A stretch of 64,000 nucleotides of DNA, from the IMG/VR virus record IMGVR_UViG_3300018080_000116, positions 74,193 through 138,192 of that record; one strand, given 5' to 3'. The notes under the pieces were generated by a model. That model worked only from the letters and a program-made list of their open reading frames with translations, ran no database searches and was not told the origin of the DNA. Of this stretch, positions 1 to 64,000 are shown piece by piece; within the stretch, counting starts at the first letter, position 1; each line of letters begins with the position of its first letter. Source of the stretch: a virus. The translations under genes and the position numbers were made by a program.

Positions 1-88
1 GGCCAGTTCGGCGAGCAAGCCTTCTGGTGTGGCAACCTGGGCCTGACGACATTGTGTGCCGTCAAGGTCGAGCCCCAAAGGAGAGACC

Positions 89-277
89 ATGATCTTAGGC
101 AGCAGCCACCACAAGAACACTGAGCGCACCATCCCCATCGAATGTGAGCCGGGCGGCGGCTACATCATACTGACCGCCGACGAGTTCGACCGACTCCAGC
201 AGGGCGAGCCGGTCAAGAAGCGTAGCGGCGACTGCCGTGGCGACTTCGAGATTGTCGCCCAAATAGTTCGAAAATAA
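89..277 (+). CDS. hypothetical early protein (62 aa)
   Basis: ATG at 89 after a GGAGAG RBS; ends just before promoter copy 1. Confidence 0.6.
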   Translation: MILGSSHHKNTERTIPIECEPGGGYIILTADEFDRLQQGEPVKKRSGDCRGDFEIVAQIVRK

Positions 278-315
278 CCGAACCCTTTCCCCACCAGCCG
301 TGTATAAGGGGGCGA
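278..315 (+). promoter_or_regulatory. conserved early promoter, copy 1
   Basis: CCGAAC-N17-TGTATAAG-GGGGCGA. Confidence 0.8.
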
Positions 316-343
316 CCCCAGGATACATCCGTAGGATATATCC
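316..343. promoter_or_regulatory. tandem palindromic operator-like site A
   Basis: GGATACATCC-gta-GGATATATCC; 25/28 nt inverted match to 8879-8906. Confidence 0.5.
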
Positions 344-367
344 CACTCAGTCAGGAGAGACTCGCAC

Positions 368-628
368 ATGTCCCATCCCACCGCCCAAGAGGTCGCAGAC
401 ATCCTCAGTAGCTTTGTCAATGGCATGAGGAGCGACGACGTGGCAGAACTGGTCGATCTGATGCAGCGTGACCACCCGACCTTGGTCACCAACAAGGGCC
501 GACTTTTTCTGGCCTTCTTCGAGGCCGGAACTGATGACAACGGCGACCTGCGGCGTGAGGCCCTGGCCAAGCTATCCCAGGCCATTGCCGATCTGCCGGT
601 CGAGGTAAAGCACCTACCGTACATATGA
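368..628 (+). CDS. hypothetical early protein
   Basis: AGGAGA RBS, downstream of promoter copy 1. Confidence 0.7.
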   Translation: MSHPTAQEVADILSSFVNGMRSDDVAELVDLMQRDHPTLVTNKGRLFLAFFEAGTDDNGDLRREALAKLSQAIADLPVEVKHLPYI

Positions 629-727
629 TCCTTTCTCCTTGACTGGGTGACAGGGACGTAGGGGCCCGGCCCACCAGGGCCGGGCCCTGAACCCCGCACC
701 ACAAGCACCACATTACTGGAGATCACC

Positions 728-1759
728 ATGGCCAGGAAAAAGAAGAAGAGAGATGGGCGAGAGATCAGGGCAGAGATTCAGAAGGAGATGACCGAGCGAA
801 TTGTGCAGGCCATCAAGGACGGCAAGCCGCCCTGGCGCAAGCCCTGGAGCAGCAGCCCGAACGCTGGTTGGCCGAAGAACATTGCCAGCAAGAAGCCGTA
901 CCGTGGCATGAACCCCTTGCTGTTGACCTGTACGTGCATGGACTACGGCTACGATAGCTGTTGGTGGGGCACGTACAAGCAGTGGGGCGACCTGGGATGT
1001 CAGGTCAAGAAGCGGCCCGACGATGTGGAGTATTGGGGCACGAGGATCGTCTACTGGAGCCCGGTGCAGAGCACCCGCCCCAAGGACAAGGACGACCCGG
1101 ACGGCGAGCGTGAGAAGTTCACGTGGTTCATGCTCAAGACCTACACGGTGTTCAACCTGGAGCAGGTTGACGACCCGGACGGCAAGCTTGAGAAGTTCGT
1201 CATCGACAAGGAGAAGCCCCAGATCGCCCCCGAGGCCATCGAAGACCCGGTGTTCGATATGGCTCGTGAGGTGATCGCTGCCACCGGTGCCAAGATCAGC
1301 CATGGTGGCGACCGAGCTTTCTACCGATTGCCCCAGCCCTACGAGGACTGGCCGAACCACAAGAGTGGTGACACGATCCGGCTGCCCAAGCCCGAGACCT
1401 TCGTGGCACCTCAAGATTACTACTACACGGCCTTCCACGAGCTAGGGCACTGGAGCGAGGTGCGTCTGGGCCAGAAGGATGAGAAGTACGCCTTCAACGA
1501 ACTGGTTGCTGAAATGGCGTCCTGCTTCATGGCCTCAGCATGTCAGATTCCGCAGTCCGATGTGATGGACAATCACGAGCGCTACATGGCCTCGTGGTTG
1601 GGCCGGATGGGCGACGACCCGTCCTTCATCTTCAAGGCCAGCACGCTCGCAGCAAAGACCACTGAGCACCTGCTGAGCTACAGCGGCCACGAGGATGTGA
1701 TCGGCGGTCAGCATGGCACTAAGGAGCTTGAGGGCGAGGAGCAGGCAGCCGCCGCTTAA
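728..1759 (+). CDS. ardC: ArdC-like antirestriction protein (DUF1738 ssDNA-binding + zincin-like domain)
   Basis: PPWRKPW, NIASKKPYRGMN, WGTYKQW, HELGHWS, YAFNELVAE and YMASWL motifs typical of ArdC. Confidence 0.9.
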   Translation: MARKKKKRDGREIRAEIQKEMTERIVQAIKDGKPPWRKPWSSSPNAGWPKNIASKKPYRGMNPLLLTCTCMDYGYDSCWWGTYKQWGDLGCQVKKRPDDVEYWGTRIVYWSPVQSTRPKDKDDPDGEREKFTWFMLKTYTVFNLEQVDDPDGKLEKFVIDKEKPQIAPEAIEDPVFDMAREVIAATGAKISHGGDRAFYRLPQPYEDWPNHKSGDTIRLPKPETFVAPQDYYYTAFHELGHWSEVRLGQKDEKYAFNELVAEMASCFMASACQIPQSDVMDNHERYMASWLGRMGDDPSFIFKASTLAAKTTEHLLSYSGHEDVIGGQHGTKELEGEEQAAAA

Positions 1760-1769
1760 GAAGGGAAGG

Positions 1770-1801
1770 AGATCTCGCCCGGCCTGGGCCGGGCGAGATC
1801 T
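1770..1801 (+). terminator. 15-bp perfect hairpin after ardC
   Basis: AGATCTCGCCCGGCC-tg-GGCCGGGCGAGATCT; weak U-tract. Confidence 0.5.
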
Positions 1802-1812
1802 TGATACTCATC

Positions 1813-1974
1813 ATGAAAAAGTATTGGTTCAAGACATCGAGTGGTTCAGTCGTGGGCATGCATGGTTTTGGTGAGGTGAATGCCCTGGCGAACCTAAGGC
1901 ACTGTCTGCCGCAGATCGAGGTTGTGTACAGGTGTGACAGCGAGGGCAACCCAAGGAGGATCTGCGAGGACTAG
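1813..1974 (+). CDS. small hypothetical protein (53 aa, not in the ORF track)
   Basis: MKKYWFKTSSG...RICED, open frame between two hairpins. Confidence 0.5.
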   Translation: MKKYWFKTSSGSVVGMHGFGEVNALANLRHCLPQIEVVYRCDSEGNPRRICED

Positions 1975-2049
1975 TATATAGCAGAACAATGGTGCTGCGA
2001 GCGGATCGATGGGAGTGGTGCCCCAGAAGGACCGACCTGCTCGCCTCTA

Positions 2050-2090
2050 GAAGCCCGCTGGGATGGCATGGCCTCCAGCGGGCTTTCTTC
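2050..2090 (+). terminator. intrinsic terminator
   Basis: AAGCCCGCTGG / CCAGCGGGCTT stem followed by TCTTC. Confidence 0.6.
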
Positions 2091-2283
2091 ATGCGCAATT
2101 TGTGAGATTTATTCTGGATTTTTCTTTTTTGGATTTTCGAATTGATCTCGGGATTTTTCATTTGCGCAGTGGGATTTTAGTCCAGATGTATAACACGTGG
2201 TTGGCCTGGACGGTTTTAAGTGCAGATGTATAAGGGGGCGGCACCGCCGAGCCGGGTGCCCTGGCGGCTGCGCCGCCAGGGCA

Positions 2284-2321
2284 CCGAACCTTTCGGCGTC
2301 GAGCCGTGTATAAGGGGGCGA
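2284..2321 (+). promoter_or_regulatory. conserved early promoter, copy 2
   Basis: CCGAAC-N17-TGTATAAG-GGGGCGA; extra TGTATAA boxes at 2187 and 2227. Confidence 0.8.
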
Positions 2322-2369
2322 TCCGGCTGGTGCCGGGTGGCACCGGCCACTGACAAGGAGGCCCAAGCC

Positions 2370-2513
2370 ATGACTATGCAAGAACTGAACGACCTGAGCC
2401 GCAGGCAGTTGGAGGCCGAGGCGATCCGCCGTGGCTACCGTCCCGACCCGGACGACACCGACGAAGACCTGCGGAGCGTGATCCACCAGCGAGACCAAAG
2501 GAAGGCAGCATGA
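2370..2513 (+). CDS. small helical protein (possible SAP/Rho-N-like nucleic-acid binder)
   Basis: AAGGAGG RBS; LNDLSRRQLEAEAIRRGY...DEDL pattern; ends KAA. Confidence 0.55.
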   Translation: MTMQELNDLSRRQLEAEAIRRGYRPDPDDTDEDLRSVIHQRDQRKAA

Positions 2514-2791
2514 TCGTACCGAACGGCGACGAGGCGTATGCCCTGTCCGAGCGATATGACGAGCCGAGCGAGGCTGATCTGTTCGACGTGGACGATGCCC
2601 AGGCGATCAAGGCCAGCAACCGGCAGGCCAAGGTGGGCACCAGGGTGATCTGCCCGACCTGCGGTTGCCGGTTCACGAAGCGATCCTATCAGCACGTGTT
2701 CTGCCGGTCCAAAGGCCGAGGGAACTGCAAGGATCGGTTCCACAACCTCGCCAGCCCGGAGCGACTGGCGAGGGCCAGGGCGTGGTCCTAG
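2510..2791 (+). CDS. zinc-finger protein
   Basis: CPTCGC...HVFC...C motif; ATGA overlap with the upstream gene. Confidence 0.65.
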   Translation: MIVPNGDEAYALSERYDEPSEADLFDVDDAQAIKASNRQAKVGTRVICPTCGCRFTKRSYQHVFCRSKGRGNCKDRFHNLASPERLARARAWS

Positions 2792-3059
2792 TACATGAAC
2801 CGCTGCGCCTTGATCTTCGCTTGCAGGTCGAGGCGGCGATCTTCGTCGCCGTCTTCGTCCATCCGCATTAGATCGTCAACCTCGTGCCACTCCAGGCCGC
2901 AGTAGGTGCAGCCGAGGTCACGGAAGTCAACTGGCAGGGGTTGGCAGCATCGTGGGCAACGCATTGTATTCTCCGGGTTAGAGTGTTGGGCGAGCGACCT
3001 GCCCGCCCTTCACTTCCCTTTAGGCACCTGCGGCGGCAAGAAATAAAAAGAAAATTAGA

Positions 3060-3096
3060 CCGAACCTTTTTTGATCTTGTGTGTATAAGGGGGCGA
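3060..3096 (+). promoter_or_regulatory. conserved early promoter, copy 3 (drives the ncRNA locus)
   Basis: CCGAAC-N16-TGTATAAG-GGGGCGA; no credible ORF before the next promoter. Confidence 0.8.
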
Positions 3097-3287
3097 ACGG
3101 TGGGTGAGCAGCCCCGCAAGTCGCAGCAAGGCACGCTGCGAGCCGTCCCAGGCCGACCCGCTGACGAGGCAAACAGGCCATTCACTGATCCCCGCTCGTC
3201 TCAACCGTTATCAGTGTGGGTTGAGTGGTGTAAGGCGCAAGCCAGGGGGCACACCCAACATGGCGTTGGGAGGTACGAGGGTTCGAT
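3096..3287 (+). ncRNA. structured RNA with two degenerate tRNA-like units
   Basis: AACGGT/ACCGTT closing stem, TCGCAGC/GCTGCGA arm, GTGT/GCAC D-stem, CCCAAC/GTTGGG arm, GGTTCGAT T-loop word. Confidence 0.5.
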
Positions 3288-3351
3288 CATGGTGTAGTGG
3301 TAGCACACCGGCGTGCAGCCGGAAGTATGGGTTCGAGTCCCATTGATCGTC
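3283..3351 (+). tRNA. atypical tRNA or tRNA-like element (anticodon arm 2 nt short, central TGC; no encoded CCA)
   Basis: acceptor TCGATCA/TGATCGT, D-arm GTGT-AGTGGTA-GCAC, CCGGC-GTGCA-GCCGG, T-arm ATGGG-TTCGAGT-CCCAT. Confidence 0.75.
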
Positions 3352-3359
3352 TTATCTGC

Positions 3360-3518
3360 GGTACGACTGCTGGCCCAGAGAGGTCAGCAGGTAGGGAATA
3401 GAGTCCTGTAGGAGTGCGAGATCGCTGCTGTGTACGAGGTGGGGAACCCGGCACGAGTGGCCCTTTGAGCCTACAGGTGAATACCGGAGAACGTCAGCCC
3501 CGTGGCGTTGAGCGTACC
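3360..3518 (+). ncRNA. multibranch structured RNA between tRNA-like units
   Basis: nested stems GGTACG/CGTACC, CTGCTGGCC/GGTCAGCAG, CCTGTAGG/CCTACAGG, AACGTCA/TGGCGTT. Confidence 0.5.
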
Positions 3519-3532
3519 AACGAAACATGATT

Positions 3533-3661
3533 CGCTGCTTTGTGGTGTAATGTCAGCACTCTCGCCTTGAGTACCCGAGTCCGAGCCCCTGGTCATGCGG
3601 AGGGCAGACGACTCGGCGAAATTGGCGGGGGGTCCGGGTGCATAGTCCCGGCTGAGCGGCG
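3533..3661 (+). ncRNA. tRNA-like element with a 57-nt structured insertion in place of the anticodon loop
   Basis: TG-GTGT-AATGTCA-GCAC D-arm, CTCGCC/GGCGGG stem, CCGGG-TGCATAGT-CCCGG T-like arm, acceptor-like stem. Confidence 0.5.
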
Positions 3662-3675
3662 TTTTAAAAATTATG

Positions 3676-3712
3676 CCGAACCCTTTTCAGTTTGGCGTGT
3701 ATAAGGGTGCGA
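3676..3712 (+). promoter_or_regulatory. conserved early promoter, copy 4
   Basis: CCGAAC-N16-TGTATAAG-GGTGCGA. Confidence 0.8.
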
Positions 3713-3743
3713 ACATCACGCACCTTTTAACGGAGTGGTCCCC

Positions 3744-4106
3744 ATGCTGAATCGAAAGATTGCCCTTTACGTCCCTGGCACAACTGACGTGAACGTGCCC
3801 GCCCCCGAGCAGCAGGCAGCCGCCGTTGTCCATGCTCTCGAACAGTTCGCCGAGTGGTTCGGTGGGGCGACCGTGATCGACGGTCAAGGGGCGTGGATGA
3901 GCGACGAACACGGTCTCGTGGTCGAGCCCGTCCGCATCGTCTACTGCTTCACCGACGCCGAGGGATTGGCCAAGCATCTGAGTGAAGTCAAGCTGTTGGC
4001 CCGGCACGTCTGCCGAGCCATGTCCCAAGAGTGTGTCAGTCTGGAAGTGGCTGGCGAGTTGCAGTTCATCGAAGTCGCCGAGGTCGCCGACGAGAAGGTG
4101 GCCTAG
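3744..4106 (+). CDS. PII-like/DUF3574-fold protein, possible SAM lyase
   Basis: FGGATVIDGQGAW...VVEPVRIV...LARHVCRAMSQECVSL resembles the T3 SAMase pattern; start may be 3735. Confidence 0.4.
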   Translation: MLNRKIALYVPGTTDVNVPAPEQQAAAVVHALEQFAEWFGGATVIDGQGAWMSDEHGLVVEPVRIVYCFTDAEGLAKHLSEVKLLARHVCRAMSQECVSLEVAGELQFIEVAEVADEKVA

Positions 4107-4116
4107 TGTCCCATCT

Positions 4117-4148
4117 GAGCCCCCTGGGCATCGCCCAGGGGGCTCTTT
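4117..4148 (+). terminator. intrinsic terminator
   Basis: GAGCCCCCTGGGC-atc-GCCCAGGGGGCTC-ttt. Confidence 0.65.
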
Positions 4149-4178
4149 GAGTGTCCCCTGACCAACGGAGCCAAAACC

Positions 4179-4442
4179 ATGAAGTCGCACGCACGCCCCC
4201 GTCTGGCAGCCGAGACGATTCCGCCGTTGACCGGTGCCTCGGTGATCCAGCCCGGCCACCCGTACTACACTCAGTACGTCAAGTGGCTCGAAGCCCGCAA
4301 GGCCGAGCTAGGCCCCGAGGCAGCCGTGAGCAACAAGCGCAAGGGGCGTTTGTTCTTGGCAGCCCATCCGCACCTGAAGCGCTGTTGGGAAGGCGTGATC
4401 CTTCACGCCCGCCGAATCGAGGCCGAGAAAAAAGCAGCATAA
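4179..4442 (+). CDS. hypothetical basic protein
   Basis: GGAG RBS; ends KKAA. Confidence 0.7.
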   Translation: MKSHARPRLAAETIPPLTGASVIQPGHPYYTQYVKWLEARKAELGPEAAVSNKRKGRLFLAAHPHLKRCWEGVILHARRIEAEKKAA

Positions 4443-4444
4443 GA

Positions 4445-4481
4445 CCGAACCCTTTTTCGTTTCGTGTGTATAAGGGGGCGA
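4445..4481 (+). promoter_or_regulatory. conserved early promoter, copy 5
   Basis: CCGAAC-N16-TGTATAAG-GGGGCGA. Confidence 0.8.
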
Positions 4482-4577
4482 ACCGAGCAGAACGAAAGAC
4501 CGGAACAAGACTAAACAGGTTTGGTTATTCCTGGTTCTGCTCTTTCCTAACCCCCATTCCTTACGGAGACCCGGATC

Positions 4578-5312
4578 ATGTTGCGAAGCGTCGAGAAGCC
4601 CAATTCCCCCGTCCTGTCCGACCCCTTGTTCATCATGGCCATCGTGCCGATCCTCGCCGCCTTCCGCCGCATGGGCGAGCGGATCGCCGATCTGGTGGCC
4701 GTCGAAGATGACAACCTCGAACCCGTGTTCGACAAGCGGATCGAGCAAAACAACCTGGGCGTGGTCGTCGATGGCCTGTCGCCCGTGGTGATCGAGACCG
4801 CCCGCTATTCGATGCGAGTCGGCGGCAAGCTGGTTGTCAGTGCCGAAGCCAAGTCCCTGCTGGTCGATGGCGAGTTGTACGACTTCGACATGACTTGTGC
4901 GTGGCATCCCCAGGTCGAAGTCGAAATGCAGGCCCTCTTGAAGCGCCTGAACGTCCCGATCCTCTTGTTGATGGCAGGTCTCGGCTACAACCTGCGGCCC
5001 CGCCACGAGGTCATTCCCGGCCTGCTGGTGATCCACCTGGGCCAGAAGAAGGTCGAGCCCAATTCCGCCGCACAGGCCCCCTTCCGGCCCGCTGAGGCCG
5101 CTTCCGATGGCCCGAGCGTCATGTACCCCGGCCACCACAACGAGGGCTACCAGCCCGCCCAGGAGCCCGTGCGTTGCTCCTGCCAGGACGACAACCCCTC
5201 GTGGGACGGCCCGAGCAACTGTGCCGGTTGCGAGAACTTCGCCATCTGCCACCCGGCAGCCGCCGCCGAGGCCAACGTGTTCGTGGGAGAGCCGCTTCGC
5301 AAGGCCGCATGA
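4578..5312 (+). CDS. hypothetical protein with C-terminal Cys cluster
   Basis: ACGGAG RBS; CSC...CAGC...C; ends RKAA. Confidence 0.7.
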   Translation: MLRSVEKPNSPVLSDPLFIMAIVPILAAFRRMGERIADLVAVEDDNLEPVFDKRIEQNNLGVVVDGLSPVVIETARYSMRVGGKLVVSAEAKSLLVDGELYDFDMTCAWHPQVEVEMQALLKRLNVPILLLMAGLGYNLRPRHEVIPGLLVIHLGQKKVEPNSAAQAPFRPAEAASDGPSVMYPGHHNEGYQPAQEPVRCSCQDDNPSWDGPSNCAGCENFAICHPAAAAEANVFVGEPLRKAA

Positions 5313-5379
5313 TCCGGCCCGGCTTGCCTGCCGCCGCCCGGCGCAGCGGCGGCAGGCAGCCATTTATTTTAGAATTAGA

Positions 5380-5416
5380 CCGAACCTTTGCCCGCCATCT
5401 GTGTATAAGAGGGCGA
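5380..5416 (+). promoter_or_regulatory. conserved early promoter, copy 6
   Basis: CCGAAC-N16-TGTATAAG-AGGGCGA. Confidence 0.8.
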
Positions 5417-5451
5417 ACAAAGTTTCTGTCCCCAACCTTACGGAGAACCTC

Positions 5452-6228
5452 ATGTCCAACGCACCCATCCAGTACGTGACCGAGAACGAGTTGATCGGCA
5501 TTTTGACCCGGATCAACACCGCCCAACCCTTCGGCGTGGTCGCCCTGACCATGCCCTCGTGCTTCTCGACTCGCAGGGGCGGCAGCCGCAAGAAAACGGA
5601 GCCGCTCTGCCCGCCCGTGATGAAGCGGCAGCGTGTCAGCGGCATCAGCAACTTCGATTACCTGCGCAGCCGCAACAACGACAACGCCCGTGAGTGGTCC
5701 CGGCAGGTCGAAGCGCTGAAGGCCGAGGGCAAGACCAAAGAGGCGGCAGACCTGGAACAGCAGGGGCCGGAACAGCACGAGTTGGGCAGCCGCAGCGACG
5801 ACCGTGAGCGGATCGAGGGCACCGTCCTGGTCCGCCGCCCGTCCACCGGCCACGTCTACCTGCAAATGATGATCCCGACCGGCCATCACCCCTCGTGGCC
5901 CAAGGGTCGCCACGAAACGAGCTACTGTTACCTGCCCGATCATCGTGGCCTGCTGCTGGAAAGCTACGCCAAGGGCAAGCCGAGCAAGGCCCATGCCGAG
6001 GCGTACCCCGAGCACGTGTTGGCAGCCATACCCGCCGTCGAGTACAGCCTGGAAGGCGATGGCGATGAAAGCCTCGCCGACTGGCTCAAGCCGTACAAGC
6101 GGCGAGACGACGAGCCGCACGACTTCGACTACCGTGAGTACCGCTTCGATCATATCCTCGAAGTGCGTGCCGAGGGCATCCGCTACATCGTCCGCCGTGG
6201 CGAGGAAGCCCAGGCGAAGACCGCATAA
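5452..6228 (+). CDS. hypothetical protein (258 aa)
   Basis: start reassigned to ATG 5452 after an ACGGAGA RBS and promoter 6. Confidence 0.7.
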   Translation: MSNAPIQYVTENELIGILTRINTAQPFGVVALTMPSCFSTRRGGSRKKTEPLCPPVMKRQRVSGISNFDYLRSRNNDNAREWSRQVEALKAEGKTKEAADLEQQGPEQHELGSRSDDRERIEGTVLVRRPSTGHVYLQMMIPTGHHPSWPKGRHETSYCYLPDHRGLLLESYAKGKPSKAHAEAYPEHVLAAIPAVEYSLEGDGDESLADWLKPYKRRDDEPHDFDYREYRFDHILEVRAEGIRYIVRRGEEAQAKTA

Positions 6229-6242
6229 CGGTTTGGGGACCG

Positions 6243-6284
6243 GCCCGGCTGCGTGATAAGGAGCGCAGCCGGGCACTCTTTTTT
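6243..6284 (+). terminator. intrinsic terminator
   Basis: GCCCGGCTGCG / CGCAGCCGGGC stem plus T-run. Confidence 0.7.
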
Positions 6285-6319
6285 GCACCGCAAGTTCGCA
6301 TGTATAACAGGACACGACC

Positions 6320-6562
6320 ATGCTGAAATCAAGCGACCCCAACAACACCGAAGACCTTGTTTCGATCTTCAACGAGTGGGCCGAAAACACGTTTGTGTGG
6401 CCCGCTGGCCACGAGCCCCAAATGACATCGTTTTTTGAGCACGGCCAGTGGTGGGTGCAAGACATCAACAGCGATGCCACCTGGAGCGTCGTAGATGCGG
6501 AAGGTGGCGATGCCGTCGCCGGTTACAGTTTCGAGCAGATCACCGATGGGGAACTGGCATGA
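6320..6562 (+). CDS. hypothetical acidic protein
   Basis: TGTATAAC box at 6301, AGGA RBS. Confidence 0.65.
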   Translation: MLKSSDPNNTEDLVSIFNEWAENTFVWPAGHEPQMTSFFEHGQWWVQDINSDATWSVVDAEGGDAVAGYSFEQITDGELA

Positions 6563-6822
6563 CACTGGACCCCACCGACGAACGCCGAGCCGAACACGGC
6601 CACCTAACACCAGCCCAACATGAAGCCCTGATGGAAGCCTGTGTGCAGGTGTATATGGCGGCGGATGGCATCGAGACCGTCCCCGAGTATGCCGCCCGAG
6701 CCGCCCTGGCAGGCGAAGGGCCAGACACGCTCGCCGCCATGCTGCCCGACGACACCGATCACTGCCGCCGCCTGGGCGTCAACTTCGATCCCGAAACCGG
6801 AGAGGAATGGCCCGATGAATAA
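6559..6822 (+). CDS. hypothetical acidic protein
   Basis: ATGA-coupled to the previous gene (MTLDPTDERR...). Confidence 0.6.
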   Translation: MTLDPTDERRAEHGHLTPAQHEALMEACVQVYMAADGIETVPEYAARAALAGEGPDTLAAMLPDDTDHCRRLGVNFDPETGEEWPDE

Positions 6823-7165
6823 CGTAGACAGCAGCCACGTGCAGATCACCGTCACCTGCGAGCGCTGCGGCCACACCTGGGACGTTGAAGACTATGATGC
6901 CCTGAGTGTGCAGGCCGCTGAGCAGGCCGCAAGGGAAGCCGAGTGCCAGAACTGCAACGCCACGTCCCGGCAGGTGAGGTTCTACAACATCAAGTGGGAC
7001 ACCACCGACGACGATCACCCGGACGGCCAGGACGTGGATCTGCCCGACGACGTGACCCTCGAAGTCGATGGCGACGTGGACCTGGACACCGAGGGTGCCG
7101 ACGTGCTCAGCGACAAATACGGCTGGTGCGTGTTCAGCTTCGACTATGAAGAGACCGAACCTTAG
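6815..7165 (+). CDS. acidic Zn-ribbon protein
   Basis: CERC...CQNC; GAGG RBS. Confidence 0.6.
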   Translation: MNNVDSSHVQITVTCERCGHTWDVEDYDALSVQAAEQAAREAECQNCNATSRQVRFYNIKWDTTDDDHPDGQDVDLPDDVTLEVDGDVDLDTEGADVLSDKYGWCVFSFDYEETEP

Positions 7166-7192
7166 CGCCCCTTCGTGTGTATAAGGGTGCGA
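7155..7192 (+). promoter_or_regulatory. conserved early promoter, copy 7
   Basis: CCGAAC-N17-TGTATAAG-GGTGCGA, overlapping the 3' end of the upstream gene. Confidence 0.8.
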
Positions 7193-7204
7193 AAGGAAAC
7201 CACC

Positions 7205-7570
7205 ATGCAAGAGATCAGCGCCTTTGCCATTCTGATCGCCAGCGACGGCGAGCCCATTCGAGTCCACCCCCAGATGGCCGGTGTGAAAACCGGCTTCGCC
7301 CGGATCGGCAACCCCTACTTCGACGGCGATCCCGATTGGCGACTCAAGGACGGCAACACCGTCATCGAGTGCCAACCCAGCGACTCCAGGGCGATCCCCG
7401 TGGCCGATGCCTACCAGAAACTACGAGCAGCCTGGGAGGCGGAAGCGGCTGAACTCCAGGCCGAGGAAGAGGCGTGGGAACGTGAGTGGGCCGAGCGCAA
7501 CGAACAACGCAGGTGGGACGAAACCATCGGCCACCTGTACCTCATCCAAGATCGTTTAATGGGAATCTAA
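7205..7570 (+). CDS. hypothetical protein
   Basis: AAGGA RBS after promoter 7; acidic coiled C-terminus. Confidence 0.7.
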   Translation: MQEISAFAILIASDGEPIRVHPQMAGVKTGFARIGNPYFDGDPDWRLKDGNTVIECQPSDSRAIPVADAYQKLRAAWEAEAAELQAEEEAWEREWAERNEQRRWDETIGHLYLIQDRLMGI

Positions 7571-7607
7571 CCGAACCTTTTGCGGCGAACTGTGTATAAG
7601 AGTGCGA
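7571..7607 (+). promoter_or_regulatory. conserved early promoter, copy 8
   Basis: CCGAAC-N16-TGTATAAG-AGTGCGA. Confidence 0.8.
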
Positions 7608-7740
7608 AAGGACGCCACCATGCTTTACTCAGTCCCCTACCGACGAACGGACGGCAGCCTCGACAGCTATTTTCTGTTCACCAACAGACAGCCCCCGGAA
7701 GGGGCCAGCCCCGTTCTGATCCCCAACAAGGAACCCAAAC

Positions 7741-8166
7741 ATGAGCCAGCCGACTTATCGAAGGCTGCCTGACGGCAGCGTGACCGTGGATGCACCCGGC
7801 ACCTGCGGCAAGCCGTTCGCCAACGTCCTGCGGATCGTCGAAGACGACAACGCCAACCCCGGCATCAAGATCACCACGTCCAGCGGCATCGTGGGTAGCA
7901 ACCTGCTGCGGCAGGTGCTCGCCGACCTGGAGTCTGGCGATTACCTGCTCAAGATGACCGAGGGCGGACCCGAGCCCCCTCGCCCCTCGATCACCGTCCG
8001 GTGGGGCAGCGAGAGCACCCGCAAAGACAACCCCGACCTGGAAGACGGCGACAAGTTCGAGTTCGACACCGAGGCCGAGGTCAACGCCTTCACCGAAGCA
8101 CTCGCCGCCGCCGATGGATGGGCCGAGTGGGAGATCATCGAACCGGAGGACGAGACCACCAACTGA
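7741..8166 (+). CDS. hypothetical acidic protein
   Basis: AAGGA RBS, high-GC coding bias. Confidence 0.65.
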   Translation: MSQPTYRRLPDGSVTVDAPGTCGKPFANVLRIVEDDNANPGIKITTSSGIVGSNLLRQVLADLESGDYLLKMTEGGPEPPRPSITVRWGSESTRKDNPDLEDGDKFEFDTEAEVNAFTEALAAADGWAEWEIIEPEDETTN

Positions 8167-8293
8167 ACACCACCACCGCAGCCCGGTGGCACCTAACCAA
8201 AGCCCGCACCCAAGGGTGTGCGTGAGCAGGGGGTGAGGCCGAACACATAAAGCCTCATGGGCCTGCAACCAGTACAACCTCTTTTCTCCTGAG

Positions 8294-8330
8294 CGCCCAC
8301 CGGCCCGAGGCCGGTGGGCGTTTTTATTTT
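8294..8330 (+). terminator. intrinsic terminator
   Basis: CGCCCACCGGCC-cga-GGCCGGTGGGCG-TTTTTATTTT. Confidence 0.8.
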
Positions 8331-8339
8331 CAAATTACA

Positions 8340-8377
8340 CCGAACCCCAGGCAGGCGAGCCGTGTATAAGGGGGCGA
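8340..8377 (+). promoter_or_regulatory. conserved early promoter, copy 9
   Basis: CCGAAC-N17-TGTATAAG-GGGGCGA. Confidence 0.8.
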
Positions 8378-8390
8378 AAGGAACAATGCC

Positions 8391-8864
8391 ATGACCAAGC
8401 AACTGACCCTCATCGACAACGACTTCACCATCGACAAGCGGTTCGTGCTTGGTGGCAAGGCCGTCTTCACGGTCTCGAACAACAAGGGTCAGCACTACAC
8501 CTACTTGGTGCAGCACAAGCCCGCCGACGACAAGTACCCCGAGGCGTACTTCGTCCGGTTGCTGACCGGCCCGGACAACATGGGCGATTACACGTACCTG
8601 GGCAAGCTCGACCAGCGTACCGGTTTCATGCAGTTGTCCCCCAAGAGCAAGATGAACGCCGACTCCCTGCCGGTCAAGGTCGTCCGCTGGGCATTGGCAA
8701 GGGTTATCTGGCCCGAGGCCCAGGTGCCCGAGGGCTACGGCATCCACGGCGAGGGTCGCTGCGGTCGCTGTGGTCACCCTCTCACTCACCCCGATGGGGT
8801 CAGCCCCGAGGGTCACCGGTTCGGATTCGGCCCGACCTGCTGGGCCAAACTCGTTGGAGGCTAA
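8391..8864 (+). CDS. DUF6011-like Zn-binding protein
   Basis: C-terminal CGRCGHPLT...GFGPTC motif. Confidence 0.6.
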   Translation: MTKQLTLIDNDFTIDKRFVLGGKAVFTVSNNKGQHYTYLVQHKPADDKYPEAYFVRLLTGPDNMGDYTYLGKLDQRTGFMQLSPKSKMNADSLPVKVVRWALARVIWPEAQVPEGYGIHGEGRCGRCGHPLTHPDGVSPEGHRFGFGPTCWAKLVGG

Positions 8865-8878
8865 GAGATCAATCCCAG

Positions 8879-8906
8879 CGATATATCCCACCGATGTATC
8901 CTGGGG
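8879..8906. promoter_or_regulatory. tandem palindromic operator-like site B (inverted copy of site A)
   Basis: reverse complement CCCCAGGATACATCGGTGGGATATATCG vs CCCCAGGATACATCCGTAGGATATATCC at 316. Confidence 0.5.
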
Positions 8907-8947
8907 AAGTATCCTGCGTTCTGTCCCTTAAACCTACGGAGATCATC

Positions 8948-9289
8948 ATGCAGTTTGTCGCCCACCCGCCCCGTCGCCTGCGTTCCCACCTGCGGCGTCT
9001 CGCCCAGGCCCAGGCCCTCCCGCTGCTGCTGGTTGGCCCGAAGCACACCGGCATCCGCCACGGCTACTGGTACGCCACGATCTACAACGGCCTGCTCGTG
9101 GCCATCACCAAGAAGCCGGTCGCCACCAGGGACGAGGGGCGTGGCCCCGAGGCCCTGCACCGGTTCGGTCGCAAGGCCAGCGAGTACCGTGTGCGGAGCG
9201 GCAGCTACGTGCAGGCCCAGGTCATCGAGGGCGGCAAGAAGGTCGCCCCCAAGTGGGACGCCCGCACCGGTCGCCGGATCGCCGCCTAG
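8948..9289 (+). CDS. hypothetical very basic protein
   Basis: ACGGAGA RBS; ends RIAA. Confidence 0.6.
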   Translation: MQFVAHPPRRLRSHLRRLAQAQALPLLLVGPKHTGIRHGYWYATIYNGLLVAITKKPVATRDEGRGPEALHRFGRKASEYRVRSGSYVQAQVIEGGKKVAPKWDARTGRRIAA

Positions 9290-9338
9290 AATCGTCTGTG
9301 CGGCCCGCTGAGGTACTTTCACCCCCGGAGGCAACACC

Positions 9339-9539
9339 ATGCTCACCATCGACGAGAACGACGCCAGGAACGACGTGGAAGGCCAGGACGCCGAGATCAA
9401 CGACCCCTGCGGCATGTGCGGTGGCCAGCTTGAGCCCCTCGGCCAACTGGCCTGCCTGCTGCACCTACGTTGCCGCAACTGCGGCATGATGTTCAACCGG
9501 CCCGTGGCCGGATGCGGCGACGGTGGCCGCATGTTCTAG
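9339..9539 (+). CDS. small Zn-ribbon protein
   Basis: CGMCGG...CRNCG; GGAGG RBS. Confidence 0.65.
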   Translation: MLTIDENDARNDVEGQDAEINDPCGMCGGQLEPLGQLACLLHLRCRNCGMMFNRPVAGCGDGGRMF

Positions 9540-9547
9540 TGATCCCC

Positions 9548-9584
9548 AGACCCACCGGGCAGCCGCCCGGTGGGTCTCTCTTTT
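9548..9584 (+). terminator. intrinsic terminator
   Basis: AGACCCACCGGGC / GCCCGGTGGGTCT stem plus CTCTTTT. Confidence 0.7.
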
Positions 9585-9730
9585 GGAGCGTACCATGTTA
9601 GGTCTCAACGGCGAGGTCATCAGAGCCATGCAGCGACTCGGCATCGAGCCCCCGTCGCTACCGATGCGACCCTCGCCTCCCCTCGTCCCGGCTGATCGCC
9701 AGGACGACAGCACCACCAACGGAGAAAACG

Positions 9731-10543
9731 ATGAAGGCGTTAATTGAAGTCGATCTTGCCGGTTGCGAAGGCATCCACCGGCAGCAGGCGCTCGACGTGC
9801 TCGCCGCCGTAGTGGACGGCAGCACCATGAGCGAGGCCCTTAGCACCGGCCTGTTCAACAGCAGCCTGTTCGAGTTGAGCAGGTTGGCCAAGCCTCAGTA
9901 TGAGGGCGGCAACTGCCCGGACTGCGGCGAGCCGATCCCCGACGATGCGACGTTCGGCGACGGCTGCGAGAACTGCGAACACGTCTTCGTATGGGGGCAC
10001 GATGAAGGCGACGAGCCCGAGGCCCCCGGCGTCAACTCATTGCGAGTGGTCGGCCTGGATGAAGGCATGAGGGTCGCCGTCCCGCACCTGACGGTCTACG
10101 TCGATCCCGAGCGAGTCGGCACCCCGTTCATGGTGGACGAGGATGGCCCGGACGACGAGCACGGCAGGCGATGCCCTGGCAGCAGTGGCAACCGCTACGC
10201 CTCGGCAGAGGCAGCAGGCCAGTACGTGGCCCGCTGGTTGAGCGATCCCCATGACGACCGTGGGTTACACCCTCTCGGCACTCGGAGTGGCACCCACGTG
10301 TCGGTGGTGGATGGTGGCACCGAGGTACGCCCCTGCATCGTGGACGTGGACAACAACACCGTCACCTTCCTCGACCCCAGCGACACGCATGGGCTCAAGG
10401 CGGCAAGGCCCGACAGTGAGTACCTGCTGATCCACAACGACCCCTTCTACTCCAACTGCCACCAACACCCTGTTGCCCACGTCAGCAGGAAGCCCGAGGA
10501 CTGGCCCACTGCCGAGACCGAGGACACGTACTACTACGAGTAG
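9731..10543 (+). CDS. acidic multi-domain protein with Zn ribbon; last gene of the early block
   Basis: CPDC...CENC; GGAGA RBS. Confidence 0.7.
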   Translation: MKALIEVDLAGCEGIHRQQALDVLAAVVDGSTMSEALSTGLFNSSLFELSRLAKPQYEGGNCPDCGEPIPDDATFGDGCENCEHVFVWGHDEGDEPEAPGVNSLRVVGLDEGMRVAVPHLTVYVDPERVGTPFMVDEDGPDDEHGRRCPGSSGNRYASAEAAGQYVARWLSDPHDDRGLHPLGTRSGTHVSVVDGGTEVRPCIVDVDNNTVTFLDPSDTHGLKAARPDSEYLLIHNDPFYSNCHQHPVAHVSRKPEDWPTAETEDTYYYE

Positions 10544-10549
10544 ATCATA

Positions 10550-10826
10550 GCGAGCACCAGGGCATCACCCTGGTGCTCGCACTGCACCACACCACACGTG
10601 CCATGCACCACACCACACGTACCGTGTGGTGTGGTGCTCACTATCTTTTGTGCAACTCGTGAGGATTTGCCAATGAGGTAGCTAGGGATTTGTCATGTGT
10701 TGCTGTGGATTTATAGCAGCACACGATCACCGCATCACCACCACGCTGCTGCCCGCAGTGCTCGCACCATGAGTGCGGATGTATAAGCAGGACCATGCGC
10801 CCCTGGTGCTACGCACCAGGGGCGCA
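10550..10826. repeat. cluster of perfect inverted repeats and a 17-bp direct repeat
   Basis: 13-bp IR 10550-10580, 15-bp IR 10605-10637, 14-bp IR 10796-10826, TGCACCACACCACACGT at 10583 and 10604. Confidence 0.9.
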
Positions 10827-10942
10827 GCCTGGGCCAGCACCGCCTCTATACAACTGCCCTCGTTGCATAATTTCTAATGCAAAAATTATTTTCAATTTCC
10901 TTTGGCGCTGGTCCCATACCCCCACCCCCTTGACAGGCTTTT

Positions 10943-10992
10943 GGGACTCCTTTTCTTTTTTCAACGGGACTCCTAAAAAATCTGGGACTCCT
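10943..10992. repeat. three direct copies of GGGACTCCT
   Basis: at 10943, 10966 and 10984 in AT-rich spacers. Confidence 0.75.
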
Positions 10993-11002
10993 AAATATTT
11001 CC

Positions 11003-11548
11003 ATGGCCGTATATTTGCGAAATTGCGTTTTCATTCATGTTCCCAAGACTGGAGGAACATGGGCAGGACAAGTTCTGAAGGAGTTGGGATTGGTCATTCA
11101 CGGTCGTTGTGGCAATCATGATTCTCCTGTGCTTCACAAGCCGGGATTTGCTTTTGTTCGTCATCCTGAGGGTTGGGCATCATCTTGGTGGTGTCATCGT
11201 CGAAGGCACAATTGGGAATGGCGAGACAGGAGATTGGAAAACGCCTGCAAATCGAAAGACTTCAGGGGTTGGGTCAAGAACATCATTCAGCATCCTGGCA
11301 TTTTGAAATCTAGTCTGGAGGACTTCATTGGGTGCTACTCTGACGATCTCCAATTGGGCCGAACAGAAACGATAAGGAGAGATCTGATTGATTTCCTTTC
11401 GCAGTTCGGCGAGAAGTTTGATGCCGATTTCATTCGCAAAAAGCCGAGAGTCCATGTGAGCAAAGGTTGCCCCACGATTCCCGATGATTTACTGGAAGAC
11501 TTTCGTGCCAGTCAGTACGACTATTACGAGAAGTATGGTTACCTGTAA
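11003..11548 (+). CDS. sulfotransferase-family-like protein
   Basis: FIHVPKTGGT PAPS-binding-type motif, FVRHP...SWW. Confidence 0.65.
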   Translation: MAVYLRNCVFIHVPKTGGTWAGQVLKELGLVIHGRCGNHDSPVLHKPGFAFVRHPEGWASSWWCHRRRHNWEWRDRRLENACKSKDFRGWVKNIIQHPGILKSSLEDFIGCYSDDLQLGRTETIRRDLIDFLSQFGEKFDADFIRKKPRVHVSKGCPTIPDDLLEDFRASQYDYYEKYGYL

Positions 11549-11800
11549 AAATGGCCCGCTCGGGCGTGAGCCTGGGCGGGCCGGTGTCGAACGTCGAAGG
11601 TCTTGTCTGGCTGATCCTGTCCGACAACTATCTGGGTGACGAACTCGGGCGAGAATCCAGAATATTTCGGGTTGGGTTATTGGCGGGTAATTGGTGGGGA
11701 AATTGTGGGGGAATAGCGAATTTGCGCAGATCCGTCTCAGATCTGAGACAATTTATAAATCGACGAGAACTCTACGTGCGCCAAAAGGCGCTTGGGGGCC

Positions 11801-12428
11801 ACAAGTCCTTGGCAGTCCTAGAGTTATTACTTTTCGAACGTTCTGCAACGTTCCGGAACGTTGGGAACCCTGGGAACTCGATTTAGGTAAGTCGTTATCA
11901 GCGATGGACTTACGCTAACTCAAATTTGAGCTTCTATAGATTATCTAATCTTGTTGGCGATCAATTAGATTTTTCTCGACGCAAGTCCTTATCACGCAGC
12001 AACTTGAGAAAAAATTCAGAAAATTTAGCGAATCACATGAAAACCTTCCGGGTTTTCACCGTACTATCAGTACGGGCGACTTCTTGATTTAGATGGCCCT
12101 CGGCGTGTTCAAGGCGGGTGAAGCGGGCCCTTTTCAATTAGATAAGTCCTTTGCTGCCAATGGTTTCCGTATTAGATCTACGCAAATCGAAGGGTTCCCG
12201 AGGGCCTGATTTGTCGTAACTTAGGCAATCTGGATATGGCTAGGCAGGCGAAATCGCCGAAACTATTGCTCGTGCGAATGCACATGTGCATCATTTTCAC
12301 CAATTTGGAGTGTCAGCAAGACCTGCCGGTCGGAATCAGACCGGAACTGGTTCGGAACTGGTACGGAAAATGTGGCATGATTGCGAATTCGTTTAGTTTA
12401 TGATGGCCCTTTCGTACCAAGGACTTAC
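11801..12428. repeat. repeated imperfect 27-bp dyads (GTAAGTC-N13-GACTTAC type)
   Basis: 11801, 11887, 11981, 12142, weaker at 12402, within a ~900-bp non-coding stretch. Confidence 0.65.
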
Positions 12429-12795
12429 GACGGATTACTAATAAGTGTGTGCGTTACACGATTTGTAACGAGTGCTACCCAGAAGGTAGCAGAAATTTAG
12501 TTGGCCCTACACCGATAGGTGTATCCCCGAGGGTTGACATTTCTGGGAGAGATGTTCCAATTGGCGGAATACTGCCGTTGCCTCTACATGGAGGGTTGGC
12601 CATGACGTTCCTTACGAAGCCACCTCCCGCTCTCGATCCCTCGCTGGTCGAAGTCATCTATCAGGCGCATTCGGAGTAGGAAGTCAAAGACGCCACGCTG
12701 GACTTCCTCATCGCTCGCTACCCCATCCGGATTCCTTTGGGGGAAGCGAAGCGGATTCTTGTGGATGCGATCAGGATGTTCCGAGAGCGAGGGTT

Positions 12796-13377
12796 CTAGG
12801 AAAGAACTTTCCGGACGATAGCTTCAATGCTGTACTCGCCAAGCGAGTGTTCGTAGTCACCTGCGGACTTGAACCCCTCGTCCAAGATCCTTAGCTGGAT
12901 GACTCTGGCCCGTGGCAGTGCGCCAAGAATTTCGTCGAGCAACCCCTTTGTGGTAGGTGGCGCATCTTCTTCTGGCCTGTGGGGAACCCAGAAGGTTTTG
13001 TGATCGTGATTCCACCTACTTGGTGGTGCGAGTTTCTTTTCATAGAGATCACGATGAGGGACCAGAACTATTAGGTGGCCTCCCGGCTTCAAGATGCGAT
13101 ACCAATTGAACAGTGCCCTTTTTGGGTTCTTTACATGTTCGAGAATATGACTGGCGTGGACGACATCGTAGTGATTGTTTGGCACGCCTTTCATAAAGGT
13201 TGCATCTCCATCTCCTTTACACATGTCCCACACGGTCCAATTTTCATTATCGGGATGGAGTTGGGTTTGTGGTTTGCAGCCGCCGCCAATGTCGATGCCC
13301 TTTGCATTTGGTGGGGCGAACTTGTCATACCAACCTTCACGTTCTCTGCGATCTTTTGCTTTCAATATCTCTGTCAT
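12796..13377 (-). CDS. class I SAM-dependent methyltransferase
   Basis: GIDIGGG motif I, YDVVHASHILEHV, RILKPGG. Confidence 0.85.
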   Translation of the reverse strand: MTEILKAKDRREREGWYDKFAPPNAKGIDIGGGCKPQTQLHPDNENWTVWDMCKGDGDATFMKGVPNNHYDVVHASHILEHVKNPKRALFNWYRILKPGGHLIVLVPHRDLYEKKLAPPSRWNHDHKTFWVPHRPEEDAPPTTKGLLDEILGALPRARVIQLRILDEGFKSAGDYEHSLGEYSIEAIVRKVLS

Positions 13378-14082
13378 TTATGCAGCCCTATACCTCCAGA
13401 TGACCTTCGGCAACCTGAAGTCCTCTCTATATGTAAGAGAGTCTGCATCGGGATAAATATAAGCCATGACGATTCTGGAGCCGTCGTGCGGATCAAAAGC
13501 AGAGCGGATCTGTCCATCATCAAGACGCAGCATAGAAGGACGACTTGCATCGTTGTATTGTTCGAGCATCCGGCGAGCCGTCGCTTTCACTTGATTGGCG
13601 TCACGGACACGAATGGTCATGCCATCCTGGGAAAGTACAGCATAGAGTTCAGCATCACCCCTGAGATCTCTACCGGGTTTGCCACGCCATTCAACCTTTA
13701 CGGCGATGTCACTGCCACTATCTCGGAATTTGGCTTGGATGGCGGTCTTCTGCCCACCATCAACTCTCCAGCCGTCGATCTTGCGGTGCATGTCCTGTTG
13801 CATTGAAGATTGTTCAATTTCCCAACCAGAGACCTCAGCCAGAGCTTTAAGGATGAGAGATTCAATGCTTTTGCCAGCATCGACACGGGTCTGTACGTCC
13901 ATGCCTGAAATCTCACCACGACCAACCTCTTCTTCGCCACGCACTTTCAGCTTGCGAAGTCTGGCCCTGCTTGGGTCGTTACCAAACGCACCGGGCACAT
14001 GGCCTCTTCTAGGTCCACGCCCCTGTCCGAATCTGAAGCGATTAGCTTCGTCTATTCGTAACCACAATTCGTAAAAATCCAT
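13378..14082 (-). CDS. possible PD-(D/E)xK nuclease-like protein
   Basis: DMHRKIDGW...AIQAKFR; start reassigned to MDFYELWL. Confidence 0.45.
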   Translation of the reverse strand: MDFYELWLRIDEANRFRFGQGRGPRRGHVPGAFGNDPSRARLRKLKVRGEEEVGRGEISGMDVQTRVDAGKSIESLILKALAEVSGWEIEQSSMQQDMHRKIDGWRVDGGQKTAIQAKFRDSGSDIAVKVEWRGKPGRDLRGDAELYAVLSQDGMTIRVRDANQVKATARRMLEQYNDASRPSMLRLDDGQIRSAFDPHDGSRIVMAYIYPDADSLTYREDFRLPKVIWRYRAA

Positions 14083-14130
14083 GCAAGTATATAGCAACCA
14101 CTTTCATAAATAACGCAGGAGACAATCGTA

Positions 14131-14508
14131 ATGAATTTTCGGAAATGGCTAGAGGCATCAATGGACCCACCCAGTCTGGGCGATTTCATGAATTGGGCGA
14201 ACAAGAGGGAAGATCACATGTACTCCAAGGGCGTCAAGGATGCCCAGGACGACAACTATGATCCGCCCGGAATGGGAAGCCCATTGTCTTCTGATTGGCG
14301 TTTTTCTTACATGCTGGGATGGCGAGCCATGGGAAAAAGAATCCCACCAGGAAAGACTAGCCGCTCATCCTTGAGCGACCGAGAATGGTTTGCCATGAAA
14401 TTGCGGGAGAAAAGATATGCCGCAGCCAGCCCTGACAAATACATCGATGCCACTGCCGCTCAAGATCCCAAGTGGAATGACCCCGACTACAACCCAGAAG
14501 AAGGTTAG
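14131..14508 (+). CDS. hypothetical, possible internal virion protein
   Basis: MNFRKWLEA leader; TAAATA box and AGGAGA RBS upstream. Confidence 0.6.
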   Translation: MNFRKWLEASMDPPSLGDFMNWANKREDHMYSKGVKDAQDDNYDPPGMGSPLSSDWRFSYMLGWRAMGKRIPPGKTSRSSLSDREWFAMKLREKRYAAASPDKYIDATAAQDPKWNDPDYNPEEG

Positions 14509-14981
14509 CTTCTTCTGAAATAATAGCCGTTCGTACATTCATCGTACTTGGTCAAACCGAAGACGAAATCGGCCTCACTGAAATGAGCACCAATTTCCAT
14601 ATAGCGATCAGCCGCATCACGGTCGCCCGCAGCGCCCGTATTACGGTCGTAATACTTGTGGGCCATCTGAGCCAGATGGTAAGCGTGGTCACGAGCGGAG
14701 AAGTCTTCCGGCAACTGGATCTCCGTCCTCTTGACGATCTCGTGCCATTGATGGGGTTTATGCGCCTGAGCTTCGAGCCTGAGCAAATGAAGCATGGCAA
14801 GCCCCGCCGCCCGGAAGTATTCATCTCCCGTGTTGACACAATCGACGGCTACTTCGAGACTATTCCAGTATTTTCGCCGGGACTCTTCAGTCTCGATCCA
14901 TGTTTTGAGCGTGGCCAGTTCTTCGTCCGTGGCCTTGCGTAGATCGTCCTCACGCACTCTCCAGTTCACCAACCTTGCCAT
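14505..14981 (-). CDS. hypothetical protein
   Basis: GGAGA RBS before MARLVNW. Confidence 0.6.
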   Translation of the reverse strand: MARLVNWRVREDDLRKATDEELATLKTWIETEESRRKYWNSLEVAVDCVNTGDEYFRAAGLAMLHLLRLEAQAHKPHQWHEIVKRTEIQLPEDFSARDHAYHLAQMAHKYYDRNTGAAGDRDAADRYMEIGAHFSEADFVFGLTKYDECTNGYYFRRS

Positions 14982-15177
14982 CTCTTTCTCTCCTTGTTCT
15001 GTCTGCGAGATCCTGCCACCATTGTACCTGTTCGACAAGCTCAGATTTATCGACACCGAACTTGTCCATAAGGTTCATGACATCTATGTAGGCCAAGCCG
15101 CCGTAGAGGGGCATTTCTGCCCGCAACCAACCTCTTAGCATGCACTCGACGACTTCACGCTCCCTCTCCGTCAGCAT
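14950..15177 (-). CDS. hypothetical protein
   Basis: part of a contiguous - strand operon. Confidence 0.5.
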   Translation of the reverse strand: MLTEREREVVECMLRGWLRAEMPLYGGLAYIDVMNLMDKFGVDKSELVEQVQWWQDLADRTRRERDGKVGELESA

Positions 15178-15496
15178 CTCGTTGTCTCCTTGCCATTTGG
15201 GCCAGCAACTTGCCTATGATCGGAAGTTCTTCTTCCAGCTTATCGAGCTTCTTGTCATTCTCGGCCTGCCGTTCATCCATCTTCTCTTTCCATTGTTGGT
15301 CAATGAAGTGGGTGGCCTTGGCCAAGCAGGCTTGATATTCCTTCTGCGTGATGATCCCCTTGGACATCAAAGCAATGACAAGAGCATAGTGGTTGATTAG
15401 GTGGATCTGATTCGTGCCGATGAGCACTTCATTGTAATTCGGACCCTGGATCAGTTGACGAAGTGTGTCCTTCGTTTCGTCACTCATAGCTCCCAT
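15155..15496 (-). CDS. hypothetical coiled-coil protein
   Basis: contiguous - strand operon. Confidence 0.6.
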   Translation of the reverse strand: MGAMSDETKDTLRQLIQGPNYNEVLIGTNQIHLINHYALVIALMSKGIITQKEYQACLAKATHFIDQQWKEKMDERQAENDKKLDKLEEELPIIGKLLAQMARRQRDADGEGA

Positions 15497-15996
15497 GTGT
15501 CTAATACCTCATTATCTTTTTCAGCCGCTTTTTCAAAAAGCTTCTTCATCCGTTCTTTGGCCGGTTCCCAACCCTTGCGCTTATGGAATGTCTCAACTAA
15601 GGTGGAAAACACATGCATGTTGGGGTGAAAGCGACCTTCCCAAAAGCGAGAGGGGTTTTCTTCGTTCAAGCAGTTTTCGATAGCCGCTGCCGTCGCCGCC
15701 GATCTTGAGATCCCCGCTTGACAATGAACCATTATAGTGCCAATGTCATCTCTTTCCCAGAACGATTCTACGAAGTCCCAGATCTTGTGTGCATCATCTT
15801 CTGAAAAAAGACTGCCATGAGCAGGAGACATGGGAGCATCAATATCGCCAAAAGAGCACTGTAGCAGGCCAAGACGCTTAACGCCACTAATTTTTGGATG
15901 TTCATCGAAACTGTCTATGCTAATACAGACCCAGGGTTCGTCACACTCGAATTCCTTCGCTTTGCTCTTAGAGAGTACCACCAAGTTCTTTTTCAT
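15484..15996 (-). CDS. Cys-based protein tyrosine/dual-specificity phosphatase
   Basis: VHCQAGISRSAA (HCX5R). Confidence 0.9.
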   Translation of the reverse strand: MKKNLVVLSKSKAKEFECDEPWVCISIDSFDEHPKISGVKRLGLLQCSFGDIDAPMSPAHGSLFSEDDAHKIWDFVESFWERDDIGTIMVHCQAGISRSAATAAAIENCLNEENPSRFWEGRFHPNMHVFSTLVETFHKRKGWEPAKERMKKLFEKAAEKDNEVLDTWEL

Positions 15997-16059
15997 CCGT
16001 TTATCCTTTCTATGGGCGTCCGAGGCGAAGCCGAGGACGCATTCTGAATGAGTATGTAT

Positions 16060-16635
16060 TCACTTGTTTTGGGATCTTATCGAACGGGCTGGGACTACTG
16101 GCACGCCCTGGTCTTCTGGCTTTCGATCAAGCTTCTTTACATGGATCGCTTCGATCTCCATGTCTGGGAAATAGCCAATGCGTAAGATCTTGTGGGTTTT
16201 TTGTTCAGTAAGTTCAGCCGGTTCATACTCATAGCCGTCCATTCCGCCAGACCAGCCGCCTGCGCAGTAGAATCCGGTCTTAACAAACCGGATGTCACAG
16301 ACATAGTATCTCTTTCCCTTTTTGCTTTCGTCGTACTTGGTGTGGATCTCTCGGGCGGAACCCCCAAATCGTTCAGCTTTTAATTTGGCGTAGGCAACAG
16401 CCCTTCGGACACGTTCATAAACATCCGAATGGAAACTCTTGGTGCCGTAGGGAGAATACGGCGGGAAGATGGAGAGGCCCATGTCCTTGACAAACTTCTT
16501 GATTGCCTCGCCGTGTTCTGCCTCTAGTTCGGCGATAGCATCGTCAACGGTTTTGGGATAGCCGCAGCGAACGAAGATATGAGGTTCGACGATCTCTATC
16601 CAATCGCCAACCCTTATGATGCTATCTTTCTTCAT
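16060..16635 (-). CDS. hypothetical protein
   Basis: long ORF in operon. Confidence 0.65.
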   Translation of the reverse strand: MKKDSIIRVGDWIEIVEPHIFVRCGYPKTVDDAIAELEAEHGEAIKKFVKDMGLSIFPPYSPYGTKSFHSDVYERVRRAVAYAKLKAERFGGSAREIHTKYDESKKGKRYYVCDIRFVKTGFYCAGGWSGGMDGYEYEPAELTEQKTHKILRIGYFPDMEIEAIHVKKLDRKPEDQGVPVVPARSIRSQNK

Positions 16636-16922
16636 ACCCGCAATGCAACCTTCTCTTCTTTGGTCAGTTTAGCAACACCGGACTTGTAAGCCGGGACCAT
16701 GTGAGAGGGAATTATAGCATCAGGCGAGAGATGAAGGATAGGTGAACCTTTAGGGCAGCCTCTTAGTGTGCCGGGCGGGAAGCGAACGTGGACGGTCACA
16801 CGGCCAGCCGTTATTACCTTATCAACCTCACCCTCTTTCCACTGAAGGTTGGTTTGGGTTGTCAGGTGATAAACACCCTTCTTAACAACCGTGACTTTCA
16901 CGCCGGGCCTAATATGTGACAT
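16632..16922 (-). CDS. hypothetical SH3-like small protein
   Basis: PGVKVTVVK...GEVDKV beta pattern; overlaps neighbouring stop/start codons. Confidence 0.55.
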   Translation of the reverse strand: MSHIRPGVKVTVVKKGVYHLTTQTNLQWKEGEVDKVITAGRVTVHVRFPPGTLRGCPKGSPILHLSPDAIIPSHMVPAYKSGVAKLTKEEKVALRV

Positions 16923-17152
16923 CAGATGTATTCCTCGATGATCTTGAGAACAGCCTTGATGTCGTCACCAGCCAGATCCAGTGTGGTTTCGCCTATCAAG
17001 AACTGAGCTTCGTCGGGGAAATATTCTTCCCCGTCATCGGTTTGCAGGGGGCCGTAGTTGTCTCGGAACACCTTGTCAGCATGTTGAAGCTTCTCTTGGA
17101 TTATCCTGACAATAACAGGCGGCATGAATTTAGGCACGACGACCCCTTTCAT
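16922..17152 (-). CDS. hypothetical protein
   Basis: coupled to neighbours. Confidence 0.55.
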   Translation of the reverse strand: MKGVVVPKFMPPVIVRIIQEKLQHADKVFRDNYGPLQTDDGEEYFPDEAQFLIGETTLDLAGDDIKAVLKIIEEYI

Positions 17153-17984
17153 TCACGTTCACGGGTGGCATCAATTCCAGGCGGAACGTCTTCGTGTTGA
17201 GATACATGGGCACTTCTGGATGTGCGCCTTTCCAGCGATTCTTCAATACGCAGCATCGAAACACATGGGTATTCCAAGAAACGGGAGTGTGGTCATAACG
17301 CATTTGGAGAACAACCGAAGGCATGTAGGCCAGCGGGCGATAATCCACAGCCGCCACCCCGAACTCATCATTCAATTTTTGTGTTGTAATCGAAAGAACA
17401 ATGGCACAATCGTGATCGTATGCCATGCCAACCAGTTGATGCAGCGTGTCCATCCTGCGTTTGGCTCGATAGTTGTAGGGCGTCTCCCCAGTTTGATACC
17501 AATTTCGGAAAGGAAGGGTTCCGAAGCTCTCGTCGAAAAGGATGTCGTGATTGCCCAACGCCCGATGCCAATTAGACTCGACATCTTGAGGCATGTATGA
17601 GGCGGGCAGCAGAGAGTAATCACCAAAATAATCAGTGGGGTAATACCACAAGTGCCCCTCAAAAGGGAGCGTGTTGGCACCCCTGTGAGCCAACAGGTGG
17701 GCCGTGCCCTGTTCAGGCACAAATCCCGCAGAACTTTTCTTGGCGGCATTGAGTGCCATGGTTCGCATGAGAGCCGATTTGCCAGAACCGGCTTTGCCCA
17801 TGACAACTGAGACGGTTCCTCGGCGAAGACCGCCTCCTAACGCCTCGTCGAGCATTGGAAATCCGGTTGTAATAAGCTGTTCATCCAGCTTGACGATCTT
17901 CTTTTTCTTTTCCGCCACCAGAAGCGTCGGTGCCGCCACAAACGTCCCGATCACTCCCAACATCTGCCGTCTGTTTAGATTCAT
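17130..17984 (-). CDS. Tat-leader protein 1: DnaB/RecA-fold ATPase
   Basis: MNLNRRQMLG leader; TGFPMLDEALGGGLRRG, Walker A GKAGSGKS, VLKNR. Confidence 0.75.
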   Translation of the reverse strand: MNLNRRQMLGVIGTFVAAPTLLVAEKKKKIVKLDEQLITTGFPMLDEALGGGLRRGTVSVVMGKAGSGKSALMRTMALNAAKKSSAGFVPEQGTAHLLAHRGANTLPFEGHLWYYPTDYFGDYSLLPASYMPQDVESNWHRALGNHDILFDESFGTLPFRNWYQTGETPYNYRAKRRMDTLHQLVGMAYDHDCAIVLSITTQKLNDEFGVAAVDYRPLAYMPSVVLQMRYDHTPVSWNTHVFRCCVLKNRWKGAHPEVPMYLNTKTFRLELMPPVNVNERGRRA

Positions 17985-18589
17985 TGCAAGTTCTCCCAGT
18001 GTGCTTCCATGCGAAAGCTGCCCTTCTCGCACATGAAGTCCATGCGGTCAATGTAGGATCGAGGATGACCGCTCGCCCAATACCAATACGACGGGTAATC
18101 AACATGCGCCCACACATCGGCATCGGGAGAGCCATGAAGCGGACTGCCCTCCCATATGGCAAAGCCCCTCTGGCCCGACAGCCACAGGGTAGCATCTGGA
18201 TTTTCTCGCAGATGATAGAAATTCCCCTTCCCCTCTTTCCACGCAGGCTTAAAGGCCATCATGTGGGAGATTGTGAAAGGGTGGGCCATGACCCACTTCA
18301 CCGGGCCTTTTTCTTTCCAAATGATCTCGCACAAATGCCAGTAAAACCCTTCAATGCGTTCGTTCACCAACAGATGTTCGGACTTGACATTGCCGTAGTG
18401 TAAATGCTTGGGCGCATCATGCAGCATGTCGAACGTCCGCACATCATGCTGGGGAATATGTCCCGGTTCGGGTTCCAGGATCTTTACTTCGTGTCTTCCT
18501 GGCTTGAGGGGAAGAAAAGCAGAAGCAGGCAAGACCACTGCGGCTCCCGCCGCAGTGGTCATTTTCAAAAAGTCCCTTCGATTATGCAT
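17981..18589 (-). CDS. Tat-leader protein 2
   Basis: MHNRRDFLKMTTAAGAAVVLPASA. Confidence 0.75.
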   Translation of the reverse strand: MHNRRDFLKMTTAAGAAVVLPASAFLPLKPGRHEVKILEPEPGHIPQHDVRTFDMLHDAPKHLHYGNVKSEHLLVNERIEGFYWHLCEIIWKEKGPVKWVMAHPFTISHMMAFKPAWKEGKGNFYHLRENPDATLWLSGQRGFAIWEGSPLHGSPDADVWAHVDYPSYWYWASGHPRSYIDRMDFMCEKGSFRMEAHWENLQ

Positions 18590-19091
18590 GGGGTCTCCTT
18601 TTTTGCTGTGCGGTCATAATGCAGACGTTGTTTTCCATGGCGACCCTTCTCCACATTTCCATTTCGGAGGGGAGTTCTCTCAAGTCAGAGAAAGACAGGG
18701 ACTTCACGACATCTCGCTTGGTCATGGGTTGACCAGCGATCAAAAGTCTGGCTTCGGGCCATGTGGCTTTTGCCACAGCAACCTTTGATACCAGATTGCG
18801 GGGCCCGTAGATGAACCAGACCTTCATGGGGTAGCTCATGTTCTCGTCGGCTTCGATGGAATCTTCTACCGCTCTCATAAAATCCCATTCCCGTTCTCGG
18901 TCTCTGAAGATCATTGGAACCCGAACGAGATCGGTTCCATCACCTTTGGCATCGATTTGACAATCATTGCTTTGTGTGGAAACGTAGTAGATTTCGCTCG
19001 CCTGTTTCACTGGCGTGGCGAAAGAGAGGGGCAAGACCACTGCGGCTCCCGCCGCAGTGGTCGTTTTCAAAAAGTTTCTTCGGTTAATCAT
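18582..19091 (-). CDS. Tat-leader protein 3 (C-terminus resembles a DnaB helicase fragment)
   Basis: MINRRNFLKTTTAAGAAVVLP; WRRVAMENNVCIMTAQQ. Confidence 0.7.
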   Translation of the reverse strand: MINRRNFLKTTTAAGAAVVLPLSFATPVKQASEIYYVSTQSNDCQIDAKGDGTDLVRVPMIFRDREREWDFMRAVEDSIEADENMSYPMKVWFIYGPRNLVSKVAVAKATWPEARLLIAGQPMTKRDVVKSLSFSDLRELPSEMEMWRRVAMENNVCIMTAQQKRRPHA

Positions 19092-19260
19092 TGTTTCCTC
19101 CAAACGAATCCGGTTCGTTCACATCGAATGCCCGCCCGAGTCCACACGATTCTATCGCAGTTCTCAAAGGATCGCACGGTGTTTCTTTTAGATGGTGCGT
19201 CCTTGTGAGCCACATGAGGGTCGTATGCCCTCTGAACAGGCGGCGCTTGTCGTGGAGCAT

Positions 19261-19473
19261 TCATTTTCGAGGGTCCGGTAGAAGGTACATGGGCCACAAG
19301 ATCGCCAGCCCGGCACATATCGCTGCTTTGCCCCAGTTGATACCGATGCCGGGCTCCCACCAGCGTCCGAATTTATGATCGGGCTGGGCAAACATCAAGA
19401 TAAAGCTCGTGGTCCATCCAATCAAGTAGACTGTGAAGAGGGTAGAGATGATCCATCCGATGATTGCAATCAT
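19261..19473 (-). CDS. small membrane protein
   Basis: two hydrophobic segments. Confidence 0.6.
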   Translation of the reverse strand: MIAIIGWIISTLFTVYLIGWTTSFILMFAQPDHKFGRWWEPGIGINWGKAAICAGLAILWPMYLLPDPRK

Positions 19474-19527
19474 GTTAATCTCAGTTTTGCAAAAAGGCTA
19501 CCCCGATTTTGTAGGTCTTTTTGTCCA

Positions 19528-19896
19528 TCAGTCTTTTACCTCTCTATACAGGCTTTGTTTCAGCCGCTTCCACTGCCCGCCGATATTATTTGCGTGTATG
19601 GAATGAAGCCCCTGAAAAAGGTTGACGGTGCTATCAGTGCGAACGAACACGCACACTTGGGTTCCCCCTTCTTCTGTCCTCCACAAGTACCATTCCCCCA
19701 GATCGGTCGGACACCGAGACCAGTTTTCTCGATCTCGTTTTTCCTCAGCTTGGATCTGGATGTCCATCAAGAGGGATTCAGCGGCTTGCAGGGTGGCAAA
19801 GCTGCCATCTGAATGGCGTATCTCTAGCGGATTCTCACACTCAACTGTCCACCCTTCGGACATCAATAGTTCGATCATATTGTCATCCATTGTCAT
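19528..19896 (-). CDS. hypothetical protein
   Basis: GGAGG RBS before MTMDDN. Confidence 0.6.
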   Translation of the reverse strand: MTMDDNMIELLMSEGWTVECENPLEIRHSDGSFATLQAAESLLMDIQIQAEEKRDRENWSRCPTDLGEWYLWRTEEGGTQVCVFVRTDSTVNLFQGLHSIHANNIGGQWKRLKQSLYREVKD

Positions 19897-20027
19897 CCTC
19901 CGTAATGAAGTTGCTTTCCCACCCTTCATGGTACGTTCCGTTGGCATCGTAGCCCTTGACGTACCAGTCGGCGGCGTACATTCCGTAGTGCTCTTTGGTC
20001 CGGGATACAACCCGGACGAGGACAACT

Positions 20028-20231
20028 TTAGTCGTTTGGCCCATGGCTTGCCACACCCCTTGTTTGGCGTTCCTGGATGACTTCCACCATCCGAATCCAA
20101 TCCCATTGTAGGTTCGGGCTGCATCGGATCTCGGTGAACTTAATCATGGCTTCCTGATCGGAATCGGCCTCAAACCGTGTGTAGAGTTTTTCTGGGATGT
20201 CATGTCGGGCGTGATAGACTTCGTATTTCAT
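20028..20231 (-). CDS. hypothetical protein
   Basis: operon position. Confidence 0.55.
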   Translation of the reverse strand: MKYEVYHARHDIPEKLYTRFEADSDQEAMIKFTEIRCSPNLQWDWIRMVEVIQERQTRGVASHGPND

Positions 20232-20542
20232 GTTTTCTTGTGTCTTGTAATGTCGAGTAGGTACAGGAATAGAACAATAACGCCAAGGATCAAAGCCACT
20301 ATGATGGCGGCTGCGAACAAAGTCCCAAGAAGGAGGGCAAAACCACCAATGATAGTCCCATCATTAAACTCCCACGCCAACTCCGGTGTCCCCCACAACC
20401 AGTTGAAGGCGGTTGTGGTGGGGCCGACTATTTGTCTCCAGCAGGAGAGCAGCAGCATGATTGGCTTGCCGAAGATGGCCAAGACAACGCATGTCATTGT
20501 CACATAAACCAACAGTCGTCCGGTGGTGTATTGCTTCAACAT
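20228..20542 (-). CDS. membrane protein
   Basis: two long hydrophobic stretches. Confidence 0.6.
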   Translation of the reverse strand: MLKQYTTGRLLVYVTMTCVVLAIFGKPIMLLLSCWRQIVGPTTTAFNWLWGTPELAWEFNDGTIIGGFALLLGTLFAAAIIVALILGVIVLFLYLLDITRHKKT

Positions 20543-20781
20543 GACACAAATAAGGGTCCATTCGGTCCCACATATGCCCCAAGTGTGTTGAATTGAAAGT
20601 ATTCAATGGCGTCTTCTTCGGTTGCGCCATCTTTCATGAGGATGTCAATGCATTTGATGCTGCTGTAGACGGCTCGACAGGGTTCACATGCGTTATGCGT
20701 AAACCCTATGATGGCATCATCGAACCCATCGGCGAACAGGGCATCCTCATTTCTTTCTGCGATCTGTTCTTTTAGATTCAT
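20536..20781 (-). CDS. conserved-type phage hypothetical protein
   Basis: ADGFDDAIIG...AIEYFQFNTLGAYVG pattern common in phage small proteins. Confidence 0.65.
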   Translation of the reverse strand: MNLKEQIAERNEDALFADGFDDAIIGFTHNACEPCRAVYSSIKCIDILMKDGATEEDAIEYFQFNTLGAYVGPNGPLFVSC

Positions 20782-20824
20782 TCTTTTAATTTTGTTTTCT
20801 TTTCCCTAGTGCTTCCGATGGACA

Positions 20825-20858
20825 AACGCCCCGTGCCACCGGCACGGGGCGTTCTTTT
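20825..20858. terminator. intrinsic terminator hairpin
   Basis: AACGCCCCGTGCC-acc-GGCACGGGGCGTT. Confidence 0.7.
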
Positions 20859-20881
20859 GATTGTGATTTAATCTGGCTTAT

Positions 20882-21115
20882 TTACCAAGCCAGTACGACG
20901 CCATCCCCTCGTCGGATAATCTCAAAGCCCATTGTCTTGAGAGCGGGCCAGATTTTTCCTTCTGCCATGCCTTTTGGGGGCAATGGGAGGGAGATGTTTC
21001 GCAGCGGAGAGATGAATCGGTTCCTTCCCGCTCGCTCAATTTCACGAGCCCTTAGGGTAATCTCGGAGACATACCGGCTGGCTTCCATTCCTTTTTCCTT
21101 GTTTGCCCCTGTCAC
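20882..21115 (-). CDS. hypothetical protein
   Basis: operon position. Confidence 0.5.
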   Translation of the reverse strand: MTGANKEKGMEASRYVSEITLRAREIERAGRNRFISPLRNISLPLPPKGMAEGKIWPALKTMGFEIIRRGDGVVLAW

Positions 21116-21118
21116 GCC

Positions 21119-21580
21119 CTACTTCTTCACGACGTACTTGGTTCCTTCCACGACGATCCATTCCATGGTCCTGAGATCGACTTGACGCATTTGGGGACCG
21201 GTTTCGACCAGTTCTTCCACCTGGGCGTAGCCCGTGTCGTTGGTGGCGAGGAATCGGCAGATCATGTTACGGTCGGAGCCGTCTTTCTTGACGAATTGGA
21301 TCTGGATGGGTTTGTTGGGGCTATCCTTGAGGATGCCGATGATCTTGGTTCGGCTGAGGGTGACTTCTTCTTCAACGAAGTTGCCTGAGAACCCTTTTTG
21401 GATCAGTGGTTCGCCTTGGACGGTGAACATCTGGTCTTGTTCGATGTTCTTGACGACGAGGCACAGGTCTCCGTCTTTGTTTTTTACTTCCTCCACGATG
21501 GTGTAGAAGTGAAAGGCGACGACATCGCCTTTTTTGACTTTGGTGGGATCGAGTTCATTGATTACTTTGTCTTCGTTCAT
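21119..21580 (-). CDS. WYL-like/SH3-fold protein
   Basis: IQFVKKDGSDRNM...RQVDLRT pattern. Confidence 0.55.
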   Translation of the reverse strand: MNEDKVINELDPTKVKKGDVVAFHFYTIVEEVKNKDGDLCLVVKNIEQDQMFTVQGEPLIQKGFSGNFVEEEVTLSRTKIIGILKDSPNKPIQIQFVKKDGSDRNMICRFLATNDTGYAQVEELVETGPQMRQVDLRTMEWIVVEGTKYVVKK

Positions 21581-21599
21581 TGGTTTTCCTTTCTCCTTG

Positions 21600-22154
21600 T
21601 TAATCGGTAAGAGCGTTCAATTCTTCCGGCCATTTTGATTTTCCGCTTATCGCAATATCGGCCAGATCACCCAGGAGATCCCATTGGACGTTGAAGGTGT
21701 CACCTTCTCGGAGGTACGTGTCCAGTTCTCGGAAAGATCTCAACACCAGAGACTCTCCATCTGGAAAGGGGCTTTTTTTATAGAACAGTTGGAGGGACAG
21801 GCGGGACACGTGAAAGAGAGAGTCACGGGCAACGAAGTGGCCCGTGACTCTGAAGGTTGCGTCTTCGTAGACGACTTTAGTGTCATCCAGGATGTAGCAA
21901 GCAGTTGCGGGCTTGCCGAGGTGGATCATTTGTCTTGAGCCGACCGAGCGTCTGCCCGTGATGTCCATGAAAGCCGTGAAGCTTTCGGCCAGTCGTTGTT
22001 TGGCGTCATCGAGTGATGAGTGGGAGACGACGAGTCGATCTTTGGGCGGCTCGTCGATACCGAAGTTATCGTCAGTGAGCAGCGAAAAGGGGATGAATGC
22101 TGCGGATGCCCCAGCGGCGGCTGTTTTCAGGAAGTTCCTGCGGGTGTGCGACAT
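21600..22154 (-). CDS. Tat-leader protein 4 (possible baseplate/fibre-domain paralog)
   Basis: MSHTRRNFLKTAAAGASAAFIP; C-terminal GDTFNVQWDL. Confidence 0.7.
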   Translation of the reverse strand: MSHTRRNFLKTAAAGASAAFIPFSLLTDDNFGIDEPPKDRLVVSHSSLDDAKQRLAESFTAFMDITGRRSVGSRQMIHLGKPATACYILDDTKVVYEDATFRVTGHFVARDSLFHVSRLSLQLFYKKSPFPDGESLVLRSFRELDTYLREGDTFNVQWDLLGDLADIAISGKSKWPEELNALTD

Positions 22155-22287
22155 TATTAACTCCGTCTAATAATGGAATCGGAGAAACGAAGAGCGACTG
22201 CGGCATCCTGCCGCAGTCGCTCTCTCCCCATGCGAGGCTTTACAATCCTTATGCCTCCCCTGCCACAACGTCCCATGTTGTGGACTT

Positions 22288-22692
22288 CTACTGGCTAGAT
22301 CCTTCTGCCTCGTTTTCACCTTGGGGGTTGAGCAACTCTTCCTTGCTTCTCCATGCTTTGCGAAGTTCGATCTTACTCATCCCGGCCCATTTGTCAATAC
22401 AGGTTTGGTGTTGCTCGTCGGTGAGTCGCCCTTCTTCTTTTGCGGTGTTGGCCCAAGCAGTCAGGCTTGTTTTGTATTGTTCCTTGGCCATTTCGTTGAA
22501 AACGATTTGCGTTGTTGTTTCCTGAAAGCCGGTGGGTGGGTGTGCGATGAATTCTTCACCGTCTGCGGCTTGGCCCATTTCGTCGATCTGGGCGAGATCA
22601 TCATGGGGAGCTTCATCGGGCGCAATCTCGGGCTGGGGTTCTTGGCAGCCAACGAAGAGGACAAAGGCTAGGAGGGGCAGCAGGCGTTTCAT
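22288..22692 (-). CDS. lipoprotein
   Basis: MKRLLPLLAFVLFVGC lipobox. Confidence 0.7.
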   Translation of the reverse strand: MKRLLPLLAFVLFVGCQEPQPEIAPDEAPHDDLAQIDEMGQAADGEEFIAHPPTGFQETTTQIVFNEMAKEQYKTSLTAWANTAKEEGRLTDEQHQTCIDKWAGMSKIELRKAWRSKEELLNPQGENEAEGSSQ

Positions 22693-22785
22693 TGGTTTTC
22701 CTTAGACATCCGTGGGCTTGGAGGGTATTGATTACGTGGTCGGCGGCAGTATCAGTGTCCATGCCTGATACATCAATTTTGAGTC

Positions 22786-23190
22786 CTATGTCAATGGCGT
22801 TTCGGAGGGCGGCGATGATTTCGGCTCGGGCGGTTTCATACTGCATGATCTTTCACCATAATACATGTAAACATTTTCATAATACCAATCAATGGTGAAC
22901 GCCAGGAAGACACAATGTTCCGGGCAGTTCTCTTTTATAGCTTCGGGCAGCGAGATGTATTTGCTGCGAAGAACGTCTTTGGTTTTGGTCTTTCCAAACC
23001 ATCCCTCAACCTCTTCTTGACACACAACGAAATCCTTCCACACGAGGATTTCGCCAGTCCCCTCGCCTGTGGCCACCTTTTTTTTGACGACGTAGACACG
23101 TTCGAGGCTAGTGATGTCGAACGAGACGAGGGCGGCGGCATTTTGGGCGGCTGTTGCTGCGGCGGGTTGTGGCACGGGTTTACCTAACAT
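22786..23190 (-). CDS. hypothetical protein
   Basis: start reassigned to MLGKPVP. Confidence 0.55.
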   Translation of the reverse strand: MLGKPVPQPAAATAAQNAAALVSFDITSLERVYVVKKKVATGEGTGEILVWKDFVVCQEEVEGWFGKTKTKDVLRSKYISLPEAIKENCPEHCVFLAFTIDWYYENVYMYYGERSCSMKPPEPKSSPPSETPLT

Positions 23191-23468
23191 GTTTCTTGTT
23201 TGACTCGCTCCAGGTTGGCGAGCAGGTTGTATTTGATGACCCAATGCAGGTGCGGATTATAGATGATGTCGTGTCTAATTTGCAAGTAGTCTTTTTCGTC
23301 TTGGCAAGCCATAATCCTCTTGCAGAATTCGCCATCGAGTGCCTTGATACCGAGTGGTGTTTTACAGCAGAAAAAGAAGCTGCTGTTGAGAGGTGCTTGA
23401 TCGACGTAGACGGCATCCATGCCGCCGCAGTCTTCAAGCGTGAAGGGCAGGTCCATCTGGATCAACAT
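23184..23468 (-). CDS. hypothetical protein
   Basis: start reassigned to MLIQMDLP. Confidence 0.5.
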   Translation of the reverse strand: MLIQMDLPFTLEDCGGMDAVYVDQAPLNSSFFFCCKTPLGIKALDGEFCKRIMACQDEKDYLQIRHDIIYNPHLHWVIKYNLLANLERVKQETC

Positions 23469-24031
23469 CCGTCTTGCACCTTTGAGATTGCGTGGACTCC
23501 AAGCAGTTTTACATTCTTTGACACGACAGTGACATATCGCTCTTCTTGGCAGGGGGTGACATCGAAAAGTTCTCTCTCGGTGTCGGCTTGAACGGCGGTG
23601 CGGAAGACAATATCTTTGGGCATGCCTCTTTTGGGCAACACCAATTCCCTGAGTCGTCGGCCTTCGGGGGTGTCGAGGCATTGGATGTCGCAAATAACCC
23701 AATCCTCGTGGGTGTCGCAATCATGAAGAAACTCGAATTTTGTAGCAACGTGAGAGATTTCGCTGAGACGGATCTTACAATCTTTGGGCATGCCGATTTG
23801 GCCCCACACGCCTTCTTTGGGAATTCGGTCAACCATTTCCTCGATGGCTTTCCGGGGGTAAATGTTCATGTTCTTGGTGGGGCGGTCAAGAACAAGCGTC
23901 CGGACGTGTACGAGTTTGTCGGGAGGTTTCGCCACGGCTTCAACGACCGGTGGCGTGTCCTCGAAAGAGATGGGGATCGCTGCGGCGGATGCGGCTGCCG
24001 CTGCCGTTTTCAAAAAACTCCTTCTATCCAT
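23462..24031 (-). CDS. Tat-leader protein 5: degenerate T4 gp21-type prohead protease homolog
   Basis: [20 protein letters not shown]; NMNIYP, GQIGMP, ISHV, LDTPEG follow the gp21 motif order. Confidence 0.7.
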
Positions 24032-24230
24032 CGTCTTCCCGGCCTCCTTGATCTGCCCGCTGGATTGCTTCCCAGACTTCCCTGCGGTGAACGCACTTCC
24101 ACTCCTTGGGAGCGTTGATGCCGAGTCGGACTTTATCGCCTCGGATTTCAACGACCACGATGTCAATTACGTTGTCGGGATCGGGGCCAACAACAATGCT
24201 TTCATTTTTCTTTCTGGACAACACGAGCAT
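24024..24230 (-). CDS. csrA: carbon storage regulator CsrA/RsmA
   Basis: [15 protein letters not shown]...[16 protein letters not shown]...VHRREV. Confidence 0.95.
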
Positions 24231-24243
24231 GGGAATCTCCTTT

Positions 24244-24879
24244 TTAACAGAGTTCGTTAATGAGAGCGTCCTTCAGTTCTCCATCGAGCTTCAGGGGTTC
24301 GCCAAGGGGTTGGAAACCACACACATGAACGGCGTAGAATTCGTCAAGGGCAGCTTCGTCAAAACCACGGAAGCAATCAATCATTTCGCCGAAATACAAG
24401 TCCATCGTAAGCAGTTCCCAACCGCTCTTCGTGAACTGACTTCCAATAGATACTGGATGAACGTCGGCGAGACATTCTTGTCTGTTGTTGGCGAAGTCCC
24501 AGAGCGTTACGATCCTGGAATCAACAACATAGTCCAGCTTTCCACCTTCTCGCTTAAACGGCGTGGGCTTCGACCAATCCCATAGATCTTGTGACAGAAC
24601 TTTGGCGTCCTTGAGAGTGAAAGTCAGCCGCAATGATCCGACGAGGCCCCGTGCATCCCCATTGAAGCGCCGGTAAGTCCAAAAGAAATTGGGAATCCAA
24701 TTGATGCCTTCGATGTGAAGTCCCAGTTGGTCGTCACGACCATAAACGTCGCCGTACTTGGTAATGGGTTTGGGTTTCGGCTTTGGAAGAACGGGTTCGT
24801 AAGAAATCAGCGGAGCCACAATCGGCAATGACAGAGCGGCGGCAGTGTTCCTCAAAAAGTCACGTCTTGTGGCGATCAT
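24244..24879 (-). CDS. Tat-leader protein 6 (possible gp19-type tail tube paralog)
   Basis: [19 protein letters not shown]; WIP..W, LWDW, TLWD..NN.QE.L.DV.P.SI pattern. Confidence 0.7.
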
Positions 24880-24999
24880 CTTTCTTTCTCCTCTCATGGA
24901 ACTTGGAAACATCGAAATCAATTTTGACTCGATGGTTCTTGCGCAAAACAATCACTCCCGACCTGCGGTCGGAAGTGATTTTGATGACTTTCTTGTTTT

Positions 25000-25182
25000 T
25001 CATTGCCCCACGGCCTTAATCAGATCGGGCAGGCTTGAAGAGAAACCCGCAAGCAGGAAACCAACAAACAGGAACCAACCCCATCCTTCCTTTTCTTTCA
25101 CGGCCAAGAAGGCGGCAACGATGAAGCAGGTGATGGACGGTAGTAGGGACAGGAATAAAACTAATAGGGCCACGATGTTCTC
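25000..25182 (-). CDS. small two-TM membrane protein
   Basis: hydrophobic C-terminal part of ORF 25000..25491; exact start uncertain. Confidence 0.45.
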   Translation of the reverse strand, partial: ENIVALLVLFLSLLPSITCFIVAAFLAVKEKEGWGWFLFVGFLLAGFSSSLPDLIKAVGQ

Positions 25183-25183
25183 C

Positions 25184-25735
25184 TTAACAGATGGCGGTCG
25201 GTGCGGCACAACGGGGGTGAAGGTATATTCCTTCGACCTTTTGTAGAGTGGATTCGGGAATGACCCCAACATTGATCCACAGTTGGTTTTTGAGCGTGCG
25301 AACCAAAACCAACTTAACCGCTCCATAGCAAACCCAATGTTCGTCGTCGATTCGTCTCTCGTAACAAACAGCATCGCTTTTCCGGAGGAACGCTTTGATG
25401 TTTTTCTCGTAGAATTCAATGTCGGTTGGCTCGCCCGTGGCGAAGTCGGTCCCACGGACACCTTCCCAGGGGGTTTCGTCAAAAAGCACATCCCCGTTGA
25501 TGAGGTATGGCCCCATCATTTCGATCACAGGCAGGAGTCCAGCGGGAGTCATCTCCACCCTAATGACACTGCCGGGTTTGGAAGGTTCGCCCCTTTTCAA
25601 CTCCTCATACTCCATATCCCACTTCCAATCGGGGTATCTCAATCGGTCGGTATCGGTATAGGCTTCGGCGGCGACGGGTATGGCAGCACCAGCAAGTGCG
25701 ATTGGGGCGGCTTTGAGAAAAGTGCGTCGTTCCAT
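25184..25735 (-). CDS. Tat-leader protein 7
   Basis: MERRTFLKAAPIALAGAAIPVAAEA with an AEA cleavage motif. Confidence 0.75.
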   Translation of the reverse strand: MERRTFLKAAPIALAGAAIPVAAEAYTDTDRLRYPDWKWDMEYEELKRGEPSKPGSVIRVEMTPAGLLPVIEMMGPYLINGDVLFDETPWEGVRGTDFATGEPTDIEFYEKNIKAFLRKSDAVCYERRIDDEHWVCYGAVKLVLVRTLKNQLWINVGVIPESTLQKVEGIYLHPRCAAPTAIC

Positions 25736-25746
25736 GGATTCCTCCA

Positions 25747-26331
25747 TCAATGTTCATGAAAACACATATCACAAGCGTCCTGCCAACAATAATGACCGCA
25801 AGCCTCGCAGTCATTTGGGCACTCAAACATGCCCACAGCGATTGGAAGTGAGTTAATCGCCGCAACTGGAATCCCCATTGTAGGTTGTGGGAAATCCGTG
25901 TCAAGAGATTCTCGCAGAATCATGTTGGGCAGTTCAGCCAACTTCAAGAGGGGTTTAAGAAGATCCCTCCGTCGAGTGGTTGACCGGAATAGCGTATCAG
26001 GTGTATTCCTGACAATCTCTATGACTTTTTCAACATACTCTTCGGAGTAGTAATCCCCTCCGGAGTGCCAACGAAAGAAATCTGGCTGGAATCTTTTCAA
26101 TTCGGCTAGTACCTTCTCTACGAAGTCTTTCCGCTTGGATGCACGGTAGCGTGCAAGGGTTGCCTTGCGCACCGAGTCCATTTTGAAATTATTCCGGCGA
26201 GCGTAGCAGGCTGGCTTGCCATTACGGCCCTTGAGGCACCAACTCGTCGGCTTGCAGGTTAGATGTGGTGGGAGATTGAAGATGTAGACTTTCGCCCCCA
26301 TCTTGCTGTTGCCCTTGATGAGCAGATTCAT
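25747..26331 (-). CDS. phage 'gene 88'-family Cys-rich protein
   Basis: GNSKMG...FNLP..TC...C...CYA, FRWHSGGD, CPNDCEACG.CW. Confidence 0.75.
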   Translation of the reverse strand: MNLLIKGNSKMGAKVYIFNLPPHLTCKPTSWCLKGRNGKPACYARRNNFKMDSVRKATLARYRASKRKDFVEKVLAELKRFQPDFFRWHSGGDYYSEEYVEKVIEIVRNTPDTLFRSTTRRRDLLKPLLKLAELPNMILRESLDTDFPQPTMGIPVAAINSLPIAVGMFECPNDCEACGHYCWQDACDMCFHEH

Positions 26332-26578
26332 CGTACTTCTCCAATTCGTATTCCACTACGTCAGACCAAGTAAGCTCGCCGAGATCGTTAGCGTATCTGA
26401 TGCGGTATTTGTAGCCTTTGGCCCAGCCATTGTAGCTGAAACTATTGACAATGGTAGCCGTTTTGTCCAGTGCGGGAACATAAACTATTTCCCCGCAGAC
26501 AAACTTGTTGTTGGGCTCGTTATCGGCTGGAGCGCAACCGAAAATCAACAAAATCAAGATGAACAGCGACTTTTTCAA
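26222..26578 (-). CDS. lipoprotein
   Basis: TTG start after AAGGAG; KKSLFILILLIFGC lipobox. Confidence 0.6.
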   Translation of the reverse strand: MKKSLFILILLIFGCAPADNEPNNKFVCGEIVYVPALDKTATIVNSFSYNGWAKGYKYRIRYANDLGELTWSDVVEYELEKYDESAHQGQQQDGGESLHLQSPTTSNLQADELVPQGP

Positions 26579-26591
26579 TCCGGGGCTCCTT

Positions 26592-27317
26592 TCAGACGGA
26601 TTCATAGCGGGTGCAACAGTGTGGCCGAAAATCATAGACTGCGAAGGGCTCGAACTTGTGTGGATCGGATCGAGGGGGAAACTCAATTTCTCTAGTCAAG
26701 AACATACGACCCCAGCCCCACTTACAACGACAGCTTGATCCGCTGGGCCACGTGATCTCTTTGCCCTCCGGGTGAAAACAAACAACCCTGTTTTCGTAAG
26801 GCAGGATTACCTCACGCATGTTGGTTTGCGAAACGAACTTCCCATGGTCTTTGTATTCACTCCAGCGACTATGGACATACCCTTCGATGGCCGAGTCAAG
26901 CCAGTCGAAAAGATACTTGTCATCCCCACCATCTTTATGCAGTTTGCGGAAGTAGGAGCGGATTCTTCCCCAGTGAGAGGGAACCACGGGCAGGCCATAG
27001 GCTTCGTGTAATTTACACCACTCACACTCGGGCACCAACTCTGCATAGTCCTTGCCCGGCATGCGATGCAATCGAAGGTTTTCTTCCGTGCAGGCATCCA
27101 CCCAGAATGTTCCCCGGCAGAGTTTGCAGCGGTACTTAGCATCCGGGCCGTCACCGAACATGAACTCAAAGTGTCTCCATCCGGACACCGATCCGGACAC
27201 TTTGTCCGGTTTCTTGTCCGGATTGGCCTTAATAATCGGTGTATTAAGTCCTAGCGGAACGACACAAGTAGCGGCGGCTGTCGCCGCCGATACTTTAAGG
27301 AAGTCACGTCTACGCAT
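26592..27317 (-). CDS. Tat-leader protein 8 (CxxC pairs)
   Basis: MRRRDFLKVSAATAAATCVVP; CKLC, CEWC. Confidence 0.75.
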   Translation of the reverse strand: MRRRDFLKVSAATAAATCVVPLGLNTPIIKANPDKKPDKVSGSVSGWRHFEFMFGDGPDAKYRCKLCRGTFWVDACTEENLRLHRMPGKDYAELVPECEWCKLHEAYGLPVVPSHWGRIRSYFRKLHKDGGDDKYLFDWLDSAIEGYVHSRWSEYKDHGKFVSQTNMREVILPYENRVVCFHPEGKEITWPSGSSCRCKWGWGRMFLTREIEFPPRSDPHKFEPFAVYDFRPHCCTRYESV

Positions 27318-27326
27318 TGTAAGCTC

Positions 27327-27557
27327 CTATGCTGCTGCGGCCTGCACCGCCATGATGAACCGTTGGTCTTCTTCAAGCATCATTTCTTTAACGGCTCGTT
27401 CCCTCATCAAATCAAGTAGGTCTTGGTGGGCTTGACCAAGACGGCGGACCTTGGGTTGGGGTGGAACTGGATCTTTGGGCTGCGGCGTGCAACCCAAGGG
27501 AACAACCGCCGCCGCCATGCTGGCGGCGACGGTTTTTAAAAAACTTCGACGGTTCAT
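27327..27557 (-). CDS. Tat-leader protein 9, possible Tat lipoprotein
   Basis: MNRRSFLKTVAASMAAAVVPLGC. Confidence 0.7.
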   Translation of the reverse strand: MNRRSFLKTVAASMAAAVVPLGCTPQPKDPVPPQPKVRRLGQAHQDLLDLMRERAVKEMMLEEDQRFIMAVQAAAA

Positions 27558-27611
27558 GGGGCCACCTGGGGTTAGTTCCGCTCGGCATTATCTAAAATGA
27601 GCAATCCAAAG

Positions 27612-28370
27612 TCAAGTATGGATCTTCGGAATGGGTCGAGGCAAAAATTGCGAAAGCCGCTTATAGCAAAAAGAGTTGCACGGCTTACGATCCAAGATTC
27701 TGTAGGGCGAAATAACGGAACCTTCATACAGGTGGAAGAAGCTCCATGCGCTTACTTCGACCAATTCACTTCTTCCTTTGACGTGGCAGTGGAACCACGG
27801 CCTTCCGCCCGCATCCCAATTGACGGGATAGTAGTCTTTTCCCCAATCTTTTTCATCCAACATCTCGACTGCTTGAAGGATTTCTTGAAATTCTGGCAAG
27901 GCTTGTTCATAAGAGGCCACAGGTGCGGGCCGAAAAGAGCATGGAATCTTTTCCACTAGCCAAGCGGAGCCGCACGGGTGGTAATATCCGGCACGATGCT
28001 TGTAGGAAGATGTCATCCACTTATCTCCCTGGATGATTGGGGAGACCAAATCCCGCAACCATTCGTCGTTGAATATCACGCAGTCGGGTTCAATGATAAC
28101 CAAAACATACACATCATTGAATTTGCACCACAGGGCAGCCTCGTCTAGTCCCGCACCATGATCCTGGTTGCCTTCTTTGTATCTTTCGCCCTCACTACAG
28201 ACAGTGACTTGCTTGGATTCTGCGAAGTCGATTTCCTCCTGGGTAAGGTCGTGATTGACCATCAGCAGGTTCAGATCGGGATGCACCTCACGAAAAGAGC
28301 CGAGGGAGATCCGCATCCAATCGAGATTGTGTTCTGTATGGTATCCGACTAAAGCAACAGTGATATTCAT
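27612..28370 (-). CDS. GT-A fold glycosyltransferase-like protein
   Basis: HGAGLD, IIEPDCVI (DxD-like), DAGG motifs. Confidence 0.6.
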   Translation of the reverse strand: MNITVALVGYHTEHNLDWMRISLGSFREVHPDLNLLMVNHDLTQEEIDFAESKQVTVCSEGERYKEGNQDHGAGLDEAALWCKFNDVYVLVIIEPDCVIFNDEWLRDLVSPIIQGDKWMTSSYKHRAGYYHPCGSAWLVEKIPCSFRPAPVASYEQALPEFQEILQAVEMLDEKDWGKDYYPVNWDAGGRPWFHCHVKGRSELVEVSAWSFFHLYEGSVISPYRILDRKPCNSFCYKRLSQFLPRPIPKIHT

Positions 28371-28393
28371 GTCCTAAGAGAGTCAGGCGCACG

Positions 28394-28431
28394 AAAAAGG
28401 CCCGCCCAGGTAGGGGATACCTGGGCGGGCC
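28394..28431 (-). terminator. intrinsic terminator
   Basis: 15-bp stem AGGCCCGCCCAGGTA/TACCTGGGCGGGCCT with an A-run on the + strand. Confidence 0.75.
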
Positions 28432-28457
28432 TCCAACGAAAGGAGAAAAGAAACGAG

Positions 28458-28772
28458 CTAGTCCCACCACATGCGGATGAGAAGTCCGTCCCTATGCCAA
28501 TAGGAATCATACTCTTGTGGGCGCATATTTGCAACCGCAGATGCCAACCACGACAAATGGTTCCAAAGCTCGTTTTTGGAAAGGTTGTCGGTAATGAGGA
28601 TGACAGCCGTCCCATCATCATTTTTCCAGGACGGCACATCCTCCACATCCACAAACTCATACGCAATATCCTCGAACCATTCGAGGAAGGAGGCCCGGCC
28701 AGCAAAGCGATTAACAGCGGATTCGCTTAGTTGGCATTCGGACTCAAAAAGCACGCTTGTTTCTTCAGGCAT
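28458..28772 (-). CDS. hypothetical protein
   Basis: operon position. Confidence 0.6.
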   Translation of the reverse strand: MPEETSVLFESECQLSESAVNRFAGRASFLEWFEDIAYEFVDVEDVPSWKNDDGTAVILITDNLSKNELWNHLSWLASAVANMRPQEYDSYWHRDGLLIRMWWD

Positions 28773-29214
28773 AGGTGCTTCCCCAAATTTCGAAAAACAA
28801 ATGGATCAATCGTCTGTCTTTACACTCTTTGTCGTTGCTGAAGATCATCAGCAGGATGTTGTCATTCACCTGTGTATCGACACTGGCCATGGTGAAGTAA
28901 TCGGTGCGATAGACGGGCTTTAGATGACCAATCGCCTTGCGAACACGCCCTACGTAGAGATCGTCGCCTTTCGTGATGATGCCCTCATCTAAGGGCCGGT
29001 CGCAGTGAACGCATACGCCTCCAGTTTGTTCGCCGGTCAAGAACCAGTAATCGTCGGTGCAATCATCTAGCGGCAGGCGGCGATCACGCTCCTCGAAGCC
29101 AAAGTGATCGTAGATGTCCTGCATCAACTCGAAGTACGTTTTGATCGCCTTCAGCATGTTCATTGTGTTCACTTGGGTGGTGAGATGGTACATGTTCTGT
29201 CGCCGAGATGCCAT
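28765..29214 (-). CDS. hypothetical protein
   Basis: operon position. Confidence 0.6.
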   Translation of the reverse strand: MASRRQNMYHLTTQVNTMNMLKAIKTYFELMQDIYDHFGFEERDRRLPLDDCTDDYWFLTGEQTGGVCVHCDRPLDEGIITKGDDLYVGRVRKAIGHLKPVYRTDYFTMASVDTQVNDNILLMIFSNDKECKDRRLIHLFFEIWGSTYA

Positions 29215-29795
29215 TCAGGCTCCCGCAGTTGATGCAGGAATTCACCGGCAACTAACACGCCCATTCTTAAGATATGTTCACACAGAGAGTCCCCTTCTTG
29301 TCGTTTAACCTCAAACTCTTCGGCTGTACCTTCGGTTATGTCCAGCGATCCCTTTTTCAATCGACTTTCCCACCAACCGCCATAACCACCAGTTCGATAG
29401 AATCGTTCTTGCGCATCGAACTTTTCATCCCAGTCCATGGTTGTGGAACCATTTTCAAGGACGAGAAAGAAATCGAAATCATCTGGCTTGTTGACATGCC
29501 CTCTGCTGTACCAGCGAATCGGCCATATGCCCCGGAGTGATCTCGCCCACACCTCTTTTTCCACGGCTGAGCCGAAAGCAATTACTGCTTTGATGTTGGC
29601 CCATCCACCCAGTTTGTTGATGACAAAATCGTCCAGAGATACGGCGTTAAAGACGACATCCCCGTTGGGGTAGATGATACTAACTGAATCGTAGGCAGAG
29701 TAATTTTTGGTGCCATAATTTCGAGCCTTTTCAATCATCTCTTGAAACTGCTCGATGGAGACGGGCCCGAACACTTTATTTGATACGCTGGCCAT
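29169..29795 (-). CDS. minimal nucleotidyltransferase-like protein
   Basis: IAFGSAV and DDFDFFLV (GS + DxD); start reassigned. Confidence 0.6.
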   Translation of the reverse strand: MASVSNKVFGPVSIEQFQEMIEKARNYGTKNYSAYDSVSIIYPNGDVVFNAVSLDDFVINKLGGWANIKAVIAFGSAVEKEVWARSLRGIWPIRWYSRGHVNKPDDFDFFLVLENGSTTMDWDEKFDAQERFYRTGGYGGWWESRLKKGSLDITEGTAEEFEVKRQEGDSLCEHILRMGVLVAGEFLHQLREPEWHLGDRTCTISPPK

Positions 29796-30136
29796 TACTT
29801 CTGGTCCATCATGTTTGGCATGAAGATATTCTCTGGTTGCGCCATGTGTTTGCGGCGACTCTGAATCATCTTCACTAGGGTAATGCCCACAAAAATGCCC
29901 GCCGAATACCCAGTTGCCCAAGCAACATAACAGTGCCATGTTGTCAAGTTTTTCATGACTTGGCTGATGGCAACCAGCCACACCAGGGTTTCGAAGAACC
30001 CCAGACCCGCAGCGATCCACCGATTTCCCTGGGTAACATAGATGACCTTCATCGTTCCCAGGGAAACATCAACTACACGTGCAAGAAAAATCCCTACCGG
30101 GATCGCAATGTAGTTTAGAAGTTGTACATCTGTCAT
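29795..30136 (-). CDS. UPF0316/DUF5698-type membrane protein
   Basis: ARVVDVSLGTMKV, LGFFETLVWL, Y.AW..GY..G. Confidence 0.8.
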   Translation of the reverse strand: MTDVQLLNYIAIPVGIFLARVVDVSLGTMKVIYVTQGNRWIAAGLGFFETLVWLVAISQVMKNLTTWHCYVAWATGYSAGIFVGITLVKMIQSRRKHMAQPENIFMPNMMDQK

Positions 30137-30444
30137 TAGTCCAACTCTTTTAACTTCAGAATCTTCATCACCTCCATCAGAGCGAGGGAGGCGGACGCTT
30201 CGGTTCGGTACTTGCCGATGACTTTGTGTTGTTCGCTATATCGTGTGATATACCTGGACTCATACTCGCTCCAGCTTCGATAGGGCTCAAGAAATTTAGC
30301 CTTCAACTGGAAGCGTCTTCTCCAGAAAAAGATGATACCGGGCGGCTTCACATAGAAATGGGTGGCATTGGTGAGATTGGTTAGGTACTGACTCGACTTA
30401 AACCAATACTCCCCATTGGGCGATACGGCGGCAATTGCATCCAT
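30136..30444 (-). CDS. hypothetical protein
   Basis: operon position. Confidence 0.55.
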   Translation of the reverse strand: MDAIAAVSPNGEYWFKSSQYLTNLTNATHFYVKPPGIIFFWRRRFQLKAKFLEPYRSWSEYESRYITRYSEQHKVIGKYRTEASASLALMEVMKILKLKELD

Positions 30445-30447
30445 GTC

Positions 30448-30717
30448 TCATCCTAAATCAGGGGGCTCATTTCCACCCTCTTCAACATACTTCTTTTGCG
30501 GGGGCTTTGTCGAGTGCTTTTCCCTGGCCTCCCTTAACGCCACCAGCAAGTGTCTCATGACATCCTTGTCCGTGTAGGCCCCCAATTCTGGCGGAAAGAT
30601 CAATCGTTCGACAGCCCAAATCAGCGGAGCTATCTTGCGAGTTGAGGGCGCATACATCAATGCGGCCACCTCTTGTGCCAATTGAGCATCATTTAACTTG
30701 TCGCCTTCTTGCATCAC
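30448..30717 (-). CDS. hypothetical protein
   Basis: operon position. Confidence 0.55.
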   Translation of the reverse strand: MMQEGDKLNDAQLAQEVAALMYAPSTRKIAPLIWAVERLIFPPELGAYTDKDVMRHLLVALREAREKHSTKPPQKKYVEEGGNEPPDLG

Positions 30718-30941
30718 ACTTCCTCCAGTGATTCTATGGCGTTTTCCATGACATTAGCACCCATGGTTGCCGACATGTTGCGAATGGTCATCTGGAATTG
30801 ATTGGCGTCAAAATCGTCCCGCACTTCACTGGCGGGACGAATGATAATGCCCACAAACGTTTCTCGACGGGCCAACTCATTGATTAGCTCTTCCGAGGTG
30901 GCCAGTTCCAATGCTTCATCTATCATTATGCCCTCACTCAA
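30714..30941 (-). CDS. hypothetical protein
   Basis: operon position. Confidence 0.55.
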   Translation of the reverse strand: MSEGIMIDEALELATSEELINELARRETFVGIIIRPASEVRDDFDANQFQMTIRNMSATMGANVMENAIESLEEV

Positions 30942-31548
30942 AAATCATGTCTACAGCAATTATGGTCTTGAACGTAGGAACCCCTATGTGGTCCACCAAA
31001 AGTTGTTTCTTTGCCTCAACTGCCGCCATATACCATTCGGCATGGCTCTTCTCATGCAGCTTTTTCAAAAAGTATTCCGGATCTTCGTGGCCGCAATGCT
31101 TGGCGAATTTCTTAAAATGCCTTTTCTGAAGGGTGTCGGCATGTTTCGTGTGCGACTTCAATTCCTCTATCTTGCCCCAAGAGCCTGCCGCCATGTCATG
31201 CACCATGACGGTTGCGTTAGTGTCAGCATACCGATAACCCGGAGTGCCAAACCCCAACAAAAAACTTCCACAACTCATGGCTTTGCCGACAGCAATAGTC
31301 GCCACCGGAAGAGATGCGTTTTCAATGTCGGCCAACATAGAGAGTAGACTGTAAACATACCCGCCGAATGAATCAATTAAAACTGGGACTACAGGCTGTC
31401 CGGTGTTGTGGGCCTTCCTCATTTCTTCCGAAAACTTCTTGGCCGCATATTCATCAAAATCATTCACTCGGATCACGATGGGTTCATCAACTAGTTCGGA
31501 ATGCTTCCCCTTCACACGAGGGTCCACCTCTAGCAAACTTTTCATCAT
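30934..31548 (-). CDS. clpP: ClpP-like protease subunit
   Basis: IDSFGGYV, GKAMSCG (catalytic Ser), VMVHD (His), WYM..EA. Confidence 0.85.
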   Translation of the reverse strand: MMKSLLEVDPRVKGKHSELVDEPIVIRVNDFDEYAAKKFSEEMRKAHNTGQPVVPVLIDSFGGYVYSLLSMLADIENASLPVATIAVGKAMSCGSFLLGFGTPGYRYADTNATVMVHDMAAGSWGKIEELKSHTKHADTLQKRHFKKFAKHCGHEDPEYFLKKLHEKSHAEWYMAAVEAKKQLLVDHIGVPTFKTIIAVDMIFE

Positions 31549-31559
31549 TCACATCTTTC

Positions 31560-32219
31560 TCAAAAATCAGTCAGGCCGACTAATATCGGCTTGTTGTGCT
31601 CTAGGTAGGTTACACTTCCACAAGAAATCTTACAACCCCAACAGCAATCGTCGCATCGCACTTGACAAAAAGAAGCTGGATCAGACATTGCCAATGCAAG
31701 CTGAGACATGTTTACAACATAATCACAGTGCGACACAACAATGGAATTTTGAGGTAGGATCTCTAAGACGTGTCGGATACGTTCCAAAAAAGCGGCAATT
31801 GATTCATCCTCATATCGCTTCTCATAAAGAGGACCGATTGACTTTTCTATTTCAATCTCCTCAAAGATGGAGTCCATTGTTTCCCGGCAGCGACGAACTG
31901 GACTGCAAAAAACTTTGAAATCGGGGAGGTTGAATCGAACCATAAGAAAATTAGCCACACGCTTACATTGCATGTGGCCTATCTCTGAAATGCCGGGGTC
32001 GTACTCTTCTTCGGTCGGTTGGGCGTGACGGATCAAGAGTATTTTCTTCAGATAGAACTGGGAGTCATCATCAAGAAGGAATCTCCCAGTTCTTGGGTCA
32101 AGGAAGCCAGACTGTAACTCCCGCTCCTGGTCCTCAGGAGACAGTTTGTTGTAAGCCTCGCCATGGTTGCGACCGGTTACAACCTTGCCATTCGAATACA
32201 ATGCCGCCTGCAAACACAT
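31560..32219 (-). CDS. histidine phosphatase (phosphoglycerate mutase family) with N-terminal extension
   Basis: LIRHAQ, SPVRRCRET, VVSH. Confidence 0.85.
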   Translation of the reverse strand: MCLQAALYSNGKVVTGRNHGEAYNKLSPEDQERELQSGFLDPRTGRFLLDDDSQFYLKKILLIRHAQPTEEEYDPGISEIGHMQCKRVANFLMVRFNLPDFKVFCSPVRRCRETMDSIFEEIEIEKSIGPLYEKRYEDESIAAFLERIRHVLEILPQNSIVVSHCDYVVNMSQLALAMSDPASFCQVRCDDCCWGCKISCGSVTYLEHNKPILVGLTDF

Positions 32220-32484
32220 GATGTCCCCCTTTCGTCTCTTTCATTATCTAGGGACACGGCTTCTCGTTCTTTCGTTATGGTAGTGCTATTCAGAAAAAAA
32301 GACAAGGTTGTGAAAATTAAACCCGCTAACACATGAAAAATGTGGCACAGAATGCCACAAAACCTGTAACCAAAATTGAAACTGAATACTCTACTATATG
32401 TAGAAGGCCCAGACTACCATGCTGGGTAACAACCGGACGCAATGGTGCGACGGTTAGATGACACACACTCAAAGGAGGTGTACT

Positions 32485-32973
32485 ATGACTAGAGGTAGAG
32501 GTTTATGTAAACGCAATAGGGACTCACTTCTCGGAGCATCTAGGAACGACCTGTTCTGGCCGTTCGAGGATCACTTCAACCGGCTCTTTGATGAGCTTTT
32601 CAACGGCCACAGTGCCTTCGACCGTGGAAAAGCAGGCTATCCCAAAATGGACATCACAGAAGTGGATGGTGTTTTGAAAATCACAACTGCAATTCCTGGG
32701 GTCAAGCCTGAACACGTGAAAGTAGAGTTGCTTGAAGATCGTGTTTGCATCAGCGGAAAGATGGAAGAGAAGTACCACAGCCCAGAAGACGCCCATCAAT
32801 ATATCAAGGAATTGAGAACATCCAGCTTCAGTCGAGAGGTCATGCTTCCGGAAGGCGTTAGAGGGCAAGACCCCGATGCTACAATCGAAGATGGAATCCT
32901 TGAATTGTCGTGGGCCCTGCCAGATGAAAAGAGGAAGCCACCGGTCAAAGAGATCGAAGTAAAGGCTCTCTAA
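32485..32973 (+). CDS. hsp20: small heat-shock protein Hsp20
   Basis: YPKMDI, IPGVKPEHVKV, SSFSREVMLP, ATIEDGILEL; AAGGAGGTG RBS. Confidence 0.92.
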   Translation: MTRGRGLCKRNRDSLLGASRNDLFWPFEDHFNRLFDELFNGHSAFDRGKAGYPKMDITEVDGVLKITTAIPGVKPEHVKVELLEDRVCISGKMEEKYHSPEDAHQYIKELRTSSFSREVMLPEGVRGQDPDATIEDGILELSWALPDEKRKPPVKEIEVKAL

Positions 32974-32976
32974 AAC

Positions 32977-33009
32977 AAAACCCCCTGGCCATCGGCCAGG
33001 GGGTTTTTT
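32977..33009. terminator. bidirectional terminator
   Basis: AAAACCCCCTGGCC-atc-GGCCAGGGGGTTTTTT between convergent genes. Confidence 0.85.
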
Positions 33010-34055
33010 CATACTCGTGGTTCAATAAGTTCGCTGGGCACAGGCGTCTGGATTACGATGCCGCCTTCGTTGTCGAAATTCTCTGGCATCTTTGGAGGTT
33101 TCGGTCCTGGCGTGGCGTATTCAATTTCTTCTTGTTGCGGCGGCGAGGGTGGTGTGAGTTGTTGTGTGGTCTGCGGTGGAGGGAGCACGGGAACCGAAGT
33201 GGCTTGCGGTTTTTGGCTCTTCTTGTACGACTGCACAAGTTCCATCATATACTCCATGCTGGTGGTTTGATCGTACTGTCCCAAGATGTCCATGGGATCA
33301 AATGCGCCCAAAGTGAACTGAGAAGGATCTTGGAAAAGGAAATGTTTCTTCGAGAAGTATGGCGGCACTCCCACCTTGTAATGAATGACGCAGGCGTTGG
33401 GTATGGCCTCAACACTGTTTAAGAGGTCACATTCATAATACCTTCCCTGGAACATGGCGAGATTAAACAGTTCATACATAGCCATCAACCAAGCGGCATG
33501 ATCCACATCGTCCCAGTTTGAGTGGTCTTTTCTAAATTTGTCCATGTAATGCATCACCCGGACAAAGAAGAGGGCGGAAACATTTTTAAAAGCCAAAAAA
33601 CCGCTGCCTCCCAGCCAGGGCAATTCACCCGCATCGCCCCGATCTACCAAGACCTTCTTGATGTGAGATCGCAACCTTCTTTTTAAGTTGGCGTTTTCCC
33701 GTTCGACGTTGAAATAGATGTCTTGCATCCCTGTTTCTTCCAATGGCTTGTAAAGAACCATATCGGGATGAAGAACGGCAAAGGGCGTGCTGAGCATGTT
33801 GTTGGTTAAAGCCGCCATCAACGCATAAGGTTTATTGAGGGGTTTGTAACCCTGCTCTTCACCATGGTTGTTGTGGGCAAACTTTCTTTCATGCTCCATC
33901 AGGTTTCTGGTGAAACCGCCATACTGGGGCGTGTTGTTTTCGGCAATGCCTATTAACAGTTTATCTTGCAGACCGTGTTTTTTGAAACTCTCGATTAGAA
34001 GTTCCACTTGCCAACGGTGGTAGGGATTGTTTTCAATGCTAACGAAATAATCCAT
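33009..34055 (-). CDS. GT-A protein resembling plant Hyp-O-arabinosyl/Ser-galactosyltransferases (GT95/GT96)
   Basis: FVSIENNPYHRWQVELLIESF, YKPLNKP, VLHPDMVL. Confidence 0.55.
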   Translation of the reverse strand: MDYFVSIENNPYHRWQVELLIESFKKHGLQDKLLIGIAENNTPQYGGFTRNLMEHERKFAHNNHGEEQGYKPLNKPYALMAALTNNMLSTPFAVLHPDMVLYKPLEETGMQDIYFNVERENANLKRRLRSHIKKVLVDRGDAGELPWLGGSGFLAFKNVSALFFVRVMHYMDKFRKDHSNWDDVDHAAWLMAMYELFNLAMFQGRYYECDLLNSVEAIPNACVIHYKVGVPPYFSKKHFLFQDPSQFTLGAFDPMDILGQYDQTTSMEYMMELVQSYKKSQKPQATSVPVLPPPQTTQQLTPPSPPQQEEIEYATPGPKPPKMPENFDNEGGIVIQTPVPSELIEPRV

Positions 34056-34083
34056 AGATCCTCCAATGCGTTAATGGAGTGTG

Positions 34084-34458
34084 CTATGGATTATTTTCCC
34101 TCCACCAATAAACCTTGTGGTTGTTGAAGTACCGCCCCTTCCTCAGATTACGCATGTCTTCGGGGTCATCTGGATTCCAAAATCGAACATAGGTGTTGTC
34201 GCCATTTAATCCCACTGGAGAAAATGTCACATATATTCGCTTGTGGTGCCTCCACTGTTTGGGAATGCGGAACACCCACATTTTTTTGCCATCTTTAGCT
34301 TTGATCCGAAAGTTGCCAAAGCCACCTTCGTTGACAAGCAGATAAGCCTTTCCCCACACGCACCTCTCATTCGTAGCGACGGACTCATCCTTCCACGATA
34401 CGAGATGGGCCGCATCATCTGTTCCGGTTGACATCGCAATCACTAGCAGTAGTAACAT
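34084..34458 (-). CDS. putative secreted protein
   Basis: N-terminal hydrophobic MLLLLVIAMS. Confidence 0.5.
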   Translation of the reverse strand: MLLLLVIAMSTGTDDAAHLVSWKDESVATNERCVWGKAYLLVNEGGFGNFRIKAKDGKKMWVFRIPKQWRHHKRIYVTFSPVGLNGDNTYVRFWNPDDPEDMRNLRKGRYFNNHKVYWWRENNP

Positions 34459-35171
34459 TATTTTGCTCGAATTGGAATGTGTTGAACCCAAGCACGCCCA
34501 TTGGGGTGCTGCGGCGGGTAGACTCGGTGCATGGTCACCTTTTGGAGATTGTGGTATCTCTTTTGGAGGTCCATGCCGAGTTTGATGAAGTGGGGGATGT
34601 GATCCGAACGGTCATCCCAGAAGTCAATTTGCACAATTCCATCATGCATCAACTTCTTCTCAATGATGTATTTTTTGTGGGCGATGGTGCTCCCATCTGG
34701 CTTATTCTTCTTTCCGGAACGAGGATAATCTGGCTCGGTGATGAAATCGCCAGAGTAGAATTCATCGTGGGGGTTGGGCTCGTCATCCTCGCCATCATGC
34801 TTGGTGAGGTGTTTCAATGCCTTTTTGTTGGTGGGCGATACATGCCGCTTGCCAATAAGCCCCTGCCCCGCAAGAAGCTGGCGCACACGATCAGAGATGA
34901 TCCCACGTCGGCCTGTCATTAAGACGGCATGGGTATCTGGGTCGGCTTTGGCCTCCAAGAAGGCTCGGACCACTTCTTCGTTGAATGTAACACCATCTGG
35001 CAACGACGCTTGGCTGCCCCACCAATCTTTTCCATTCCACCCCATTCTGTCCTTTTCTTCCTGGGACTCGGGCTTCAGTGGCGAGTTGGCAAGGGTGCCG
35101 TCAAAGTCGAAGATGGCCAATTTGGTCTGACCGGGCATTTGTTGCATCCATTCTCGGAAACTGATTTTCAT
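34458..35171 (-). CDS. HAD-family phosphatase (RNA-repair type)
   Basis: FDFDGTL, LMTGR, FWDDR. Confidence 0.85.
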   Translation of the reverse strand: MKISFREWMQQMPGQTKLAIFDFDGTLANSPLKPESQEEKDRMGWNGKDWWGSQASLPDGVTFNEEVVRAFLEAKADPDTHAVLMTGRRGIISDRVRQLLAGQGLIGKRHVSPTNKKALKHLTKHDGEDDEPNPHDEFYSGDFITEPDYPRSGKKNKPDGSTIAHKKYIIEKKLMHDGIVQIDFWDDRSDHIPHFIKLGMDLQKRYHNLQKVTMHRVYPPQHPNGRAWVQHIPIRAK

Positions 35172-35261
35172 ACGAATATCTATCAGAGCGAAGCCATTTT
35201 ACGAAGAAAGCTCGTAATTCACAATAGACACGAGAACCCGAAGAAGGTTCGCCGCAAAATG

Positions 35262-35292
35262 AAAAACGCCCGGCGAAAGCCGGGCGTTTTTT
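35262..35292. terminator. bidirectional terminator
   Basis: AAAAACGCCCGGC-GAAA-GCCGGGCGTTTTTT. Confidence 0.85.
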
Positions 35293-35293
35293 C

Positions 35294-36841
35294 TTAACCT
35301 TGGCCGACGCCAAGTTTGCCCAGGAATTTTTCAACCTCCAGGGCATCTACGGCTTGGCCTCTCATGTGGTTTGGCAGCTTACCACTGCCACCACAGTAGG
35401 CACAACCACCACCTTGGCAACCAGGACACCTATCTCGGTCGGAACCTTCGATTTCACCCCACTGTGCCAGCGGTCGGTCTTCATCTGCGAACATTCGCAC
35501 GCTCTTGGCCCAGGTGGGTCTGGGGTCTCTAACTTTGCCCTTCTCTGTGAGACGGAACATGTTGACCCATTCTCTGACCTGTTCTGGGCTTAGACCGGTC
35601 CCCCTAATGCGTTTCAACATTACTGCTCGGTCTTGCGGTGAGAATTCTAGAAGTTGCAGCAGGAACATAACCGCACGTCGTTCTTGATTGGCCCAACCGG
35701 TTGGTGTGGCTTGCCCTCTTATGTCTCTCGATCCGCCCAAGGCCGCTTCAACTGCTTCTAGCGGGTTACCTTGAAGCAACCAAGCCAGAGCAAGCGACTT
35801 ATCTCTGCGAGAGGAAAATTCTGAGGGGATATTCATGTTGAGTCTCACCCCTGGGAACACTCGTTCCGACAGACCGGTTCTATCGTAGATCTTAACGTAT
35901 CTTTCAACATCCACATCGGGGTGCAGCAAACCTTTGAGAAACTCATCTCGCACTCTTTCGAGGGCCACACCACGCAGATCAACAAAGTCTTGCAGCGCAT
36001 CTTCGATGTCTGGGTCCATTCTGGACCCCTTGCCGAATCGACAGTGAAATCGCACGGCTCGCATCACACGCAACTTATCTTCATTGAATCTATCTCTTGC
36101 TTTGCCTACCGTTCGGACGACTTGATTTTTGATGTCATGCCACCCCTTCCCGGTGGGATCGTAGAGCCTGTTATTTTCGCCATCGGATTTGGTCAGTTCA
36201 ATATACATGGCGTTGATTGTGAGGTCTCTTCTGCTTGCGTCTTCGTGGGGGTTGTCCACGAAATCCACCAGGGCGGCACCATCGGTCACCTTGGCGTCAC
36301 GACGAAAAGTAGCAATTTCAAACTCCTCGCCATCCACCACAGCGCTGATAACAAATACCTTGCCCGATTCATCTCGTCCCTTAACGAACCAAGTTTTCCT
36401 ATCACTCTTGCTGGATGTTTTGGGGCGGAAGGTGAGTCTGAGTGGCTTGGCATTTTCATCATTTTTACCACTGCGATCAGGCGACATGGTGAAGCCTGCT
36501 GAGGAGAGAATGAGCGCAATTTGTTCTGGGGTGGCATTGCTTGCCAAATCGTAATCCTTGATGGACTTCCCGGCGATGAAATCACGAACGGGACCGCCCA
36601 CCAGAAACAGTGACTTCTTCTGCATGGTGATGGGCTTGCCATCGGTGTTGTCCATCAGCTTGATGTTACCGCTATTCAAGAAAGCTTCAATCAGGGGCCG
36701 CATTTTGGCTGGAGGAATGAATCCCTTTTCCATCTGAATGAATTCTTTCTTCCAGTCTTTGCCCGCATTGCCACTCGCATCGGGCTGGCCTTCTTCTTTC
36801 AGCACAACAAACTGCTTAAATGATGGTATTTCAGGCTTCAT
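35294..36841 (-). CDS. cca: class II tRNA nucleotidyltransferase (CCA-adding-like)
   Basis: VGGPVRD, DYDLA, RRDLTINAM, EDKLRVMRAVRF; C-terminal CxxC-CxxC. Confidence 0.88.
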   Translation of the reverse strand: MKPEIPSFKQFVVLKEEGQPDASGNAGKDWKKEFIQMEKGFIPPAKMRPLIEAFLNSGNIKLMDNTDGKPITMQKKSLFLVGGPVRDFIAGKSIKDYDLASNATPEQIALILSSAGFTMSPDRSGKNDENAKPLRLTFRPKTSSKSDRKTWFVKGRDESGKVFVISAVVDGEEFEIATFRRDAKVTDGAALVDFVDNPHEDASRRDLTINAMYIELTKSDGENNRLYDPTGKGWHDIKNQVVRTVGKARDRFNEDKLRVMRAVRFHCRFGKGSRMDPDIEDALQDFVDLRGVALERVRDEFLKGLLHPDVDVERYVKIYDRTGLSERVFPGVRLNMNIPSEFSSRRDKSLALAWLLQGNPLEAVEAALGGSRDIRGQATPTGWANQERRAVMFLLQLLEFSPQDRAVMLKRIRGTGLSPEQVREWVNMFRLTEKGKVRDPRPTWAKSVRMFADEDRPLAQWGEIEGSDRDRCPGCQGGGCAYCGGSGKLPNHMRGQAVDALEVEKFLGKLGVGQG

Positions 36842-36887
36842 ATTTATCTTCCACTTGTTTGCTATATCTAGGGCATTCTATCAAAAA

Positions 36888-37544
36888 TCAGGCGGCACCG
36901 GAAGCCGCAGGTTGCTGCTGTCTCTGGCCGGTCTGTTGTGAACCGCCAGCGATGTAGCTTTGGCTCGGCGAGCCCATCCCAGCATTTGCCAAAATATCTG
37001 GCAAATCTCTGCGGGCATCCAAAACATCTCTTGCGAAGTCCTTGTCACGCTGTCGTTCCAGGGTGTGTCCTGCAAATGGGAACAACACTTCAACCGGATA
37101 GACTTCTCCTTTTGCCGTCTGTTTGAGGAAGGTGGCCTTAGAGACCATTGCTTGTTGGATGTCGTATTGTTCAGTTCGGCCAGTGGCTTTCAATTGCTCG
37201 ATTGCATTTTTCAGTCCGTGGTATTTTGCCAACGTCGGATCGTTGCCGACCTGCGCAGCATCCACAAGCACAGTAATGGTTAAACCAGAATCATCCAGAC
37301 CTTCATAGCTTCCACCGTAACCAACGTAGGGCGTGGGAGCCTGGGTGGTCTTGTACATGCTCTTTTGAAAAACACTGGAAAGAGCGTCACCGCCTCGGTC
37401 AATCGCTTGAATGTGGTACGGCGTGGTGTCGTGTGCGGCACGTTGGAAGGGGTTGTACATCAACTGTCTCGTACCCGGATTTCGCAGGTAGTCAGTTGAA
37501 GCCTCCTGTGCCATCAGCCAATCTCTAAATCCTAAACTTTCCAT
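36888..37544 (-). CDS. hypothetical, possible internal virion protein
   Basis: MESLGFRDWLMAQE leader. Confidence 0.6.
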   Translation of the reverse strand: MESLGFRDWLMAQEASTDYLRNPGTRQLMYNPFQRAAHDTTPYHIQAIDRGGDALSSVFQKSMYKTTQAPTPYVGYGGSYEGLDDSGLTITVLVDAAQVGNDPTLAKYHGLKNAIEQLKATGRTEQYDIQQAMVSKATFLKQTAKGEVYPVEVLFPFAGHTLERQRDKDFARDVLDARRDLPDILANAGMGSPSQSYIAGGSQQTGQRQQQPAASGAA

Positions 37545-37620
37545 GGGCTTCCTCTAGTAATAGATATATCTATCCGTCGCAAACGGAATAATAAATCCTC
37601 CAGAGCTATATATTTGTGTT

Positions 37621-38127
37621 ATGAGTAAAGAAAAAGAAAAAGAGGAACCAGAGATCATCCAGGAGGTAGACGAAGACCAACTGGACAGGGTGGTTCCTTC
37701 TATGAATGTAAGTCTCCCACAACCCAAGGAAGACGAAGAAGGGAGCTTGGTTTCTGATGAAGCCTTGATGGGGATTTACGGTGAAGTGCTCAAGAATCTC
37801 AGAGACGACCGATGCCAAATCGACACATTCCTGAATGAATTCGCCGAAATGGTTATCAACAGTGGAGATGCTTCCTCTGCCAGTAAAGAGGCGTTGGTGA
37901 ATTTGGTGAAAGCCAAAGTGGACGCAACCGACAAAATGTCCCGAATTGCTGATTTGATGACCAGAGTGAAACTTAAAGAGCGAGATACGTTTCCTCGTTA
38001 TCTGGCAGCGAATCAAAAGAACACTATTAACATTGGTGGTGGAGATGACAAAAAGCAACTCATCCATGCCATCAACAAGAAGCTGAAACAACAAAAGAAA
38101 GCCGGTAAGGAATCAGAAGATGAGTAA
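37621..38127 (+). CDS. hypothetical helical protein, possibly small-terminase-like
   Basis: helical core followed by NTINIGG, loosely like T4 gp16. Confidence 0.4.
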   Translation: MSKEKEKEEPEIIQEVDEDQLDRVVPSMNVSLPQPKEDEEGSLVSDEALMGIYGEVLKNLRDDRCQIDTFLNEFAEMVINSGDASSASKEALVNLVKAKVDATDKMSRIADLMTRVKLKERDTFPRYLAANQKNTINIGGGDDKKQLIHAINKKLKQQKKAGKESEDE

Positions 38128-39454
38128 TCACAGACACAATCTAGAAAGTTGGTTGGCAGAGCAAGACATGCCCATGCTCGGTGGCCAACCAGATCCAGCG
38201 GGCGGTCAAGCGCCTGCGGGTGGTGCTCCTGGCATGGTTGGACCGGAACCGCAACAAGGAATGCCTCCAGCCGACCCCAACATCGCCAACATGCCACCTC
38301 AGGAAATGCCGGGTGCTGAACAAGGGGGACCACCTCCCGATGATGTCACACAAGATCCCCAGGCTCCTGACATGCCAGAAGAGAGCGAAGATGCTGACTT
38401 TGAGCAGTGGAAGAAGGAGTTCTTCAAGCTGGCAATCAAAGGCGACCCCCAAGAGATGCTGGAAATGTTGAATAAGGTTCGTGAATCCGATCAGGGTGAA
38501 GTTCAAGCTTATCAGCGAAAGTTCATTGAAGACAATTTTCAGATTCAGACATTGCGGCTCAATTCCAACATCGCAAAGGCATCTCAAGAAGTTCGCAAGC
38601 TCATTAAAGAACAACTAGATCAAAACAATCCAGCCTCCTCGGTGGTAAACCACCTCGGAGCCGTGTTGGAACTAGACCCTCTGCTCAACAACATCTTCAT
38701 CAAGTTGGATGGCTATGGGGGATTGAAGGGAGACCTGCACAGAAAGTTCCTAGCCGCTTTAATGGGCGCTGTGCAAGTGAGCAGTGGTGCAGACGGTGAA
38801 GACATCATTTTCAACGAAAAGGAATACTCGATAATGATGAGCACTCGCTTCTCTGCCAAATGGGGCAAAGTGAAGTTGGGGGATTGGAGTCTTCGAGAAG
38901 ATGATCCTCAGCGATACTTGTCTGAACCAGAATTAAAACGGCTTGAAGGTGGCAGCCCGGAAGAAAAGGACGTGCTTCGTCGCCGAATCGTTCTTGAATC
39001 CATTGCCGAGAAGTTCGAACAGCGTGCCTTTGTGTTCCATGTTGTTGACGACAATGGAGCAATCCACACCCTTGGTTGGGATGCAGCCGGTTCGTTAAGG
39101 GCGGCTTACACCGAAGGCAAATTGGTAGTTAGAACCCGCCACGCAGAAAATTCAGAAGCAATGATTGATGATAATGGGCAGCTAATCCCTCTGATTGATC
39201 TTAACATTTATTACGTCAAGGAAACTGGTCAAACAGACGAAGAGGGGATGCCCGCAACTGAAGAGATTGAGTTTATGGAAAGAAGAAATGGCATGCTGTT
39301 TCTAACCGCAAGTTTGCAGACGATCAAAGAGTCGGCCTCTGCACTGCAAGGGGCGGTATTTAAGGAGACTCCATATAATGGAAATCCAAGCGATCTCAAA
39401 ACTTTAAGGAGATGCGTGTACTCTACACACGACCTATTACTGAAGCAATGTTAA
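38120..39454 (+). CDS. putative virion protein with Pro/Gln/Gly-rich N-terminus
   Basis: long ORF at the start of the morphogenesis block. Confidence 0.65.
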   Translation: MSNHRHNLESWLAEQDMPMLGGQPDPAGGQAPAGGAPGMVGPEPQQGMPPADPNIANMPPQEMPGAEQGGPPPDDVTQDPQAPDMPEESEDADFEQWKKEFFKLAIKGDPQEMLEMLNKVRESDQGEVQAYQRKFIEDNFQIQTLRLNSNIAKASQEVRKLIKEQLDQNNPASSVVNHLGAVLELDPLLNNIFIKLDGYGGLKGDLHRKFLAALMGAVQVSSGADGEDIIFNEKEYSIMMSTRFSAKWGKVKLGDWSLREDDPQRYLSEPELKRLEGGSPEEKDVLRRRIVLESIAEKFEQRAFVFHVVDDNGAIHTLGWDAAGSLRAAYTEGKLVVRTRHAENSEAMIDDNGQLIPLIDLNIYYVKETGQTDEEGMPATEEIEFMERRNGMLFLTASLQTIKESASALQGAVFKETPYNGNPSDLKTLRRCVYSTHDLLLKQC

Positions 39455-39705
39455 CTTTCAACGAATTCTGCGAAAGCAAAGAAATAGAATCGTTGGCCAA
39501 GAAAGCCAAGGTAGACATTAAAGGTCTTTCCTGCCAGCAAATCAAAATGGGCATGAAAGTAGAAAAGGAACATGATGGCCCCATGGGCAAAGACACAGAT
39601 GTCGTACCGGGACACGACAAGGGCACAATATTAAAAATTGTCGTAGCACACCTAAGGGAAGATCCCAAGTATTACACCAAATTGAAGAAGGTGGAGGGTG
39701 AATGA
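39448..39705 (+). CDS. DUF5661-like protein
   Basis: GMKVEKEH...HLREDPKYYTKL; start MLTFNEF. Confidence 0.7.
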   Translation: MLTFNEFCESKEIESLAKKAKVDIKGLSCQQIKMGMKVEKEHDGPMGKDTDVVPGHDKGTILKIVVAHLREDPKYYTKLKKVEGE

Positions 39706-40193
39706 AAACATTCCATGAATTTGTTGACAAGAAAACAAGAAGAGCGAAGCGACAACTTCAGATTGTTGAAAAACTTCTCAAGCAACAGGGAATGACTGTT
39801 GGCAGTTTTTTGGAAGGTGATGATCCATACATCTTCCTCAAGGCCAACAAAGGCAGTGCGTCTTTCGAGGGCGTGCGCATATATAAGATCGGTGGCAACC
39901 TAGCCTACCGCATCCAAAAGGAAGAGAAGACCCACCCTTACGGCAAAGCCTATTCCTTAGACATCGAGGGCATGTGGGATGATCTTATCGGCGACAAAAT
40001 GGACGAAGAGGCAGCCGGTAAAAAGATCATTTCCGCAGTGAGAGAAGAGTTCGAGAATTTCTTCGCCAAAAGCCTCGACGCCGAAAAGCAACTCCGACAG
40101 GGAGACTTCGACAAGAAGGGCAACCCCATGGGCAATGTCATGCTTACAGGCACAGGTAGCGACTATTCAAACTTAGTACATAGCAAATCGTAA
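39702..40193 (+). CDS. hypothetical virion-associated protein
   Basis: MKTFHEFV leader. Confidence 0.6.
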   Translation: MKTFHEFVDKKTRRAKRQLQIVEKLLKQQGMTVGSFLEGDDPYIFLKANKGSASFEGVRIYKIGGNLAYRIQKEEKTHPYGKAYSLDIEGMWDDLIGDKMDEEAAGKKIISAVREEFENFFAKSLDAEKQLRQGDFDKKGNPMGNVMLTGTGSDYSNLVHSKS

Positions 40194-40194
40194 C

Positions 40195-40848
40195 ATGCCG
40201 GAAATGGGAGAACAGGGGCCTCAACTACAGGCTCCTCAACAAGCTGGAGGGGACTTCGTTGAAAGTCTATTCTCCCCGGTCACGCAGGGGCCGGTGGCCA
40301 ATCCCGATGCCGCTCGATCTCCCGACCCAATCGTGCGGAAAGGCAGTCTCATTAGTTTCAACTACATGTTCATGAAGCATGATCCTTATCCCATGGTAAT
40401 TGTGACTGATGTGCGGTACGGCCAAAGAATACGAGGTGTGAACCTCAACTACCTAACTTTTTTTGACATCAAGCAAATGTTGAATCGGTTTGGCGAAAAT
40501 CCATCGTTTTCCTACCAGACAATAAAGTACGACAGAACATTATTAGCGGCCCTCGAAGCATTCCGAGAATACAAGTGGATGGGAGTAAGACAGTTAAGGA
40601 AACTGAACAGTGACTTTCTCTTACAAACTATCGAGATGGCAAGAAACTATGATCCATCTCAAATGAATGCAATGAGACAGGCGGTGCAAGAACAGATCAA
40701 GCAACAGGTTACACCGAAAGCTGATGAAATAGCGGAGCCTGAAGGACTATATACTCCTCAACAGCCCACGGGTACTACCGGCACGATCCCAACTGTTCCC
40801 ACCAAGCCTGCAAGCCAGCCAGCCATCGGCGGGGAAGGTAATCAGTAA
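40195..40848 (+). CDS. possible T4 gp2-like DNA end protector
   Basis: FNY...DPYPMV...GVNLNYL. Confidence 0.45.
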   Translation: MPEMGEQGPQLQAPQQAGGDFVESLFSPVTQGPVANPDAARSPDPIVRKGSLISFNYMFMKHDPYPMVIVTDVRYGQRIRGVNLNYLTFFDIKQMLNRFGENPSFSYQTIKYDRTLLAALEAFREYKWMGVRQLRKLNSDFLLQTIEMARNYDPSQMNAMRQAVQEQIKQQVTPKADEIAEPEGLYTPQQPTGTTGTIPTVPTKPASQPAIGGEGNQ

Positions 40849-43800
40849 ATGGCCCAACTCCAGGATATAACAGGACGCCTAGTCACAATGGAAGGAGAAC
40901 TCTCCGAGATGACTGGCGTTCTGCGCCAAATGCTTGCCAAGCAAGACATGGGTGCGGCCATTCCCTACATGGAAGAAGAGAAAACCAAGAATGAGGAGAG
41001 GAATACAAAGCTCGATGAAATTCGAGACATCATGCAAACCCTCAGCGACGACTTCAAGGAAGAGATGGACAATGCCGAGGATTATGCCGCCCAAATCAAA
41101 GAAGTAGTTGAAAGTCTAAGGGAAGCAAAAGGAACTGCTGGTGAAGCCACACCTGCGGCACCCACAGCGGCACCAACTGCTACCATGGGTTTCGATAACC
41201 TCGTTGGTTCGATGAGTGACGTACTCGGCAAAGATCAGGCTAAAATAGCCAAGTCGCTTACCACAGAAGAAAAATTATTGACGGCCATAGCCGCTTCCTC
41301 TAGGGCCATTGAATCGCAAATCAGAACGCTAACAAGTGCCGCCACCACCAAAGGCTCAATCCACACGCAGGTGGACGGTTCAGATGTCATCAATGTCACC
41401 AATTCACTTCTTGAAGCCCAGATCAAAGAGAGATCTGGCAAGGACATCAAGGTAGATGTAGCACAGATTGGCGGGGGCGCTGGCGGGGGGACTGGCGGGG
41501 GTAGCGGTCCTGGTTCTGTGTTCCCAACTGACGGAGATGCAGCAGCGGCAGGCGAGACGGCAGGCAAAACTTATCGTGAACACTTTTACAAAGCCGGTAT
41601 TTTCGGCACCATGGCTGCTGCCCTGGCAGGCTTAATCAAAAAATTCAGTCCCATAGAACATTTATTCAAGGGCGTGGTTCAAGACGAACTTGAATTCATG
41701 CAAAACATGCGTGCCACGGCTTTCGAGGTAGAAGGCATCTCGGCCTCCACACGAGGGCTACAAGAAGAATGGCAGCAAACTGGACGGGTGGTTGCACGCA
41801 CGGGCATGAACCTGACCGAATTCCAGACACAGTACGTAAAAAACTTGCGTGCTGGCGTTATTTCTCAAAAGGCAGCCCTCGATGTTACCAAGACAGGGCT
41901 ACATCTATCCCAGATGATCGGTGCGAACCATGAGCAGACTTCAGATACACTCATGAATTGGCACAAAACCATGGGCATGAATCAGAATCAAATGGCCCAG
42001 TTCAGCAGATCACTCCAGGATGTTGCACGACTAACCGGCGTGACTGGCGACAACTTAATGGAAGCCGTCAAAGCATCTGAAGAGCTTGTAAAGAATATGA
42101 GAAATGCAGGTCAGTTGACCGCAGCAGCCGCCGCCAACCTCACATCCACCATGGCTTCCGCCCAAAAACTTGGAGTGGCTGAAGGTGCGCAAGAAATAAT
42201 GAAAGCTCTTACGGGCACAAATGCTTTGCTGCAAGAAACCAGTAAAGAAACGCAAACCTTCCTGTTTAATGCAGGTGTGCATGCCGGGAGGTTTGGAGAT
42301 GTGTGGTCTGGAACCATCAGCCAAACCAAAGCAGGCATGAAAGATCTCGCTGGGGGTATGAAGGGGTTTGTCGAGAGTGTCATGGGGCAAACCATGGACG
42401 ATTTCGACAAACTCAGTAAAGAAGAAAAAGCGAAGCTGAACTTCATTGTCAAAAATGTCACCGGTAAATCCATCGATGAAGCTCGAAGAATTATTGAGTC
42501 CATCGAAGAAGGTGCCAAGACATATGGAGATCGAATATCAGACATCAACAAACGACTAAGGGAGGAAACGCTTACCCTCGAAGAGAGGAAGAAACTAGAA
42601 GAAGATAGATTGGCCATGCAAATTGGCGGGGGCTTTGAATTCCTCACTGCATTCGACGAAGCCGCAAAGAAGGGGCTTGACATGAGTGCAGCCGTACAAG
42701 ACGCCATGGCCAACAACGAGGATTTGGCAGCAAGCATGGGTTCTATGGGCCTAAACATAGACATGATGGGCCCAACCATGGCGCTTGAAAAAGCTGCACT
42801 TTTCACTGCTGAAAGGCTGAAGGAGGCGGGCGGTGCCGACTTTACACCACAAATCCAACGAGCGTTGGATACCGGTGATACCCAAGCCATGCGTGAAGTC
42901 TTATCCGATATGAGTGCTGCCCAACAAGAGTTGGCCATGGACACCAAGAAGGGCCTCGATCCCATGACTGAGATGGCCCACAACTTCAACAAGCTGAACG
43001 AAACCGTTCGTGACTTCACGGGGCCAGCTTTAAGGTACATGTCTGGAATGATGATGTGGTTGGCGGTGATCGCTGGCGGCATTGGTTCCGTGTGGACTGC
43101 CGCTCTTGGCTTCGGCGAACTGAAAAAAGGTTTAGCCGGATTGTTTGGAATGGGCGGTGGTGCTGGCGATATGATGGAAGGGATGGACGAAGCAGGAATT
43201 GATGATGTATTTAAGGCTGGCTTGGCCAAAGCGGGCGAATACGTGCCCCAAAGTATCAAGGATATGTTTGGTGCAGGACTCGGCAAGGCCAAAGATTTGA
43301 TTGGTGCGGTCATTCCTGGCGCATTTGCAGACAGTGTTGCGGATGCTGGATTGGATACCGTAGGAGACGTGGTGGGGGATGCTGTTGCTGGCGGTGTGTC
43401 CGACGCTTTGACAGCTTCGACGGGAAGCATCACCACAGGCTTGGGTAGCGAGCTTGCAGATGGTATGACCAGCACACTTACCGCAGGTTTGGATGATGTG
43501 GGCGATCATTTCACAAGCACTATTGTTGGAAACTTCGATGATGCTCTAGGTGGCGTGAACATAGAAGATGTGGGCTTGCTTGACCAAGCAGGCGACATCC
43601 TGGGGGGCGGGCCAGAAGGCGGAAAGGCACCTTCGTTCGATTGGGGTGGCATCGAAAAAATTGGCGAGGAATTGAAGAAAGCCGCCCCAACCCTCATCAA
43701 AGCAGCTATTGGCCTCGCAATCGCTGCTGCGGCTGTAGTTCTACTCATCAAAGTCTTGCAGGCTGTTGGAATTGGCCCCAAGGAAGCAATGGAAGGGGCC

Positions 43801-46800
43801 ATCACCATTGCGGTCATTCTGGGAACCGTTGCTTTGATTGCTGGTGCTGTTTACGCCTCTGTACACGCATTGAAAGCCGCCAGCAAAATGTGGGGAGTAA
43901 TTAAAGCCTCTTACAAAGACATGTTGATCGGTGCGGCTGTCATTGGGTTGATGGGACCGGCCATCGTTCTTTTGGCAACAGCAATCGTATTTGTTTGTAA
44001 AGAAATCATGGGTGCATTTGGCATGGACGCTTCCACTGTAGCCAAAACCGCCATCGACATCGCAGCCATACTTGGTGCTGCCGCTGCTATTACAATTGCG
44101 GCAGCAGCAGGCGTTGCTGCAATTATGGGTGTTGGCGCTGCGCTTGGCTTGCTAACTGGGCCACAAGCGCTTGCAGCGCTTGCGGCCTTGGGTATTGGTG
44201 TAGCGGCCATTCTTCTTGCTGTCCCGCTTTTGCTCACTCTTGCGGCAGGAGTTGTAAGGATCGCTCAGGGTGTCATGAGTATGATGGGCGTCGATGCCGC
44301 TGTAGCTGTTGAAGTTGGCAAAAATGTTGCCGCCCTTTTGGGTGCCACCGCACTCATCATTATCGGAACCGCAGCAGGACTTGCGGCTCTTTGGGGAATT
44401 GGCAAGGGCATAATGGCAATGTTTACCGGAGGCTTGGCACTTAAAACCTTGATTGAACTAGGCGTAGGAATAGCTGCTGTGTTAATTGCGGTCCCAATCT
44501 TACTCACGATTGCCGCAGCGGTCGTGAAGATTGCCCAAGGCGTATTGGGCATGATGGGTGTTGATGCTGGCGTTGCCATGGAAGTCGCCAAAAATGTTGG
44601 CGGATTACTTATAGCAGCAGCAGGCATTATCACAGGGGTGGGACTCGGACTTGCCGCCCTTTGGGGCATCGGCAAAGGCGTATTGATGCTTGTGAGCGGC
44701 CCACAATTCCTAGCAACACTGTTGGCCCTTGGGGTTGGAACCGCAGCCGTTTTGCTTGCCACACCAATACTTCTTGGGATTGCCGCTGCTGTAGTTAAGA
44801 TAGCCCAAGGCGTACTAGGTGCAGCAGGAGTAGACGCTGCTACTGCTGCACAGGTAGGTGAAGATGTAAGTGCTTTGTTAAAAGCAGCAGCAGGCATTGT
44901 GATTGGAGTGGGTGCAGGTCTTGCCGCCCTGTACGGAATGGGTTGGGCCATGGTCACCTATCTGGCTGGCCCTCAGGCTCTAGTTGCCCTTGGCATGATG
45001 GCCTTGGGCGCTGTTGCGGTTAGGTTGGCCACCCCAATCATGTTGGGCATCGCAGCCGATGTTGTAAACTCTGCAAAAGAGATTCTGAAAGCAGAAGGAA
45101 TGGATGCTGGCGCTGCCGCCAAAGTCGCTGAAGATGTTAAGGGGCTGTTGACGGCGACCGTTAAGATAGTCGCTGGTGTAGCTTCTGGAATTGCCCTTCT
45201 TACTGGAATTGGCTGGGCACTTGGACTTTTGTCAGGCCCACTAGCACTAGGATTGATCCTCTCGCTGGCAGCCGGTGCGGCTGTGGTGAGATTGGTAACA
45301 CCTATGTTGATTAAGTTTGCTGCCAGTCTACTTGACATATGCAAAGCGGCAGCAGGAGCCTATGTAGATCCCGCAGAGAGCCAAAAGGTGGTTGCGGCAA
45401 TGGATGGCATGGGTAAAGCAGCAAAAGCAATTGCCAATATGCTTGGGGCTTTTGTAAATGACATCGTGCCACTTACGCAAGGTTGGTTCCTTGGGTGGTT
45501 CGGCGCATCTCCGCTTGACGAGCTAGATGATGCGATGCCCCAAGTAGAGGCAACCATTGATGTTTTAGCAAACTTTCTTGGTGATCTGATGCGAACGATG
45601 AGCGCCAAATTCCCCGATGAAGGCCAACTCGCAGGATCTATCGAAATCATTAACAGCCTGGGGACCATGGCAAGCAGCGTAGCCGACGCCCTCGGGGTTG
45701 CCGCTGAAGAATTGCCTGATCTGACTGATGGTTGGTTCCTGGGTTGGTTTGGTGCATCTCCACTTGACGAACTGGCTGCATGCATACCTCAGATTAAGAG
45801 TAGCATGGATATAATGTCCAAGTTCCTGGGTGAAGTAATGGTTGATTCCCTGGGCAACTTCCCCAGTATGGACAACATGACTCAGGGAATTGAGATCATC
45901 AAAAACATGGGTGAGATGTCCACCAGCATATCAGCCGCCCTTGGTGAGGCAGCCGAGAAGTTGCCCGAGCTAACCGAAGGTGGATGGATACCATTCTTCT
46001 CCAGTTCGCCACTCGAAAAACTCGAAGAAGCTATTCCGGCTCTTACAGATGGCTTTGAAACGGTAGCCAAGTTCATGCGAGCGGTTATTGGCGTTACACA
46101 CGATGTCTTTTCTGACCCAGATCAAGCCAAGAAAGATGTCGAATTGGTGACAGCCATTGGGACAGGTGCTACGGCGGTTGCTCAAGCACTTACAGTCTGT
46201 GGGAATGACCTTGTGGAACTGACCGAAGACACAGGCTGGTTTGGCTGGGGCGATTCTGTAATCGAGCAGTTTGACGAAGCACGACCCGCTTTAAGAGACG
46301 CCTTCAAGTCGGTTGCTCGATTCATGAGAGATGTCATCACAATCGCCAAGGCGGAAATGGGCGACATTGAAAATGTGCAAGATGCCATCGACATTGTAAA
46401 TGGCATGGGCACTATGGCTGGCAGTATCGCCAAAGCATTCTCGGTGATTGGTGAGGATCTTGTCCCGATGACTGAAGAGTCTGGCTGGGGCTGGTGGTCT
46501 GAAGAAGCCTTAACTAAACAACTGGAAGATGCAATCCCAGATCTTGAAGATGCCTTTGGCACCGTCGCTGGATTCTTGGGTACATGCGCAGAAGCCGTAA
46601 TGAGCGAATTCCCAGGAGAAGGCGAAGTTAAGACGGCTACGGATCTAATGACAGCACTCGGCCCAATGGTGGATGGTGTTGCCGATGCAATGAAAACCAC
46701 ATCCTTCGAGATGGTTCCCCTCGCTGGTTGGTCGGGCATTGAGAATTTAGAAGATGCCATCCCTGAATTGAGGATGTCATTCCGAACCATCTCAAGATTC

Positions 46801-49800
46801 TTGGGCGGAATAGTAGAAACACTGAAAGAACAATTTCCCTCCCCCAGAGATGTGCAGGTCGCAACATCGCTGCTGGAAAACATCGGCATAATGGTTGAAT
46901 CTGTAGCCAAGGCTCTTGAGGCAACAGCATTTCACCTGCTTCCGCTCATACAGGATCAAAGAAGTTGGCTGGGCTTCTGGACAATAGAAGGTACGTCGTT
47001 GATGGACAAGCTGGTTGCGGCTGTTCCTGAGCTTCAAGCTGGGTTCACTGCTGTTGCCACATTCTTGGGTGGCATCATCAGGACGCTGCAACAGCAATTC
47101 CCGGCACCAAGAGACGTGCAAGTTGCCACACTCCTCATGGAGAACCTAGCCAAGCTTACACAGTCCATCGCTTTGGCCATGGAAACTGCGGCATGGAACC
47201 TCATTCCACTCACTAAAGACAGTTTGTGGATCGCATTCTGGACAGGAAAGAGAGACAATTCGCTGCTCGATAGACTACAAGAGGCCCTCCCAGAACTAGA
47301 TAAGGGCCTTACAGCAGTCCTTAAATTCTTGGGGGGAATTGTCAGGATTCTTCAGCAGCAATTCCCAGCACCAAGGGATGTGCAGGTCGCATCTCTTTTG
47401 ATGCACCATCTTGCAATCCTTACCGTTTCGATTGCATCAGCAATGAGAGTGGCCGCAAACCAATTGATCCCACTTACGCAAGACACAGGTTGGCTATGGT
47501 GGTGGAGAGAAGCGCCACTAACCGATCTTGAAGAAGCCATTCCCGACCTTGACAAGGGGTTGAGGGCAGTCATCAAGTTCTTGGGCGGCATCGTTGACGT
47601 TCTGCAAGAATCGTTCCCGAATCCAAGGGATGTGCAAGTTGCGACACTCCTTATGGAGAACATATCGAAGATGACTTTTGCTGCGGCAATGGCACTTCGT
47701 TACACAGCCTACGACCTGCTTCCGCTCGTACAAGACAGAAAATGGCTGTTCTTCTGGAGAGATAGTTCGCCGCTTGAAGAATTAGAAGAGGCGATCCCGG
47801 ATCTCCAAAGAGGTATGCACGCAGTCATCAAGTTCTTGGGTGGCATTATTGATGTATTGAAAGAATCTTTCCCAAATCCAAGAGACGTTCAAGTTGCTTC
47901 TCTGCTCCTAACCCACATAGGAATCATGACTGCGGGTGCAGCACTTACGCTGCGTGAGGTGGCCTGGAACTTGTTGCCACTAATTCAAGAGCCTAGCTGG
48001 CTCTTCTTCTGGAGGGAGAAAAAGTCCTTGCTAGAAAAATTGCAAGAGGCCATCCCCGATCTCCAAGCAGGCATGCGTGCAGTATTCAGGTTCTTGGGCG
48101 GTATCATCGACACGCTTAAAGCTGAATTCCCAGAGCCACGAGATGTACTTGTTGCTACAAATCTCATGAGCAACATCGCCACCCTTACCAAAGGTGTATC
48201 CGGCACATTGGGCACAGTAGCCGAAGAACTCATCCCATTAACTCAGGGTCGGTTCCTTGGGTGGTGGGGCTCCACACCTCTCGAAGATTTGGAAGCGGCA
48301 ATTCCAGATCTTCAGGAAGGGTTCCGCACCGTAATGAAGTTCTTCAACAGCCTCATCGGCCTTATGAAGGAAGAGTACCCAGACTTCAGCGACGTAGCTA
48401 CAGCCGGTGTTTTCCTCATGTTTATGGCTGATGTGGCCAAGGGTGCTTCCACACTGTTGAACGTGGTGGCGGAAGAACTGCAACCACTCACGGAACGAAG
48501 ATGGTTCGGCTTCTTTGATTCTAAACTGGCTGGCCTGGAAGAGGCCATTCCAACATTAGAAGAGGGTCTTGGCAAGGTCATGCGATTTATCAGAGACGGC
48601 GTGATCGAACCCTTACGTGGATTCGCCAGACCAAATGAAATCCAACCCATGGTTGAAAGCATGGTGGCCACTGTAGAGGTGGTGAAAAACATCCCCAGAT
48701 TCCTCGAAGAGCTAGTCAAGGCCATCGAACCTCTGGTGGGTGGATACCTATGGTCGCCAATTGATGGAATTGAAGCTAAGGTTACAGAGTTTGCCGAGAA
48801 CTTCGGCAAGATTGCTTGGTTCATGCTTGATGCGGTCATCACACCACTGCACTTGTTGCCTGCCCCTGAAGAAATTCTGGCCATCAACCATAAGCTGGCA
48901 GCCATGTGCGGCGTCTTTGCTATGATCCCGGTCATGTTGGAATCCTTCACAAAACACCTGGGTGAATTGTCAAGCGGATATTTCTGGTCGCCGATTGATG
49001 GAATCGAATCACAAGTTGAAGAATTCGCCACGAACTTCTACAACATCATCAAGTTCATGGACACGGGAATCATCATCCCACTTCAGATCTTGCCGCCAGT
49101 TGAAGAGTTATACCAAGTGATCGGCAAGCTAGTGGGTATGTCCAGTGTAATCAGCACCATCCCGATCCTGCTCAATACGTTTACTGAAACTTTAGGTGGG
49201 CTGACGAGCGGCTGGTTCTGGTCGCCACTTGACTCCATCGAATCACAATCCGAAGAGTTCGCCGAGAATTTCGGCAACATCCTCCACTTCATGCAAACAG
49301 GCATAATGGACCCGCTATTTGAGATGCCAGAAGCAGACATGTACAACGCCATGGTCCAAAAATTGACTGGCATGAAGAATGTCATCGAAGCTATCCCGCC
49401 TGTGTTGGCCTCTTTTACAGAAGGCTTGGCTGAACTTACACAGGGTTGGTTCTGGTCACCACTCGACTCCATTGAAGCCCAGGCCGATGAATTCGCCGAG
49501 AACTTCGGCGACATCATTCGCTTCTTTGAGTGGGGAATGATTTACCCGCTTATGATGTTGCCGTCCGCCGACGCCATCGGAGAACTGCACGCCAAGCTTC
49601 CGGCAATGGATATGATTATCCAGAGTATCCCACCCATGCTGGCTTCCTTCACGGAAAACCTCAGCAAGCTGACACAGGGTTGGTTCTGGTCACCGCTCGA
49701 CTCCATCGAAGCTCAAGCTGAAGAGTTTGCCGAGAACTTCGGCAGCATTGCAATGTTCTTCCGAGTTGGAATGGTTTATCCACTCATGCTCCTCCCGTCC

Positions 49801-52350
49801 GCCGAGACGATTGGAGAATTGCAGGCTAAGCTCCCAGCTTTAACACAGGTAATTCAAGCACTGGCACCCATGCTCACGACGTTCGCTGAGGAACTTGGGC
49901 CATTCGCTGGCGGTTGGTTCTGGTCACCACTGGATTCTATCGAATCTCAAACGGAAGAATTTGCCGAGAACTTCGGCAACATTGCACGCTTCATCAATGA
50001 AGGCGTCCTGGAACCACTCAAGCTTCTTCCAGAAGCCACAGAAATTGAAGCGTTGGCTGCCAGCGTGGAAGCTCTCGCCCAAGTATTCGGCGGACTAAGT
50101 GATGTGTTGGTTGCTTTGGCCGAGGCAACGGCTACGGTGGGTGAGACCGATTTGGGAAGCATGGATCTGGAAGGTGTAAAGGAAGCCTTGACGACTGTTG
50201 CTGGAATGAGCCCTGCACTGACTGCCGGTGGAGTAGAAGAAGCCGCTACTGGCGGCGCTGCTGGTGGTGCAGTAAAGATGGAGCCCGTTGAAAAATTTGC
50301 TGCTCTCGCCAAGGGCGGTACATTTGTTGCCAATGAACCCACAGCCTTGTTAGTCGGTGAAGCGGGACCAGAGCGAGTCATTGTTTCGCCACTCGAAGAA
50401 GCTGGTGTTGAAGCTCTACAATCTCAGATGGCACATGGCGGCACCGCAGGTGGTATAGCAAGCGGTCCTCCTGAAGTCAGCAGGGCAGCCATTGATGCCG
50501 AAGGCATCATGGCTGCCTCCCAGCAGGCACAAACAGAAGTGGCCAATGCCCAAGCCAAGGCAAGGCACATCAACGAGAAGATCATGAATCAGATCTACTC
50601 AGAAGGCGTGACTCGCCACAGCGAAAACATGAAGACCAGGGCCAATGAAGCAAGGTCTGAAACGCTGCACAACGTCACTAAAACCAAAGATCACCTCGAC
50701 AAATCTCTTGGAATGATGAAGGGCGGCATGACGGGCTTCTTTGAGAACATTGGTGGCTTCTTCCAGAACCTCAAAGACAACTTCTTTGGAGCATTTGGTG
50801 GCGATGAGGCCCAAAAGGCGATGCATGACGCCGAAGTGAATGCCATGAAGGAAGCCGAGGCATCCGGAAGGCTGCGTGACATCAAAGTGGCCAATGCCGC
50901 AGAAGAAGCGGGACTCAGTAAGGAAGCAGCCGCCGCACGAGCGGCAGAAGAAGCTGCGGCGAGAGAGTTGACTGACGAGCAAAAAACTGGTCTTGCTGGT
51001 GTCGAAAGCATGGCTGCAAAGCGACCACGAAAAGAAATGACGCCAGAAGAAGCAGTTCAAGAACACACCAGAATTCAAACCGAACAATCCCAACTAAGCA
51101 CGGCTGAAGCCTCCCGTGCTCTGAGGGGCGGGGCTGGAAGCACAGATCTCGCTGACCTGCGAGCACAATATCGTGCTCCTCGAACAGGCTACAAGAGAAA
51201 GAGGTTCACTGATCCAACTGCTGATGCCACAGTAGCAGCAGATGACAAAACTGTATGGACTGATAACCTACCGCCCGAACAAAGGGCGAGAATGGATGAG
51301 CGTGCTGTGTGGACTTCCGACATGTCGCCAGAACAGAAAGCACAATACATGCGGCGGCAAAGGAAGGGAGATGTCGTTGGCGGACAACCTCTGAGCGAGT
51401 GGACTGATCCAACCGCCAACTTAAAGCCGGGCGAGAGTGTTTCCCCCGAACAGCAAGCGGCCTACTTCACAGACTTGACTCATGGAGTTCATAGTCGTTC
51501 TGGCAACACACGAGTTGCACCGGGGGAATTTGACGCAGCGATGGCTGACATGACACCCGACTTTGGTGCCGAGCAAGCCAGACGACAAGCAACTGGCAAA
51601 CCCACGATGACGTTGGGCGCTGCAAGACATGAACAATTTGGCGTAGATTACGGTTCCACTTACGATCCCGGCTTGAATCGCAGAGCCGCCCGATACGAAC
51701 AGAGTGGGACAGGTGGCTCCCCAGTAGATAGATTGGATAGATGGGGCAGGGGCACCGACCGCAGTCAAATATGGGAAGGCATGGCCGCAGGCGGAAGCTT
51801 TGTTGCCCAAGCCCCCACACCATTGATGGTTGGAGAGGCTGGCCCCGAAAGAGTGACCGTAACTCCCGCAACTGCCGGTGGAATTCCCGATCTGGAAGAT
51901 AAAGTTGGAATGATGGCCGCAGCGGCAGCAGGAAATGCCCTTAGCGCCATTACCACCCTTCCATTCGCCTCGCAGGTAGATGACGAAGGCGTAGCACAAC
52001 CCCAAGTGGAATCCGCTCCGCTTACAGATGTGTATGACCGAATGCATCAAGAACAAATCGGTGCTGAAGCAGGCCCCACCAAACTGAACAGCAGCGAATT
52101 GACAGCCATTGAAGACGCAAGTATGCAACAGGTGGACCACCTAGCAACAATGAGCGAGACCCTAGTCGAAATAAAGGGGCTGTTGACTCCAAACACTGGA
52201 AGTTCCCTATCAGGCAAATCGCCACAACAACTTCAGGGTTCCACAGCGCCCAACACTACCACCTATGGATCGACCGATTATGGTAAATGGCAGTTCGGTC
52301 GTCACGCCGGTAATGCCGCCAATCAAGTCATCAACGATGGCGTAAACTAA
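40849..52350 (+). CDS. tail tape measure protein (3833 aa)
   Basis: length, helical Ala/Gly-rich repeats, two GG.FVA..PT.L.VGEAGPE motifs, position before the baseplate genes. Confidence 0.9.
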   Translation: MAQLQDITGRLVTMEGELSEMTGVLRQMLAKQDMGAAIPYMEEEKTKNEERNTKLDEIRDIMQTLSDDFKEEMDNAEDYAAQIKEVVESLREAKGTAGEATPAAPTAAPTATMGFDNLVGSMSDVLGKDQAKIAKSLTTEEKLLTAIAASSRAIESQIRTLTSAATTKGSIHTQVDGSDVINVTNSLLEAQIKERSGKDIKVDVAQIGGGAGGGTGGGSGPGSVFPTDGDAAAAGETAGKTYREHFYKAGIFGTMAAALAGLIKKFSPIEHLFKGVVQDELEFMQNMRATAFEVEGISASTRGLQEEWQQTGRVVARTGMNLTEFQTQYVKNLRAGVISQKAALDVTKTGLHLSQMIGANHEQTSDTLMNWHKTMGMNQNQMAQFSRSLQDVARLTGVTGDNLMEAVKASEELVKNMRNAGQLTAAAAANLTSTMASAQKLGVAEGAQEIMKALTGTNALLQETSKETQTFLFNAGVHAGRFGDVWSGTISQTKAGMKDLAGGMKGFVESVMGQTMDDFDKLSKEEKAKLNFIVKNVTGKSIDEARRIIESIEEGAKTYGDRISDINKRLREETLTLEERKKLEEDRLAMQIGGGFEFLTAFDEAAKKGLDMSAAVQDAMANNEDLAASMGSMGLNIDMMGPTMALEKAALFTAERLKEAGGADFTPQIQRALDTGDTQAMREVLSDMSAAQQELAMDTKKGLDPMTEMAHNFNKLNETVRDFTGPALRYMSGMMMWLAVIAGGIGSVWTAALGFGELKKGLAGLFGMGGGAGDMMEGMDEAGIDDVFKAGLAKAGEYVPQSIKDMFGAGLGKAKDLIGAVIPGAFADSVADAGLDTVGDVVGDAVAGGVSDALTASTGSITTGLGSELADGMTSTLTAGLDDVGDHFTSTIVGNFDDALGGVNIEDVGLLDQAGDILGGGPEGGKAPSFDWGGIEKIGEELKKAAPTLIKAAIGLAIAAAAVVLLIKVLQAVGIGPKEAMEGAITIAVILGTVALIAGAVYASVHALKAASKMWGVIKASYKDMLIGAAVIGLMGPAIVLLATAIVFVCKEIMGAFGMDASTVAKTAIDIAAILGAAAAITIAAAAGVAAIMGVGAALGLLTGPQALAALAALGIGVAAILLAVPLLLTLAAGVVRIAQGVMSMMGVDAAVAVEVGKNVAALLGATALIIIGTAAGLAALWGIGKGIMAMFTGGLALKTLIELGVGIAAVLIAVPILLTIAAAVVKIAQGVLGMMGVDAGVAMEVAKNVGGLLIAAAGIITGVGLGLAALWGIGKGVLMLVSGPQFLATLLALGVGTAAVLLATPILLGIAAAVVKIAQGVLGAAGVDAATAAQVGEDVSALLKAAAGIVIGVGAGLAALYGMGWAMVTYLAGPQALVALGMMALGAVAVRLATPIMLGIAADVVNSAKEILKAEGMDAGAAAKVAEDVKGLLTATVKIVAGVASGIALLTGIGWALGLLSGPLALGLILSLAAGAAVVRLVTPMLIKFAASLLDICKAAAGAYVDPAESQKVVAAMDGMGKAAKAIANMLGAFVNDIVPLTQGWFLGWFGASPLDELDDAMPQVEATIDVLANFLGDLMRTMSAKFPDEGQLAGSIEIINSLGTMASSVADALGVAAEELPDLTDGWFLGWFGASPLDELAACIPQIKSSMDIMSKFLGEVMVDSLGNFPSMDNMTQGIEIIKNMGEMSTSISAALGEAAEKLPELTEGGWIPFFSSSPLEKLEEAIPALTDGFETVAKFMRAVIGVTHDVFSDPDQAKKDVELVTAIGTGATAVAQALTVCGNDLVELTEDTGWFGWGDSVIEQFDEARPALRDAFKSVARFMRDVITIAKAEMGDIENVQDAIDIVNGMGTMAGSIAKAFSVIGEDLVPMTEESGWGWWSEEALTKQLEDAIPDLEDAFGTVAGFLGTCAEAVMSEFPGEGEVKTATDLMTALGPMVDGVADAMKTTSFEMVPLAGWSGIENLEDAIPELRMSFRTISRFLGGIVETLKEQFPSPRDVQVATSLLENIGIMVESVAKALEATAFHLLPLIQDQRSWLGFWTIEGTSLMDKLVAAVPELQAGFTAVATFLGGIIRTLQQQFPAPRDVQVATLLMENLAKLTQSIALAMETAAWNLIPLTKDSLWIAFWTGKRDNSLLDRLQEALPELDKGLTAVLKFLGGIVRILQQQFPAPRDVQVASLLMHHLAILTVSIASAMRVAANQLIPLTQDTGWLWWWREAPLTDLEEAIPDLDKGLRAVIKFLGGIVDVLQESFPNPRDVQVATLLMENISKMTFAAAMALRYTAYDLLPLVQDRKWLFFWRDSSPLEELEEAIPDLQRGMHAVIKFLGGIIDVLKESFPNPRDVQVASLLLTHIGIMTAGAALTLREVAWNLLPLIQEPSWLFFWREKKSLLEKLQEAIPDLQAGMRAVFRFLGGIIDTLKAEFPEPRDVLVATNLMSNIATLTKGVSGTLGTVAEELIPLTQGRFLGWWGSTPLEDLEAAIPDLQEGFRTVMKFFNSLIGLMKEEYPDFSDVATAGVFLMFMADVAKGASTLLNVVAEELQPLTERRWFGFFDSKLAGLEEAIPTLEEGLGKVMRFIRDGVIEPLRGFARPNEIQPMVESMVATVEVVKNIPRFLEELVKAIEPLVGGYLWSPIDGIEAKVTEFAENFGKIAWFMLDAVITPLHLLPAPEEILAINHKLAAMCGVFAMIPVMLESFTKHLGELSSGYFWSPIDGIESQVEEFATNFYNIIKFMDTGIIIPLQILPPVEELYQVIGKLVGMSSVISTIPILLNTFTETLGGLTSGWFWSPLDSIESQSEEFAENFGNILHFMQTGIMDPLFEMPEADMYNAMVQKLTGMKNVIEAIPPVLASFTEGLAELTQGWFWSPLDSIEAQADEFAENFGDIIRFFEWGMIYPLMMLPSADAIGELHAKLPAMDMIIQSIPPMLASFTENLSKLTQGWFWSPLDSIEAQAEEFAENFGSIAMFFRVGMVYPLMLLPSAETIGELQAKLPALTQVIQALAPMLTTFAEELGPFAGGWFWSPLDSIESQTEEFAENFGNIARFINEGVLEPLKLLPEATEIEALAASVEALAQVFGGLSDVLVALAEATATVGETDLGSMDLEGVKEALTTVAGMSPALTAGGVEEAATGGAAGGAVKMEPVEKFAALAKGGTFVANEPTALLVGEAGPERVIVSPLEEAGVEALQSQMAHGGTAGGIASGPPEVSRAAIDAEGIMAASQQAQTEVANAQAKARHINEKIMNQIYSEGVTRHSENMKTRANEARSETLHNVTKTKDHLDKSLGMMKGGMTGFFENIGGFFQNLKDNFFGAFGGDEAQKAMHDAEVNAMKEAEASGRLRDIKVANAAEEAGLSKEAAAARAAEEAAARELTDEQKTGLAGVESMAAKRPRKEMTPEEAVQEHTRIQTEQSQLSTAEASRALRGGAGSTDLADLRAQYRAPRTGYKRKRFTDPTADATVAADDKTVWTDNLPPEQRARMDERAVWTSDMSPEQKAQYMRRQRKGDVVGGQPLSEWTDPTANLKPGESVSPEQQAAYFTDLTHGVHSRSGNTRVAPGEFDAAMADMTPDFGAEQARRQATGKPTMTLGAARHEQFGVDYGSTYDPGLNRRAARYEQSGTGGSPVDRLDRWGRGTDRSQIWEGMAAGGSFVAQAPTPLMVGEAGPERVTVTPATAGGIPDLEDKVGMMAAAAAGNALSAITTLPFASQVDDEGVAQPQVESAPLTDVYDRMHQEQIGAEAGPTKLNSSELTAIEDASMQQVDHLATMSETLVEIKGLLTPNTGSSLSGKSPQQLQGSTAPNTTTYGSTDYGKWQFGRHAGNAANQVINDGVN

Positions 52351-52407
52351 TTTAATAGCCCACCATTAACTATATAATAAAAGCCTGTCCTGGCACTAAG
52401 GAGAAAC

Positions 52408-52956
52408 ATGCCAAAAGCTACCGTTCCTGGCGGACCATTGGTCGCCCTGCAAGATTGTTGGATAAAAATTCCGGTAGGCAACTCTATGGAATATACGGTC
52501 GATCTATATTCACTGCCAGACATCAGCGATAGCAAGTCGGCCTCCTACAATGACGAACCCATCATCGGCAGAGCATTCCCGCTCAAGACCTATTCGCACT
52601 CCGATAACCGCACGATCAGCATGCAGTTGCACTTTTTTGTGACTCACCCTGATGACGTGACAAAGAATCTAGATCACCTGCGTGCTTTGGAAAGCGCAGT
52701 TTATCCAAGAGTGGATGACATCAGTGGGGCTCCTTTTGTGCCGCCACCCGTTTGCCGAATTAAATGTGGTGAATTATTGGCACGAGAGCATTTGTGTGTG
52801 GTGCTGAAACAGTATTCAGTGAAATTTCCTATCGATGTGGCGTGGGATGAGAACACCTATATTCCCTGGAAGTTCGATGTAGATACGACTTGGGAGGTGG
52901 TGTACAAAAGCCCGGATCTGCCTGGGCAGAGAAGAATCTTGTTTACAGGGAAATAA
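52408..52956 (+). CDS. tail tube initiator / CIS tube-like protein
   Basis: PDISDSK.A.Y.D..IIGR..P...YSHS..RTI, PPP.C. Confidence 0.7.
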   Translation: MPKATVPGGPLVALQDCWIKIPVGNSMEYTVDLYSLPDISDSKSASYNDEPIIGRAFPLKTYSHSDNRTISMQLHFFVTHPDDVTKNLDHLRALESAVYPRVDDISGAPFVPPPVCRIKCGELLAREHLCVVLKQYSVKFPIDVAWDENTYIPWKFDVDTTWEVVYKSPDLPGQRRILFTGK

Positions 52957-52957
52957 C

Positions 52958-53293
52958 ATGGCCAATAGTATTACATATGTTCCGCACTCAAAACCCGACC
53001 GAGGATACGTCACTGGTTCTAGCCGATATGCGGATTCTCAACTAATCTATTATGGCGAATTGGCAAAAATGACATTCACCACCTACAAAAGGACACAGCC
53101 GAAACTTACCGATGAAGATAAGTTCACAGTTGTTCCTCCGGGTTGGGAATACAGGCCAGATTTGGCCTCCAAATACATGTATGGAACCGTGGACTTTTGG
53201 TGGAAGATTCTAGAAATGAATGGGATGAAAGATGTTTGGGAATTTAAGGCGGGGGTCAACGTGCGTCTGCCGATAAACGTTTATGGAATTTAG
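52958..53293 (+). CDS. baseplate wedge gp53/LysM-like protein
   Basis: EYRPDLASKYMYG..D.WWKI..N. Confidence 0.75.
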   Translation: MANSITYVPHSKPDRGYVTGSSRYADSQLIYYGELAKMTFTTYKRTQPKLTDEDKFTVVPPGWEYRPDLASKYMYGTVDFWWKILEMNGMKDVWEFKAGVNVRLPINVYGI

Positions 53294-53301
53294 GAGGATC
53301 T

Positions 53302-54900
53302 ATGCCAACAGTTGGTGGTGTGAGAGCAGGTGGCGATGCAAAAGCCACATGTCTCATCGGATGTATCAAAGATTTCACGTGTAACGGACAAGTGCCGCTG
53401 GTTTTTCCAGTAAACGGAGACAATATAGCTCCTTGGGTGAAGGCAAGATTCGCCAAAGGCAGTCCAGGCGGCATTATGGAAGATGAAATTATCACCGTGG
53501 GCAATGAATCGTGTTGGCTTGTAAACAAATTCGGCGAACCACACCACGCTGCCATAAAGAGCTTTGAGTATGGTACATTTGATGGCCATAAGGCTAAACT
53601 AGAGATCATTGATGAAGAGGGTGGGGCCTTTTTCCTGTTTGTGGAAAAGATTCTTAAATGTCTGGACCGAACTAAAGCCCAATACTTCTTCCAGGTGCAA
53701 TGGGGCTGGACAATTCAGAACTGCGACGGCAATTGGGATTTTGAGGCTTCGCCCATTGTCACCTTCGTCCCCATCAACCTGGAAGTCAGCTTCAGTGATG
53801 GCGTAGTAAAATACAACATCACTGGAACCGACGCTTTCCAAATTTCATTTGTTGCTCGTGAAGACGAACACACTGGAAGTGATGATGCCAAGGTCTGCTT
53901 GAAGCCCGCCATCACAGATCTGCTACAGAAGAATGAACCCAAGGCCGCTGTTAAGTTCCTGCGAAAGGAAAATGACGGAACCATCACCACCTGGAACTAC
54001 AAGCCCGCATGCCCCTGCTTTGCTGAAGGCCCGCTTTCCTCATGGACATATGACAATCAAAACAAAATGGGCACAATTGCAAGATGGACCCAACCTTTCA
54101 GAACCACCAGGGATAAAGGCTTGCTTTTTCAATGGGACACTCTAGAGCCCAACCCAACGACGGTCTTATGGGAAGATAATTCATTGGAATGTGACGAAAA
54201 GGCTCAGTGTAATCCCGGCAGATTTGTTGGTAGCTTCATTGTAAACGGCGGCAAGTGCAGCAATGTCATCAGTTTCAATCCCAATATCAACTGGCCCGCT
54301 GGTTTCGCTTTGATGGCCCAAGGCGGTGGCGAAGGTGGTCCGGTCAATTCGAAGGGTGTCAAGAAAGACAATCGACGACCGCAGGGTTGTGCGCCCCAAG
54401 GGGGAAGCAAGGCCGGTATCAAACAGAGTGTTGAGTTAACCCGACAAGGCGTAGATTGTTATGGCACTGAAGATGTGTACGATGAAACGGAAAAATCTCA
54501 AATGGCCCACAACAAAGCCAATGTCGGACGTGAAGGCATCCAGCCCATCGAAGCAGAACTTCGAATCCAGGGAAACCCTGGATACAAATTTGTAGCCTCT
54601 CAGTTTATTCATCAGGCATATGCCTGCATTGTTGTAATCAATCCATTCCACCTTGCGGGACCATGGTGGGATGGCTGCGGTGATTGGATGGTCCTTGCAG
54701 ACAGTGGTTGTAACACTGTGTTGAGCAATCGCTTCTGGAAGGTCATGGGCGTCAACCACCAGATCAAGGAAGGCTCCTATGTAACTACGTTAAAGGTGGT
54801 GCTGCCCGTACCCGGTGTGGACATCAGTCCTGACCAACACCTCGGTTCGGACGATCTGGCTTACCGCCCAATGGATTCAGCCGATGGGCCACCGTGCTAA
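53302..54900 (+). CDS. baseplate hub (gp27/late control D-like)
   Basis: position; IEAELRIQGNP, V.GVNHQI..G.YVT.L. Confidence 0.65.
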   Translation: MPTVGGVRAGGDAKATCLIGCIKDFTCNGQVPLVFPVNGDNIAPWVKARFAKGSPGGIMEDEIITVGNESCWLVNKFGEPHHAAIKSFEYGTFDGHKAKLEIIDEEGGAFFLFVEKILKCLDRTKAQYFFQVQWGWTIQNCDGNWDFEASPIVTFVPINLEVSFSDGVVKYNITGTDAFQISFVAREDEHTGSDDAKVCLKPAITDLLQKNEPKAAVKFLRKENDGTITTWNYKPACPCFAEGPLSSWTYDNQNKMGTIARWTQPFRTTRDKGLLFQWDTLEPNPTTVLWEDNSLECDEKAQCNPGRFVGSFIVNGGKCSNVISFNPNINWPAGFALMAQGGGEGGPVNSKGVKKDNRRPQGCAPQGGSKAGIKQSVELTRQGVDCYGTEDVYDETEKSQMAHNKANVGREGIQPIEAELRIQGNPGYKFVASQFIHQAYACIVVINPFHLAGPWWDGCGDWMVLADSGCNTVLSNRFWKVMGVNHQIKEGSYVTTLKVVLPVPGVDISPDQHLGSDDLAYRPMDSADGPPC

Positions 54901-54909
54901 GGAGAAATA

Positions 54910-56964
54910 ATGCCAAGAGGATTAGGATCAAAAACTGACGGAACTGCCAGAGCGGCTTCCGAACAAGCCAAGCGAGGCACGGGTGCTTCCGCAAGCCTTG
55001 TTGATTGGGTCACTGGAATTCAGGGTCGTATTCAGGCCGTAGAAGACAAGTTCTACGAAATGGGATACGATATGAAACGTATTGCCCAAAGCGAGGTGAA
55101 AAAACGATGGAAGATCCAGCCACAGGCAGAAACATTCTTTGGAATGTACACCGCTCTCTCTATTGATACACTCGACCCGCTAAAGCAGGGTCGAGTGCGT
55201 ATGTACAGTCCACTTCTGAACCACCCAGACACAAGAGTGAAAGCCCTGGATTGGGCTTGGCCCATTTCTACCCTCTCTGGCTTCGACGACTCTGGCTCTC
55301 CTTGGGTGCCACCGGCAAGCTCGATGATATGCGTAATATTTGAGCGTGGTTCCAAGTCAACGCCTTATTACATTGGCACCACATGGCCAAGAGATAGGGG
55401 CCCGGTAGGAAAGCACACTTGGGATTATACCATTCCCGAATATTACTGTATTTGGGAAGGGCATCGTCACGGATACCTTGTTGGGCCCAATGATGAATCG
55501 CAGGTGTTACCGCCATGGAATACGGAAAGCTACAACGGACCCGATGCTGACAAAACAATGACGGGGGAAGAAATTGAAGAACTTCCCATCCACCCACCAC
55601 ACATCTACGGCTTCAAGACTCCTGAAAAGCACATGTGGAAAGGCGTTGATGGCGATCCTTGGTGTAATCGCAGATGGAAAAGGTTAGAGATTCTTAGTGG
55701 GGGTGGCGGTGGCTGGATGATCTTCAAGGACGATCACATGCACCCGAGTGGGCAATGGGCCCACCCTGATTGCGGCTGTGCTGGTTGCGGCGGCGGCGAT
55801 TTAAGCAACTGTGCTTCTTGCGACGACCCTTTTGTAGATTGCTGCGAACCGTTAGAACCCACCGACTGTGATGCAGGAGCGAAGCAAGAGTGTGCCAACC
55901 CCTGGTTTAAGCACGAAAATGAATGCCGACCTTACAAAGGCCCCAGAACACCTCAGAATAACCGGGCTGATCTCCCACAGACAGGAATTCAGTTTTTAAG
56001 TTACGGCGGGCACACCTTCCTCATGGACGACAAGGTAGAAGAACCAGAGGGGATTCCAAATTGGGAAAGAAGCCTCATGCCTTTTGATTGGGGCTGCACC
56101 AATAAGTGCGAAGGCCGAACACATTGGACATCCATGACGGGGCATTTTGTTGAATTCAGCGATTGGGAAGATCCACCCGAAATACGAAGTCGTTGGAATC
56201 ACGTAAAGGTGATGTCGGCCTGCGGAAATCAAATAAAGCTTTGCGATCACACTATTCCGGAATGCATTGCTGGAGAGCACCGTGGAATCTGGATGACCAG
56301 CACAAGCAACCACGTCATTCAGATGTGCGACGATGGCACGCCCCACTGTTCACCACGAAAAGAGATCAACCCTGAAGATCCGTGTATTCAAGGATACGAA
56401 CCGGGAAAAAGAGAGCCTGCGCCTAACCCGGATGCCAAAAGAGGGTATATCAGGTTGCGTACCGGTTACGGCTTGGAAATTATGATGGCCGATTTCTTCA
56501 GTCAGAAAGAAACCCAACAACAGTACATCCAGATCTTTTGTCCGCAATATGACAACCCCTGTGGGCCGCATATTCATCGGTATCAAGAAAGCCCCAATAG
56601 CTGTGAGGCTTATGTGTATCTACGAGTGGGTGGCACTTACATTTGCTCAACCTGCTGCGATCACATCACTATTGTTGGAGAGCCAATCGACTCCAACAAG
56701 ATCGTACTCGTCAGTCACGACTACATTGAAGTCACCGAGAACATCTACTACAACAAAGCCCGATTGCACATATTCTTCGCAGAAGAACGAATTTTCTTAC
56801 TTGTGGATCACGATTGCCCTGACGACAATCCGTGTGCAGGGTTGGTGGCCGTGCTTACAAGTGGCGGACTTAAAGCAAGCACAAGAGTCATTGCAAGTTT
56901 CAGACCGGATGATCCCTGCGTATCCGTATTCCACCTCCATCCATTTATGTGTAGCAACGAATAA
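54910..56964 (+). CDS. central spike gp5/VgrG-like
   Basis: DPLKQGRVR, GSPWVPPASSMICVIFERG (OB-fold motif). Confidence 0.8.
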   Translation: MPRGLGSKTDGTARAASEQAKRGTGASASLVDWVTGIQGRIQAVEDKFYEMGYDMKRIAQSEVKKRWKIQPQAETFFGMYTALSIDTLDPLKQGRVRMYSPLLNHPDTRVKALDWAWPISTLSGFDDSGSPWVPPASSMICVIFERGSKSTPYYIGTTWPRDRGPVGKHTWDYTIPEYYCIWEGHRHGYLVGPNDESQVLPPWNTESYNGPDADKTMTGEEIEELPIHPPHIYGFKTPEKHMWKGVDGDPWCNRRWKRLEILSGGGGGWMIFKDDHMHPSGQWAHPDCGCAGCGGGDLSNCASCDDPFVDCCEPLEPTDCDAGAKQECANPWFKHENECRPYKGPRTPQNNRADLPQTGIQFLSYGGHTFLMDDKVEEPEGIPNWERSLMPFDWGCTNKCEGRTHWTSMTGHFVEFSDWEDPPEIRSRWNHVKVMSACGNQIKLCDHTIPECIAGEHRGIWMTSTSNHVIQMCDDGTPHCSPRKEINPEDPCIQGYEPGKREPAPNPDAKRGYIRLRTGYGLEIMMADFFSQKETQQQYIQIFCPQYDNPCGPHIHRYQESPNSCEAYVYLRVGGTYICSTCCDHITIVGEPIDSNKIVLVSHDYIEVTENIYYNKARLHIFFAEERIFLLVDHDCPDDNPCAGLVAVLTSGGLKASTRVIASFRPDDPCVSVFHLHPFMCSNE

Positions 56965-56972
56965 GGAGAGAA

Positions 56973-57392
56973 ATGAAGTTTTTAGGAGCACCATATCCAA
57001 TCATCAAACATCCGAGGGGATTGCTCAGAACGCAAAGTGGAATAGACCAAGTAAAATCGGACATGCTCTCTCTCCTTTTGACCACTCCGGGCGAGCGAGT
57101 TATGCTGCCGGAATTCGGCACGCCACTTAAAGAGTTAATGTTTGACCCGAATGATCCCACAACAGTAGATAAAGCAAGGGAAATGATTATCAAATCCTTG
57201 GATATGTGGGAACCAAGAGTGACCATTGACCAGATAGATATAACCAATGGTTTGCCAGAGGAAGACCTCAACCCGGAAGACGATATGAGCCAACGAGAGC
57301 ACATATTGGGCATTAAGATTAAATTCTACGACCCGGACAACATCAGCGATGTTCAAGAACTGAAATTGGAGATTCCACTCACTGGAGAGTAA
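56973..57392 (+). CDS. baseplate wedge gp25
   Basis: LLLTTPGERVMLPEFGT.L, WEPRV. Confidence 0.92.
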   Translation: MKFLGAPYPIIKHPRGLLRTQSGIDQVKSDMLSLLLTTPGERVMLPEFGTPLKELMFDPNDPTTVDKAREMIIKSLDMWEPRVTIDQIDITNGLPEEDLNPEDDMSQREHILGIKIKFYDPDNISDVQELKLEIPLTGE

Positions 57393-57393
57393 C

Positions 57394-58974
57394 ATGCCTT
57401 ATGATAACAACTGCCCAATAGGGATAGCACCTTACGATCAATCTGAAAGAATCAGAAACCCGAAAATATTCAACTTGAACTACACGGCCCAAGATTTTTG
57501 GTCTATGAAGACCAAGTTGGTGGAATTCATTAGGGAAAGATTCGGCTCAGAAGGAACGATTTTGCCCAACACATTCAACGACTTCGTGGAATCTGATATT
57601 GCCATCATGTTGATTGAAAACTGGGCGTTTTTAGCAGACATCCTTAGTTTCAAGATGGACCAAATTGCCAATGAAATATTCATTGACACTGTAGCAGAAG
57701 CCGAGAATGCTTTCAGGCTTGCCAAATTGGTGGGTTTTGAGCCTTTGCCGCCTATTGCGGCAAAGTCTCTATGGTCTGGACATCTCAATAATGTTTTTTC
57801 GCAAGACATTCACTTGAGCACCCCCATCCCCTTTAGCCTCGCTGCTGATGGAGAGCCACTAGAAATTGAATTGTTCCAAGCAGACTCAAGTGGGAACCCC
57901 ATTTTCGACCAAGACATAATCGTTTCAGCGGGATCTGACCACAACAGCAGTATTGTTGGCCTGGAAGGTCACACCTATGAAGAAGTCATGACATCCACTG
58001 GCGAGGTGTCGCAGACACGAGTGCTGGGTGATTATCCAGTCATTTATGATTCTGTGCGTGTGGCAGTCGATGGCATTCAGTGGACGAGGGTGGATTATTT
58101 CACAGATTCTCAACCCAGGAGGGAATTTCGTGTTGAGTTCGATTCTGACTACAGGGCCTACGTTGTCTTCGGTAACAACAGAGCGGGTTTAATGCCTCCT
58201 CGTGGCTCCAGAATTACAGTCACCTACAGAGTGGGCGGCGGCACCCGAGGGAACATCGTTACAGACTTTGCCCAAGTACAAAGACAGGTGTATGTTCCAG
58301 GGTTGGATTACAGTGTACCCATTACATTTCGCAACTTTTCCCCTGGCAAATATGGCTATGATGGTGACACTATTGAAGACATTCGAGCCAAACTGCCCGC
58401 TTACCTCAGAGTGCAGAATCGAGCAGTTTCCGGTCTGGACTACAAAACTCTAGCGGATCAATTCGCCTCGCCTTACAACGGTAAGATTGGCCGATCAACG
58501 GCTGTTTTGAGGAACCATGGTTGCGCAGGAAATATCATAGACCTTTATGTTTTAGCCCAAGTAGATGTCATGGACTTGGAGAAAACCAGCAGCGAATTGA
58601 AGGTGGAATTGGCCAATGAAATAAACGCAAAGAAAATGCTAACAGATTTTGTTTGCATCCGTGATGGTATGATTATCTACGCCGATGTTGGCATCGAAGT
58701 TATGCTGGACAAGTCCTACAGGAAGTTCGAGGAAGAAATTAAGCAAAACATATTAAACCGCACTAACGCCTTTTTCAGTTTGCATCGTTGGGAGTATGGA
58801 AAGACTTTGAAAGACATTGACTTGGTTAAGGAGCTTTCGCAAGTAAGGCAGGTGGATAGTTACACAATCGAGTTTACCACAGACGATGAAGATAATTCGG
58901 GAAGCACCGTAACCACCAAATATTACGAAATAGTGCGGCCCGACAACATCAACATATCGTTCTCGTACACCTAA
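57394..58974 (+). CDS. baseplate wedge gp6 / baseplate J-like
   Basis: NDFVESD, FG....G..P, YRVGGG..GN, QNRAVS..DY. Confidence 0.9.
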   Translation: MPYDNNCPIGIAPYDQSERIRNPKIFNLNYTAQDFWSMKTKLVEFIRERFGSEGTILPNTFNDFVESDIAIMLIENWAFLADILSFKMDQIANEIFIDTVAEAENAFRLAKLVGFEPLPPIAAKSLWSGHLNNVFSQDIHLSTPIPFSLAADGEPLEIELFQADSSGNPIFDQDIIVSAGSDHNSSIVGLEGHTYEEVMTSTGEVSQTRVLGDYPVIYDSVRVAVDGIQWTRVDYFTDSQPRREFRVEFDSDYRAYVVFGNNRAGLMPPRGSRITVTYRVGGGTRGNIVTDFAQVQRQVYVPGLDYSVPITFRNFSPGKYGYDGDTIEDIRAKLPAYLRVQNRAVSGLDYKTLADQFASPYNGKIGRSTAVLRNHGCAGNIIDLYVLAQVDVMDLEKTSSELKVELANEINAKKMLTDFVCIRDGMIIYADVGIEVMLDKSYRKFEEEIKQNILNRTNAFFSLHRWEYGKTLKDIDLVKELSQVRQVDSYTIEFTTDDEDNSGSTVTTKYYEIVRPDNINISFSYT

Positions 58975-58985
58975 GGGGAGTCACC

Positions 58986-61900
58986 GTGGCGCTGAAAAGG
59001 ATAAATCAATCACCGAAAATAACAGACGAGGTAGTATTTGATCTGCCGACGCCTGATGCCGATGGCTGCTTTAATAGTGCAGAATATCAGGCACGAGGGG
59101 GACCGTACAAGGTAGACAAAGTGGTCATCTACCATGTTGAGATAGACCAAAATGCTCCCAATGCCGAAGAGTACGAGAAAAACCTATATGAAAGTGAGAA
59201 GTGGACGGCCTATGAAGCCGCTAGAGCCGCCGCATGCGATTCACCCACAGACGACAATTTGTTTGCCTTAACCCAAGCGCAAGAGGCTCTGGTGGTTTCC
59301 GCCAAACAGGAAAACATCTATTATCGTTCCGCAGAAGTTGTAGCTAAATTCGGCACCTCAGAAGATCCAGCTTGGCTTAGTTCAGACACAGATAATGCGT
59401 TCATCATTCACATAGATGAAGATGCAGATGGCAATCCTCAGTACGGCCACTATGAACTACATTGGGAACCCAAAGGGGTCCGGGAAGGCGACTATTTCAT
59501 TTGCTGGACTTGGACACCCAATCCTGCTGGCGACTCATTGACTGCCCACACGCACTTCACTCTCTTTGGAGACACACAACTCACAACCAGCATTCCTTCT
59601 CACTACACGCCCGAGGGTAAGTACGAAACACTTCTAGATCGCTATCTTCCCGAGGTGTACAAAACCTCTCTGAGTGACTCAGACATTGCCCCACGGGTTT
59701 TCCATGAATTGAATGCTGCTATCGCCAAGGGGTTTATCTTCCTGGAAGATATGGCGAACCAAATGGTTGACTTACAAGACGCCAACACCATCCACGAGTC
59801 GCTCATACCCTACCTCAGTAACTTATTCAACCTGCGACTCAAGTCGGATGACCCCACTCTATGGCGAGCACAAGTTAAGCGAGCAATACCACTTTTCAAG
59901 AAAAAAGGTACGCTGTCGGCATTGCAAGAAGCGTTCAACCTTGCTGGGATGAACCTAACCAAGTTCACCAAGTTGTGGCAGGTCATCTCTTTGTACACAT
60001 GGCAGGAAGCTTTTGATATTGAAGACGAGGATGAATTGACATTCGTTTTGGACAAGAATGCCGTCCTCCCCATAGATGTCTCCAACTGTGAAGTTTACTA
60101 TCGGCCTGCGGATAGTGATAGTTGGACACAACTCACAACTGACTATTTAGTCTTTGACACAGATCAAGGCGAAACAACTATCACATGGATTGGGCATGAG
60201 CTATCTTACAATCCGATTGTTTTGGAAGAAGGTGACACCATCCGAGTCATTTATCCACATACCGCAGTGCCAGATTCCGCCGCTCAAACAATTGAGGATT
60301 ATGTGAGGGAATTACCTCTCGCCGATCAGAGAGACCATAGAGATCAAGATTGCCCTCTAAAAAATTGGAACGTCCGAGTAATCGAGGAAGACGACCCCAT
60401 GTTTGATGTGGTCATTCCTACGAGGCACCCATATCACGATCCGCTGATCTACGGATGGGTGCGAACGGAGTTTCCATACTCCGAAAACATTTACAACATG
60501 GAAGAGTACAACGGTAGCACCAGGGAGTCTTGCAATCCCTGCGACATCGATTGTCAATTCTTGGACCCCTGCCTTTATTGCCAAAGCAGTAAGTTCATTG
60601 TAGATGTCGAAGTTGAGAGATTGTCCAATGACAGAATTTTGGAAACTCAGGAAATACTTCAAGAGTTCACTCCGTTCCACGCCGTTACACATGCCATCAA
60701 CTTCACAGGTGCAGTCAATGAATACATTGCCTTGCCAGAAGAAACGGTGGAAGCACTCGTCCACATCAACACTGATGAAATCACTGTGGCGGGAGGCGCT
60801 CAGATGATATTCATGAGGACGATGAATCTTGCCAAAGAAATAGACAGGAATGATTTGGCACTCAAAACAACAGTTGCTACCCAAACTGGTGGCACTGCCT
60901 ATAACGATGAAATTGTCCTCTTCTCGCCCGACATTAAACTCGAAGGCATTGGGATGAATCATCAATCCCCGGACTCGCCTCCCGGCGTTATGTGGAATAA
61001 CTATCTGGAGGTTTTGGCACCTTCAGCCAACTCTGGCACTTACAGATTGGGCGAACCCGACAAGCACAATGCAACCGTAACCAAGATCTCGGGGAGCATT
61101 GGAGAAAGCCCTCTGGACACACAAGAATTTACCTTTCGCCTGTCCAACGAAATCTATGAGTTGGGATCTGTAGATGTGTTGGTGGAATTCTGTTTAACAG
61201 ACGCAACTGTCGATTTTGAGGAAATCAACGTTAAATCAACTAGGGACGTAAATGACAACCCGCACCACATTGATGCTGGCAGTGCGTGGAAAGTTAAAAT
61301 ACCAGCCTATTCTGCAACACCGTACACGGTCAAAGAAATTCAAGCAGATGGAAGTTTGCTGCTTGAAGACTCAACTCCTGGAACACTTCCCACCTCCGTG
61401 CAAACGGGCATGCCATACACGCTTTATGACGGCGACGACAACATCAAAGCGACCAGTTCGGCAGGTGCCTGGGAGAAAACGGGCCGAGGTGTTGTAGACC
61501 TCACCGGAGATTCCACCATGACAGATGTGCGGGATGTTTTCCGCACAGGCAGCGGCACAGGCAGAGACTACATCGACGTGGGCGGTACGCAGTATGCCGT
61601 GTCTGGATACGTTTACGATGAAACCCATTACTTGTATCTGGCCAACTACGACGTTGCCGCCGTGGGCGGAACAACCATTACCGGCTATAGAAGATTGGTT
61701 GATGGTGCCCGAGGGTACTTCAATTACAGGGGCCTGAAGCTGAAAACGGGAACCACAGACTTTGAATCTGACTTGGAAATCAACAATGGAGCCAACCCAC
61801 CAGCAGAAATGCTTGAAAATGACTCCTTTAAGGAAAACTTCCTGATATTGATTGATAGCGAATACTACGCTGTATCCGAATGGGATGCAGAAACCATTAC

Positions 61901-62255
61901 CCTGAGCGGGCCCTATCGAAGCTGGAAAACCCTGACACCTGGGGGTGGCACAAGCGTAACCTACAGTATTCTGCAATACGAAAAAGTGGAAGCAGACATT
62001 GATGAGCGACCCCACCTACTCGTCCCCGTGCCCGGACACTATTTCGGCAAGATAGAAGCCACGAACACCATTTGGGAGCAAGATAAATTGGACAGAAGTG
62101 ATAACGAAGTAATAGAAATTTCGATTGAAGAAGCTCCTGCCACTCCTTTAATGGCACACATGCTAAATAATAAAGGCAGTGGAGTGGAAGAATCCCAAGG
62201 ACAAGAAGAAGCTATTTCATACGCCATTGAATGGGCCCCAGAAGGAGAAAAATGA
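58986..62255 (+). CDS. baseplate wedge gp7-like / P2 gpI-domain protein
   Basis: LIPYL...F, AIPLFKKKGT; GTG start. Confidence 0.75.
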   Translation: MALKRINQSPKITDEVVFDLPTPDADGCFNSAEYQARGGPYKVDKVVIYHVEIDQNAPNAEEYEKNLYESEKWTAYEAARAAACDSPTDDNLFALTQAQEALVVSAKQENIYYRSAEVVAKFGTSEDPAWLSSDTDNAFIIHIDEDADGNPQYGHYELHWEPKGVREGDYFICWTWTPNPAGDSLTAHTHFTLFGDTQLTTSIPSHYTPEGKYETLLDRYLPEVYKTSLSDSDIAPRVFHELNAAIAKGFIFLEDMANQMVDLQDANTIHESLIPYLSNLFNLRLKSDDPTLWRAQVKRAIPLFKKKGTLSALQEAFNLAGMNLTKFTKLWQVISLYTWQEAFDIEDEDELTFVLDKNAVLPIDVSNCEVYYRPADSDSWTQLTTDYLVFDTDQGETTITWIGHELSYNPIVLEEGDTIRVIYPHTAVPDSAAQTIEDYVRELPLADQRDHRDQDCPLKNWNVRVIEEDDPMFDVVIPTRHPYHDPLIYGWVRTEFPYSENIYNMEEYNGSTRESCNPCDIDCQFLDPCLYCQSSKFIVDVEVERLSNDRILETQEILQEFTPFHAVTHAINFTGAVNEYIALPEETVEALVHINTDEITVAGGAQMIFMRTMNLAKEIDRNDLALKTTVATQTGGTAYNDEIVLFSPDIKLEGIGMNHQSPDSPPGVMWNNYLEVLAPSANSGTYRLGEPDKHNATVTKISGSIGESPLDTQEFTFRLSNEIYELGSVDVLVEFCLTDATVDFEEINVKSTRDVNDNPHHIDAGSAWKVKIPAYSATPYTVKEIQADGSLLLEDSTPGTLPTSVQTGMPYTLYDGDDNIKATSSAGAWEKTGRGVVDLTGDSTMTDVRDVFRTGSGTGRDYIDVGGTQYAVSGYVYDETHYLYLANYDVAAVGGTTITGYRRLVDGARGYFNYRGLKLKTGTTDFESDLEINNGANPPAEMLENDSFKENFLILIDSEYYAVSEWDAETITLSGPYRSWKTLTPGGGTSVTYSILQYEKVEADIDERPHLLVPVPGHYFGKIEATNTIWEQDKLDRSDNEVIEISIEEAPATPLMAHMLNNKGSGVEESQGQEEAISYAIEWAPEGEK

Positions 62256-62725
62256 TAAACGAACCCATGAAACCCAAAGGAGTCGTCGAAGCCATCATTG
62301 AACACAAGGATGGCCGAAAAGAGCGGCTGGAATTCACCAACACCATCTTGACCACTGGGAAGATGGCCCTGGCAAATAGTTTGGCCAACATTGTTGATGA
62401 TGTCTACACCTTCTACATCATGTACATGATATTCGGGACCAACGGCGTGAGCAGCGAAGTGGAAAAATTCGTACCTGCCAGCCGCACGGGGCTCTTTGGA
62501 GTCACCCGTGTGCAAAAACCGGTGGCCTCTCAGATTGATCCAGATAATCCTACGCAGGTAATTTTCACCTCCGTACTCACATTCGAGGATGGAAATGGAC
62601 ATGATTTGAGCGAAATGGCTCTGGTGATGGCCAATGGAGATCTTTACAGCATGGTAACCTTTCCCAAGCTACACAAAACAGACCAAATGCAAATTACCTG
62701 GAACTGGCGATTGAGCTTTGTGTAA
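62252..62725 (+). CDS. baseplate/tail-fibre attachment protein
   Basis: N.IL.TG...LA, FG..G, LSEMAL, K...QITWNW; start reassigned to 62252. Confidence 0.7.
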   Translation: MINEPMKPKGVVEAIIEHKDGRKERLEFTNTILTTGKMALANSLANIVDDVYTFYIMYMIFGTNGVSSEVEKFVPASRTGLFGVTRVQKPVASQIDPDNPTQVIFTSVLTFEDGNGHDLSEMALVMANGDLYSMVTFPKLHKTDQMQITWNWRLSFV

Positions 62726-62970
62726 TGAAATTAGAAATAAAAGAACACAACGGATGCAAGGTTATTTACGTAAACGATACGCTCTTCGATTGGGGTTTGG
62801 ACCCGGAAGACGTAGAGCGGGCGAAGAAGTTTGCGAAAAGTAGCGACGTACTCAAAAAGACGATCCAGAACGATATACAGAAACATTTTCTGGACAGCTT
62901 TGCCGAGTTCCTCGGCAAAGCTGTCACTTTTAACGAATTGAATGCAGCGATAGAAAGCGGTGAGATATGA
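62725..62970 (+). CDS. hypothetical protein
   Basis: coupled to neighbours. Confidence 0.6.
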   Translation: MKLEIKEHNGCKVIYVNDTLFDWGLDPEDVERAKKFAKSSDVLKKTIQNDIQKHFLDSFAEFLGKAVTFNELNAAIESGEI

Positions 62971-63491
62971 TCTTGATGCAAGAAAAGGATGATCGATTCT
63001 ATATCAAGGAATCAACCATCCCCGACGCAGGCATGGGACTTTTTGCCAAGACGCCCATCAAAGCGGGGTCTACCTTGCCCATACGGGGCGTGCAAGTCCA
63101 GGTGGGTTCGGCTGCGGATCAATGCACAGCCTATGCAAAGGACTACAAGTTCGCTGCCTGCGACCGCAAGATCAATCGTTATATTGTGCCGCTGGGTTAT
63201 GCGGGTCTAGTGAACCATGCCAACCACCCTGGAAACAAGAACGTGGAAATCCGAGCGTCGTATGGTCACCAGACAGATGATTTCACCGGCAAGATGGTTT
63301 ACTACTTCCTGAAGGATGTTCAGCCGGATGAAGAAATCCTCGGGGATTACGGTGAATTTTGGGCCGGGGTCTTCAATTGGGCCCAGCAGCACAAGCCGAA
63401 GGAGAAAGTTACTGAGGAGGATTGGCAAACCTTCTTGTCGCACAACCTATATAGCTTAGGTGACTTGATCGACGAAATCACGAAGGAGTAA
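62967..63491 (+). CDS. SET-domain protein (putative lysine methyltransferase)
   Basis: ESTIPDAGMGLFA..PI..G, LVNH, DVQPDEEI..DYG. Confidence 0.85.
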   Translation: MILMQEKDDRFYIKESTIPDAGMGLFAKTPIKAGSTLPIRGVQVQVGSAADQCTAYAKDYKFAACDRKINRYIVPLGYAGLVNHANHPGNKNVEIRASYGHQTDDFTGKMVYYFLKDVQPDEEILGDYGEFWAGVFNWAQQHKPKEKVTEEDWQTFLSHNLYSLGDLIDEITKE

Positions 63492-63492
63492 G

Positions 63493-64000
63493 ATGCCGAA
63501 CATTGATGCAATATCCGATGTCCTCTACGAGGCGATGCAGCCCTATTACGTAGATTTTGACAATCTACCGTTGAAGAATATCCTATTCCGGCAGGGCCTC
63601 ATCAACTCTGTTGTGGACAGCAATACCATTCTTGTCCAATCCGCCAAGGGCAGCACCAATTCCATTGCCGACCGTCTTGCCGAATCTTTGGAGGATGACG
63701 GATCGATTAAAACGGAAGCTGTAGACGACATCCTCCACAATATCGGAGCCCATACTGACGGCGAGGGTTTAGACGAGCTTGGTGATACCATAGATTTCGT
63801 CCGCATGAAGTCTTCCGAAAGAGACAAATTGGATCTCGTCTCCGATGAAGCCACCGCTTTGCAGATCCAAGTGGAAACGCCTTCCACAGACATCTTGTTT
63901 GACGATGACCTGATTCAGGTTGTGGCATCAGACACAATTACCTGGACTGTGGAAGGTTCAATGGGCAATCAACGGGTTAAAGCTCACATGAATTTCCCGC
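63493..64000 (+). CDS. putative virion structural protein (partial, runs off the window)
   Basis: MPNIDAISDVLY...DNLPLKNIL; AAGGAG RBS; no stop before the window end. Confidence 0.7.
   Translation, partial: MPNIDAISDVLYEAMQPYYVDFDNLPLKNILFRQGLINSVVDSNTILVQSAKGSTNSIADRLAESLEDDGSIKTEAVDDILHNIGAHTDGEGLDELGDTIDFVRMKSSERDKLDLVSDEATALQIQVETPSTDILFDDDLIQVVASDTITWTVEGSMGNQRVKAHMNFP

What the first reader, a model, noticed from the sequence alone, without database searches (positions are those of the whole stretch)
3096..3661. Early-promoter-driven array of non-canonical tRNA-like RNAs
Seen: promoter copy 3 is followed by ~570 nt with no credible ORF. Three units share the TG-GTGT...GCAC D-arm (3226, 3290, 3543), and all have abnormal anticodon regions: a 6-bp stem with a 5-nt loop, an arm 2 nt short, and a 57-nt insertion. 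None encodes CCA, and the phage carries a CCA-adding enzyme. Inference: these may not be decoding tRNAs. They could be mimics or decoys, for example against host anticodon nucleases, or processing signals (RNase P/Z) that release the RNA between them.
Basis: partly seen in the sequence, partly recalled or inferred. Interest (0 to 1): 0.75.

Follow-up and report, generated by a model that had tools for sequence, protein, structure and literature searches.

The report
tRNA-like genes that cannot decode
A fragment of an uncultured huge phage carries, behind one of its repeated promoter-like boxes, a 570-base gene-free stretch built from tRNA-derived units. Two units are intact cloverleaves whose anticodon loop is too short or replaced by a long helix, and look-alikes in related huge phages suggest a recurring class of non-decoding tRNA mimics.

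Summary
The observation largely holds. Window 3096-3661 lies between two copies of a promoter-like repeat, has no credible ORF, and holds three copies of the D-arm motif TGGTGTA...GCAC (0.19 expected by chance in 64 kb).

- **U2 (3283-3351)** is the only standard tRNA call (Rfam 51 bits). Its anticodon arm is 5 bp plus a 5-nt loop, so it should not decode.
- **U3 (3533-3661)** is a cloverleaf with 59 nt where the 7-nt loop should be. ARAGORN calls it at 92% of its threshold; shuffles give nothing at 90%.
- **U1 (3219-3282)** lacks a 3' half. Its missing strands lie upstream (3195-3206) as part of a diverged tandem copy, U0. These two look like rearranged remnants.
- **The 182-nt middle piece** is not significant.

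The contig is about a quarter of a huge phage whose relatives carry 40-57 mostly canonical tRNAs.

- One relative has two tandem cloverleaves with 5-nt loops.
- A complete 572-kb relative has a 70-nt homologue of U3 with a 6-nt loop. Seven helix pairs have changed on both sides and none is broken.

Best reading: tRNA-derived, non-decoding tRNA-like RNAs. Their function (decoy or processing handle) is untested. There were no transcript data, and no close relative carries the same locus.

The parts
3060..3091 (+). Promoter-like repeat, third copy in the window: CCGAACC box at 3060-3066 and GTGTATAAGGG at 3081-3091, with an A/T-rich tract upstream. The inferred transcript start is near 3095-3098.
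   Evidence: at least 22 copies in the contig, all on the + strand; sequence. Promoter function is inferred, not shown.
3102..3206 (+). U0, a diverged tRNA-derived remnant. It has acceptor 5' strand GGGTGAG (3102-3108), ACGAGG (3164-3169), a 26-nt expanded 'T-loop' ending in GATC (3187-3190), CTCGT (3195-3199) and CTCAACC (3200-3206).
   Evidence: Read. It shares GG(G/T)TGAG, CGCAAG, GCAC and ACGAGG...GATC with U1. The fold is not significant (z = -0.34).
3195..3206 (+). 12-nt CTCGT-CTCAACC. This is an exact complement of U1's T-stem 5' strand (ACGAG, 3275-3279) plus its acceptor 5' strand (GGTTGAG, 3219-3225).
Evidence: By my arithmetic a given 12-mer is expected about 4e-5 times within 300 nt on either side.
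3219..3282 (+). U1, the 5' three-quarters of a tRNA-like gene. It has an acceptor 5' strand, TG, a D-arm GTGT/GCAC with a 17-nt loop, an anticodon arm of 6 bp plus 5 nt (A33, C37 in the 7-nt reading), AGGT and the T-stem 5' strand. Its T-loop TTCGATC runs into U2's first bases.
   Evidence: Not called by ARAGORN, Rfam or model R1. Fold z = -0.25 to -1.1.
3283..3351 (+). U2, an intact 69-nt cloverleaf. Positions 1 and 72 are a U-U mismatch. The D-loop has GG and the T-loop is TTCGAGT. The anticodon arm is CCGGC-GUGCA-GCCGG (a 5-nt loop; G33 if forced to 7 nt). The variable loop is 4 nt, the discriminator is C, and CCA is not encoded.
   Evidence: Rfam tRNA 51.2 bits. ARAGORN 'Ala(tgc)', but with G3:C70 rather than the Ala identity pair G3:U70. 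It is the only canonical T-arm in the 138-kb contig. Homologous short-loop units are in G004.
3352..3532 (+). UM, a 182-nt spacer with a 9-bp hairpin (about 3367-3390) and a long arm closed by CCTGTAGG/CCTACAGG. Its status is unresolved.
   Evidence: Fold z = -1.73 for 3352-3500 and -0.2 to -0.45 for other cuts. ARAGORN calls it 'Gln with a 50-nt intron' only at 85% threshold, where shuffles give 0.37 predictions per 800 nt. No homologue was found.
3533..3661 (+). U3, a cloverleaf with an 8-bp acceptor stem (3533-3540 / 3654-3661) and a D-arm GTGT-AATGTCA-GCAC that lacks GG. The anticodon stem is CTCGC/GCGGG (3561-3565 / 3625-3629) and encloses 59 nt: a loop-like CUUGAGU followed by a 52-nt helical insert. 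The T-arm is CCGGG/CCCGG with an 8-nt non-canonical loop.
   Evidence: MFE equals centroid and is a cloverleaf, z = -2.24. ARAGORN calls it at 92% threshold and gives 0 predictions in 60 shuffles at 90%. Its homologue is G002:1122-1191(-).
3662..3707 (+). TTTTAAAA, then the next promoter-like repeat (CCGAACC 3676-3682, GTGTATAAGGG 3697-3707), which drives the orphan gene at 3744-4106.
35294..36841 (-). Class II nucleotidyltransferase of the CCA-adding / poly(A) polymerase family. This is context, not part of the locus.
   Evidence: PHROG 2244 'tRNA nucleotidyltransferase', E = 3e-41. Pfam PolyA_pol head domain, 87.7 bits.
34458..35171 (-). HAD phosphatase of the RNA-repair 'Swiss Army Knife' family. 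This is context, not part of the locus.
   Evidence: Pfam HAD_SAK_1, 34.1 bits against a cut-off of 25.6.

Best explanation
The stretch is a cluster of tRNA-derived genes in the cassette region of a huge phage, read from its own promoter-like box. It contains no ORF.

Two units are intact tRNA-shaped RNAs that cannot read codons. U2 keeps a normal acceptor stem, D-arm and T-arm, including the elbow nucleotides, but has a 5-nt loop where the anticodon loop should be. U3 keeps the four helices but carries a 59-nt helical extension in place of the loop and has a degenerate elbow. U0 and U1 are a diverged tandem pair of the same kind of gene. They were rearranged by deletion at a shared TCGATC, leaving U1 without a 3' end.

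Inferred mechanism (none of these steps is shown):
1. The primary transcript is cut at U2 and U3 by the host's tRNA-end enzymes (RNase P at the 5' end, RNase Z or exonucleases at the 3' end).
2. U2 receives CCA from the phage or host nucleotidyltransferase.
3. The products act through their tRNA body rather than by decoding.

My preferred role for U2 is a competitor or decoy for host factors that bind or cut tRNAs. My preferred role for U3 is a cassette-terminal tRNA-like handle that defines or protects a transcript end.

Rough odds:
- tRNA-derived and non-decoding: 0.85.
- At least U3, and probably U2, kept by selection: 0.55.
- Decoy role specifically: about 0.2.
For: Structure.
- U2 scores 51.2 bits on Rfam tRNA with 2 nt missing from the loop. 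It has the only canonical T-arm in the contig.
- U3's cloverleaf is both the MFE and the centroid, z = -2.24. ARAGORN calls it above the level that shuffles reach.
- The D-arm motif is clustered threefold against 0.19 expected.

Clade context.
- The baseplate protein places the contig among huge phages of up to about 630 kb.
- Relatives carry 41-57 tRNAs, and the loops parsed in the stretches fetched are mostly canonical. A 5-nt loop is therefore an exception, not the clade's norm.

Recurrence.
- G004 has two tandem cloverleaves, inside a tRNA array, with 5-bp stems and 5-nt loops (CACCA, GUGGA). They share U2's D-arm type. Between them, 5 of 7 acceptor pairs and 2 of 5 anticodon-stem pairs have changed on both sides, and none is broken.
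- Further short-loop cloverleaves occur in other tRNA-rich phage contigs. In total about 13 cloverleaves lack a 7-nt loop and 163 have one, with 0 in shuffles.

U3 homologue.
- G002:1122-1191(-), in a complete 572-kb genome, has 19 of 21 identical bases across the D-arm and anticodon-stem 5' strand, and 5 of 5 in the 3' strand (blastn E = 1.6e-4).
- Its D-loop also lacks GG and its loop is 6 nt.
- Five of 7 acceptor pairs and 2 of 5 T-stem pairs have changed on both sides, and none is broken.
- It sits in the same position, followed by TTTTAA and the next promoter-like box.
- No canonical paralogue with that D-arm exists in 26 relatives' records.

tRNA-conflict context.
- An RNA-repair HAD phosphatase and a CCA-adding-type enzyme are in this contig. 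RNA ligases are in relatives.
- Phage tRNAs are known to counter tRNA-cutting defences (PMC10264068, PMC11464382, PMC11555353; titles and abstracts seen).
Against: - No transcript, RNA-end, CCA or charging data exist.
- No close relative carries the orthologous locus. The promoter pattern, the U2 pattern and the neighbouring protein found nothing. Covariation therefore rests on pairs of sequences.
- The compensatory pattern between G004 units b and c could come from gene conversion between two once-normal tRNA genes rather than from selection after the loop shortened.
- A close relative of G004 (L192) has a single hybrid unit whose acceptor strands do not pair. Either the units are dispensable or the assembly collapsed the repeat.
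- The whole region folds no better than shuffles (z = -0.17). U0, U1 and UM show no fold signal.
- A 5-nt loop is a poor mimic of the anticodon loop that known anticodon nucleases recognise. A decoy would have to work through the tRNA body.
- U3 and its homologue lack the D-loop GG and the T-loop motif that help RNase P and CCA-adding enzymes recognise tRNA.
Confidence: 0.5

Rival explanations
1. This is a tRNA graveyard. All units are decaying pseudogenes left by duplication, deletion and insertion in a tRNA cluster. The helices are intact only because the damage is recent, and the RNA has no function.
For: - U1 is truncated exactly where its T-loop TCGATC meets U2's first bases, which fits a microhomology deletion. 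U0 is a diverged tandem copy with a 26-nt 'T-loop'.
- U0, U1, UM and the whole region show no fold signal.
- The hybrid unit in L192 has a non-pairing acceptor stem.
- G007 has a 5' tRNA fragment inside an ORF-free stretch of about 850 nt.
- Huge phages have redundant tRNA sets.
Against: - U3 and its G002 homologue keep 24 of 26 bases in the D-arm and anticodon stem. Seven pairs elsewhere have changed on both sides without a single break. The two phages' conserved baseplate proteins are only about 60% identical.
- G004 units b and c show the same pattern.
- The cassette keeps a full promoter-like box.
- Short-loop cloverleaves recur in unrelated tRNA-rich phages.
Confidence: 0.25
2. The tRNA-like units are processing punctuation. 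They are only cleavage handles for RNase P and RNase Z that cut the transcript, releasing the 182-nt middle RNA (3352-3532) and/or separating neighbouring cassettes. The functional product is the RNA between them.
For: - U2 and U3 bracket UM exactly.
- U3 and G002u both end a cassette just before TTTTAA and the next promoter-like box. G002u follows a protein gene directly.
- No intrinsic terminator is predicted in 2000-5000 near the locus.
- The precedent is MALAT1/mascRNA and the mitochondrial punctuation model (my own knowledge). U2 gives a sub-threshold mascRNA match of 25.3 bits.
Against: - UM has no homologue and only a marginal fold signal.
- G004 units b and c sit inside a dense array of ordinary tRNAs, where no extra handle is needed.
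- U3-class elbows are degenerate, which should weaken recognition by RNase P.
Confidence: 0.13
3. U3, and perhaps UM, are precursor tRNAs with introns. The insert is removed and the halves are joined, for example by phage RNA-repair enzymes. This would give a decoding tRNA with the loop CUUGAGU (anticodon UGA).
For: - The 7 nt next to the stem (C32, U33, UGA, G37, U38) look like a real anticodon loop.
- Relatives have tRNA genes within arrays that carry 17-, 32-, 51- and 86-nt inserts in the anticodon loop on otherwise canonical bodies.
- The clade encodes RNA ligases and an RNA-repair phosphatase.
Against: - No tRNA-splicing endonuclease or RtcB is found in this contig or in relatives, including a complete genome.
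- Fifty-two nt is far too short for a group I intron, and there is no Rfam match.
- The G002 homologue has no insert, yet its loop is still only 6 nt.
- U3's D- and T-loops lack the elbow nucleotides that a ribosome-competent tRNA normally has.
Confidence: 0.07
4. The region is one large structured RNA. The whole 570 nt would act as a single ornate phage ncRNA, in the manner of ROOL or GOLLD, with tRNA-like modules embedded. The U0/U1 pairing would form a circularly permuted, two-piece tRNA-like domain.
For: - The 12/12 complement of 3195-3206 to U1's acceptor and T-stem strands is far beyond chance (lead e1-5968304).
- G007 has a comparable ORF-free stretch of about 850 nt with tRNA-like pieces, ending in a terminator.
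- ROOL and GOLLD are phage-borne and tRNA-associated (my own knowledge).
Against: - No Rfam family matches at gathering score or at E up to 10.
- Whole-region z = -0.17.
- The MFE of 3160-3290 does not form the permuted cloverleaf.
- The 12-mer is equally explained as the inherited 3' end of a tandem duplicate.
Confidence: 0.05

Closest known systems
Phage-encoded tRNAs that counter tRNA-cutting defences (anticodon-loop variants in mycobacteriophages, PMC10264068; T5 tRNA-Lys against PARIS, PMC11464382; tRNAs against retron effectors, PMC11555353)
   Same: These are phage-borne tRNA genes with altered anticodon loops in genomes that also carry tRNA-repair enzymes. They are thought to act early against host tRNA nucleases.
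   Different: The known cases remain decoding tRNAs with 7-nt loops, and they replace the cleaved host tRNA. U2 (5 nt) and U3 (59 nt) cannot replace anything in translation.
mascRNA / MALAT1-type tRNA-like processing elements (Rfam RF01684)
   Same: A cloverleaf with a reduced anticodon arm is cut out by RNase P and RNase Z, receives CCA, is not used in translation, and defines the 3' end of the upstream RNA.
   Different: That family is eukaryotic. U2 scores 25.3 bits against a gathering score of 42.5. Processing here is untested.
Bacterial and phage YrlA (Y RNA-like) tRNA mimics bound by Rsr/Ro60 (PMC4201824)
   Same: It is a non-decoding tRNA mimic with conserved D- and T-arms, also found in phages. 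A long helix leaves the tRNA-like body at the anticodon position, as in U3.
   Different: In YrlA the RNA ends are on the long helix and the acceptor is capped. U3 is the reverse. There is no TROVE/Rsr gene and no Rfam match.
Pseudo-tRNA 'tRNA-Other' of Bacillus cereus (PMC3399842) and tRNA gene fragments in prokaryotes (PMC9897764)
   Same: These are tRNA-derived genes that do not serve translation. Some have regulatory effects and others are plain remnants, as U0 and U1 appear to be.
   Different: They are chromosomal rather than phage-borne. No short-loop class maintained across genomes has been described there, as far as my searches show.
Circularly permuted tRNA genes (Cyanidioschyzon merolae) and two-piece tmRNA genes
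   Same: The 3' acceptor and T strands are encoded upstream of the 5' part, joined by a short linker, as in U0-3'/U1.
   Different: Those rely on a bulge-helix-bulge junction and a splicing endonuclease, or on a tmRNA body. No endonuclease and no tmRNA call were found here, and a tandem-duplication remnant explains the same layout.
ROOL and GOLLD large phage ncRNAs
   Same: These are ORF-free RNAs of 500-800 nt in phages, often beside or containing tRNAs.
   Different: There is no Rfam match and no fold signal for the region as a whole.

Membership tests
Canonical (decoding) tRNA, Rfam RF00005 | Covariance-model score at or above the gathering score of 29 bits | tested here: met
   U2 scores 51.2 bits. 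U1 and U3 give no match even at E up to 10.
Canonical (decoding) tRNA, Rfam RF00005 | A 7-nt anticodon loop with U33 and a purine at position 37 on a 5-bp stem | tested here: not met
   U2 has a 5-nt loop, or G33 with a C32-G38 pair if forced to 7 nt. U1 has A33 and C37. U3 has 59 nt between the stem strands. In 163 of about 176 cloverleaves scanned in phage loci, a 7-nt loop fits.
Canonical (decoding) tRNA, Rfam RF00005 | Identity elements matching the nominal anticodon (Ala: G3:U70) | tested here: not met
   ARAGORN names U2 Ala(tgc), but positions 3:70 are G:C and 1:72 are U-U. U2's body resembles the clade's tRNA-His genes in its GATC acceptor core, AAGT variable loop and C73. The base before position 1 is T, not the G(-1) of tRNA-His.
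Intron-containing tRNA (archaeal/eukaryal type, or bacterial group I intron in tRNA) | A splicing endonuclease or a self-splicing intron fold | tested here: not met
   PF01974 is absent from four relatives, one of them complete. RtcB is absent from this contig and from relatives. The insert is 52 nt and no intron family matches.
Intron-containing tRNA (archaeal/eukaryal type, or bacterial group I intron in tRNA) | A spliced mature form exists | not testable with these tools
YrlA / Y RNA | Linked Rsr (TROVE) gene and an Rfam Y RNA / YrlA match | tested here: not met
   No TROVE gene in the contig. No Rfam match.
mascRNA-menRNA (RF01684) | Score at or above the gathering score of 42.5 bits | tested here: not met
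   U2 scores 25.3 bits, E = 0.011.
tmRNA (one- or two-piece) | A tRNA-like domain plus a tag reading frame, as called by ARAGORN or Rfam | tested here: not met
   None at default settings. 'Permuted tmRNA' calls appear only at a 70% threshold and span the next promoter.
Short-loop tRNA-like genes of huge phages (a provisional class defined here) | A full cloverleaf with a 5-bp 'anticodon' stem and a loop shorter than 7 nt, recurring in related phages | tested here: met
   Members are U2, G004 units b and c, G002u, L180 and L178/L184. Shuffled sequence gives 0.
Short-loop tRNA-like genes of huge phages (a provisional class defined here) | Helices maintained by compensatory change between homologues | tested here: inconclusive
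   U3 against G002u shows 7 double changes and 0 breaks. G004 b against c shows 7 double changes, 1 single change and 0 breaks. These are only pairs of sequences. Gene conversion is an alternative, and the L192 hybrid has a broken acceptor stem.
ROOL / GOLLD | Rfam covariance-model match | tested here: not met
   No match in the window at gathering score, nor in 2950-3800 at E up to 10.

The most novel reading that the evidence does not exclude
Huge phages maintain a distinct class of non-decoding tRNA mimics: cloverleaves whose anticodon loop is cut down to 3-6 nt or replaced by a helix. They would be expressed from early cassettes, matured by the tRNA-processing and CCA-adding enzymes, and act as decoys or inhibitors of host tRNA-directed defence nucleases or sensors. 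In this locus, the U0-3'/U1 pairing could additionally form a two-piece, circularly permuted tRNA-like RNA.
Probability: 0.2. Interest if true: 0.8.

Novelty: new variant of a known kind. Interest (0 to 1): 0.58.

Why it matters
Phage tRNAs have recently been recast as weapons against host nucleases that cut tRNAs, but every characterised case is still a working tRNA.

A maintained class of tRNA-shaped RNAs that cannot decode would point to a second strategy. They would occupy or mislead tRNA-binding host factors, or use the cell's tRNA-end enzymes to cut and protect phage transcripts.

It also matters for annotation. Standard tRNA finders either miss these genes (U3, G004 b and c, the L178 unit) or give them a wrong anticodon (U2 as 'Ala'). 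That distorts tRNA counts and codon-usage arguments for huge phages.

The same survey shows that relatives carry otherwise normal tRNA genes with 17-86-nt inserts in the anticodon loop and no known splicing enzyme. How, or whether, those tRNAs mature is an open question.

Tried and rejected
**Searches for relatives that found nothing**
- blastn of 3000-3750 against 50,697 phage records.
- The neighbouring protein 3744-4106 in IMG/VR and in 5.8 billion proteins, where it matched only itself.
- The U2 pattern and the promoter pattern in IMG/VR.
- The CCA-enzyme protein in IMG/VR.
- The promoter pattern in metagenome contigs. It gave 30 single hits, all of them unrelated sequence with no second promoter-like match, most in one recurring conserved sequence seen largely in human-gut assemblies.
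- The scan's earlier notes list no look-alike stretches in other genomes.

The closest relatives (baseplate 73-87% identical, on short contigs) and a 174-kb contig at 64% could therefore not be read.

**Model searches**
- Model R1 (U2 plus G004 b and c) found no further members in 50 IMG/VR relatives or in a 546-kb mis-binned contig, beyond G002u and ordinary tRNAs.
- R1 does not recognise U1 or U3 and finds only U2 in the contig.

**Readings rejected**
- The U3 insert as a repeated mobile element: there is no second copy in the contig.
- The Y RNA, RtcB, splicing-endonuclease, tmRNA, ROOL/GOLLD and 6S readings. The 6S match of 18.5 bits is far below its threshold of 46.4.

**Other checks**
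- A permuted cloverleaf for U1 is not the thermodynamic optimum.
- MAFFT alignments that include the 6-nt-loop or insert-bearing units were not consistent with the structure. Pair counts were therefore made from explicit segment parses.
- Two fold calls failed on a format slip.
Full report
**What is in the sequence.** The window is the right-hand 64 kb of a 138,192-bp IMG/VR virus contig that CheckV rates as 27% complete.

A repeat of the form A/T-rich tract, CCGAACC, about 14 nt, GTGTATAAGGG(GGCGAAC) occurs at least 22 times in the contig, always on the + strand. Window copies at 3081 and 3697 bracket the finding.

Between them no ORF reaches a codon-usage score that the neighbouring genes reach easily. 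The gene at 3735/3744-4106 scores 34, while nothing in 3096-3680 exceeds 8. That the repeat is a promoter, and an early one, is inferred from its shape and layout. It was not shown.

**Standard detectors.** ARAGORN and Rfam find exactly one tRNA in the window and in the whole contig, at 3283-3351 (U2). Its Rfam score is 51.2 bits against a gathering score of 29.
- The Rfam alignment shows 2 nt missing from the anticodon loop. The arm is CCGGC-GUGCA-GCCGG.
- ARAGORN forces a 4-bp stem and a 7-nt loop with G33 and names it Ala(UGC). Positions 3:70 are G:C and 1:72 are U-U, so that name means nothing.
- U2 has the only canonical T-arm in 138 kb.

**The other units.** The motif TGGTGTA-N6-17-GCAC occurs at 3226, 3290 and 3543, with one further copy at 42833(-). 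Chance expectation for the window is 0.19.

*U3 (3533-3661).*
- It folds as a cloverleaf in which MFE and centroid coincide, with z = -2.24.
- ARAGORN calls it at 92% of its threshold when introns are allowed. Sixty dinucleotide shuffles give no prediction at 90%.
- Its anticodon stem CTCGC/GCGGG encloses 59 nt: a loop-like CUUGAGU followed by a 52-nt helical insert.
- Its D-loop lacks GG and its T-loop is an 8-nt non-canonical sequence.
- The insert is not repeated elsewhere in the contig.

*U1 (3219-3282).*
- It has an acceptor 5' strand, a D-arm with a 17-nt loop, an arm of 6 bp plus 5 nt, and a T-stem 5' strand.
- Its T-loop TTCGATC runs straight into U2's first bases, and no 3' strands follow.
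- The exact complement of its T-stem and acceptor strands, CTCGT-CTCAACC, lies 12 nt upstream at 3195-3206.

*U0 (3102-3206).* That 12-mer is the 3' end of a further diverged copy, U0. U0 shares GG(G/T)TGAG, CGCAAG, GCAC and ACGAGG...GATC with U1.

The simplest history is a tandem duplicate followed by a deletion at a TCGATC microhomology. A permuted, two-piece fold remains possible, but energy does not favour it.

U0, U1, the 182-nt middle piece and the region as a whole fold no better than shuffles. The middle piece is called by ARAGORN only at a threshold where shuffles also give calls.

**What kind of phage this is.**
- The contig encodes a baseplate wedge protein (57394-58974), a 3,833-aa ORF, a class II nucleotidyltransferase (35294-36841) and an RNA-repair-type HAD phosphatase (34458-35171).
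- The baseplate protein has more than 1,000 homologues at about 60% identity on contigs of up to 634 kb.
- In IMG/VR, 294 stretches encode a relative of the baseplate protein, and the best 80 were kept as loci. One is a 572-kb genome with terminal repeats (G002).
- The best GenBank record is an unannotated 595-kb 'uncultured phage'.
- Relatives carry 41 (G002), 57 (G004, a 340-kb fragment) and 12 (G003) Rfam tRNAs.
- ARAGORN's parses of 110 of them are overwhelmingly canonical, with a few C33 variants.
- Their genes also lack encoded CCA.
- The rest of this phage's tRNAs presumably lie in the missing three-quarters of the genome.

**Homologues of U2.** In G004 two tandem units fill the gap between tRNA-Glu and tRNA-Thr (L117 6154-6228 and 6230-6304). 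ARAGORN does not call them.
- They have the D-arm GTGT-AACGGTA-GCAC, a 5-bp stem with a 5-nt loop (CACCA; GUGGA, compare U2's GUGCA), a 3-nt variable loop, an 8-nt connector and normal T-arms.
- Between the two units, 5 of 7 acceptor pairs and 2 of 5 anticodon-stem pairs differ on both sides and none is broken. The connector, D-arm and T-stem are nearly identical.
- A covariance model of the three units (R1) ranks them far above every ordinary tRNA (95, 95 and 74 bits against 49 or less).
- U2's body is most like the clade's tRNA-His genes.

One caution applies. A close relative of G004 (L192) has a single unit at that site. It combines b's 5' acceptor strand with c's 3' strand, and these do not pair. 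This is either an unequal crossover that was tolerated or an assembly collapse.

**Homologue of U3.** R1's next best hit is G002:1122-1191(-), a 70-nt cloverleaf with Rfam tRNA score 41.8 bits. Compared with U3:
- The D-arm and anticodon stem are 24 of 26 identical (blastn E = 1.6e-4).
- The D-loop also lacks GG.
- The T-loop is also non-canonical (TTAAATT).
- The loop is 6 nt (GGAUAU).
- Five of 7 acceptor pairs and 2 of 5 T-stem pairs differ on both sides, and none is broken.

It lies among short cassettes marked by that phage's own repeated box (TCTGTACCTAAT). It comes directly after a protein gene and is followed by TTTTAA and the next box, just as U3 is followed by TTTTAAAA and the next promoter-like repeat.

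No canonical tRNA with this D-arm and stem exists in 26 relatives' records. The only other near match, in G007, is a 5' tRNA fragment inside an ORF-free stretch of about 850 nt. The resemblance is therefore between the aberrant units themselves. The two phages' conserved baseplate proteins are only about 60% identical, so this argues for purifying selection. It rests on two sequences only.

**How common such genes are.** A pattern scan of IMG/VR for the D-arm found it in ordinary Met and His tRNAs of other phages. It also found further short-loop cloverleaves: L178/L184 (6-nt loop, inside tRNA arrays, uncalled by ARAGORN) and L180 (5-nt loop, standing alone).

My own cloverleaf scanner, run over 527 kb of fetched phage loci, found 163 T-arms with a 7-nt-loop parse, about 13 without one, and none in shuffled sequence.

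Relatives also have otherwise canonical tRNA genes with inserts of 17, 32, 51 and 86 nt in the anticodon loop.

**What it probably does.** The following is shown:
- The units are tRNA-derived.
- U2 and U3 are intact cloverleaves with loops that do not fit decoding.
- Homologous abnormal units recur in the clade.

The rest is inferred:
- U2, with a normal elbow and acceptor stem, should be a substrate for RNase P, 3'-end trimming and CCA addition.
- Because similar units sit inside arrays of normal tRNAs, a role as a mere cleavage signal is unnecessary there. A trans-acting role through the tRNA body is more likely.
- The clade's investment in tRNA repair makes host tRNA-directed nucleases the obvious target. 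That investment comprises the HAD_SAK phosphatase and CCA-type enzyme here and Rnl2- and Rnl1-type ligases in relatives.
- Phage tRNAs are already known to counter such systems (PMC10264068, PMC11464382, PMC11555353).
- U3's position and degenerate elbow fit better with a cassette-terminal structure that sets or protects a transcript end.

I put about 0.85 on 'tRNA-derived and non-decoding'. I put about 0.55 on 'U3 and probably U2 are maintained by selection', and about 0.2 on the decoy role.

**Rivals.**
- Plain decay (0.25) explains U0/U1, the L192 hybrid and the lack of any fold signal outside U2 and U3. It does not explain the U3/G002u pattern.
- Punctuation to release the middle RNA (0.13) fits the layout. 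However, the middle RNA has neither a homologue nor a clear fold.
- Splicing of U3 (0.07) is suggested by its intact-looking CUUGAGU and by the insert-bearing tRNAs of relatives. Against it: no splicing endonuclease or RtcB is present, the insert is too short to self-splice, and the insert-free homologue still has a 6-nt loop.
- A single large ornate RNA (0.05) has no support from Rfam or from folding.

**Comparison with what is known.** The locus works most like a mix of two things. One is the mascRNA type of tRNA-like processing element. The other is the phage tRNAs used in tRNA warfare. It is a member of neither.
- The mascRNA model scores below threshold.
- The known anti-defence tRNAs still decode.
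- YrlA, tmRNA, intron-bearing tRNA and ROOL/GOLLD membership each fail at least one defining test (see the membership table).

Full-text searches found general mention of 'tRNA-like structures' in phages (PMC10690425). They found no description of short-loop cloverleaves or of insert-bearing tRNAs in huge phages. This is absence from the library searched, not proof of novelty.

**Verdict.** The 'array of three' is better described as two intact non-decoding cloverleaves, two rearranged remnants and an unresolved spacer.

I class it as a new variant of a known kind (phage tRNA-like or pseudo-tRNA genes). Interest is moderate to good, limited by the lack of expression data and of close relatives.

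The scan's other notes on this same stretch (e1-5968266, -268, -288, -289, -306) are re-readings of the same DNA. They are not independent support.

Noticed in passing
L117 326-417, 623-801; L118 11020-11123, 16135-16257 (G004, IMGVR_UViG_3300020172_001601): Otherwise canonical tRNA genes inside a 57-tRNA array carry inserts of 17, 86, 32 and 51 nt in the anticodon loop. Two further ARAGORN calls have 271- and 578-nt 'introns' (L121 274-639, L117 18027-18695). No tRNA-splicing endonuclease or RtcB is present in the record, but Rnl1- and Rnl2-type RNA ligases are.
   Followed up: partly
L192 about 3043-3122 (IMGVR_UViG_3300032053_005312): In a close relative of G004, a single hybrid short-loop unit lies between tRNA-Glu and tRNA-Thr. 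It has the 5' acceptor strand of unit b and the 3' acceptor strand of unit c, which do not pair. This is either an unequal crossover or an assembly collapse of the tandem pair.
   Followed up: partly
L157 about 1330-2250, minus strand (G007, IMGVR_UViG_3300009594_000005): An ORF-free stretch of about 850 nt lies between genes in another relative. It contains a sub-threshold tRNA T-arm (Rfam 20.4 bits) and a 5' tRNA fragment (TGGTGTAATGGTAACACACTGGCG). It ends in a strong intrinsic terminator. No Rfam family matches.
   Followed up: partly
L112 2326-2397, minus strand (G001, IMGVR_UViG_3300022555_003222): G001 is the closest long relative, with a baseplate protein 64% identical. It has a single tRNA-Glu(UUC) with C33 (loop CCUUCAA) and a 4-nt variable loop, in a cassette region about 46-50 kb upstream of the baseplate gene. 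That position is comparable to U2's. Its cassettes carry a related box (G/A)TGTATAA(C/T). A few C33 tRNAs also occur in G002 and G004.
   Followed up: partly
window 1760-2787: About 1 kb has no ORF passing the codon-usage score. Two promoter-like boxes lie 80 nt apart (2226 ATGTATAAGGG and 2306 GTGTATAAGGG), separated by GC-rich palindromic sequence. A similar tandem pair lies at contig positions 70366/70459. This may be a second non-coding cassette.
   Followed up: no
window 2788-2964 (-): A 58-aa ORF on the minus strand has two CxxC pairs (zinc-ribbon-like) and a GGAGAA ribosome-binding site. It is convergent with the + strand cassettes and ends about 100 nt before the promoter-like box of the tRNA-like cassette. 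It has no Pfam match.
   Followed up: partly
window 42833-42849 (-): A fourth copy of the D-arm motif (TGGTGTAAAGTCGGCAC) lies on the opposite strand inside the 3,833-aa ORF. It is probably chance and no tRNA-like call is made there.
   Followed up: no
window 40849-52350 (+): A 3,833-aa ORF gives no PHROG match at E up to 1e-5. Several neighbouring large structural-region ORFs (53302-54900, 54910-56964, 58986-62255) also have no match.
   Followed up: no
L136 1100-2030, minus strand (G002 left end): The complete 572-kb relative has its own repeated cassette box, (A/T)TCTGTACC(T/A)AA, seen three times within 1 kb next to the U3 homologue. The cassette layout is therefore conserved in the clade, but the box sequence is not.
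   Followed up: no

Follow-up and report, generated by a model that had tools for sequence, protein, structure and literature searches.

[quoted passage not shown] Tat moves proteins that have already folded; it is usually seen as serving host enzymes, and its signal consensus is S/T-R-R-x-F-L-K. In the window, i.e. the whole stretch of 64,000 nucleotides analyzed here, nine minus-strand genes between positions 17130 and 27557 (T1 to T9) encode RR-x-(F/M)-L at the N-terminus; next come a moderately hydrophobic stretch rich in Ala and then a proline.

A cluster of RR leaders in a huge phage genome

The record, 138,192 bp long, is a fragment with an estimated completeness of 27% (CheckV). The phage origin of the window is confirmed by genes for gp25/gp6-like baseplate wedge proteins, a gp5/gp27-type hub, GP88 and ClpP, found in the record together with a CCA-adding enzyme, and by the synteny of window positions 30.7-62.7 kb with the 595-kb uncultured phage LR756511.1. 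The source is a huge, uncultured, T4-related myovirus akin to LR756511.1, and the cluster sits in a variable region of its genome. Neither the 138-kb record nor LR756511.1 encodes TatC or TatA.

On re-reading the sequence, all nine ORFs and their leaders were found on the minus strand at the positions given by the sequence-only reading that had first pointed to the cluster. Every one of the nine ATGs has a GGAG-type Shine-Dalgarno sequence 6-12 nt upstream, and independent gene callers (JGI, ENA, Logan) report identical products with identical starts. A twin-arginine motif of the type Z-R-R-x-hydrophobic-hydrophobic lies near the N-terminus in all nine, exactly RRxFLK in seven, and six of the leaders have a proline exactly 16 residues after the second arginine. 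The sequence-only reading had proposed a comparison with shuffled controls; 11 ORFs contain the strict motif RR.[FM]L[KRG] versus 0.7 expected, about 15-fold above the shuffles, and the maximum in 200 residue shuffles is 5. That the leader is restricted to the cluster is borne out by a scan of motif and hydrophobicity over all ORFs of the 138,192-bp record, which elsewhere found only spurious out-of-frame ORFs. The cargoes had been called mutually unrelated, and their mature parts indeed share no similarity by blastp or phmmer. The leaders, unlike the cargoes, are related: the leader DNA of T2 and T3 forms a 62-nt repeat (18528-18589 and 19030-19091), 90% identical and ending at the ATG, to which unrelated cargoes are attached.

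Table 1. RR-leader genes of the cluster and neighbouring ORFs (window coordinates).
Feature	Position	Strand	Leader	Description
T1	17130..17984	-	NRRQMLG	P-loop domain of the RecA/KaiC/DnaB superfamily directly behind an atypical RR leader, MNLNRRQMLGVIGTFVAAPTLLVAEKKKK
T2	17981..18589	-	NRRDFLK	ASA site; 179-aa cargo; TAT_signal 27.4 bits, TIGR01409 26.3 bits
T3	18582..19091	-	NRRNFLK	Leader DNA 90% identical to that of T2; cargoes of the two unrelated; matched by the HMMs
T4	21600..22154	-	TRRNFLK	TIGR01409 20.8 bits (cut-off 16.7); Pfam 22.5 (cut-off 22.7)
T5	23462..24031	-	DRRSFLK	Pro-rich linker; gp21 (Peptidase_S77) fold without the hallmark His and Ser-Ser motifs
T6	24244..24879	-	TRRDFLR	PKPKPKP linker; cargo with C-terminal Cys; under the HMM cut-offs
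T7	25184..25735	-	ERRTFLK	AEA site; cargo with C-terminal Cys; TIGR01409 16.9 bits (cut-off 16.7)
T8	26592..27317	-	RRRDFLK	Cys-rich cargo with two invariant CxxC pairs; TAT_signal 24.1 bits
T9	27327..27557	-	NRRSFLK	Leader ends in VPLGC, then Pro-rich stretch and short helical part; Pfam 23.3, TIGR01409 21.3 bits
Sec-type lipoprotein-like ORF	22288..22692	-		MKRLLPLLAFVLFVGC; within the cluster; h-region KD12 2.73 (RR leaders 1.6-2.2)
Second lipoprotein-like ORF (candidate)	26222..26605	-		LFILILLIFGC
Small membrane-protein ORF	19261..19473	-		In the cluster block; KD19 2.11
Small multi-span membrane-protein ORF	20228..20542	-		In the cluster block; KD19 3.26

The second lipoprotein-like ORF is listed as a candidate only, because it overlaps GP88 by about 80-110 nt.

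Tat-like character of the leaders

Two independent, curated Tat profiles were applied, with cut-offs of 16.7 bits for TIGR01409 (NCBIfam) and 22.7 bits for PF10518 (Pfam TAT_signal). Seven of the nine leaders (T2, T3, T4, T5, T7, T8, T9) score at or over the former and five (T2, T3, T5, T8, T9) over the gathering score of the latter; T1 and T6 are recognised by neither of the two HMMs. A six-frame search with PF10518 yields seven matches in the record, six of them over the cut-off, and one weak match in the 595-kb relative. The h-regions comprise 12-17 uncharged, Ala-rich residues, and of the 14 residues that come behind the RR motif, 85% or more are hydrophobic or small. Their KD12 of 1.6-2.2, compared with 2.7 for the Leu-rich leader of the Sec-type lipoprotein-like ORF in the same block, fits Tat, since Tat h-regions are known for their lower hydrophobicity. 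Cleavage-like sites are present in T2 (ASA), T3 (SFA), T7 (AEA) and, as a lipobox-like PLGC, in T9; no clear signal-peptidase site was seen when reading the sequences of T1, T4, T5, T6 and T8. Behind the leaders lie Pro/Lys-rich linkers, which we count in favour of export because tethered periplasmic proteins have such linkers. Conservation in relatives, another check put forward with the sequence-only reading, was found for T1, T5 and T8, whose orthologues on related metagenomic contigs keep the leader at 42-66% identity.

Bacterial Tat signals such as those of NapA, CueO and SufI of E. coli resemble the window leaders in the twin-arginine motif, the short n-region, the Ala/Gly-rich h-region of moderate hydrophobicity, the proline at its end, the AxA site present in some, and scores that exceed the PF10518 and TIGR01409 cut-offs. 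In a PDB search with the T5 leader, the NapA leader was the second of two rows, at an E-value of 1.7, which is far from significant. The differences are that the leaders here come from a phage, as a row of nine, and precede cargoes without relatives among cofactor enzymes; that several leaders lack a clear signal-peptidase site; and that T1 carries its leader on an ATPase.

Judged from these sequence features, genuine Tat-type signal peptides are the best explanation for the leaders of T2 to T9, i.e. for seven or eight of the nine, T6 being assigned by eye only. The claim that the phage encodes Tat substrates is therefore supported at this level, because the leaders show the Tat features looked for and are conserved in orthologues; it may not extend to T1, whose RR leader we doubt as a genuine Tat signal and which may not belong with the other eight.

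The cargoes and their relatives

The most informative cargo is that of T5. Its AF2 model (pLDDT 87) shows the leader as a helix, joined to the domain by a disordered linker, and Foldseek gives T4 gp21 (5JBL) as the best match (probability 1.00, E-value 2e-5). T5 matches PHROG 207 at 2.5e-4, the T5-family member P0066 matches canonical gp21 genes down to 2e-12, and the copy in LR756511.1 (LR242240), whose RR leader reads RRCFIAE, reaches 33.8 bits with PF03420 (cut-off 27). With T4 gp21, a member of Peptidase_S77, T5 shares the fold and the family blocks NxRIYP and TPxG; it differs in being shorter, in its Tat-type leader and linker, and in the replacement of the His and Ser motifs. GELxHP of canonical gp21 is aligned with GQIGMP, which places a Met at the His position, and SSRG with FRTA; we take these motifs to hold the catalytic residues of Peptidase_S77. 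The His is absent from all 149 T5-family members examined. At least this one cargo is a diverged paralogue of gp21, the prohead protease, and probably not catalytic.

Homologues of T5 keep the leader. The wider family comprises about 276 clusters (counted by representatives), of which about a third (more than 50) bear an M(D/N)RRxFL leader and two thirds are leaderless. Among 56 leader-bearing members RR is invariant and F and L are nearly so, the n-region is very short (MDRR), and the uncharged runs have a median length of about 13-14. In about half of the wider family, a Glu stands 5-6 residues after RR, a position usually taken by Lys in Tat signals. In LR756511.1, a distant relative, five RR leaders are dispersed over the 595-kb genome, and four of the five proteins have leaderless paralogues encoded in the same genome, namely that phage's own gp21, gp15 (tail terminator) and a segment of its portal. 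Hence, RR leaders are not unique to the phage studied here, since they occur in LR756511.1 and in more than 50 clusters of the T5 family.

For T1, the three homologues (42-48% identity) conserve the leader better than the remainder of the protein, and a profile of four homologues matches RecA, KaiC and RadA chains. Walker A and B are kept, with GSGKS and DILFDES invariant, and the RecA-type N-terminal helix-strand block is present; the ATPase seems intact and active, and no specific family cut-off was reached in Pfam and NCBIfam searches. RRQMLG is followed by a KKKK block, and the ATPase begins 8 residues past the hydrophobic stretch and KKKK. As a periplasmic cargo T1 would be odd, because a RecA-type ATPase would have no ATP there.

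Four homologues of T8 retain MHRR(D/E)FLK and six cysteines. The invariant CxxC pairs suggest a possible metal site that would have to be assembled by cytoplasmic folding, a classic reason for using Tat; the AF2 model of T8 is poor and no fold match was found. The T2 cargo has no Pfam or PHROG match, and the Atlas was uninformative on it; for T6, Atlas features point toward Tat-signal clusters, as a lead only. The even cysteine counts of the window's cargoes are not retained in homologues. No relation of most cargoes to phage assembly proteins could be detected.

Proposed export and its alternatives

On balance we favour the reading that these proteins, with the doubt about T1, are true substrates of Tat which the host exports, and part of an envelope-directed accessory module; export, Tat dependence, location and role are inferred. 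According to this model, the proteins would fold in the cytoplasm of the infected cell, the host TatBC receptor would recognise the RR-x-F-L-K motif, and the translocase, driven by the proton-motive force, would move the folded proteins to the periplasm, where they would be released or stay attached to the inner membrane on its outer side. The two Sec-type lipoprotein-like ORFs and the small membrane proteins of the block would complete the module, and the leader would spread from gene to gene by local duplication.

Counting against export is, among other points, the ancestry of those cargoes for which it is known (gp21, gp15, portal, RecA-like), because such proteins, to our knowledge, are cytoplasmic in all phages studied so far. 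Further points against it are the ATPase of T1, the failure of both HMMs to recognise T1 and T6, the restriction of clear AxA sites to T2, T3 and T7, the Glu behind RR in about half of the wider T5 family, the leaderless two thirds of that family, and the even cysteine counts that homologues do not keep. The leaders might instead dock on TatBC or become inserted in the inner membrane without export, tethering head, tail or DNA-metabolism assemblies; the domains would stay cytoplasmic because they co-assemble with large phage complexes. T4 gp40 and gp20 tether prohead initiation to the membrane; we know of no precedent for docking at the Tat receptor as a tether. Membrane docking would suit the kinship of the cargoes of known ancestry with cytoplasmic ring-forming assembly proteins (gp21, and in LR756511.1 gp15 and portal), the intact Walker A/B ATPase so close behind the T1 hydrophobic stretch and KKKK, the conservation of the T1 leader beyond that of typical signal peptides, and the small number of clear signal-peptidase sites. 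We consider it unlikely, given that stable anchors would need h-regions longer than 12-17 residues and more strongly hydrophobic, that Pro-rich linkers and lipobox-like or AxA sites suit exported proteins, and that most cargoes show no kinship to assembly proteins. More improbable is that the leaders are some other N-terminal address or propeptide resembling a Tat signal, e.g. a peptide that targets proteins to the capsid or scaffold and is cleaved by the head protease. In T4, the capsid-targeting sequence is an N-terminal tag of about 10 residues that ends in (L/I)-x-E, has no hydrophobic core and is cut by the head protease; the phage is T4-related, T5 itself has a head-core protein as its paralogue, and the RRxFLxE of many T5-family leaders, like the RRCFIAE of LR756511.1, recalls the gp21 cleavage motif (L/I)xE. 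The nine window leaders do not conform to such a tag: they carry K, R or G after FL, not E, and the motif is followed by the 12-17 uncharged, Ala-rich residues of a hydrophobic core that the T4 tag lacks. Furthermore, two Tat HMMs score leaders over curated cut-offs, and the host targeting machinery would capture a hydrophobic, signal-like peptide before packaging.

Two further alternatives accept the Tat signal and differ in its use. Tat is known to co-transport partner proteins, so that Tat-tagged look-alikes of protease, portal or recombinase could bind host defence sensors and thereby clear the cytoplasm of them or misdirect them to the membrane. Those cargoes whose ancestry is known do resemble protein classes reported as immune triggers; a 2026 preprint reportedly deals with activation of CBASS by prohead proteases. 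Nevertheless, nothing points to such a sensor, most cargoes have no known ancestry, and the size of most known sensors is far beyond what Tat can carry, which makes this use of the leaders quite improbable. Saturation or jamming of the host translocase, the second option of the sequence-only reading, is in our view the least probable of all: nine substrates may be co-expressed, and saturation of Tat by overproduced substrates was reportedly described by DeLisa et al. in 2004, yet a single leader would be enough and diverse, conserved, folded cargoes would be needless. Nothing in our analysis supports this option.

Returning to export as the preferred reading, other phage proteins are known to act from the envelope: T4 Imm and Sp and the lipoprotein Ltp of Streptococcus phage TP-J34 are exported and block superinfection. 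The T4 antiholin RI is likewise a secreted phage protein (PMC8385771). The likeness that we surmise is that all of these are phage-made, cross the cytoplasmic membrane and act on the incoming phage or on lysis timing; they differ in using Sec-type signals or anchors, and the window proteins have no sequence or fold similarity to them (none in Pfam and PHROGs). As the sequence-only reading had supposed, no natural family of phage Tat substrates was described in the open-access literature that we searched. Our guess is that, once in the periplasm, exported look-alikes of virion ring proteins might attach to parts of virions that are entering the cell and so exclude superinfection or sense it. 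The full scheme, in which phages duplicate their own gp21, gp15 or a portal segment, disable the copy, add a copied Tat leader and export a look-alike that binds incoming virions, we hold to be possible but doubtful; if true, it would add a new exclusion principle to an undescribed class of phage-encoded Tat substrates.

The T5 family, widespread and with a leader in a third of its clusters, offers a concrete test case, and the short, near-identical leaders suit reporter assays. If the preferred reading is true, nine different folded proteins passing through Tat would amount to large-scale phage exploitation of this route, and the exported set would include a copy of its own head protease that the phage has disabled and, in LR756511.1, copies of the tail terminator and the portal. 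It would also suggest that huge phages, whose genes are mostly unexplained, have unrecognised activities in the periplasm during infection.

Genomic setting and reality of the leaders

The window covers the final 64 kb of an IMG/VR virus record. This record is linear, comprises 138,192 bp and, by the CheckV estimate, is 27% complete, so that the genome should measure roughly half a megabase. Among deposited phages, LR756511.1 (595,163 bp, uncultured and unannotated) is the closest relative, with a baseplate protein that is 46% identical; the long ORF upstream of the baseplate genes (3833 aa) aligns only partially with its counterpart there. When the whole LR756511.1 record is compared, window positions 30.7-62.7 kb are collinear with 560-585 kb of the relative, but the latter has no counterpart of the stretch carrying the leaders described below. 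Hence, the cluster occupies a variable and accessory region in this huge T4-related myovirus. The G+C content is even, about 0.50, over the cluster and its phage flanks; it amounts to 0.59-0.64 in the first 10 kb (window 1-10500), then falls to about 0.50, and the whole record is mosaic (0.47-0.63). In this phage, the head genes are not part of the 138-kb fragment. TatA or TatC genes occur neither in the 138-kb record nor in LR756511.1, and a scan for promoters and terminators defined neither operons nor timing for the cluster.

Coordinates of the features in the window and in the relative LR756511.1
Record	Position	Strand	Feature	Remarks
Window	728-1759	+	ArdC-N anti-restriction domain fused to zincin-like metallopeptidase	Pfam E 1e-32 and 3e-26
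Window	14.5-37.5 kb	-	Minus-strand block	GP88, ClpP, histidine phosphatase, HAD/Pnkp-like phosphatase, CCA-adding enzyme, DSP-like phosphatase
Window	17130-17984	-	T1	
Window	17981-18589	-	T2	
Window	18582-19091	-	T3	
Window	20825-20853		13-bp GC-rich perfect hairpin	Between genes of the minus-strand block; possibly a bidirectional terminator
Window	21600-22154	-	T4	
Window	23462-24031	-	T5	
Window	24024-24230	-	Phage-encoded CsrA homologue	NCBIfam PRK01712, E 2.7e-19; between T6 and T5
Window	24244-24879	-	T6	
Window	25184-25735	-	T7	
Window	26592-27317	-	T8	
Window	27327-27557	-	T9	
Window	29795-30136	-	DUF5698 membrane protein	Pfam E 1e-19; adjoins the cluster
Window	37.6-63.5 kb	+	Tail and baseplate genes	
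Window	within 37.6-63.5 kb	+	gp25-like and gp6/J-like wedge proteins	
Window	within 37.6-63.5 kb	+	Hub with Phage_base_V OB domain	
Window	40849-52350	+	Single 3833-aa ORF	Upstream of the baseplate genes
LR756511.1	157861-158208		RR-leader protein	Paralogue of an unknown 101-aa protein
LR756511.1	217923-218561		RR-leader protein	Paralogue of gp15 tail sheath stabiliser at 466654-467706, E 1.5e-21; Pfam 1.2e-18
LR756511.1	242240-243133		RR-leader protein	Paralogue of true gp21 at 525953-526621, E 8e-21; Pfam Peptidase_S77 3e-8 (true gp21 2.5e-27)
LR756511.1	410484-410744		RR-leader protein	Resembles a conserved portal segment (portal at 531014-533587), E 1e-4; Pfam Portal_T4 9e-4

The nine minus-strand ORFs with twin-arginine leaders (T1-T9) that a sequence-only reading had reported are all present where and as claimed. 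Each leader begins 2-4 residues after an ATG provided with a GGAG-type ribosome-binding site, and products with identical starts are on record from the JGI, ENA and Logan gene calls. Because the start of T5 and the stop of the CsrA gene before it overlap by 8 nt, a longer upstream frame is excluded. In six leaders, the Pro lies exactly 16 residues past the second Arg. The strict motif is present in 11 ORFs, where residue shuffles predict 0.7; a scan of the 138-kb record that took in all ORFs from 50 aa upwards revealed no tenth case in a plausible gene.

Two curated models of Tat signals, PF10518 and TIGR01409, were compared with the leaders. T2, T3, T5, T8 and T9 score above the gathering score of PF10518, which T4 misses by 0.2 bits; T2, T3, T4, T5, T7, T8 and T9 are at or above the cut-off of TIGR01409. 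A six-frame search with PF10518 yields six matches above cut-off in this record; in LR756511.1, there is none above it and one weak match. The leader of T6 fits the motif and is accepted by neither model, and that of T1 (RRQMLG) is atypical. Ala-rich h-regions of only moderate hydrophobicity (KD12 1.6-2.2) characterise the leaders, whereas a lipoprotein-like ORF of the same block has a Leu-rich leader with a value of 2.7, and membrane ORFs range from 2.3 to 3.3. This contrast points to two distinct leader classes in the phage, as expected for Tat versus Sec. By every available sequence test, T2-T9 appear to carry Tat signal peptides.

Conservation in relatives, which had been proposed as a check, is found for T1, T5 and T8: all of their homologues (three or four each, with 42-66% identity) keep the leader. 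Because the longest contigs given for homologues of the three proteins have identical lengths (50,994 and 10,682 nt), these homologues very probably occur together in related phages. Furthermore, the leader DNA of T2 and T3 forms a 62-nt direct repeat, 90% identical (window 18528-18589 and 19030-19091), which stops exactly at the ATG, and the cargoes behind it, i.e. the mature parts, are unrelated; T4 and T5 have 16 of 21 leader residues in common. These comparisons make it evident that different genes have received copies of the leader, and we regard the leaders as both selected and mobile.

A gp21-fold cargo and its counterpart in the relative

T5 is the clearest cargo of the nine. A profile of its four close relatives, searched against 1.84 billion entries, retrieved 276 cluster representatives at E <= 0.001. 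The members of this family are short (110-190 aa). About 50-56 of the best 150 start with M(D/N)RRxFL, and the uncharged run behind it has a median length of 13-14 residues; the remaining two thirds have no leader and begin directly at the domain. The broad family alignment offers no stretch conserved enough for use in searching. All members looked up are without name or "hypothetical", and some are situated on contigs of 122-293 kb.

The AF2 model of T5, built on 43 family members, is confident (pLDDT 87) and consists of a leader helix and a beta-rich domain with a disordered linker between them. In the PDB, it significantly matches only the prohead protease gp21 of T4 (5JBL, prob 1.00, E 2e-5), and one family member matches annotated gp21 genes in hundreds of T4-like phages. 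Of the sequence blocks of canonical gp21, NxRIYP and TPxG persist in T5, GELxHP is changed to GQIGMP, and SSRG to FRTA; at the His position of GELxHP, none of 149 family members has a His. Judging from sequence and model, T5 is a protein with the gp21 fold but most probably no gp21-type protease.

LR756511.1 contains five dispersed RR-leader ORFs, and four of their products are paralogues of leaderless proteins in the same genome (see table). The gp21 paralogue has a Met at the His position, as does T5, of which it is the counterpart. The idea that the cargoes arose as degenerate copies of core proteins is upheld by such comparisons for T5 and for LR756511.1, and loosely for T1; for the other seven cargoes, the tests gave no support for this origin.

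The remaining cargoes

As the sequence-only reading had maintained, the cargoes show no relation to one another. Nor do they resemble anything else in the record, and no cargo has a paralogue within its 138 kb. T1 is a P-loop protein of the RecA/KaiC/DnaB superfamily with invariant Walker A and B motifs; its domain begins eight residues past the hydrophobic stretch and a KKKK block, and the leader is its best-conserved part. Comparison of the T8 homologues reveals six invariant Cys, including two CxxC pairs. The AF2 model of T8 is poor (pLDDT 58), and its fold has no match in the PDB (Foldseek), BFVD or a wide VIA search (best Z 3.8); several rows resembling tail-tube, Hcp or baseplate proteins (Z 2.6-3.2) are too weak for use. 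T9 possesses a lipobox-like PLGC with a Pro-rich stretch behind it; a weak PHROG match to a major head protein (E 0.04) was not upheld against gp23 of LR756511.1. Comparisons with Pfam and PHROG gave no identity for the cargoes of T2, T3, T4, T6 and T7. For T6 and T2, the ESM Atlas returned only Tat-signal-like features (score 0.80), with poor models, and a 17-residue stretch common to T7 and a SpoVR-like protein of LR756511.1 was judged to be chance. T5, T6 and T7 have a C-terminal Cys. Cys counts are even in T2 (2), T3 (2), T5 (6), T6 (4), T7 (4) and T8 (10); as a sign of periplasmic location this was discarded, being true of the window and not of all homologues.

Export or docking, and a possible role

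According to the plain reading, the host Tat system would export these proteins once they are folded, and the Cys clusters of T8 would be one ordinary reason to use this route. Its neighbours, i.e. small membrane proteins and two Sec-type lipoprotein-like ORFs, suggest that the cluster is part of an envelope-directed module. The main rival is that the leader only docks at the membrane while the domains stay in the cytoplasm, which would suit the ATPase T1 as well as the known cargoes, whose ancestry is cytoplasmic; the short, weakly hydrophobic h-regions and the Pro/Lys-rich linkers behind several leaders argue against it. Less likely than export or docking are leaders that act as capsid tags, cargoes that are exported as decoys, and a jamming of the Tat system by the leaders.

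The Tat signal itself is textbook knowledge. No described phage Tat-substrate family was known to the sequence-only reading, and our full-text search of the open-access literature likewise found no natural one. What appears to be new, as far as sequences tell, is the phage as bearer, the number of leaders and the virion-protein ancestry of cargoes, in a layout of exposed N-terminal signals on nine small genes. Under the export reading, proteins that by nature bind virion parts would be well suited to block or sense incoming phage in the periplasm, and exclusion proteins that leave the cytoplasm by other routes are known from phages (Imm and Sp of T4, Ltp). We therefore rank superinfection exclusion or sensing first, though with low confidence, as the role that the cluster may play for the phage.

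Follow-up and report, generated by a model that had tools for sequence, protein, structure and literature searches.

Introduction

Phage T4 encodes two superinfection-exclusion proteins, Imm and Sp, which are made during infection and act at the membrane or in the periplasm. Other described proteins close to the locus reported here are the T4 prohead protease gp21 (Peptidase_S77, 5JBL), the stand-alone phage ATPases of the KaiC/RecA/DnaB_C type (~250-290 aa) and the proteins that carry bacterial Tat signal peptides, which are described by the curated models PF10518 (Pfam TAT_signal) and TIGR01409. The catalytic residues of the prohead protease are H85 and S140 (PMC12991175).

Here we analysed a window of 64 kb, the terminal part of a 138-kb fragment from a huge, T4-related uncultured phage (CheckV completeness 27%). 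The closest relative of this fragment is the uncultured phage LR756511 (595 kb). On the minus strand of the window, between positions 17130 and 27557, nine genes (T1 to T9, Table 1) each open with a canonical twin-arginine leader (RRxFLK). A first-pass annotation had proposed that the cargoes behind such leaders are degenerate copies of the phage's own core proteins. Based on the leaders and on the properties of T5 and T1, we predict that the block at 17.1-27.6 kb serves the phage as an accessory module directed at the envelope, an explanation that we consider probable when all of its parts are taken jointly.

Results

All of the reading frames listed by the first-pass annotation are present on the minus strand where it had placed them, and each has an ATG start. 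An SD-like sequence lies 5-12 nt upstream of each ATG from T1 to T9. T8 falls beyond the range covered by that annotation, yet it is a member of the cluster. A motif scan of the whole 138 kb confined the nine leaders to window positions 17130-27557, and only about three RR leaders were found in the 595 kb of LR756511. The T1-T9 genes form an accessory block, and the structural genes are encoded on the other strand. T2 shares 4 nt with T1 and 8 nt with T3, and a CsrA gene overlaps the start of T5 by 8 nt. The same block also contains two lipobox-type ORFs and two membrane ORFs.

Table 1. Positions in the window of the leader-bearing genes, the leader repeat and the CsrA gene
Feature	Position	Strand	Description	Main evidence
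T1	17130..17984	-	RR leader (RRQMLG) and RecA/DnaB/KaiC-fold P-loop ATPase, 284 aa	Walker A region matches; fold match
T2	17981..18589	-	Tat leader and orphan cargo, 202 aa	TAT_signal 27.4 bits; TIGR01409 26.3 bits
T3	18582..19091	-	Tat leader and orphan cargo, 169 aa	TAT_signal 31.9 bits
T4	21600..22154	-	Tat leader and orphan cargo, 184 aa	TIGR01409 20.8 bits
T5	23462..24031	-	Tat leader, ~20-residue linker and gp21/Peptidase_S77-fold pseudoprotease, 189 aa	His85 to Met81, Ser140 to Arg144
CsrA homolog (context gene)	24024..24230	-	Between T6 and T5	Pfam CsrA E 7.4e-20
T6	24244..24879	-	RR leader (RRDFLR) and orphan cargo, 211 aa	Leader motif
T7	25184..25735	-	Tat leader and orphan cargo with 17-residue SpoVR-type motif, 183 aa	TIGR01409 16.9 bits
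T8	26592..27317	-	Tat leader and Cys-rich cargo with two CxxC pairs, 241 aa	TAT_signal 24.1 bits
T9	27327..27557	-	Tat leader ending in lipobox-like LGC, 76 aa	TAT_signal 23.3 bits; TIGR01409 21.3 bits
Leader DNA repeat, copy 1	18528..18589	.	T2 leader	Longest direct repeat in 17000-28500
Leader DNA repeat, copy 2	19030-19091		T3 leader	90% identical to copy 1 over 62 nt
Leader DNA repeat, copy 3 (weak)	22090-22151		T4 leader	63%

The motif RRxFL(K/R) occurs in eight of the nine genes, T1 carrying the variant RRQMLG. The TAT_signal model scored above its cut-off for T2, T3, T5, T8 and T9, and TIGR01409 at or above its own for these five genes as well as T4 and T7. Curated Tat cut-offs were thus reached by seven of the nine genes, while T6 (12.9 bits) and T1 stayed under them. 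The consensus S/T-R-R-x-F-L-K sits within the first ~10 residues, and the leaders are true N-termini: the in-frame sequence upstream of the T2, T4, T8 and T9 starts is closed by stop codons, and no tag precedes the leaders. The h-regions include Gly, Pro, Ser and Thr and have low hydrophobicity, traits that they share with Tat signals and that set them apart from typical stable anchors. By eye, AxA-like cleavage sites are plausible in T2 (ASA), T3 (SFA) and T7 (AEA), and the T9 leader has a lipobox-like LGC; inspection of T4, T5, T6 and T8 gave no clear AxA or lipobox site. The mature parts of six of the nine cargoes have an even number of cysteines, at least two.

The leaders could be supposed to resemble Tat signals only superficially and to serve as a phage-specific address, for example in capsid loading, like the capsid-targeting sequence of T4. 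The kinship of T5 with a prohead core component would suit such a role. However, curated bacterial Tat models recognise the leaders, which differ from the short amphipathic T4 tag; they occupy the extreme N-terminus; and their genes lie in an accessory block that runs against the structural genes. We therefore regard a capsid address as highly improbable.

The grafting of cargoes onto an export tag, as the first-pass annotation had put it, has direct support in the DNA. The T2 and T3 leaders are 90% identical over 62 nt (80% across 66 nt when counted from the RR codons), while their cargoes are unrelated. The leader therefore behaves as a movable cassette ahead of unrelated cargo domains.

T5 had been taken for a gp21-type prohead protease, and its gp21/herpesvirus-assemblin fold was confirmed. 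A profile of its family (146 members) matched T4 gp21 (5JBL) with an E-value of 1.9e-13, and 85 of the 146 members matched Pfam Peptidase_S77 (PF03420). The T5 sequence alone gave no match to that Pfam model; it did match phrog_207 among the PHROGs (E 2.5e-4). In pairwise comparison, T5 reached a shuffle z of 12 against the true protease of LR756511 and of only 1.9 against T4 gp21 itself, though the homology is real.

Both catalytic residues, His85 and Ser140, are absent from T5, the aligned positions being Met81 and Arg144. Across the family, the first position holds Met in 88 of 146 members and His in two; the second holds Arg in 123 of 146, including all 51 leader-bearing members. In LR756511, an intact protease is encoded next to the gp23 and gp20 homologs, and a leader-tagged dead paralog lies ~280 kb away. 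T5 likewise lies outside a head module, with the CsrA gene and small accessory ORFs as neighbors and no adjoining scaffold, portal or major capsid genes. For T5, then, the idea of a degenerate copy of a core protein holds: it is a diverged, catalytically dead paralog. Since it is strongly conserved apart from both replaced catalytic residues, T5 is on this evidence not a gene in decay but a neo-functionalised pseudoprotease.

The T5 leader is kept in the homologs P0002-P0004; among T5 homologs the leader is 59-64% identical, as high a value as for the domain. Two thirds of the family are leaderless, and the job of the T5 domain therefore cannot depend on the periplasm. Only five of the 146 family members have leaders that reach E <= 0.01 with the Tat HMMs, and many leaders read RRxFLxE. 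Cysteines are more numerous in leader-bearing members (2.55) than in leaderless ones (1.60; p 4e-4).

The description of T1 as a DnaB/RecA-type ATPase was borne out by profile matches and by the fold of its ESM Atlas model. The matches all cover the Walker A region and include phrog_19 (E 4.5e-11), KaiC/RadA (E 1e-6 to 1e-9), Pfam KaiC/DnaB_C/Rad51, NCBIfam RadA (E 7e-9) and PDB KaiC (E 1e-6); beyond this region, T1 has diverged so far that no profile aligns. In the Atlas model (pTM 0.70), residues ~4-280 align to RecA, DnaB_C, RadB and KaiC clusters with a TM of 0.64-0.70 by query, a comparison with predicted models on both sides. The nearest clusters are viral KaiC/RecA-N proteins. A specifically DnaB-like identity was considered and rejected: T1 is at least as close to RecA as to DnaB (a T1 profile run on LR756511 placed RecA, E 1.7e-6, ahead of DnaB, E 3.3e-4), and within its 284 aa there is no N-terminal DnaB domain.

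In an alignment of four T1 sequences, the Walker A motif, a hydrophobic strand plus DE (apparently Walker B, assigned by eye since no profile aligns that region) and a KNRW motif are invariant. With Walker A and the apparent Walker B kept, T1 looks like a working ATPase. Its membership in the RecA superfamily agrees with the core-protein idea, but no degeneration is visible in T1, whose nucleotide-binding motifs are kept in the homologs. In P0158-P0160, the leader is 75-83% identical vs 37-43% for the rest of the protein, far above usual signal peptides. A working ATPase would make no sense in the ATP-free periplasm. Given the intact ATPase motifs and the unusually conserved leader, a membrane anchor or some other role fits T1 better than simple export.

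This raises the possibility that the leaders in general are uncleaved inner-membrane anchors or peptides that dock on the Tat receptor, holding their proteins cytoplasm-facing at the membrane. T1 would then be a membrane-tethered ATPase with T2 and T3 as partners, and T5, as a protease-like factor, would nucleate or regulate prohead assembly at the membrane. In favor of this proposal, the inner membrane is where T4 proheads are assembled, the motifs of T1 are intact and its leader is twice as conserved as its body. Gp40-type or other membrane-proximal assembly has also been discussed for jumbo phages (PMC7824862). The T3/T2/T1 overlaps suggest coupled translation and perhaps a complex, and conservation of the T5 leader equals that of its domain. 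On the other hand, by the positive-inside rule the arginines would be cytoplasmic and the domain outside, not inside. The h-regions are Tat-like in their weak hydrophobicity and composition, and the exact bacterial consensus in eight of nine leaders is hard to explain unless it is read by TatC. Overall, anchoring or docking as the general function of the leaders appears unlikely to us, and we continue to favor an envelope-directed module.

Judged from their sequences, the seven cargoes other than T1 and T5 are lineage-specific orphans. For T2, T3, T4, T6 and T7, searches of Pfam, PHROGs, NCBIfam, PDB sequences and 50,697 phage genomes gave nothing, and T8 had no relatives in the phage collection. 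T6 found only itself among 5.8 billion proteins, and its Atlas model was poor and gave no usable match. The only real local match of T7 was to a SpoVR-like protein of LR756511 (12 of 17 residues identical, z 9.7); Pfam SpoVR did not match T7.

Several of these cargoes had been likened to virion or replication proteins, and none of the likenesses drew support at the sequence level, where a null result means no support and not refutation. T6, described as a gp19-type tail tube, scored z 1.0 against T4 gp19 and 2.2 and -1.3 against the two tube genes of LR756511. A tube profile gave it -2.3 bits, level with the other cargoes, and Pfam, PF06841 run on the genome, BLAST and phmmer found no tube likeness. 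T7, likened to a sheath C-terminus (PF04984), scored z 0.1 against T4 gp18, with nothing from Pfam, PHROGs or PDB sequences. T2 as a capsid segment scored z -1.4 against T4 gp23 and 0.4 against the LR756511 capsid protein. T3, whose C-terminus had been likened to DnaB, gave z <= 0.5 against DnaB, RecA and T1. For T4, likened to a baseplate/fibre domain (62231-62725), BLASTP gave an E-value of 0.099 on another segment, and z was 2.2. Since the sheath and tube likenesses found no support, the analogy with the T4 gene order 18-19-21 falls with them. What stands of the core-protein idea is T5 and T1, two of the seven cargoes named.

We also considered the broader claim that all of the cargoes, or most of them, have diverged from paralogous virion and replication proteins (tube, sheath, capsid, baseplate, protease, helicase) and are exported to act as decoys for defence sensors or to block incoming tails in the periplasm. 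The decoy or blocker function is speculation. T5 and T1 fit the claim, and pairwise tests have little power on remote homologs, as seen from T5, which reaches only z 1.9 with gp21 and alone misses Peptidase_S77. However, a relationship as distant as that of T5 to the LR756511 protease gives z 12, far from the values of T6 against tube genes or T2 against the capsid protein. The tube profile ranked T6 no higher than other cargoes, the pseudoprotease profile found no second member among them, T2, T3, T4, T6 and T7 had no database or phage-genome match, and the local match of T7 is a SpoVR motif, not sheath. To our knowledge, the sensors described for phage structural proteins work in the cytoplasm, and an exported decoy would be missing from that compartment, which argues against decoys. 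Protease-related decoys are nevertheless conceivable, as a preprint describes triggering of CBASS by prohead protease activity (PMC12991175). Taken together, these observations make the claim for most or all cargoes quite improbable.

Discussion

We favor an envelope-directed accessory module that would work through the Tat system of the host. Neither the phage fragment nor LR756511 encodes TatA or TatC. The host Tat translocase would recognise the leader and either transport the cargo, already folded, through the inner membrane or leave it anchored there. The Tat route may be used because folding of the cargo domains takes place in the cytoplasm. The T5 domain would serve as a non-cutting binding module, and the exported set may alter the envelope of the infected cell, for example by excluding superinfecting phages.

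Compared with bacterial Tat signal peptides (PF10518, TIGR01409), the leaders have in common the RRxFLK motif, an uncharged Ala/Gly-rich h-region, the N-terminal position and, in seven of nine, HMM scores over cut-off. They differ in being phage-encoded, with nine within 10 kb, and in being conserved as much as the cargo or more in the T1 and T5 homologs. Their cargoes are without a cofactor-binding family and include one head-protease fold and one ATPase fold. T5 differs from T4 gp21 in having Met and Arg for His85 and Ser140, in its added N-terminal Tat leader and in being encoded in an accessory block and not in the head module; in LR756511, a copy of the T5 type coexists with the intact protease. 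T1 shares the Walker A neighborhood and the overall RecA fold with stand-alone phage KaiC/RecA/DnaB_C-like ATPases, to which T1 and its three close homologs add a nearly invariant RR-hydrophobic N-terminal leader. The likeness of T1-T9 to Imm and Sp of T4 is a functional analogy to their predicted role; the proteins have no sequence or fold relation, and the targeting route differs.

Results

A prohead protease relative that has lost its catalytic residues

T5, one of nine minus-strand genes (T1 to T9) that begin with twin-arginine (RR) leaders, had been read as a gp21-type prohead protease, and that relationship is borne out by its family profile, an AlphaFold model and Foldseek. The only protease match of T5 searched alone was to phrog_207 ('head maturation protease', E 2.5e-4); Pfam yielded none. 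A word-index search returned three relatives (57-66% identity), each with a leader, and a related-locus search of IMG/VR, JGI metagenomes and GTDB genomes found no close ones. The alignment of these four sequences was too thin, giving an AF2 model with a pLDDT of 35 and no matches in a PDB profile search. The profile of the four was run against 1.84 billion representatives and retrieved 276 proteins at E <= 0.001, of which 146 were aligned and are referred to here as the T5 family; with these 146 sequences both modeling and the PDB search succeeded. Positions 16-140 of the family profile matched the structure of phage T4 gp21 (5JBL; E 1.9e-13), and 85 of the 146 members matched Pfam Peptidase_S77. 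The T5 model (pLDDT 88) consists of a leader helix, a lower-confidence linker and a domain starting at about residue 40. Its best three Foldseek matches were 5JBL chains (probability 1.0), and a viral structure library yielded 104 matches at E <= 0.001, mostly prohead proteases; matches in this library include ~140-aa proteins of cultured jumbo phages.

For catalysis gp21 uses His85 and Ser140, and its dead mutant is H85A/S140A (PMC12991175); when aligned with the T5 family, the 5JBL chain has Ala at both positions. The His85 position is Met in T5 and in 88 of 146 family members, with His in only two. At the Ser140 position T5 has Arg, as do 123 of 146 members, among them every one of the 51 with an RR leader. 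Elsewhere the family is near-invariant (Tyr58, Gly77, Ser93, His94, Thr121 and Gly124). Since these other positions are held while the catalytic residues are replaced across the family, T5 is a conserved pseudoprotease, not a decaying copy. The 51 leader-bearing members have a median length of 172 aa and the leaderless remainder, a few of which are possibly truncated gene calls, a median of 132 aa. On a quick tree of the family the leader state changes about 18 times, and well-supported branches force at least four of these changes.

The source record is a single linear sequence of 138,192 bp, of which the window is the final 64 kb. With a CheckV completeness of 27%, it represents a fragment of a phage genome several hundred kb long. 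Searches of the 138-kb fragment for capsid, protease, sheath, tube, DnaB and RecA genes detected none; Peptidase_S77, gp19, phrog_207 and SpoVR were also without a match, and tblastn found no homologs of phage T4 core genes. The cargoes (the parts after the leaders) were therefore compared with phage T4 and with the complete sequence of an uncultured 595,163-bp phage, LR756511.1, which served as the reference relative. Over 99% of its length, the baseplate wedge protein (57394-58974) shares 45.7% identity with its LR756511.1 homolog, and the next best phage reaches ~25%. LR756511 has a T4-like head module, with gp20, gp21 and gp23 homologs together at 521-533 kb; the protease in this module is intact, with GELDHP and SSRG blocks. 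About 280 kb away is a leader-tagged paralog of 297 aa with Met and Arg at the catalytic sites, so that in LR756511 the tagged copy coexists with an untagged, intact one. The pseudoprotease profile found no further members in LR756511 or in the 138-kb fragment.

Some features of the record were noted in passing. An ORF of 3833 aa (40849-52350, plus strand) lies upstream of the baseplate genes. The gp6-like wedge protein shares 46% identity with its LR756511 counterpart. G+C content shifts abruptly within the window, from 59-64% (1-10000) to 47-53% (10001-64000); in the whole record, G+C is 54-63% over ~72 kb (genome 12-84 kb) and close to 50% elsewhere.

An ATPase with apparently intact motifs

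T1 had been described as a degenerate copy of a DnaB/RecA ATPase. The ATPase identity stands, and the motifs appear intact. Profile alignments to DnaB, RadA, KaiC, Rad51 and RecA cover only residues ~32-100, around Walker A, and over residues ~4-280 a full-length ESM Atlas model (pTM 0.70) matches clusters of RecA, DnaB_C, RadB and KaiC with TM 0.64-0.70. Three homologs (42-48% identity) keep Walker A, the hydrophobic strand ending in DE and KNRW; their leaders are 75-83% identical, whereas the remainder is only 37-43% identical. PADLOC gave generic P-loop matches only. Because the T1 profile scored the RecA of LR756511 above its DnaB, describing T1 as a DnaB copy is too specific. Two T1 homologs lie on contigs of 50,994 and 10,682 bp, sizes exactly equal to those of contigs bearing two T5 homologs (T5/T1 homolog pairs P0002/P0159 and P0004/P0160). 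These matching sizes suggest that the cluster may be conserved.

Other cargoes

Each cargo was stripped of its leader and aligned to its claimed counterpart by Smith-Waterman, and the score was expressed as z against 300-500 shuffles. The positive controls scored well (T5 against the LR756511 protease, z 12.0; T1 against the LR756511 DnaB, z 11.3, and RecA, z 11.9). The first-pass annotation had proposed virion or replication counterparts for seven cargoes; these held for T1 and T5, and the other five found no support in the sequence comparisons. T6, proposed as a tail tube, scored z 1.0 against phage T4 gp19 and z 2.2 and -1.3 against the two gp19-like genes of LR756511, and a three-protein tube profile gave it -2.3 bits, equal to other cargoes. 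T7 scored z 0.1 against the phage T4 sheath protein gp18, and T2 scored z -1.4 against gp23 and 0.4 against the LR756511 capsid protein. T3, thought to resemble the C-terminus of DnaB, reached z <= 0.5 with DnaB, RecA and T1 alike; a by-eye impression that it holds a degenerate RecA P-loop and Q-strand also failed the shuffle test. The likeness of gene T4 (a member of the cluster, not phage T4) to the baseplate/fibre protein at 62231-62725 gave z 2.2, and the aligned segment was not the one claimed. T5 itself scored only z 1.9 against phage T4 gp21 despite their family homology, so pairwise tests of this kind can miss very remote fold-level likeness in the other cargoes.

Database searches were consistent with these scores. 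Beyond the leader, T2, T3, T4, T6 and T7 had no match in Pfam, PHROGs, NCBIfam, PADLOC or PDB sequences, and T2, T4, T7 and T8 had none in 50,697 phage genomes. No T6 relatives were present among 5.8 billion proteins, nor did the related-locus search find close ones in IMG/VR, JGI metagenomes or GTDB genomes; its Atlas model was unusable. In T7, residues 33-49 match a SpoVR-like LR756511 protein (343532-345187) in its conserved N-terminal motif, with 12 of 17 positions identical (z 9.7); outside this motif there was no alignment, and the Pfam SpoVR model did not match.

Leaders and neighboring genes

Eight of the nine leaders read RRxFL(K/R) and continue into an Ala/Gly-rich uncharged stretch; T1 reads RRQMLG. 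An SD-like sequence lies upstream of every ATG. Pfam TAT_signal exceeded its gathering score for five leaders and TIGR01409 reached its cut-off for seven. A six-frame motif scan found RR N-termini of this kind only in these nine genes in 138 kb, and roughly three across all 595 kb of LR756511. Two other small LR756511 ORFs with canonical RRxFL leaders, at 158208 and 410726 (minus strand; 115 and 80 aa), are scattered and unclustered. No similarity was found among the T1-T9 cargoes outside the leader. Within 17000-28500 the longest direct repeat is the leader DNA shared by T2 and T3 (90% identity over 62 nt), of which gene T4 has a weak third copy. The repeat shows that the leader segment was copied from one gene to another although their cargoes are unrelated. 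Head-protease sites were considered at the (L/I)xE motifs shortly before the T1 and T5 starts and rejected, because the upstream frames are unsupported as starts and the motif at T5 overlaps the CsrA gene.

Genes with twin-arginine leaders and their neighbors (window coordinates)
Feature	Position	Strand	Description
T1	17130-17984	-	twin-arginine leader at ORF start, RRQMLG
T2	17981-18589	-	twin-arginine leader at ORF start, RRxFL(K/R)
T3	18582-19091	-	twin-arginine leader at ORF start, RRxFL(K/R)
T4 (gene)	21600-22154	-	twin-arginine leader at ORF start, RRxFL(K/R)
T5	23462-24031	-	twin-arginine leader at ORF start, RRxFL(K/R)
T6	24244-24879	-	twin-arginine leader at ORF start, RRxFL(K/R)
T7	25184-25735	-	twin-arginine leader at ORF start, RRxFL(K/R)
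T8	26592-27317	-	twin-arginine leader at ORF start, RRxFL(K/R)
T9	27327-27557	-	twin-arginine leader at ORF start, RRxFL(K/R)
CsrA homolog	24024-24230	-	Pfam CsrA E 7.4e-20; between T6 and T5, 8-nt overlap with T5 start codon region
DSP-like (dual-specificity-phosphatase-like) phosphatase	15484-15996	-	CX5R motif; PF00782 E 3.7e-6, below cut-off
GP88-family gene	25747-26331	-	PF17338 E 3.2e-24; between T8 and T7
Two lipoprotein-type (lipobox) ORFs and two small membrane ORFs	22288-22692, 26222-26686, 19261-19473, 20228-20542	-	interspersed with Tat genes

Taken as a whole, the 17-28 kb block looks envelope-directed. T8, which lies in the cluster beyond the range of the earlier claims, may bind metal: its mature part contains 10 cysteines, with two CxxC pairs among them. 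Metal binding is a classical reason for Tat export. A DSP-like gene is also found in LR756511 (L001:21391-21849), where it lies ~0.6 kb downstream of the dead, leader-tagged protease; this hints at conserved linkage.

Discussion

The best-supported outcome of this study is a widespread and strongly conserved family of gp21-type prohead proteases, predicted to be catalytically dead, about one-third of which carry an RR leader. As far as our searches reach, this family is new; in a related phage a dead copy occurs alongside a working protease. We found no paper on Tat-tagged phage pseudoproteases or on Tat-substrate clusters in huge phages, and a jumbo-phage survey mentions neither (PMC7824862). 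A 2026 preprint reports that CBASS is switched on by prohead-protease activity (PMC12991175), which makes a protease-mimicking regulator or decoy conceivable. With this activity as a reported immune trigger, regulation, decoy activity and exclusion are concrete candidate roles for the T5 family. A protease-mimicking regulator or decoy would need to act in the cytoplasm, however, which suits the leaderless family members better than T5. Pseudoenzymes are usually regulators or mimics of their active relatives, and T5 would be expected to bind rather than cut.

To our knowledge, phage proteins rarely bear Tat signals. Nine Tat-type leaders within 10 kb point to a dedicated module that would, through predicted export, give a huge phage access to the host envelope. 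Neither the 138-kb fragment nor LR756511 encodes TatA or TatC, and any export would therefore use host machinery. The earlier picture of core-protein copies grafted to an export tag is partly supported, by two of the seven cargo likenesses and by the leader repeat. We predict that the module is most likely an accessory set of exported or membrane-anchored proteins using the host Tat pathway, built by placing a shared leader cassette before diverse cargoes, at least two of them most likely recruited from classical cytoplasmic phage folds. Tat might have been chosen because such domains fold in the cytoplasm, and the module could function at the envelope or in superinfection. Cysteine counts are even and at least two in six of the nine mature parts, and leader-bearing members of the T5 family have more cysteines than leaderless ones (p 4e-4), a pattern that lends weak support to an oxidising destination.

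The main unexplained point is an ATPase with apparently intact motifs behind an export-type leader. A Tat-type leader on a seemingly functional ATPase is a paradox, and both the intact T1 motifs and the unusually conserved leaders count against simple export. For these reasons we retain, as an unlikely alternative, a reading of the leaders as membrane anchors or Tat-docking elements. Returning to the accessory module, a broader proposal, which we consider more doubtful still, is that huge phages copy parts of their own cytoplasmic machinery, give the copies new functions and direct them to the host Tat pathway, a dead prohead protease still binding protease substrates and a RecA-type ATPase being examples. 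These copies might work at the inner membrane or outside it, where they could block superinfecting phages, or might bind protease-sensing immune proteins and carry them from the cytoplasm by Tat 'hitch-hiking'.

Compared with known systems, the leaders conform to the sequence definition of bacterial Tat signals. T5 resembles and descends from the Peptidase_S77 family, but it has neither the catalytic dyad nor a position in the head module. It therefore lacks features that define a Peptidase_S77 enzyme, and T5-like genes should not be labelled head maturation proteases.
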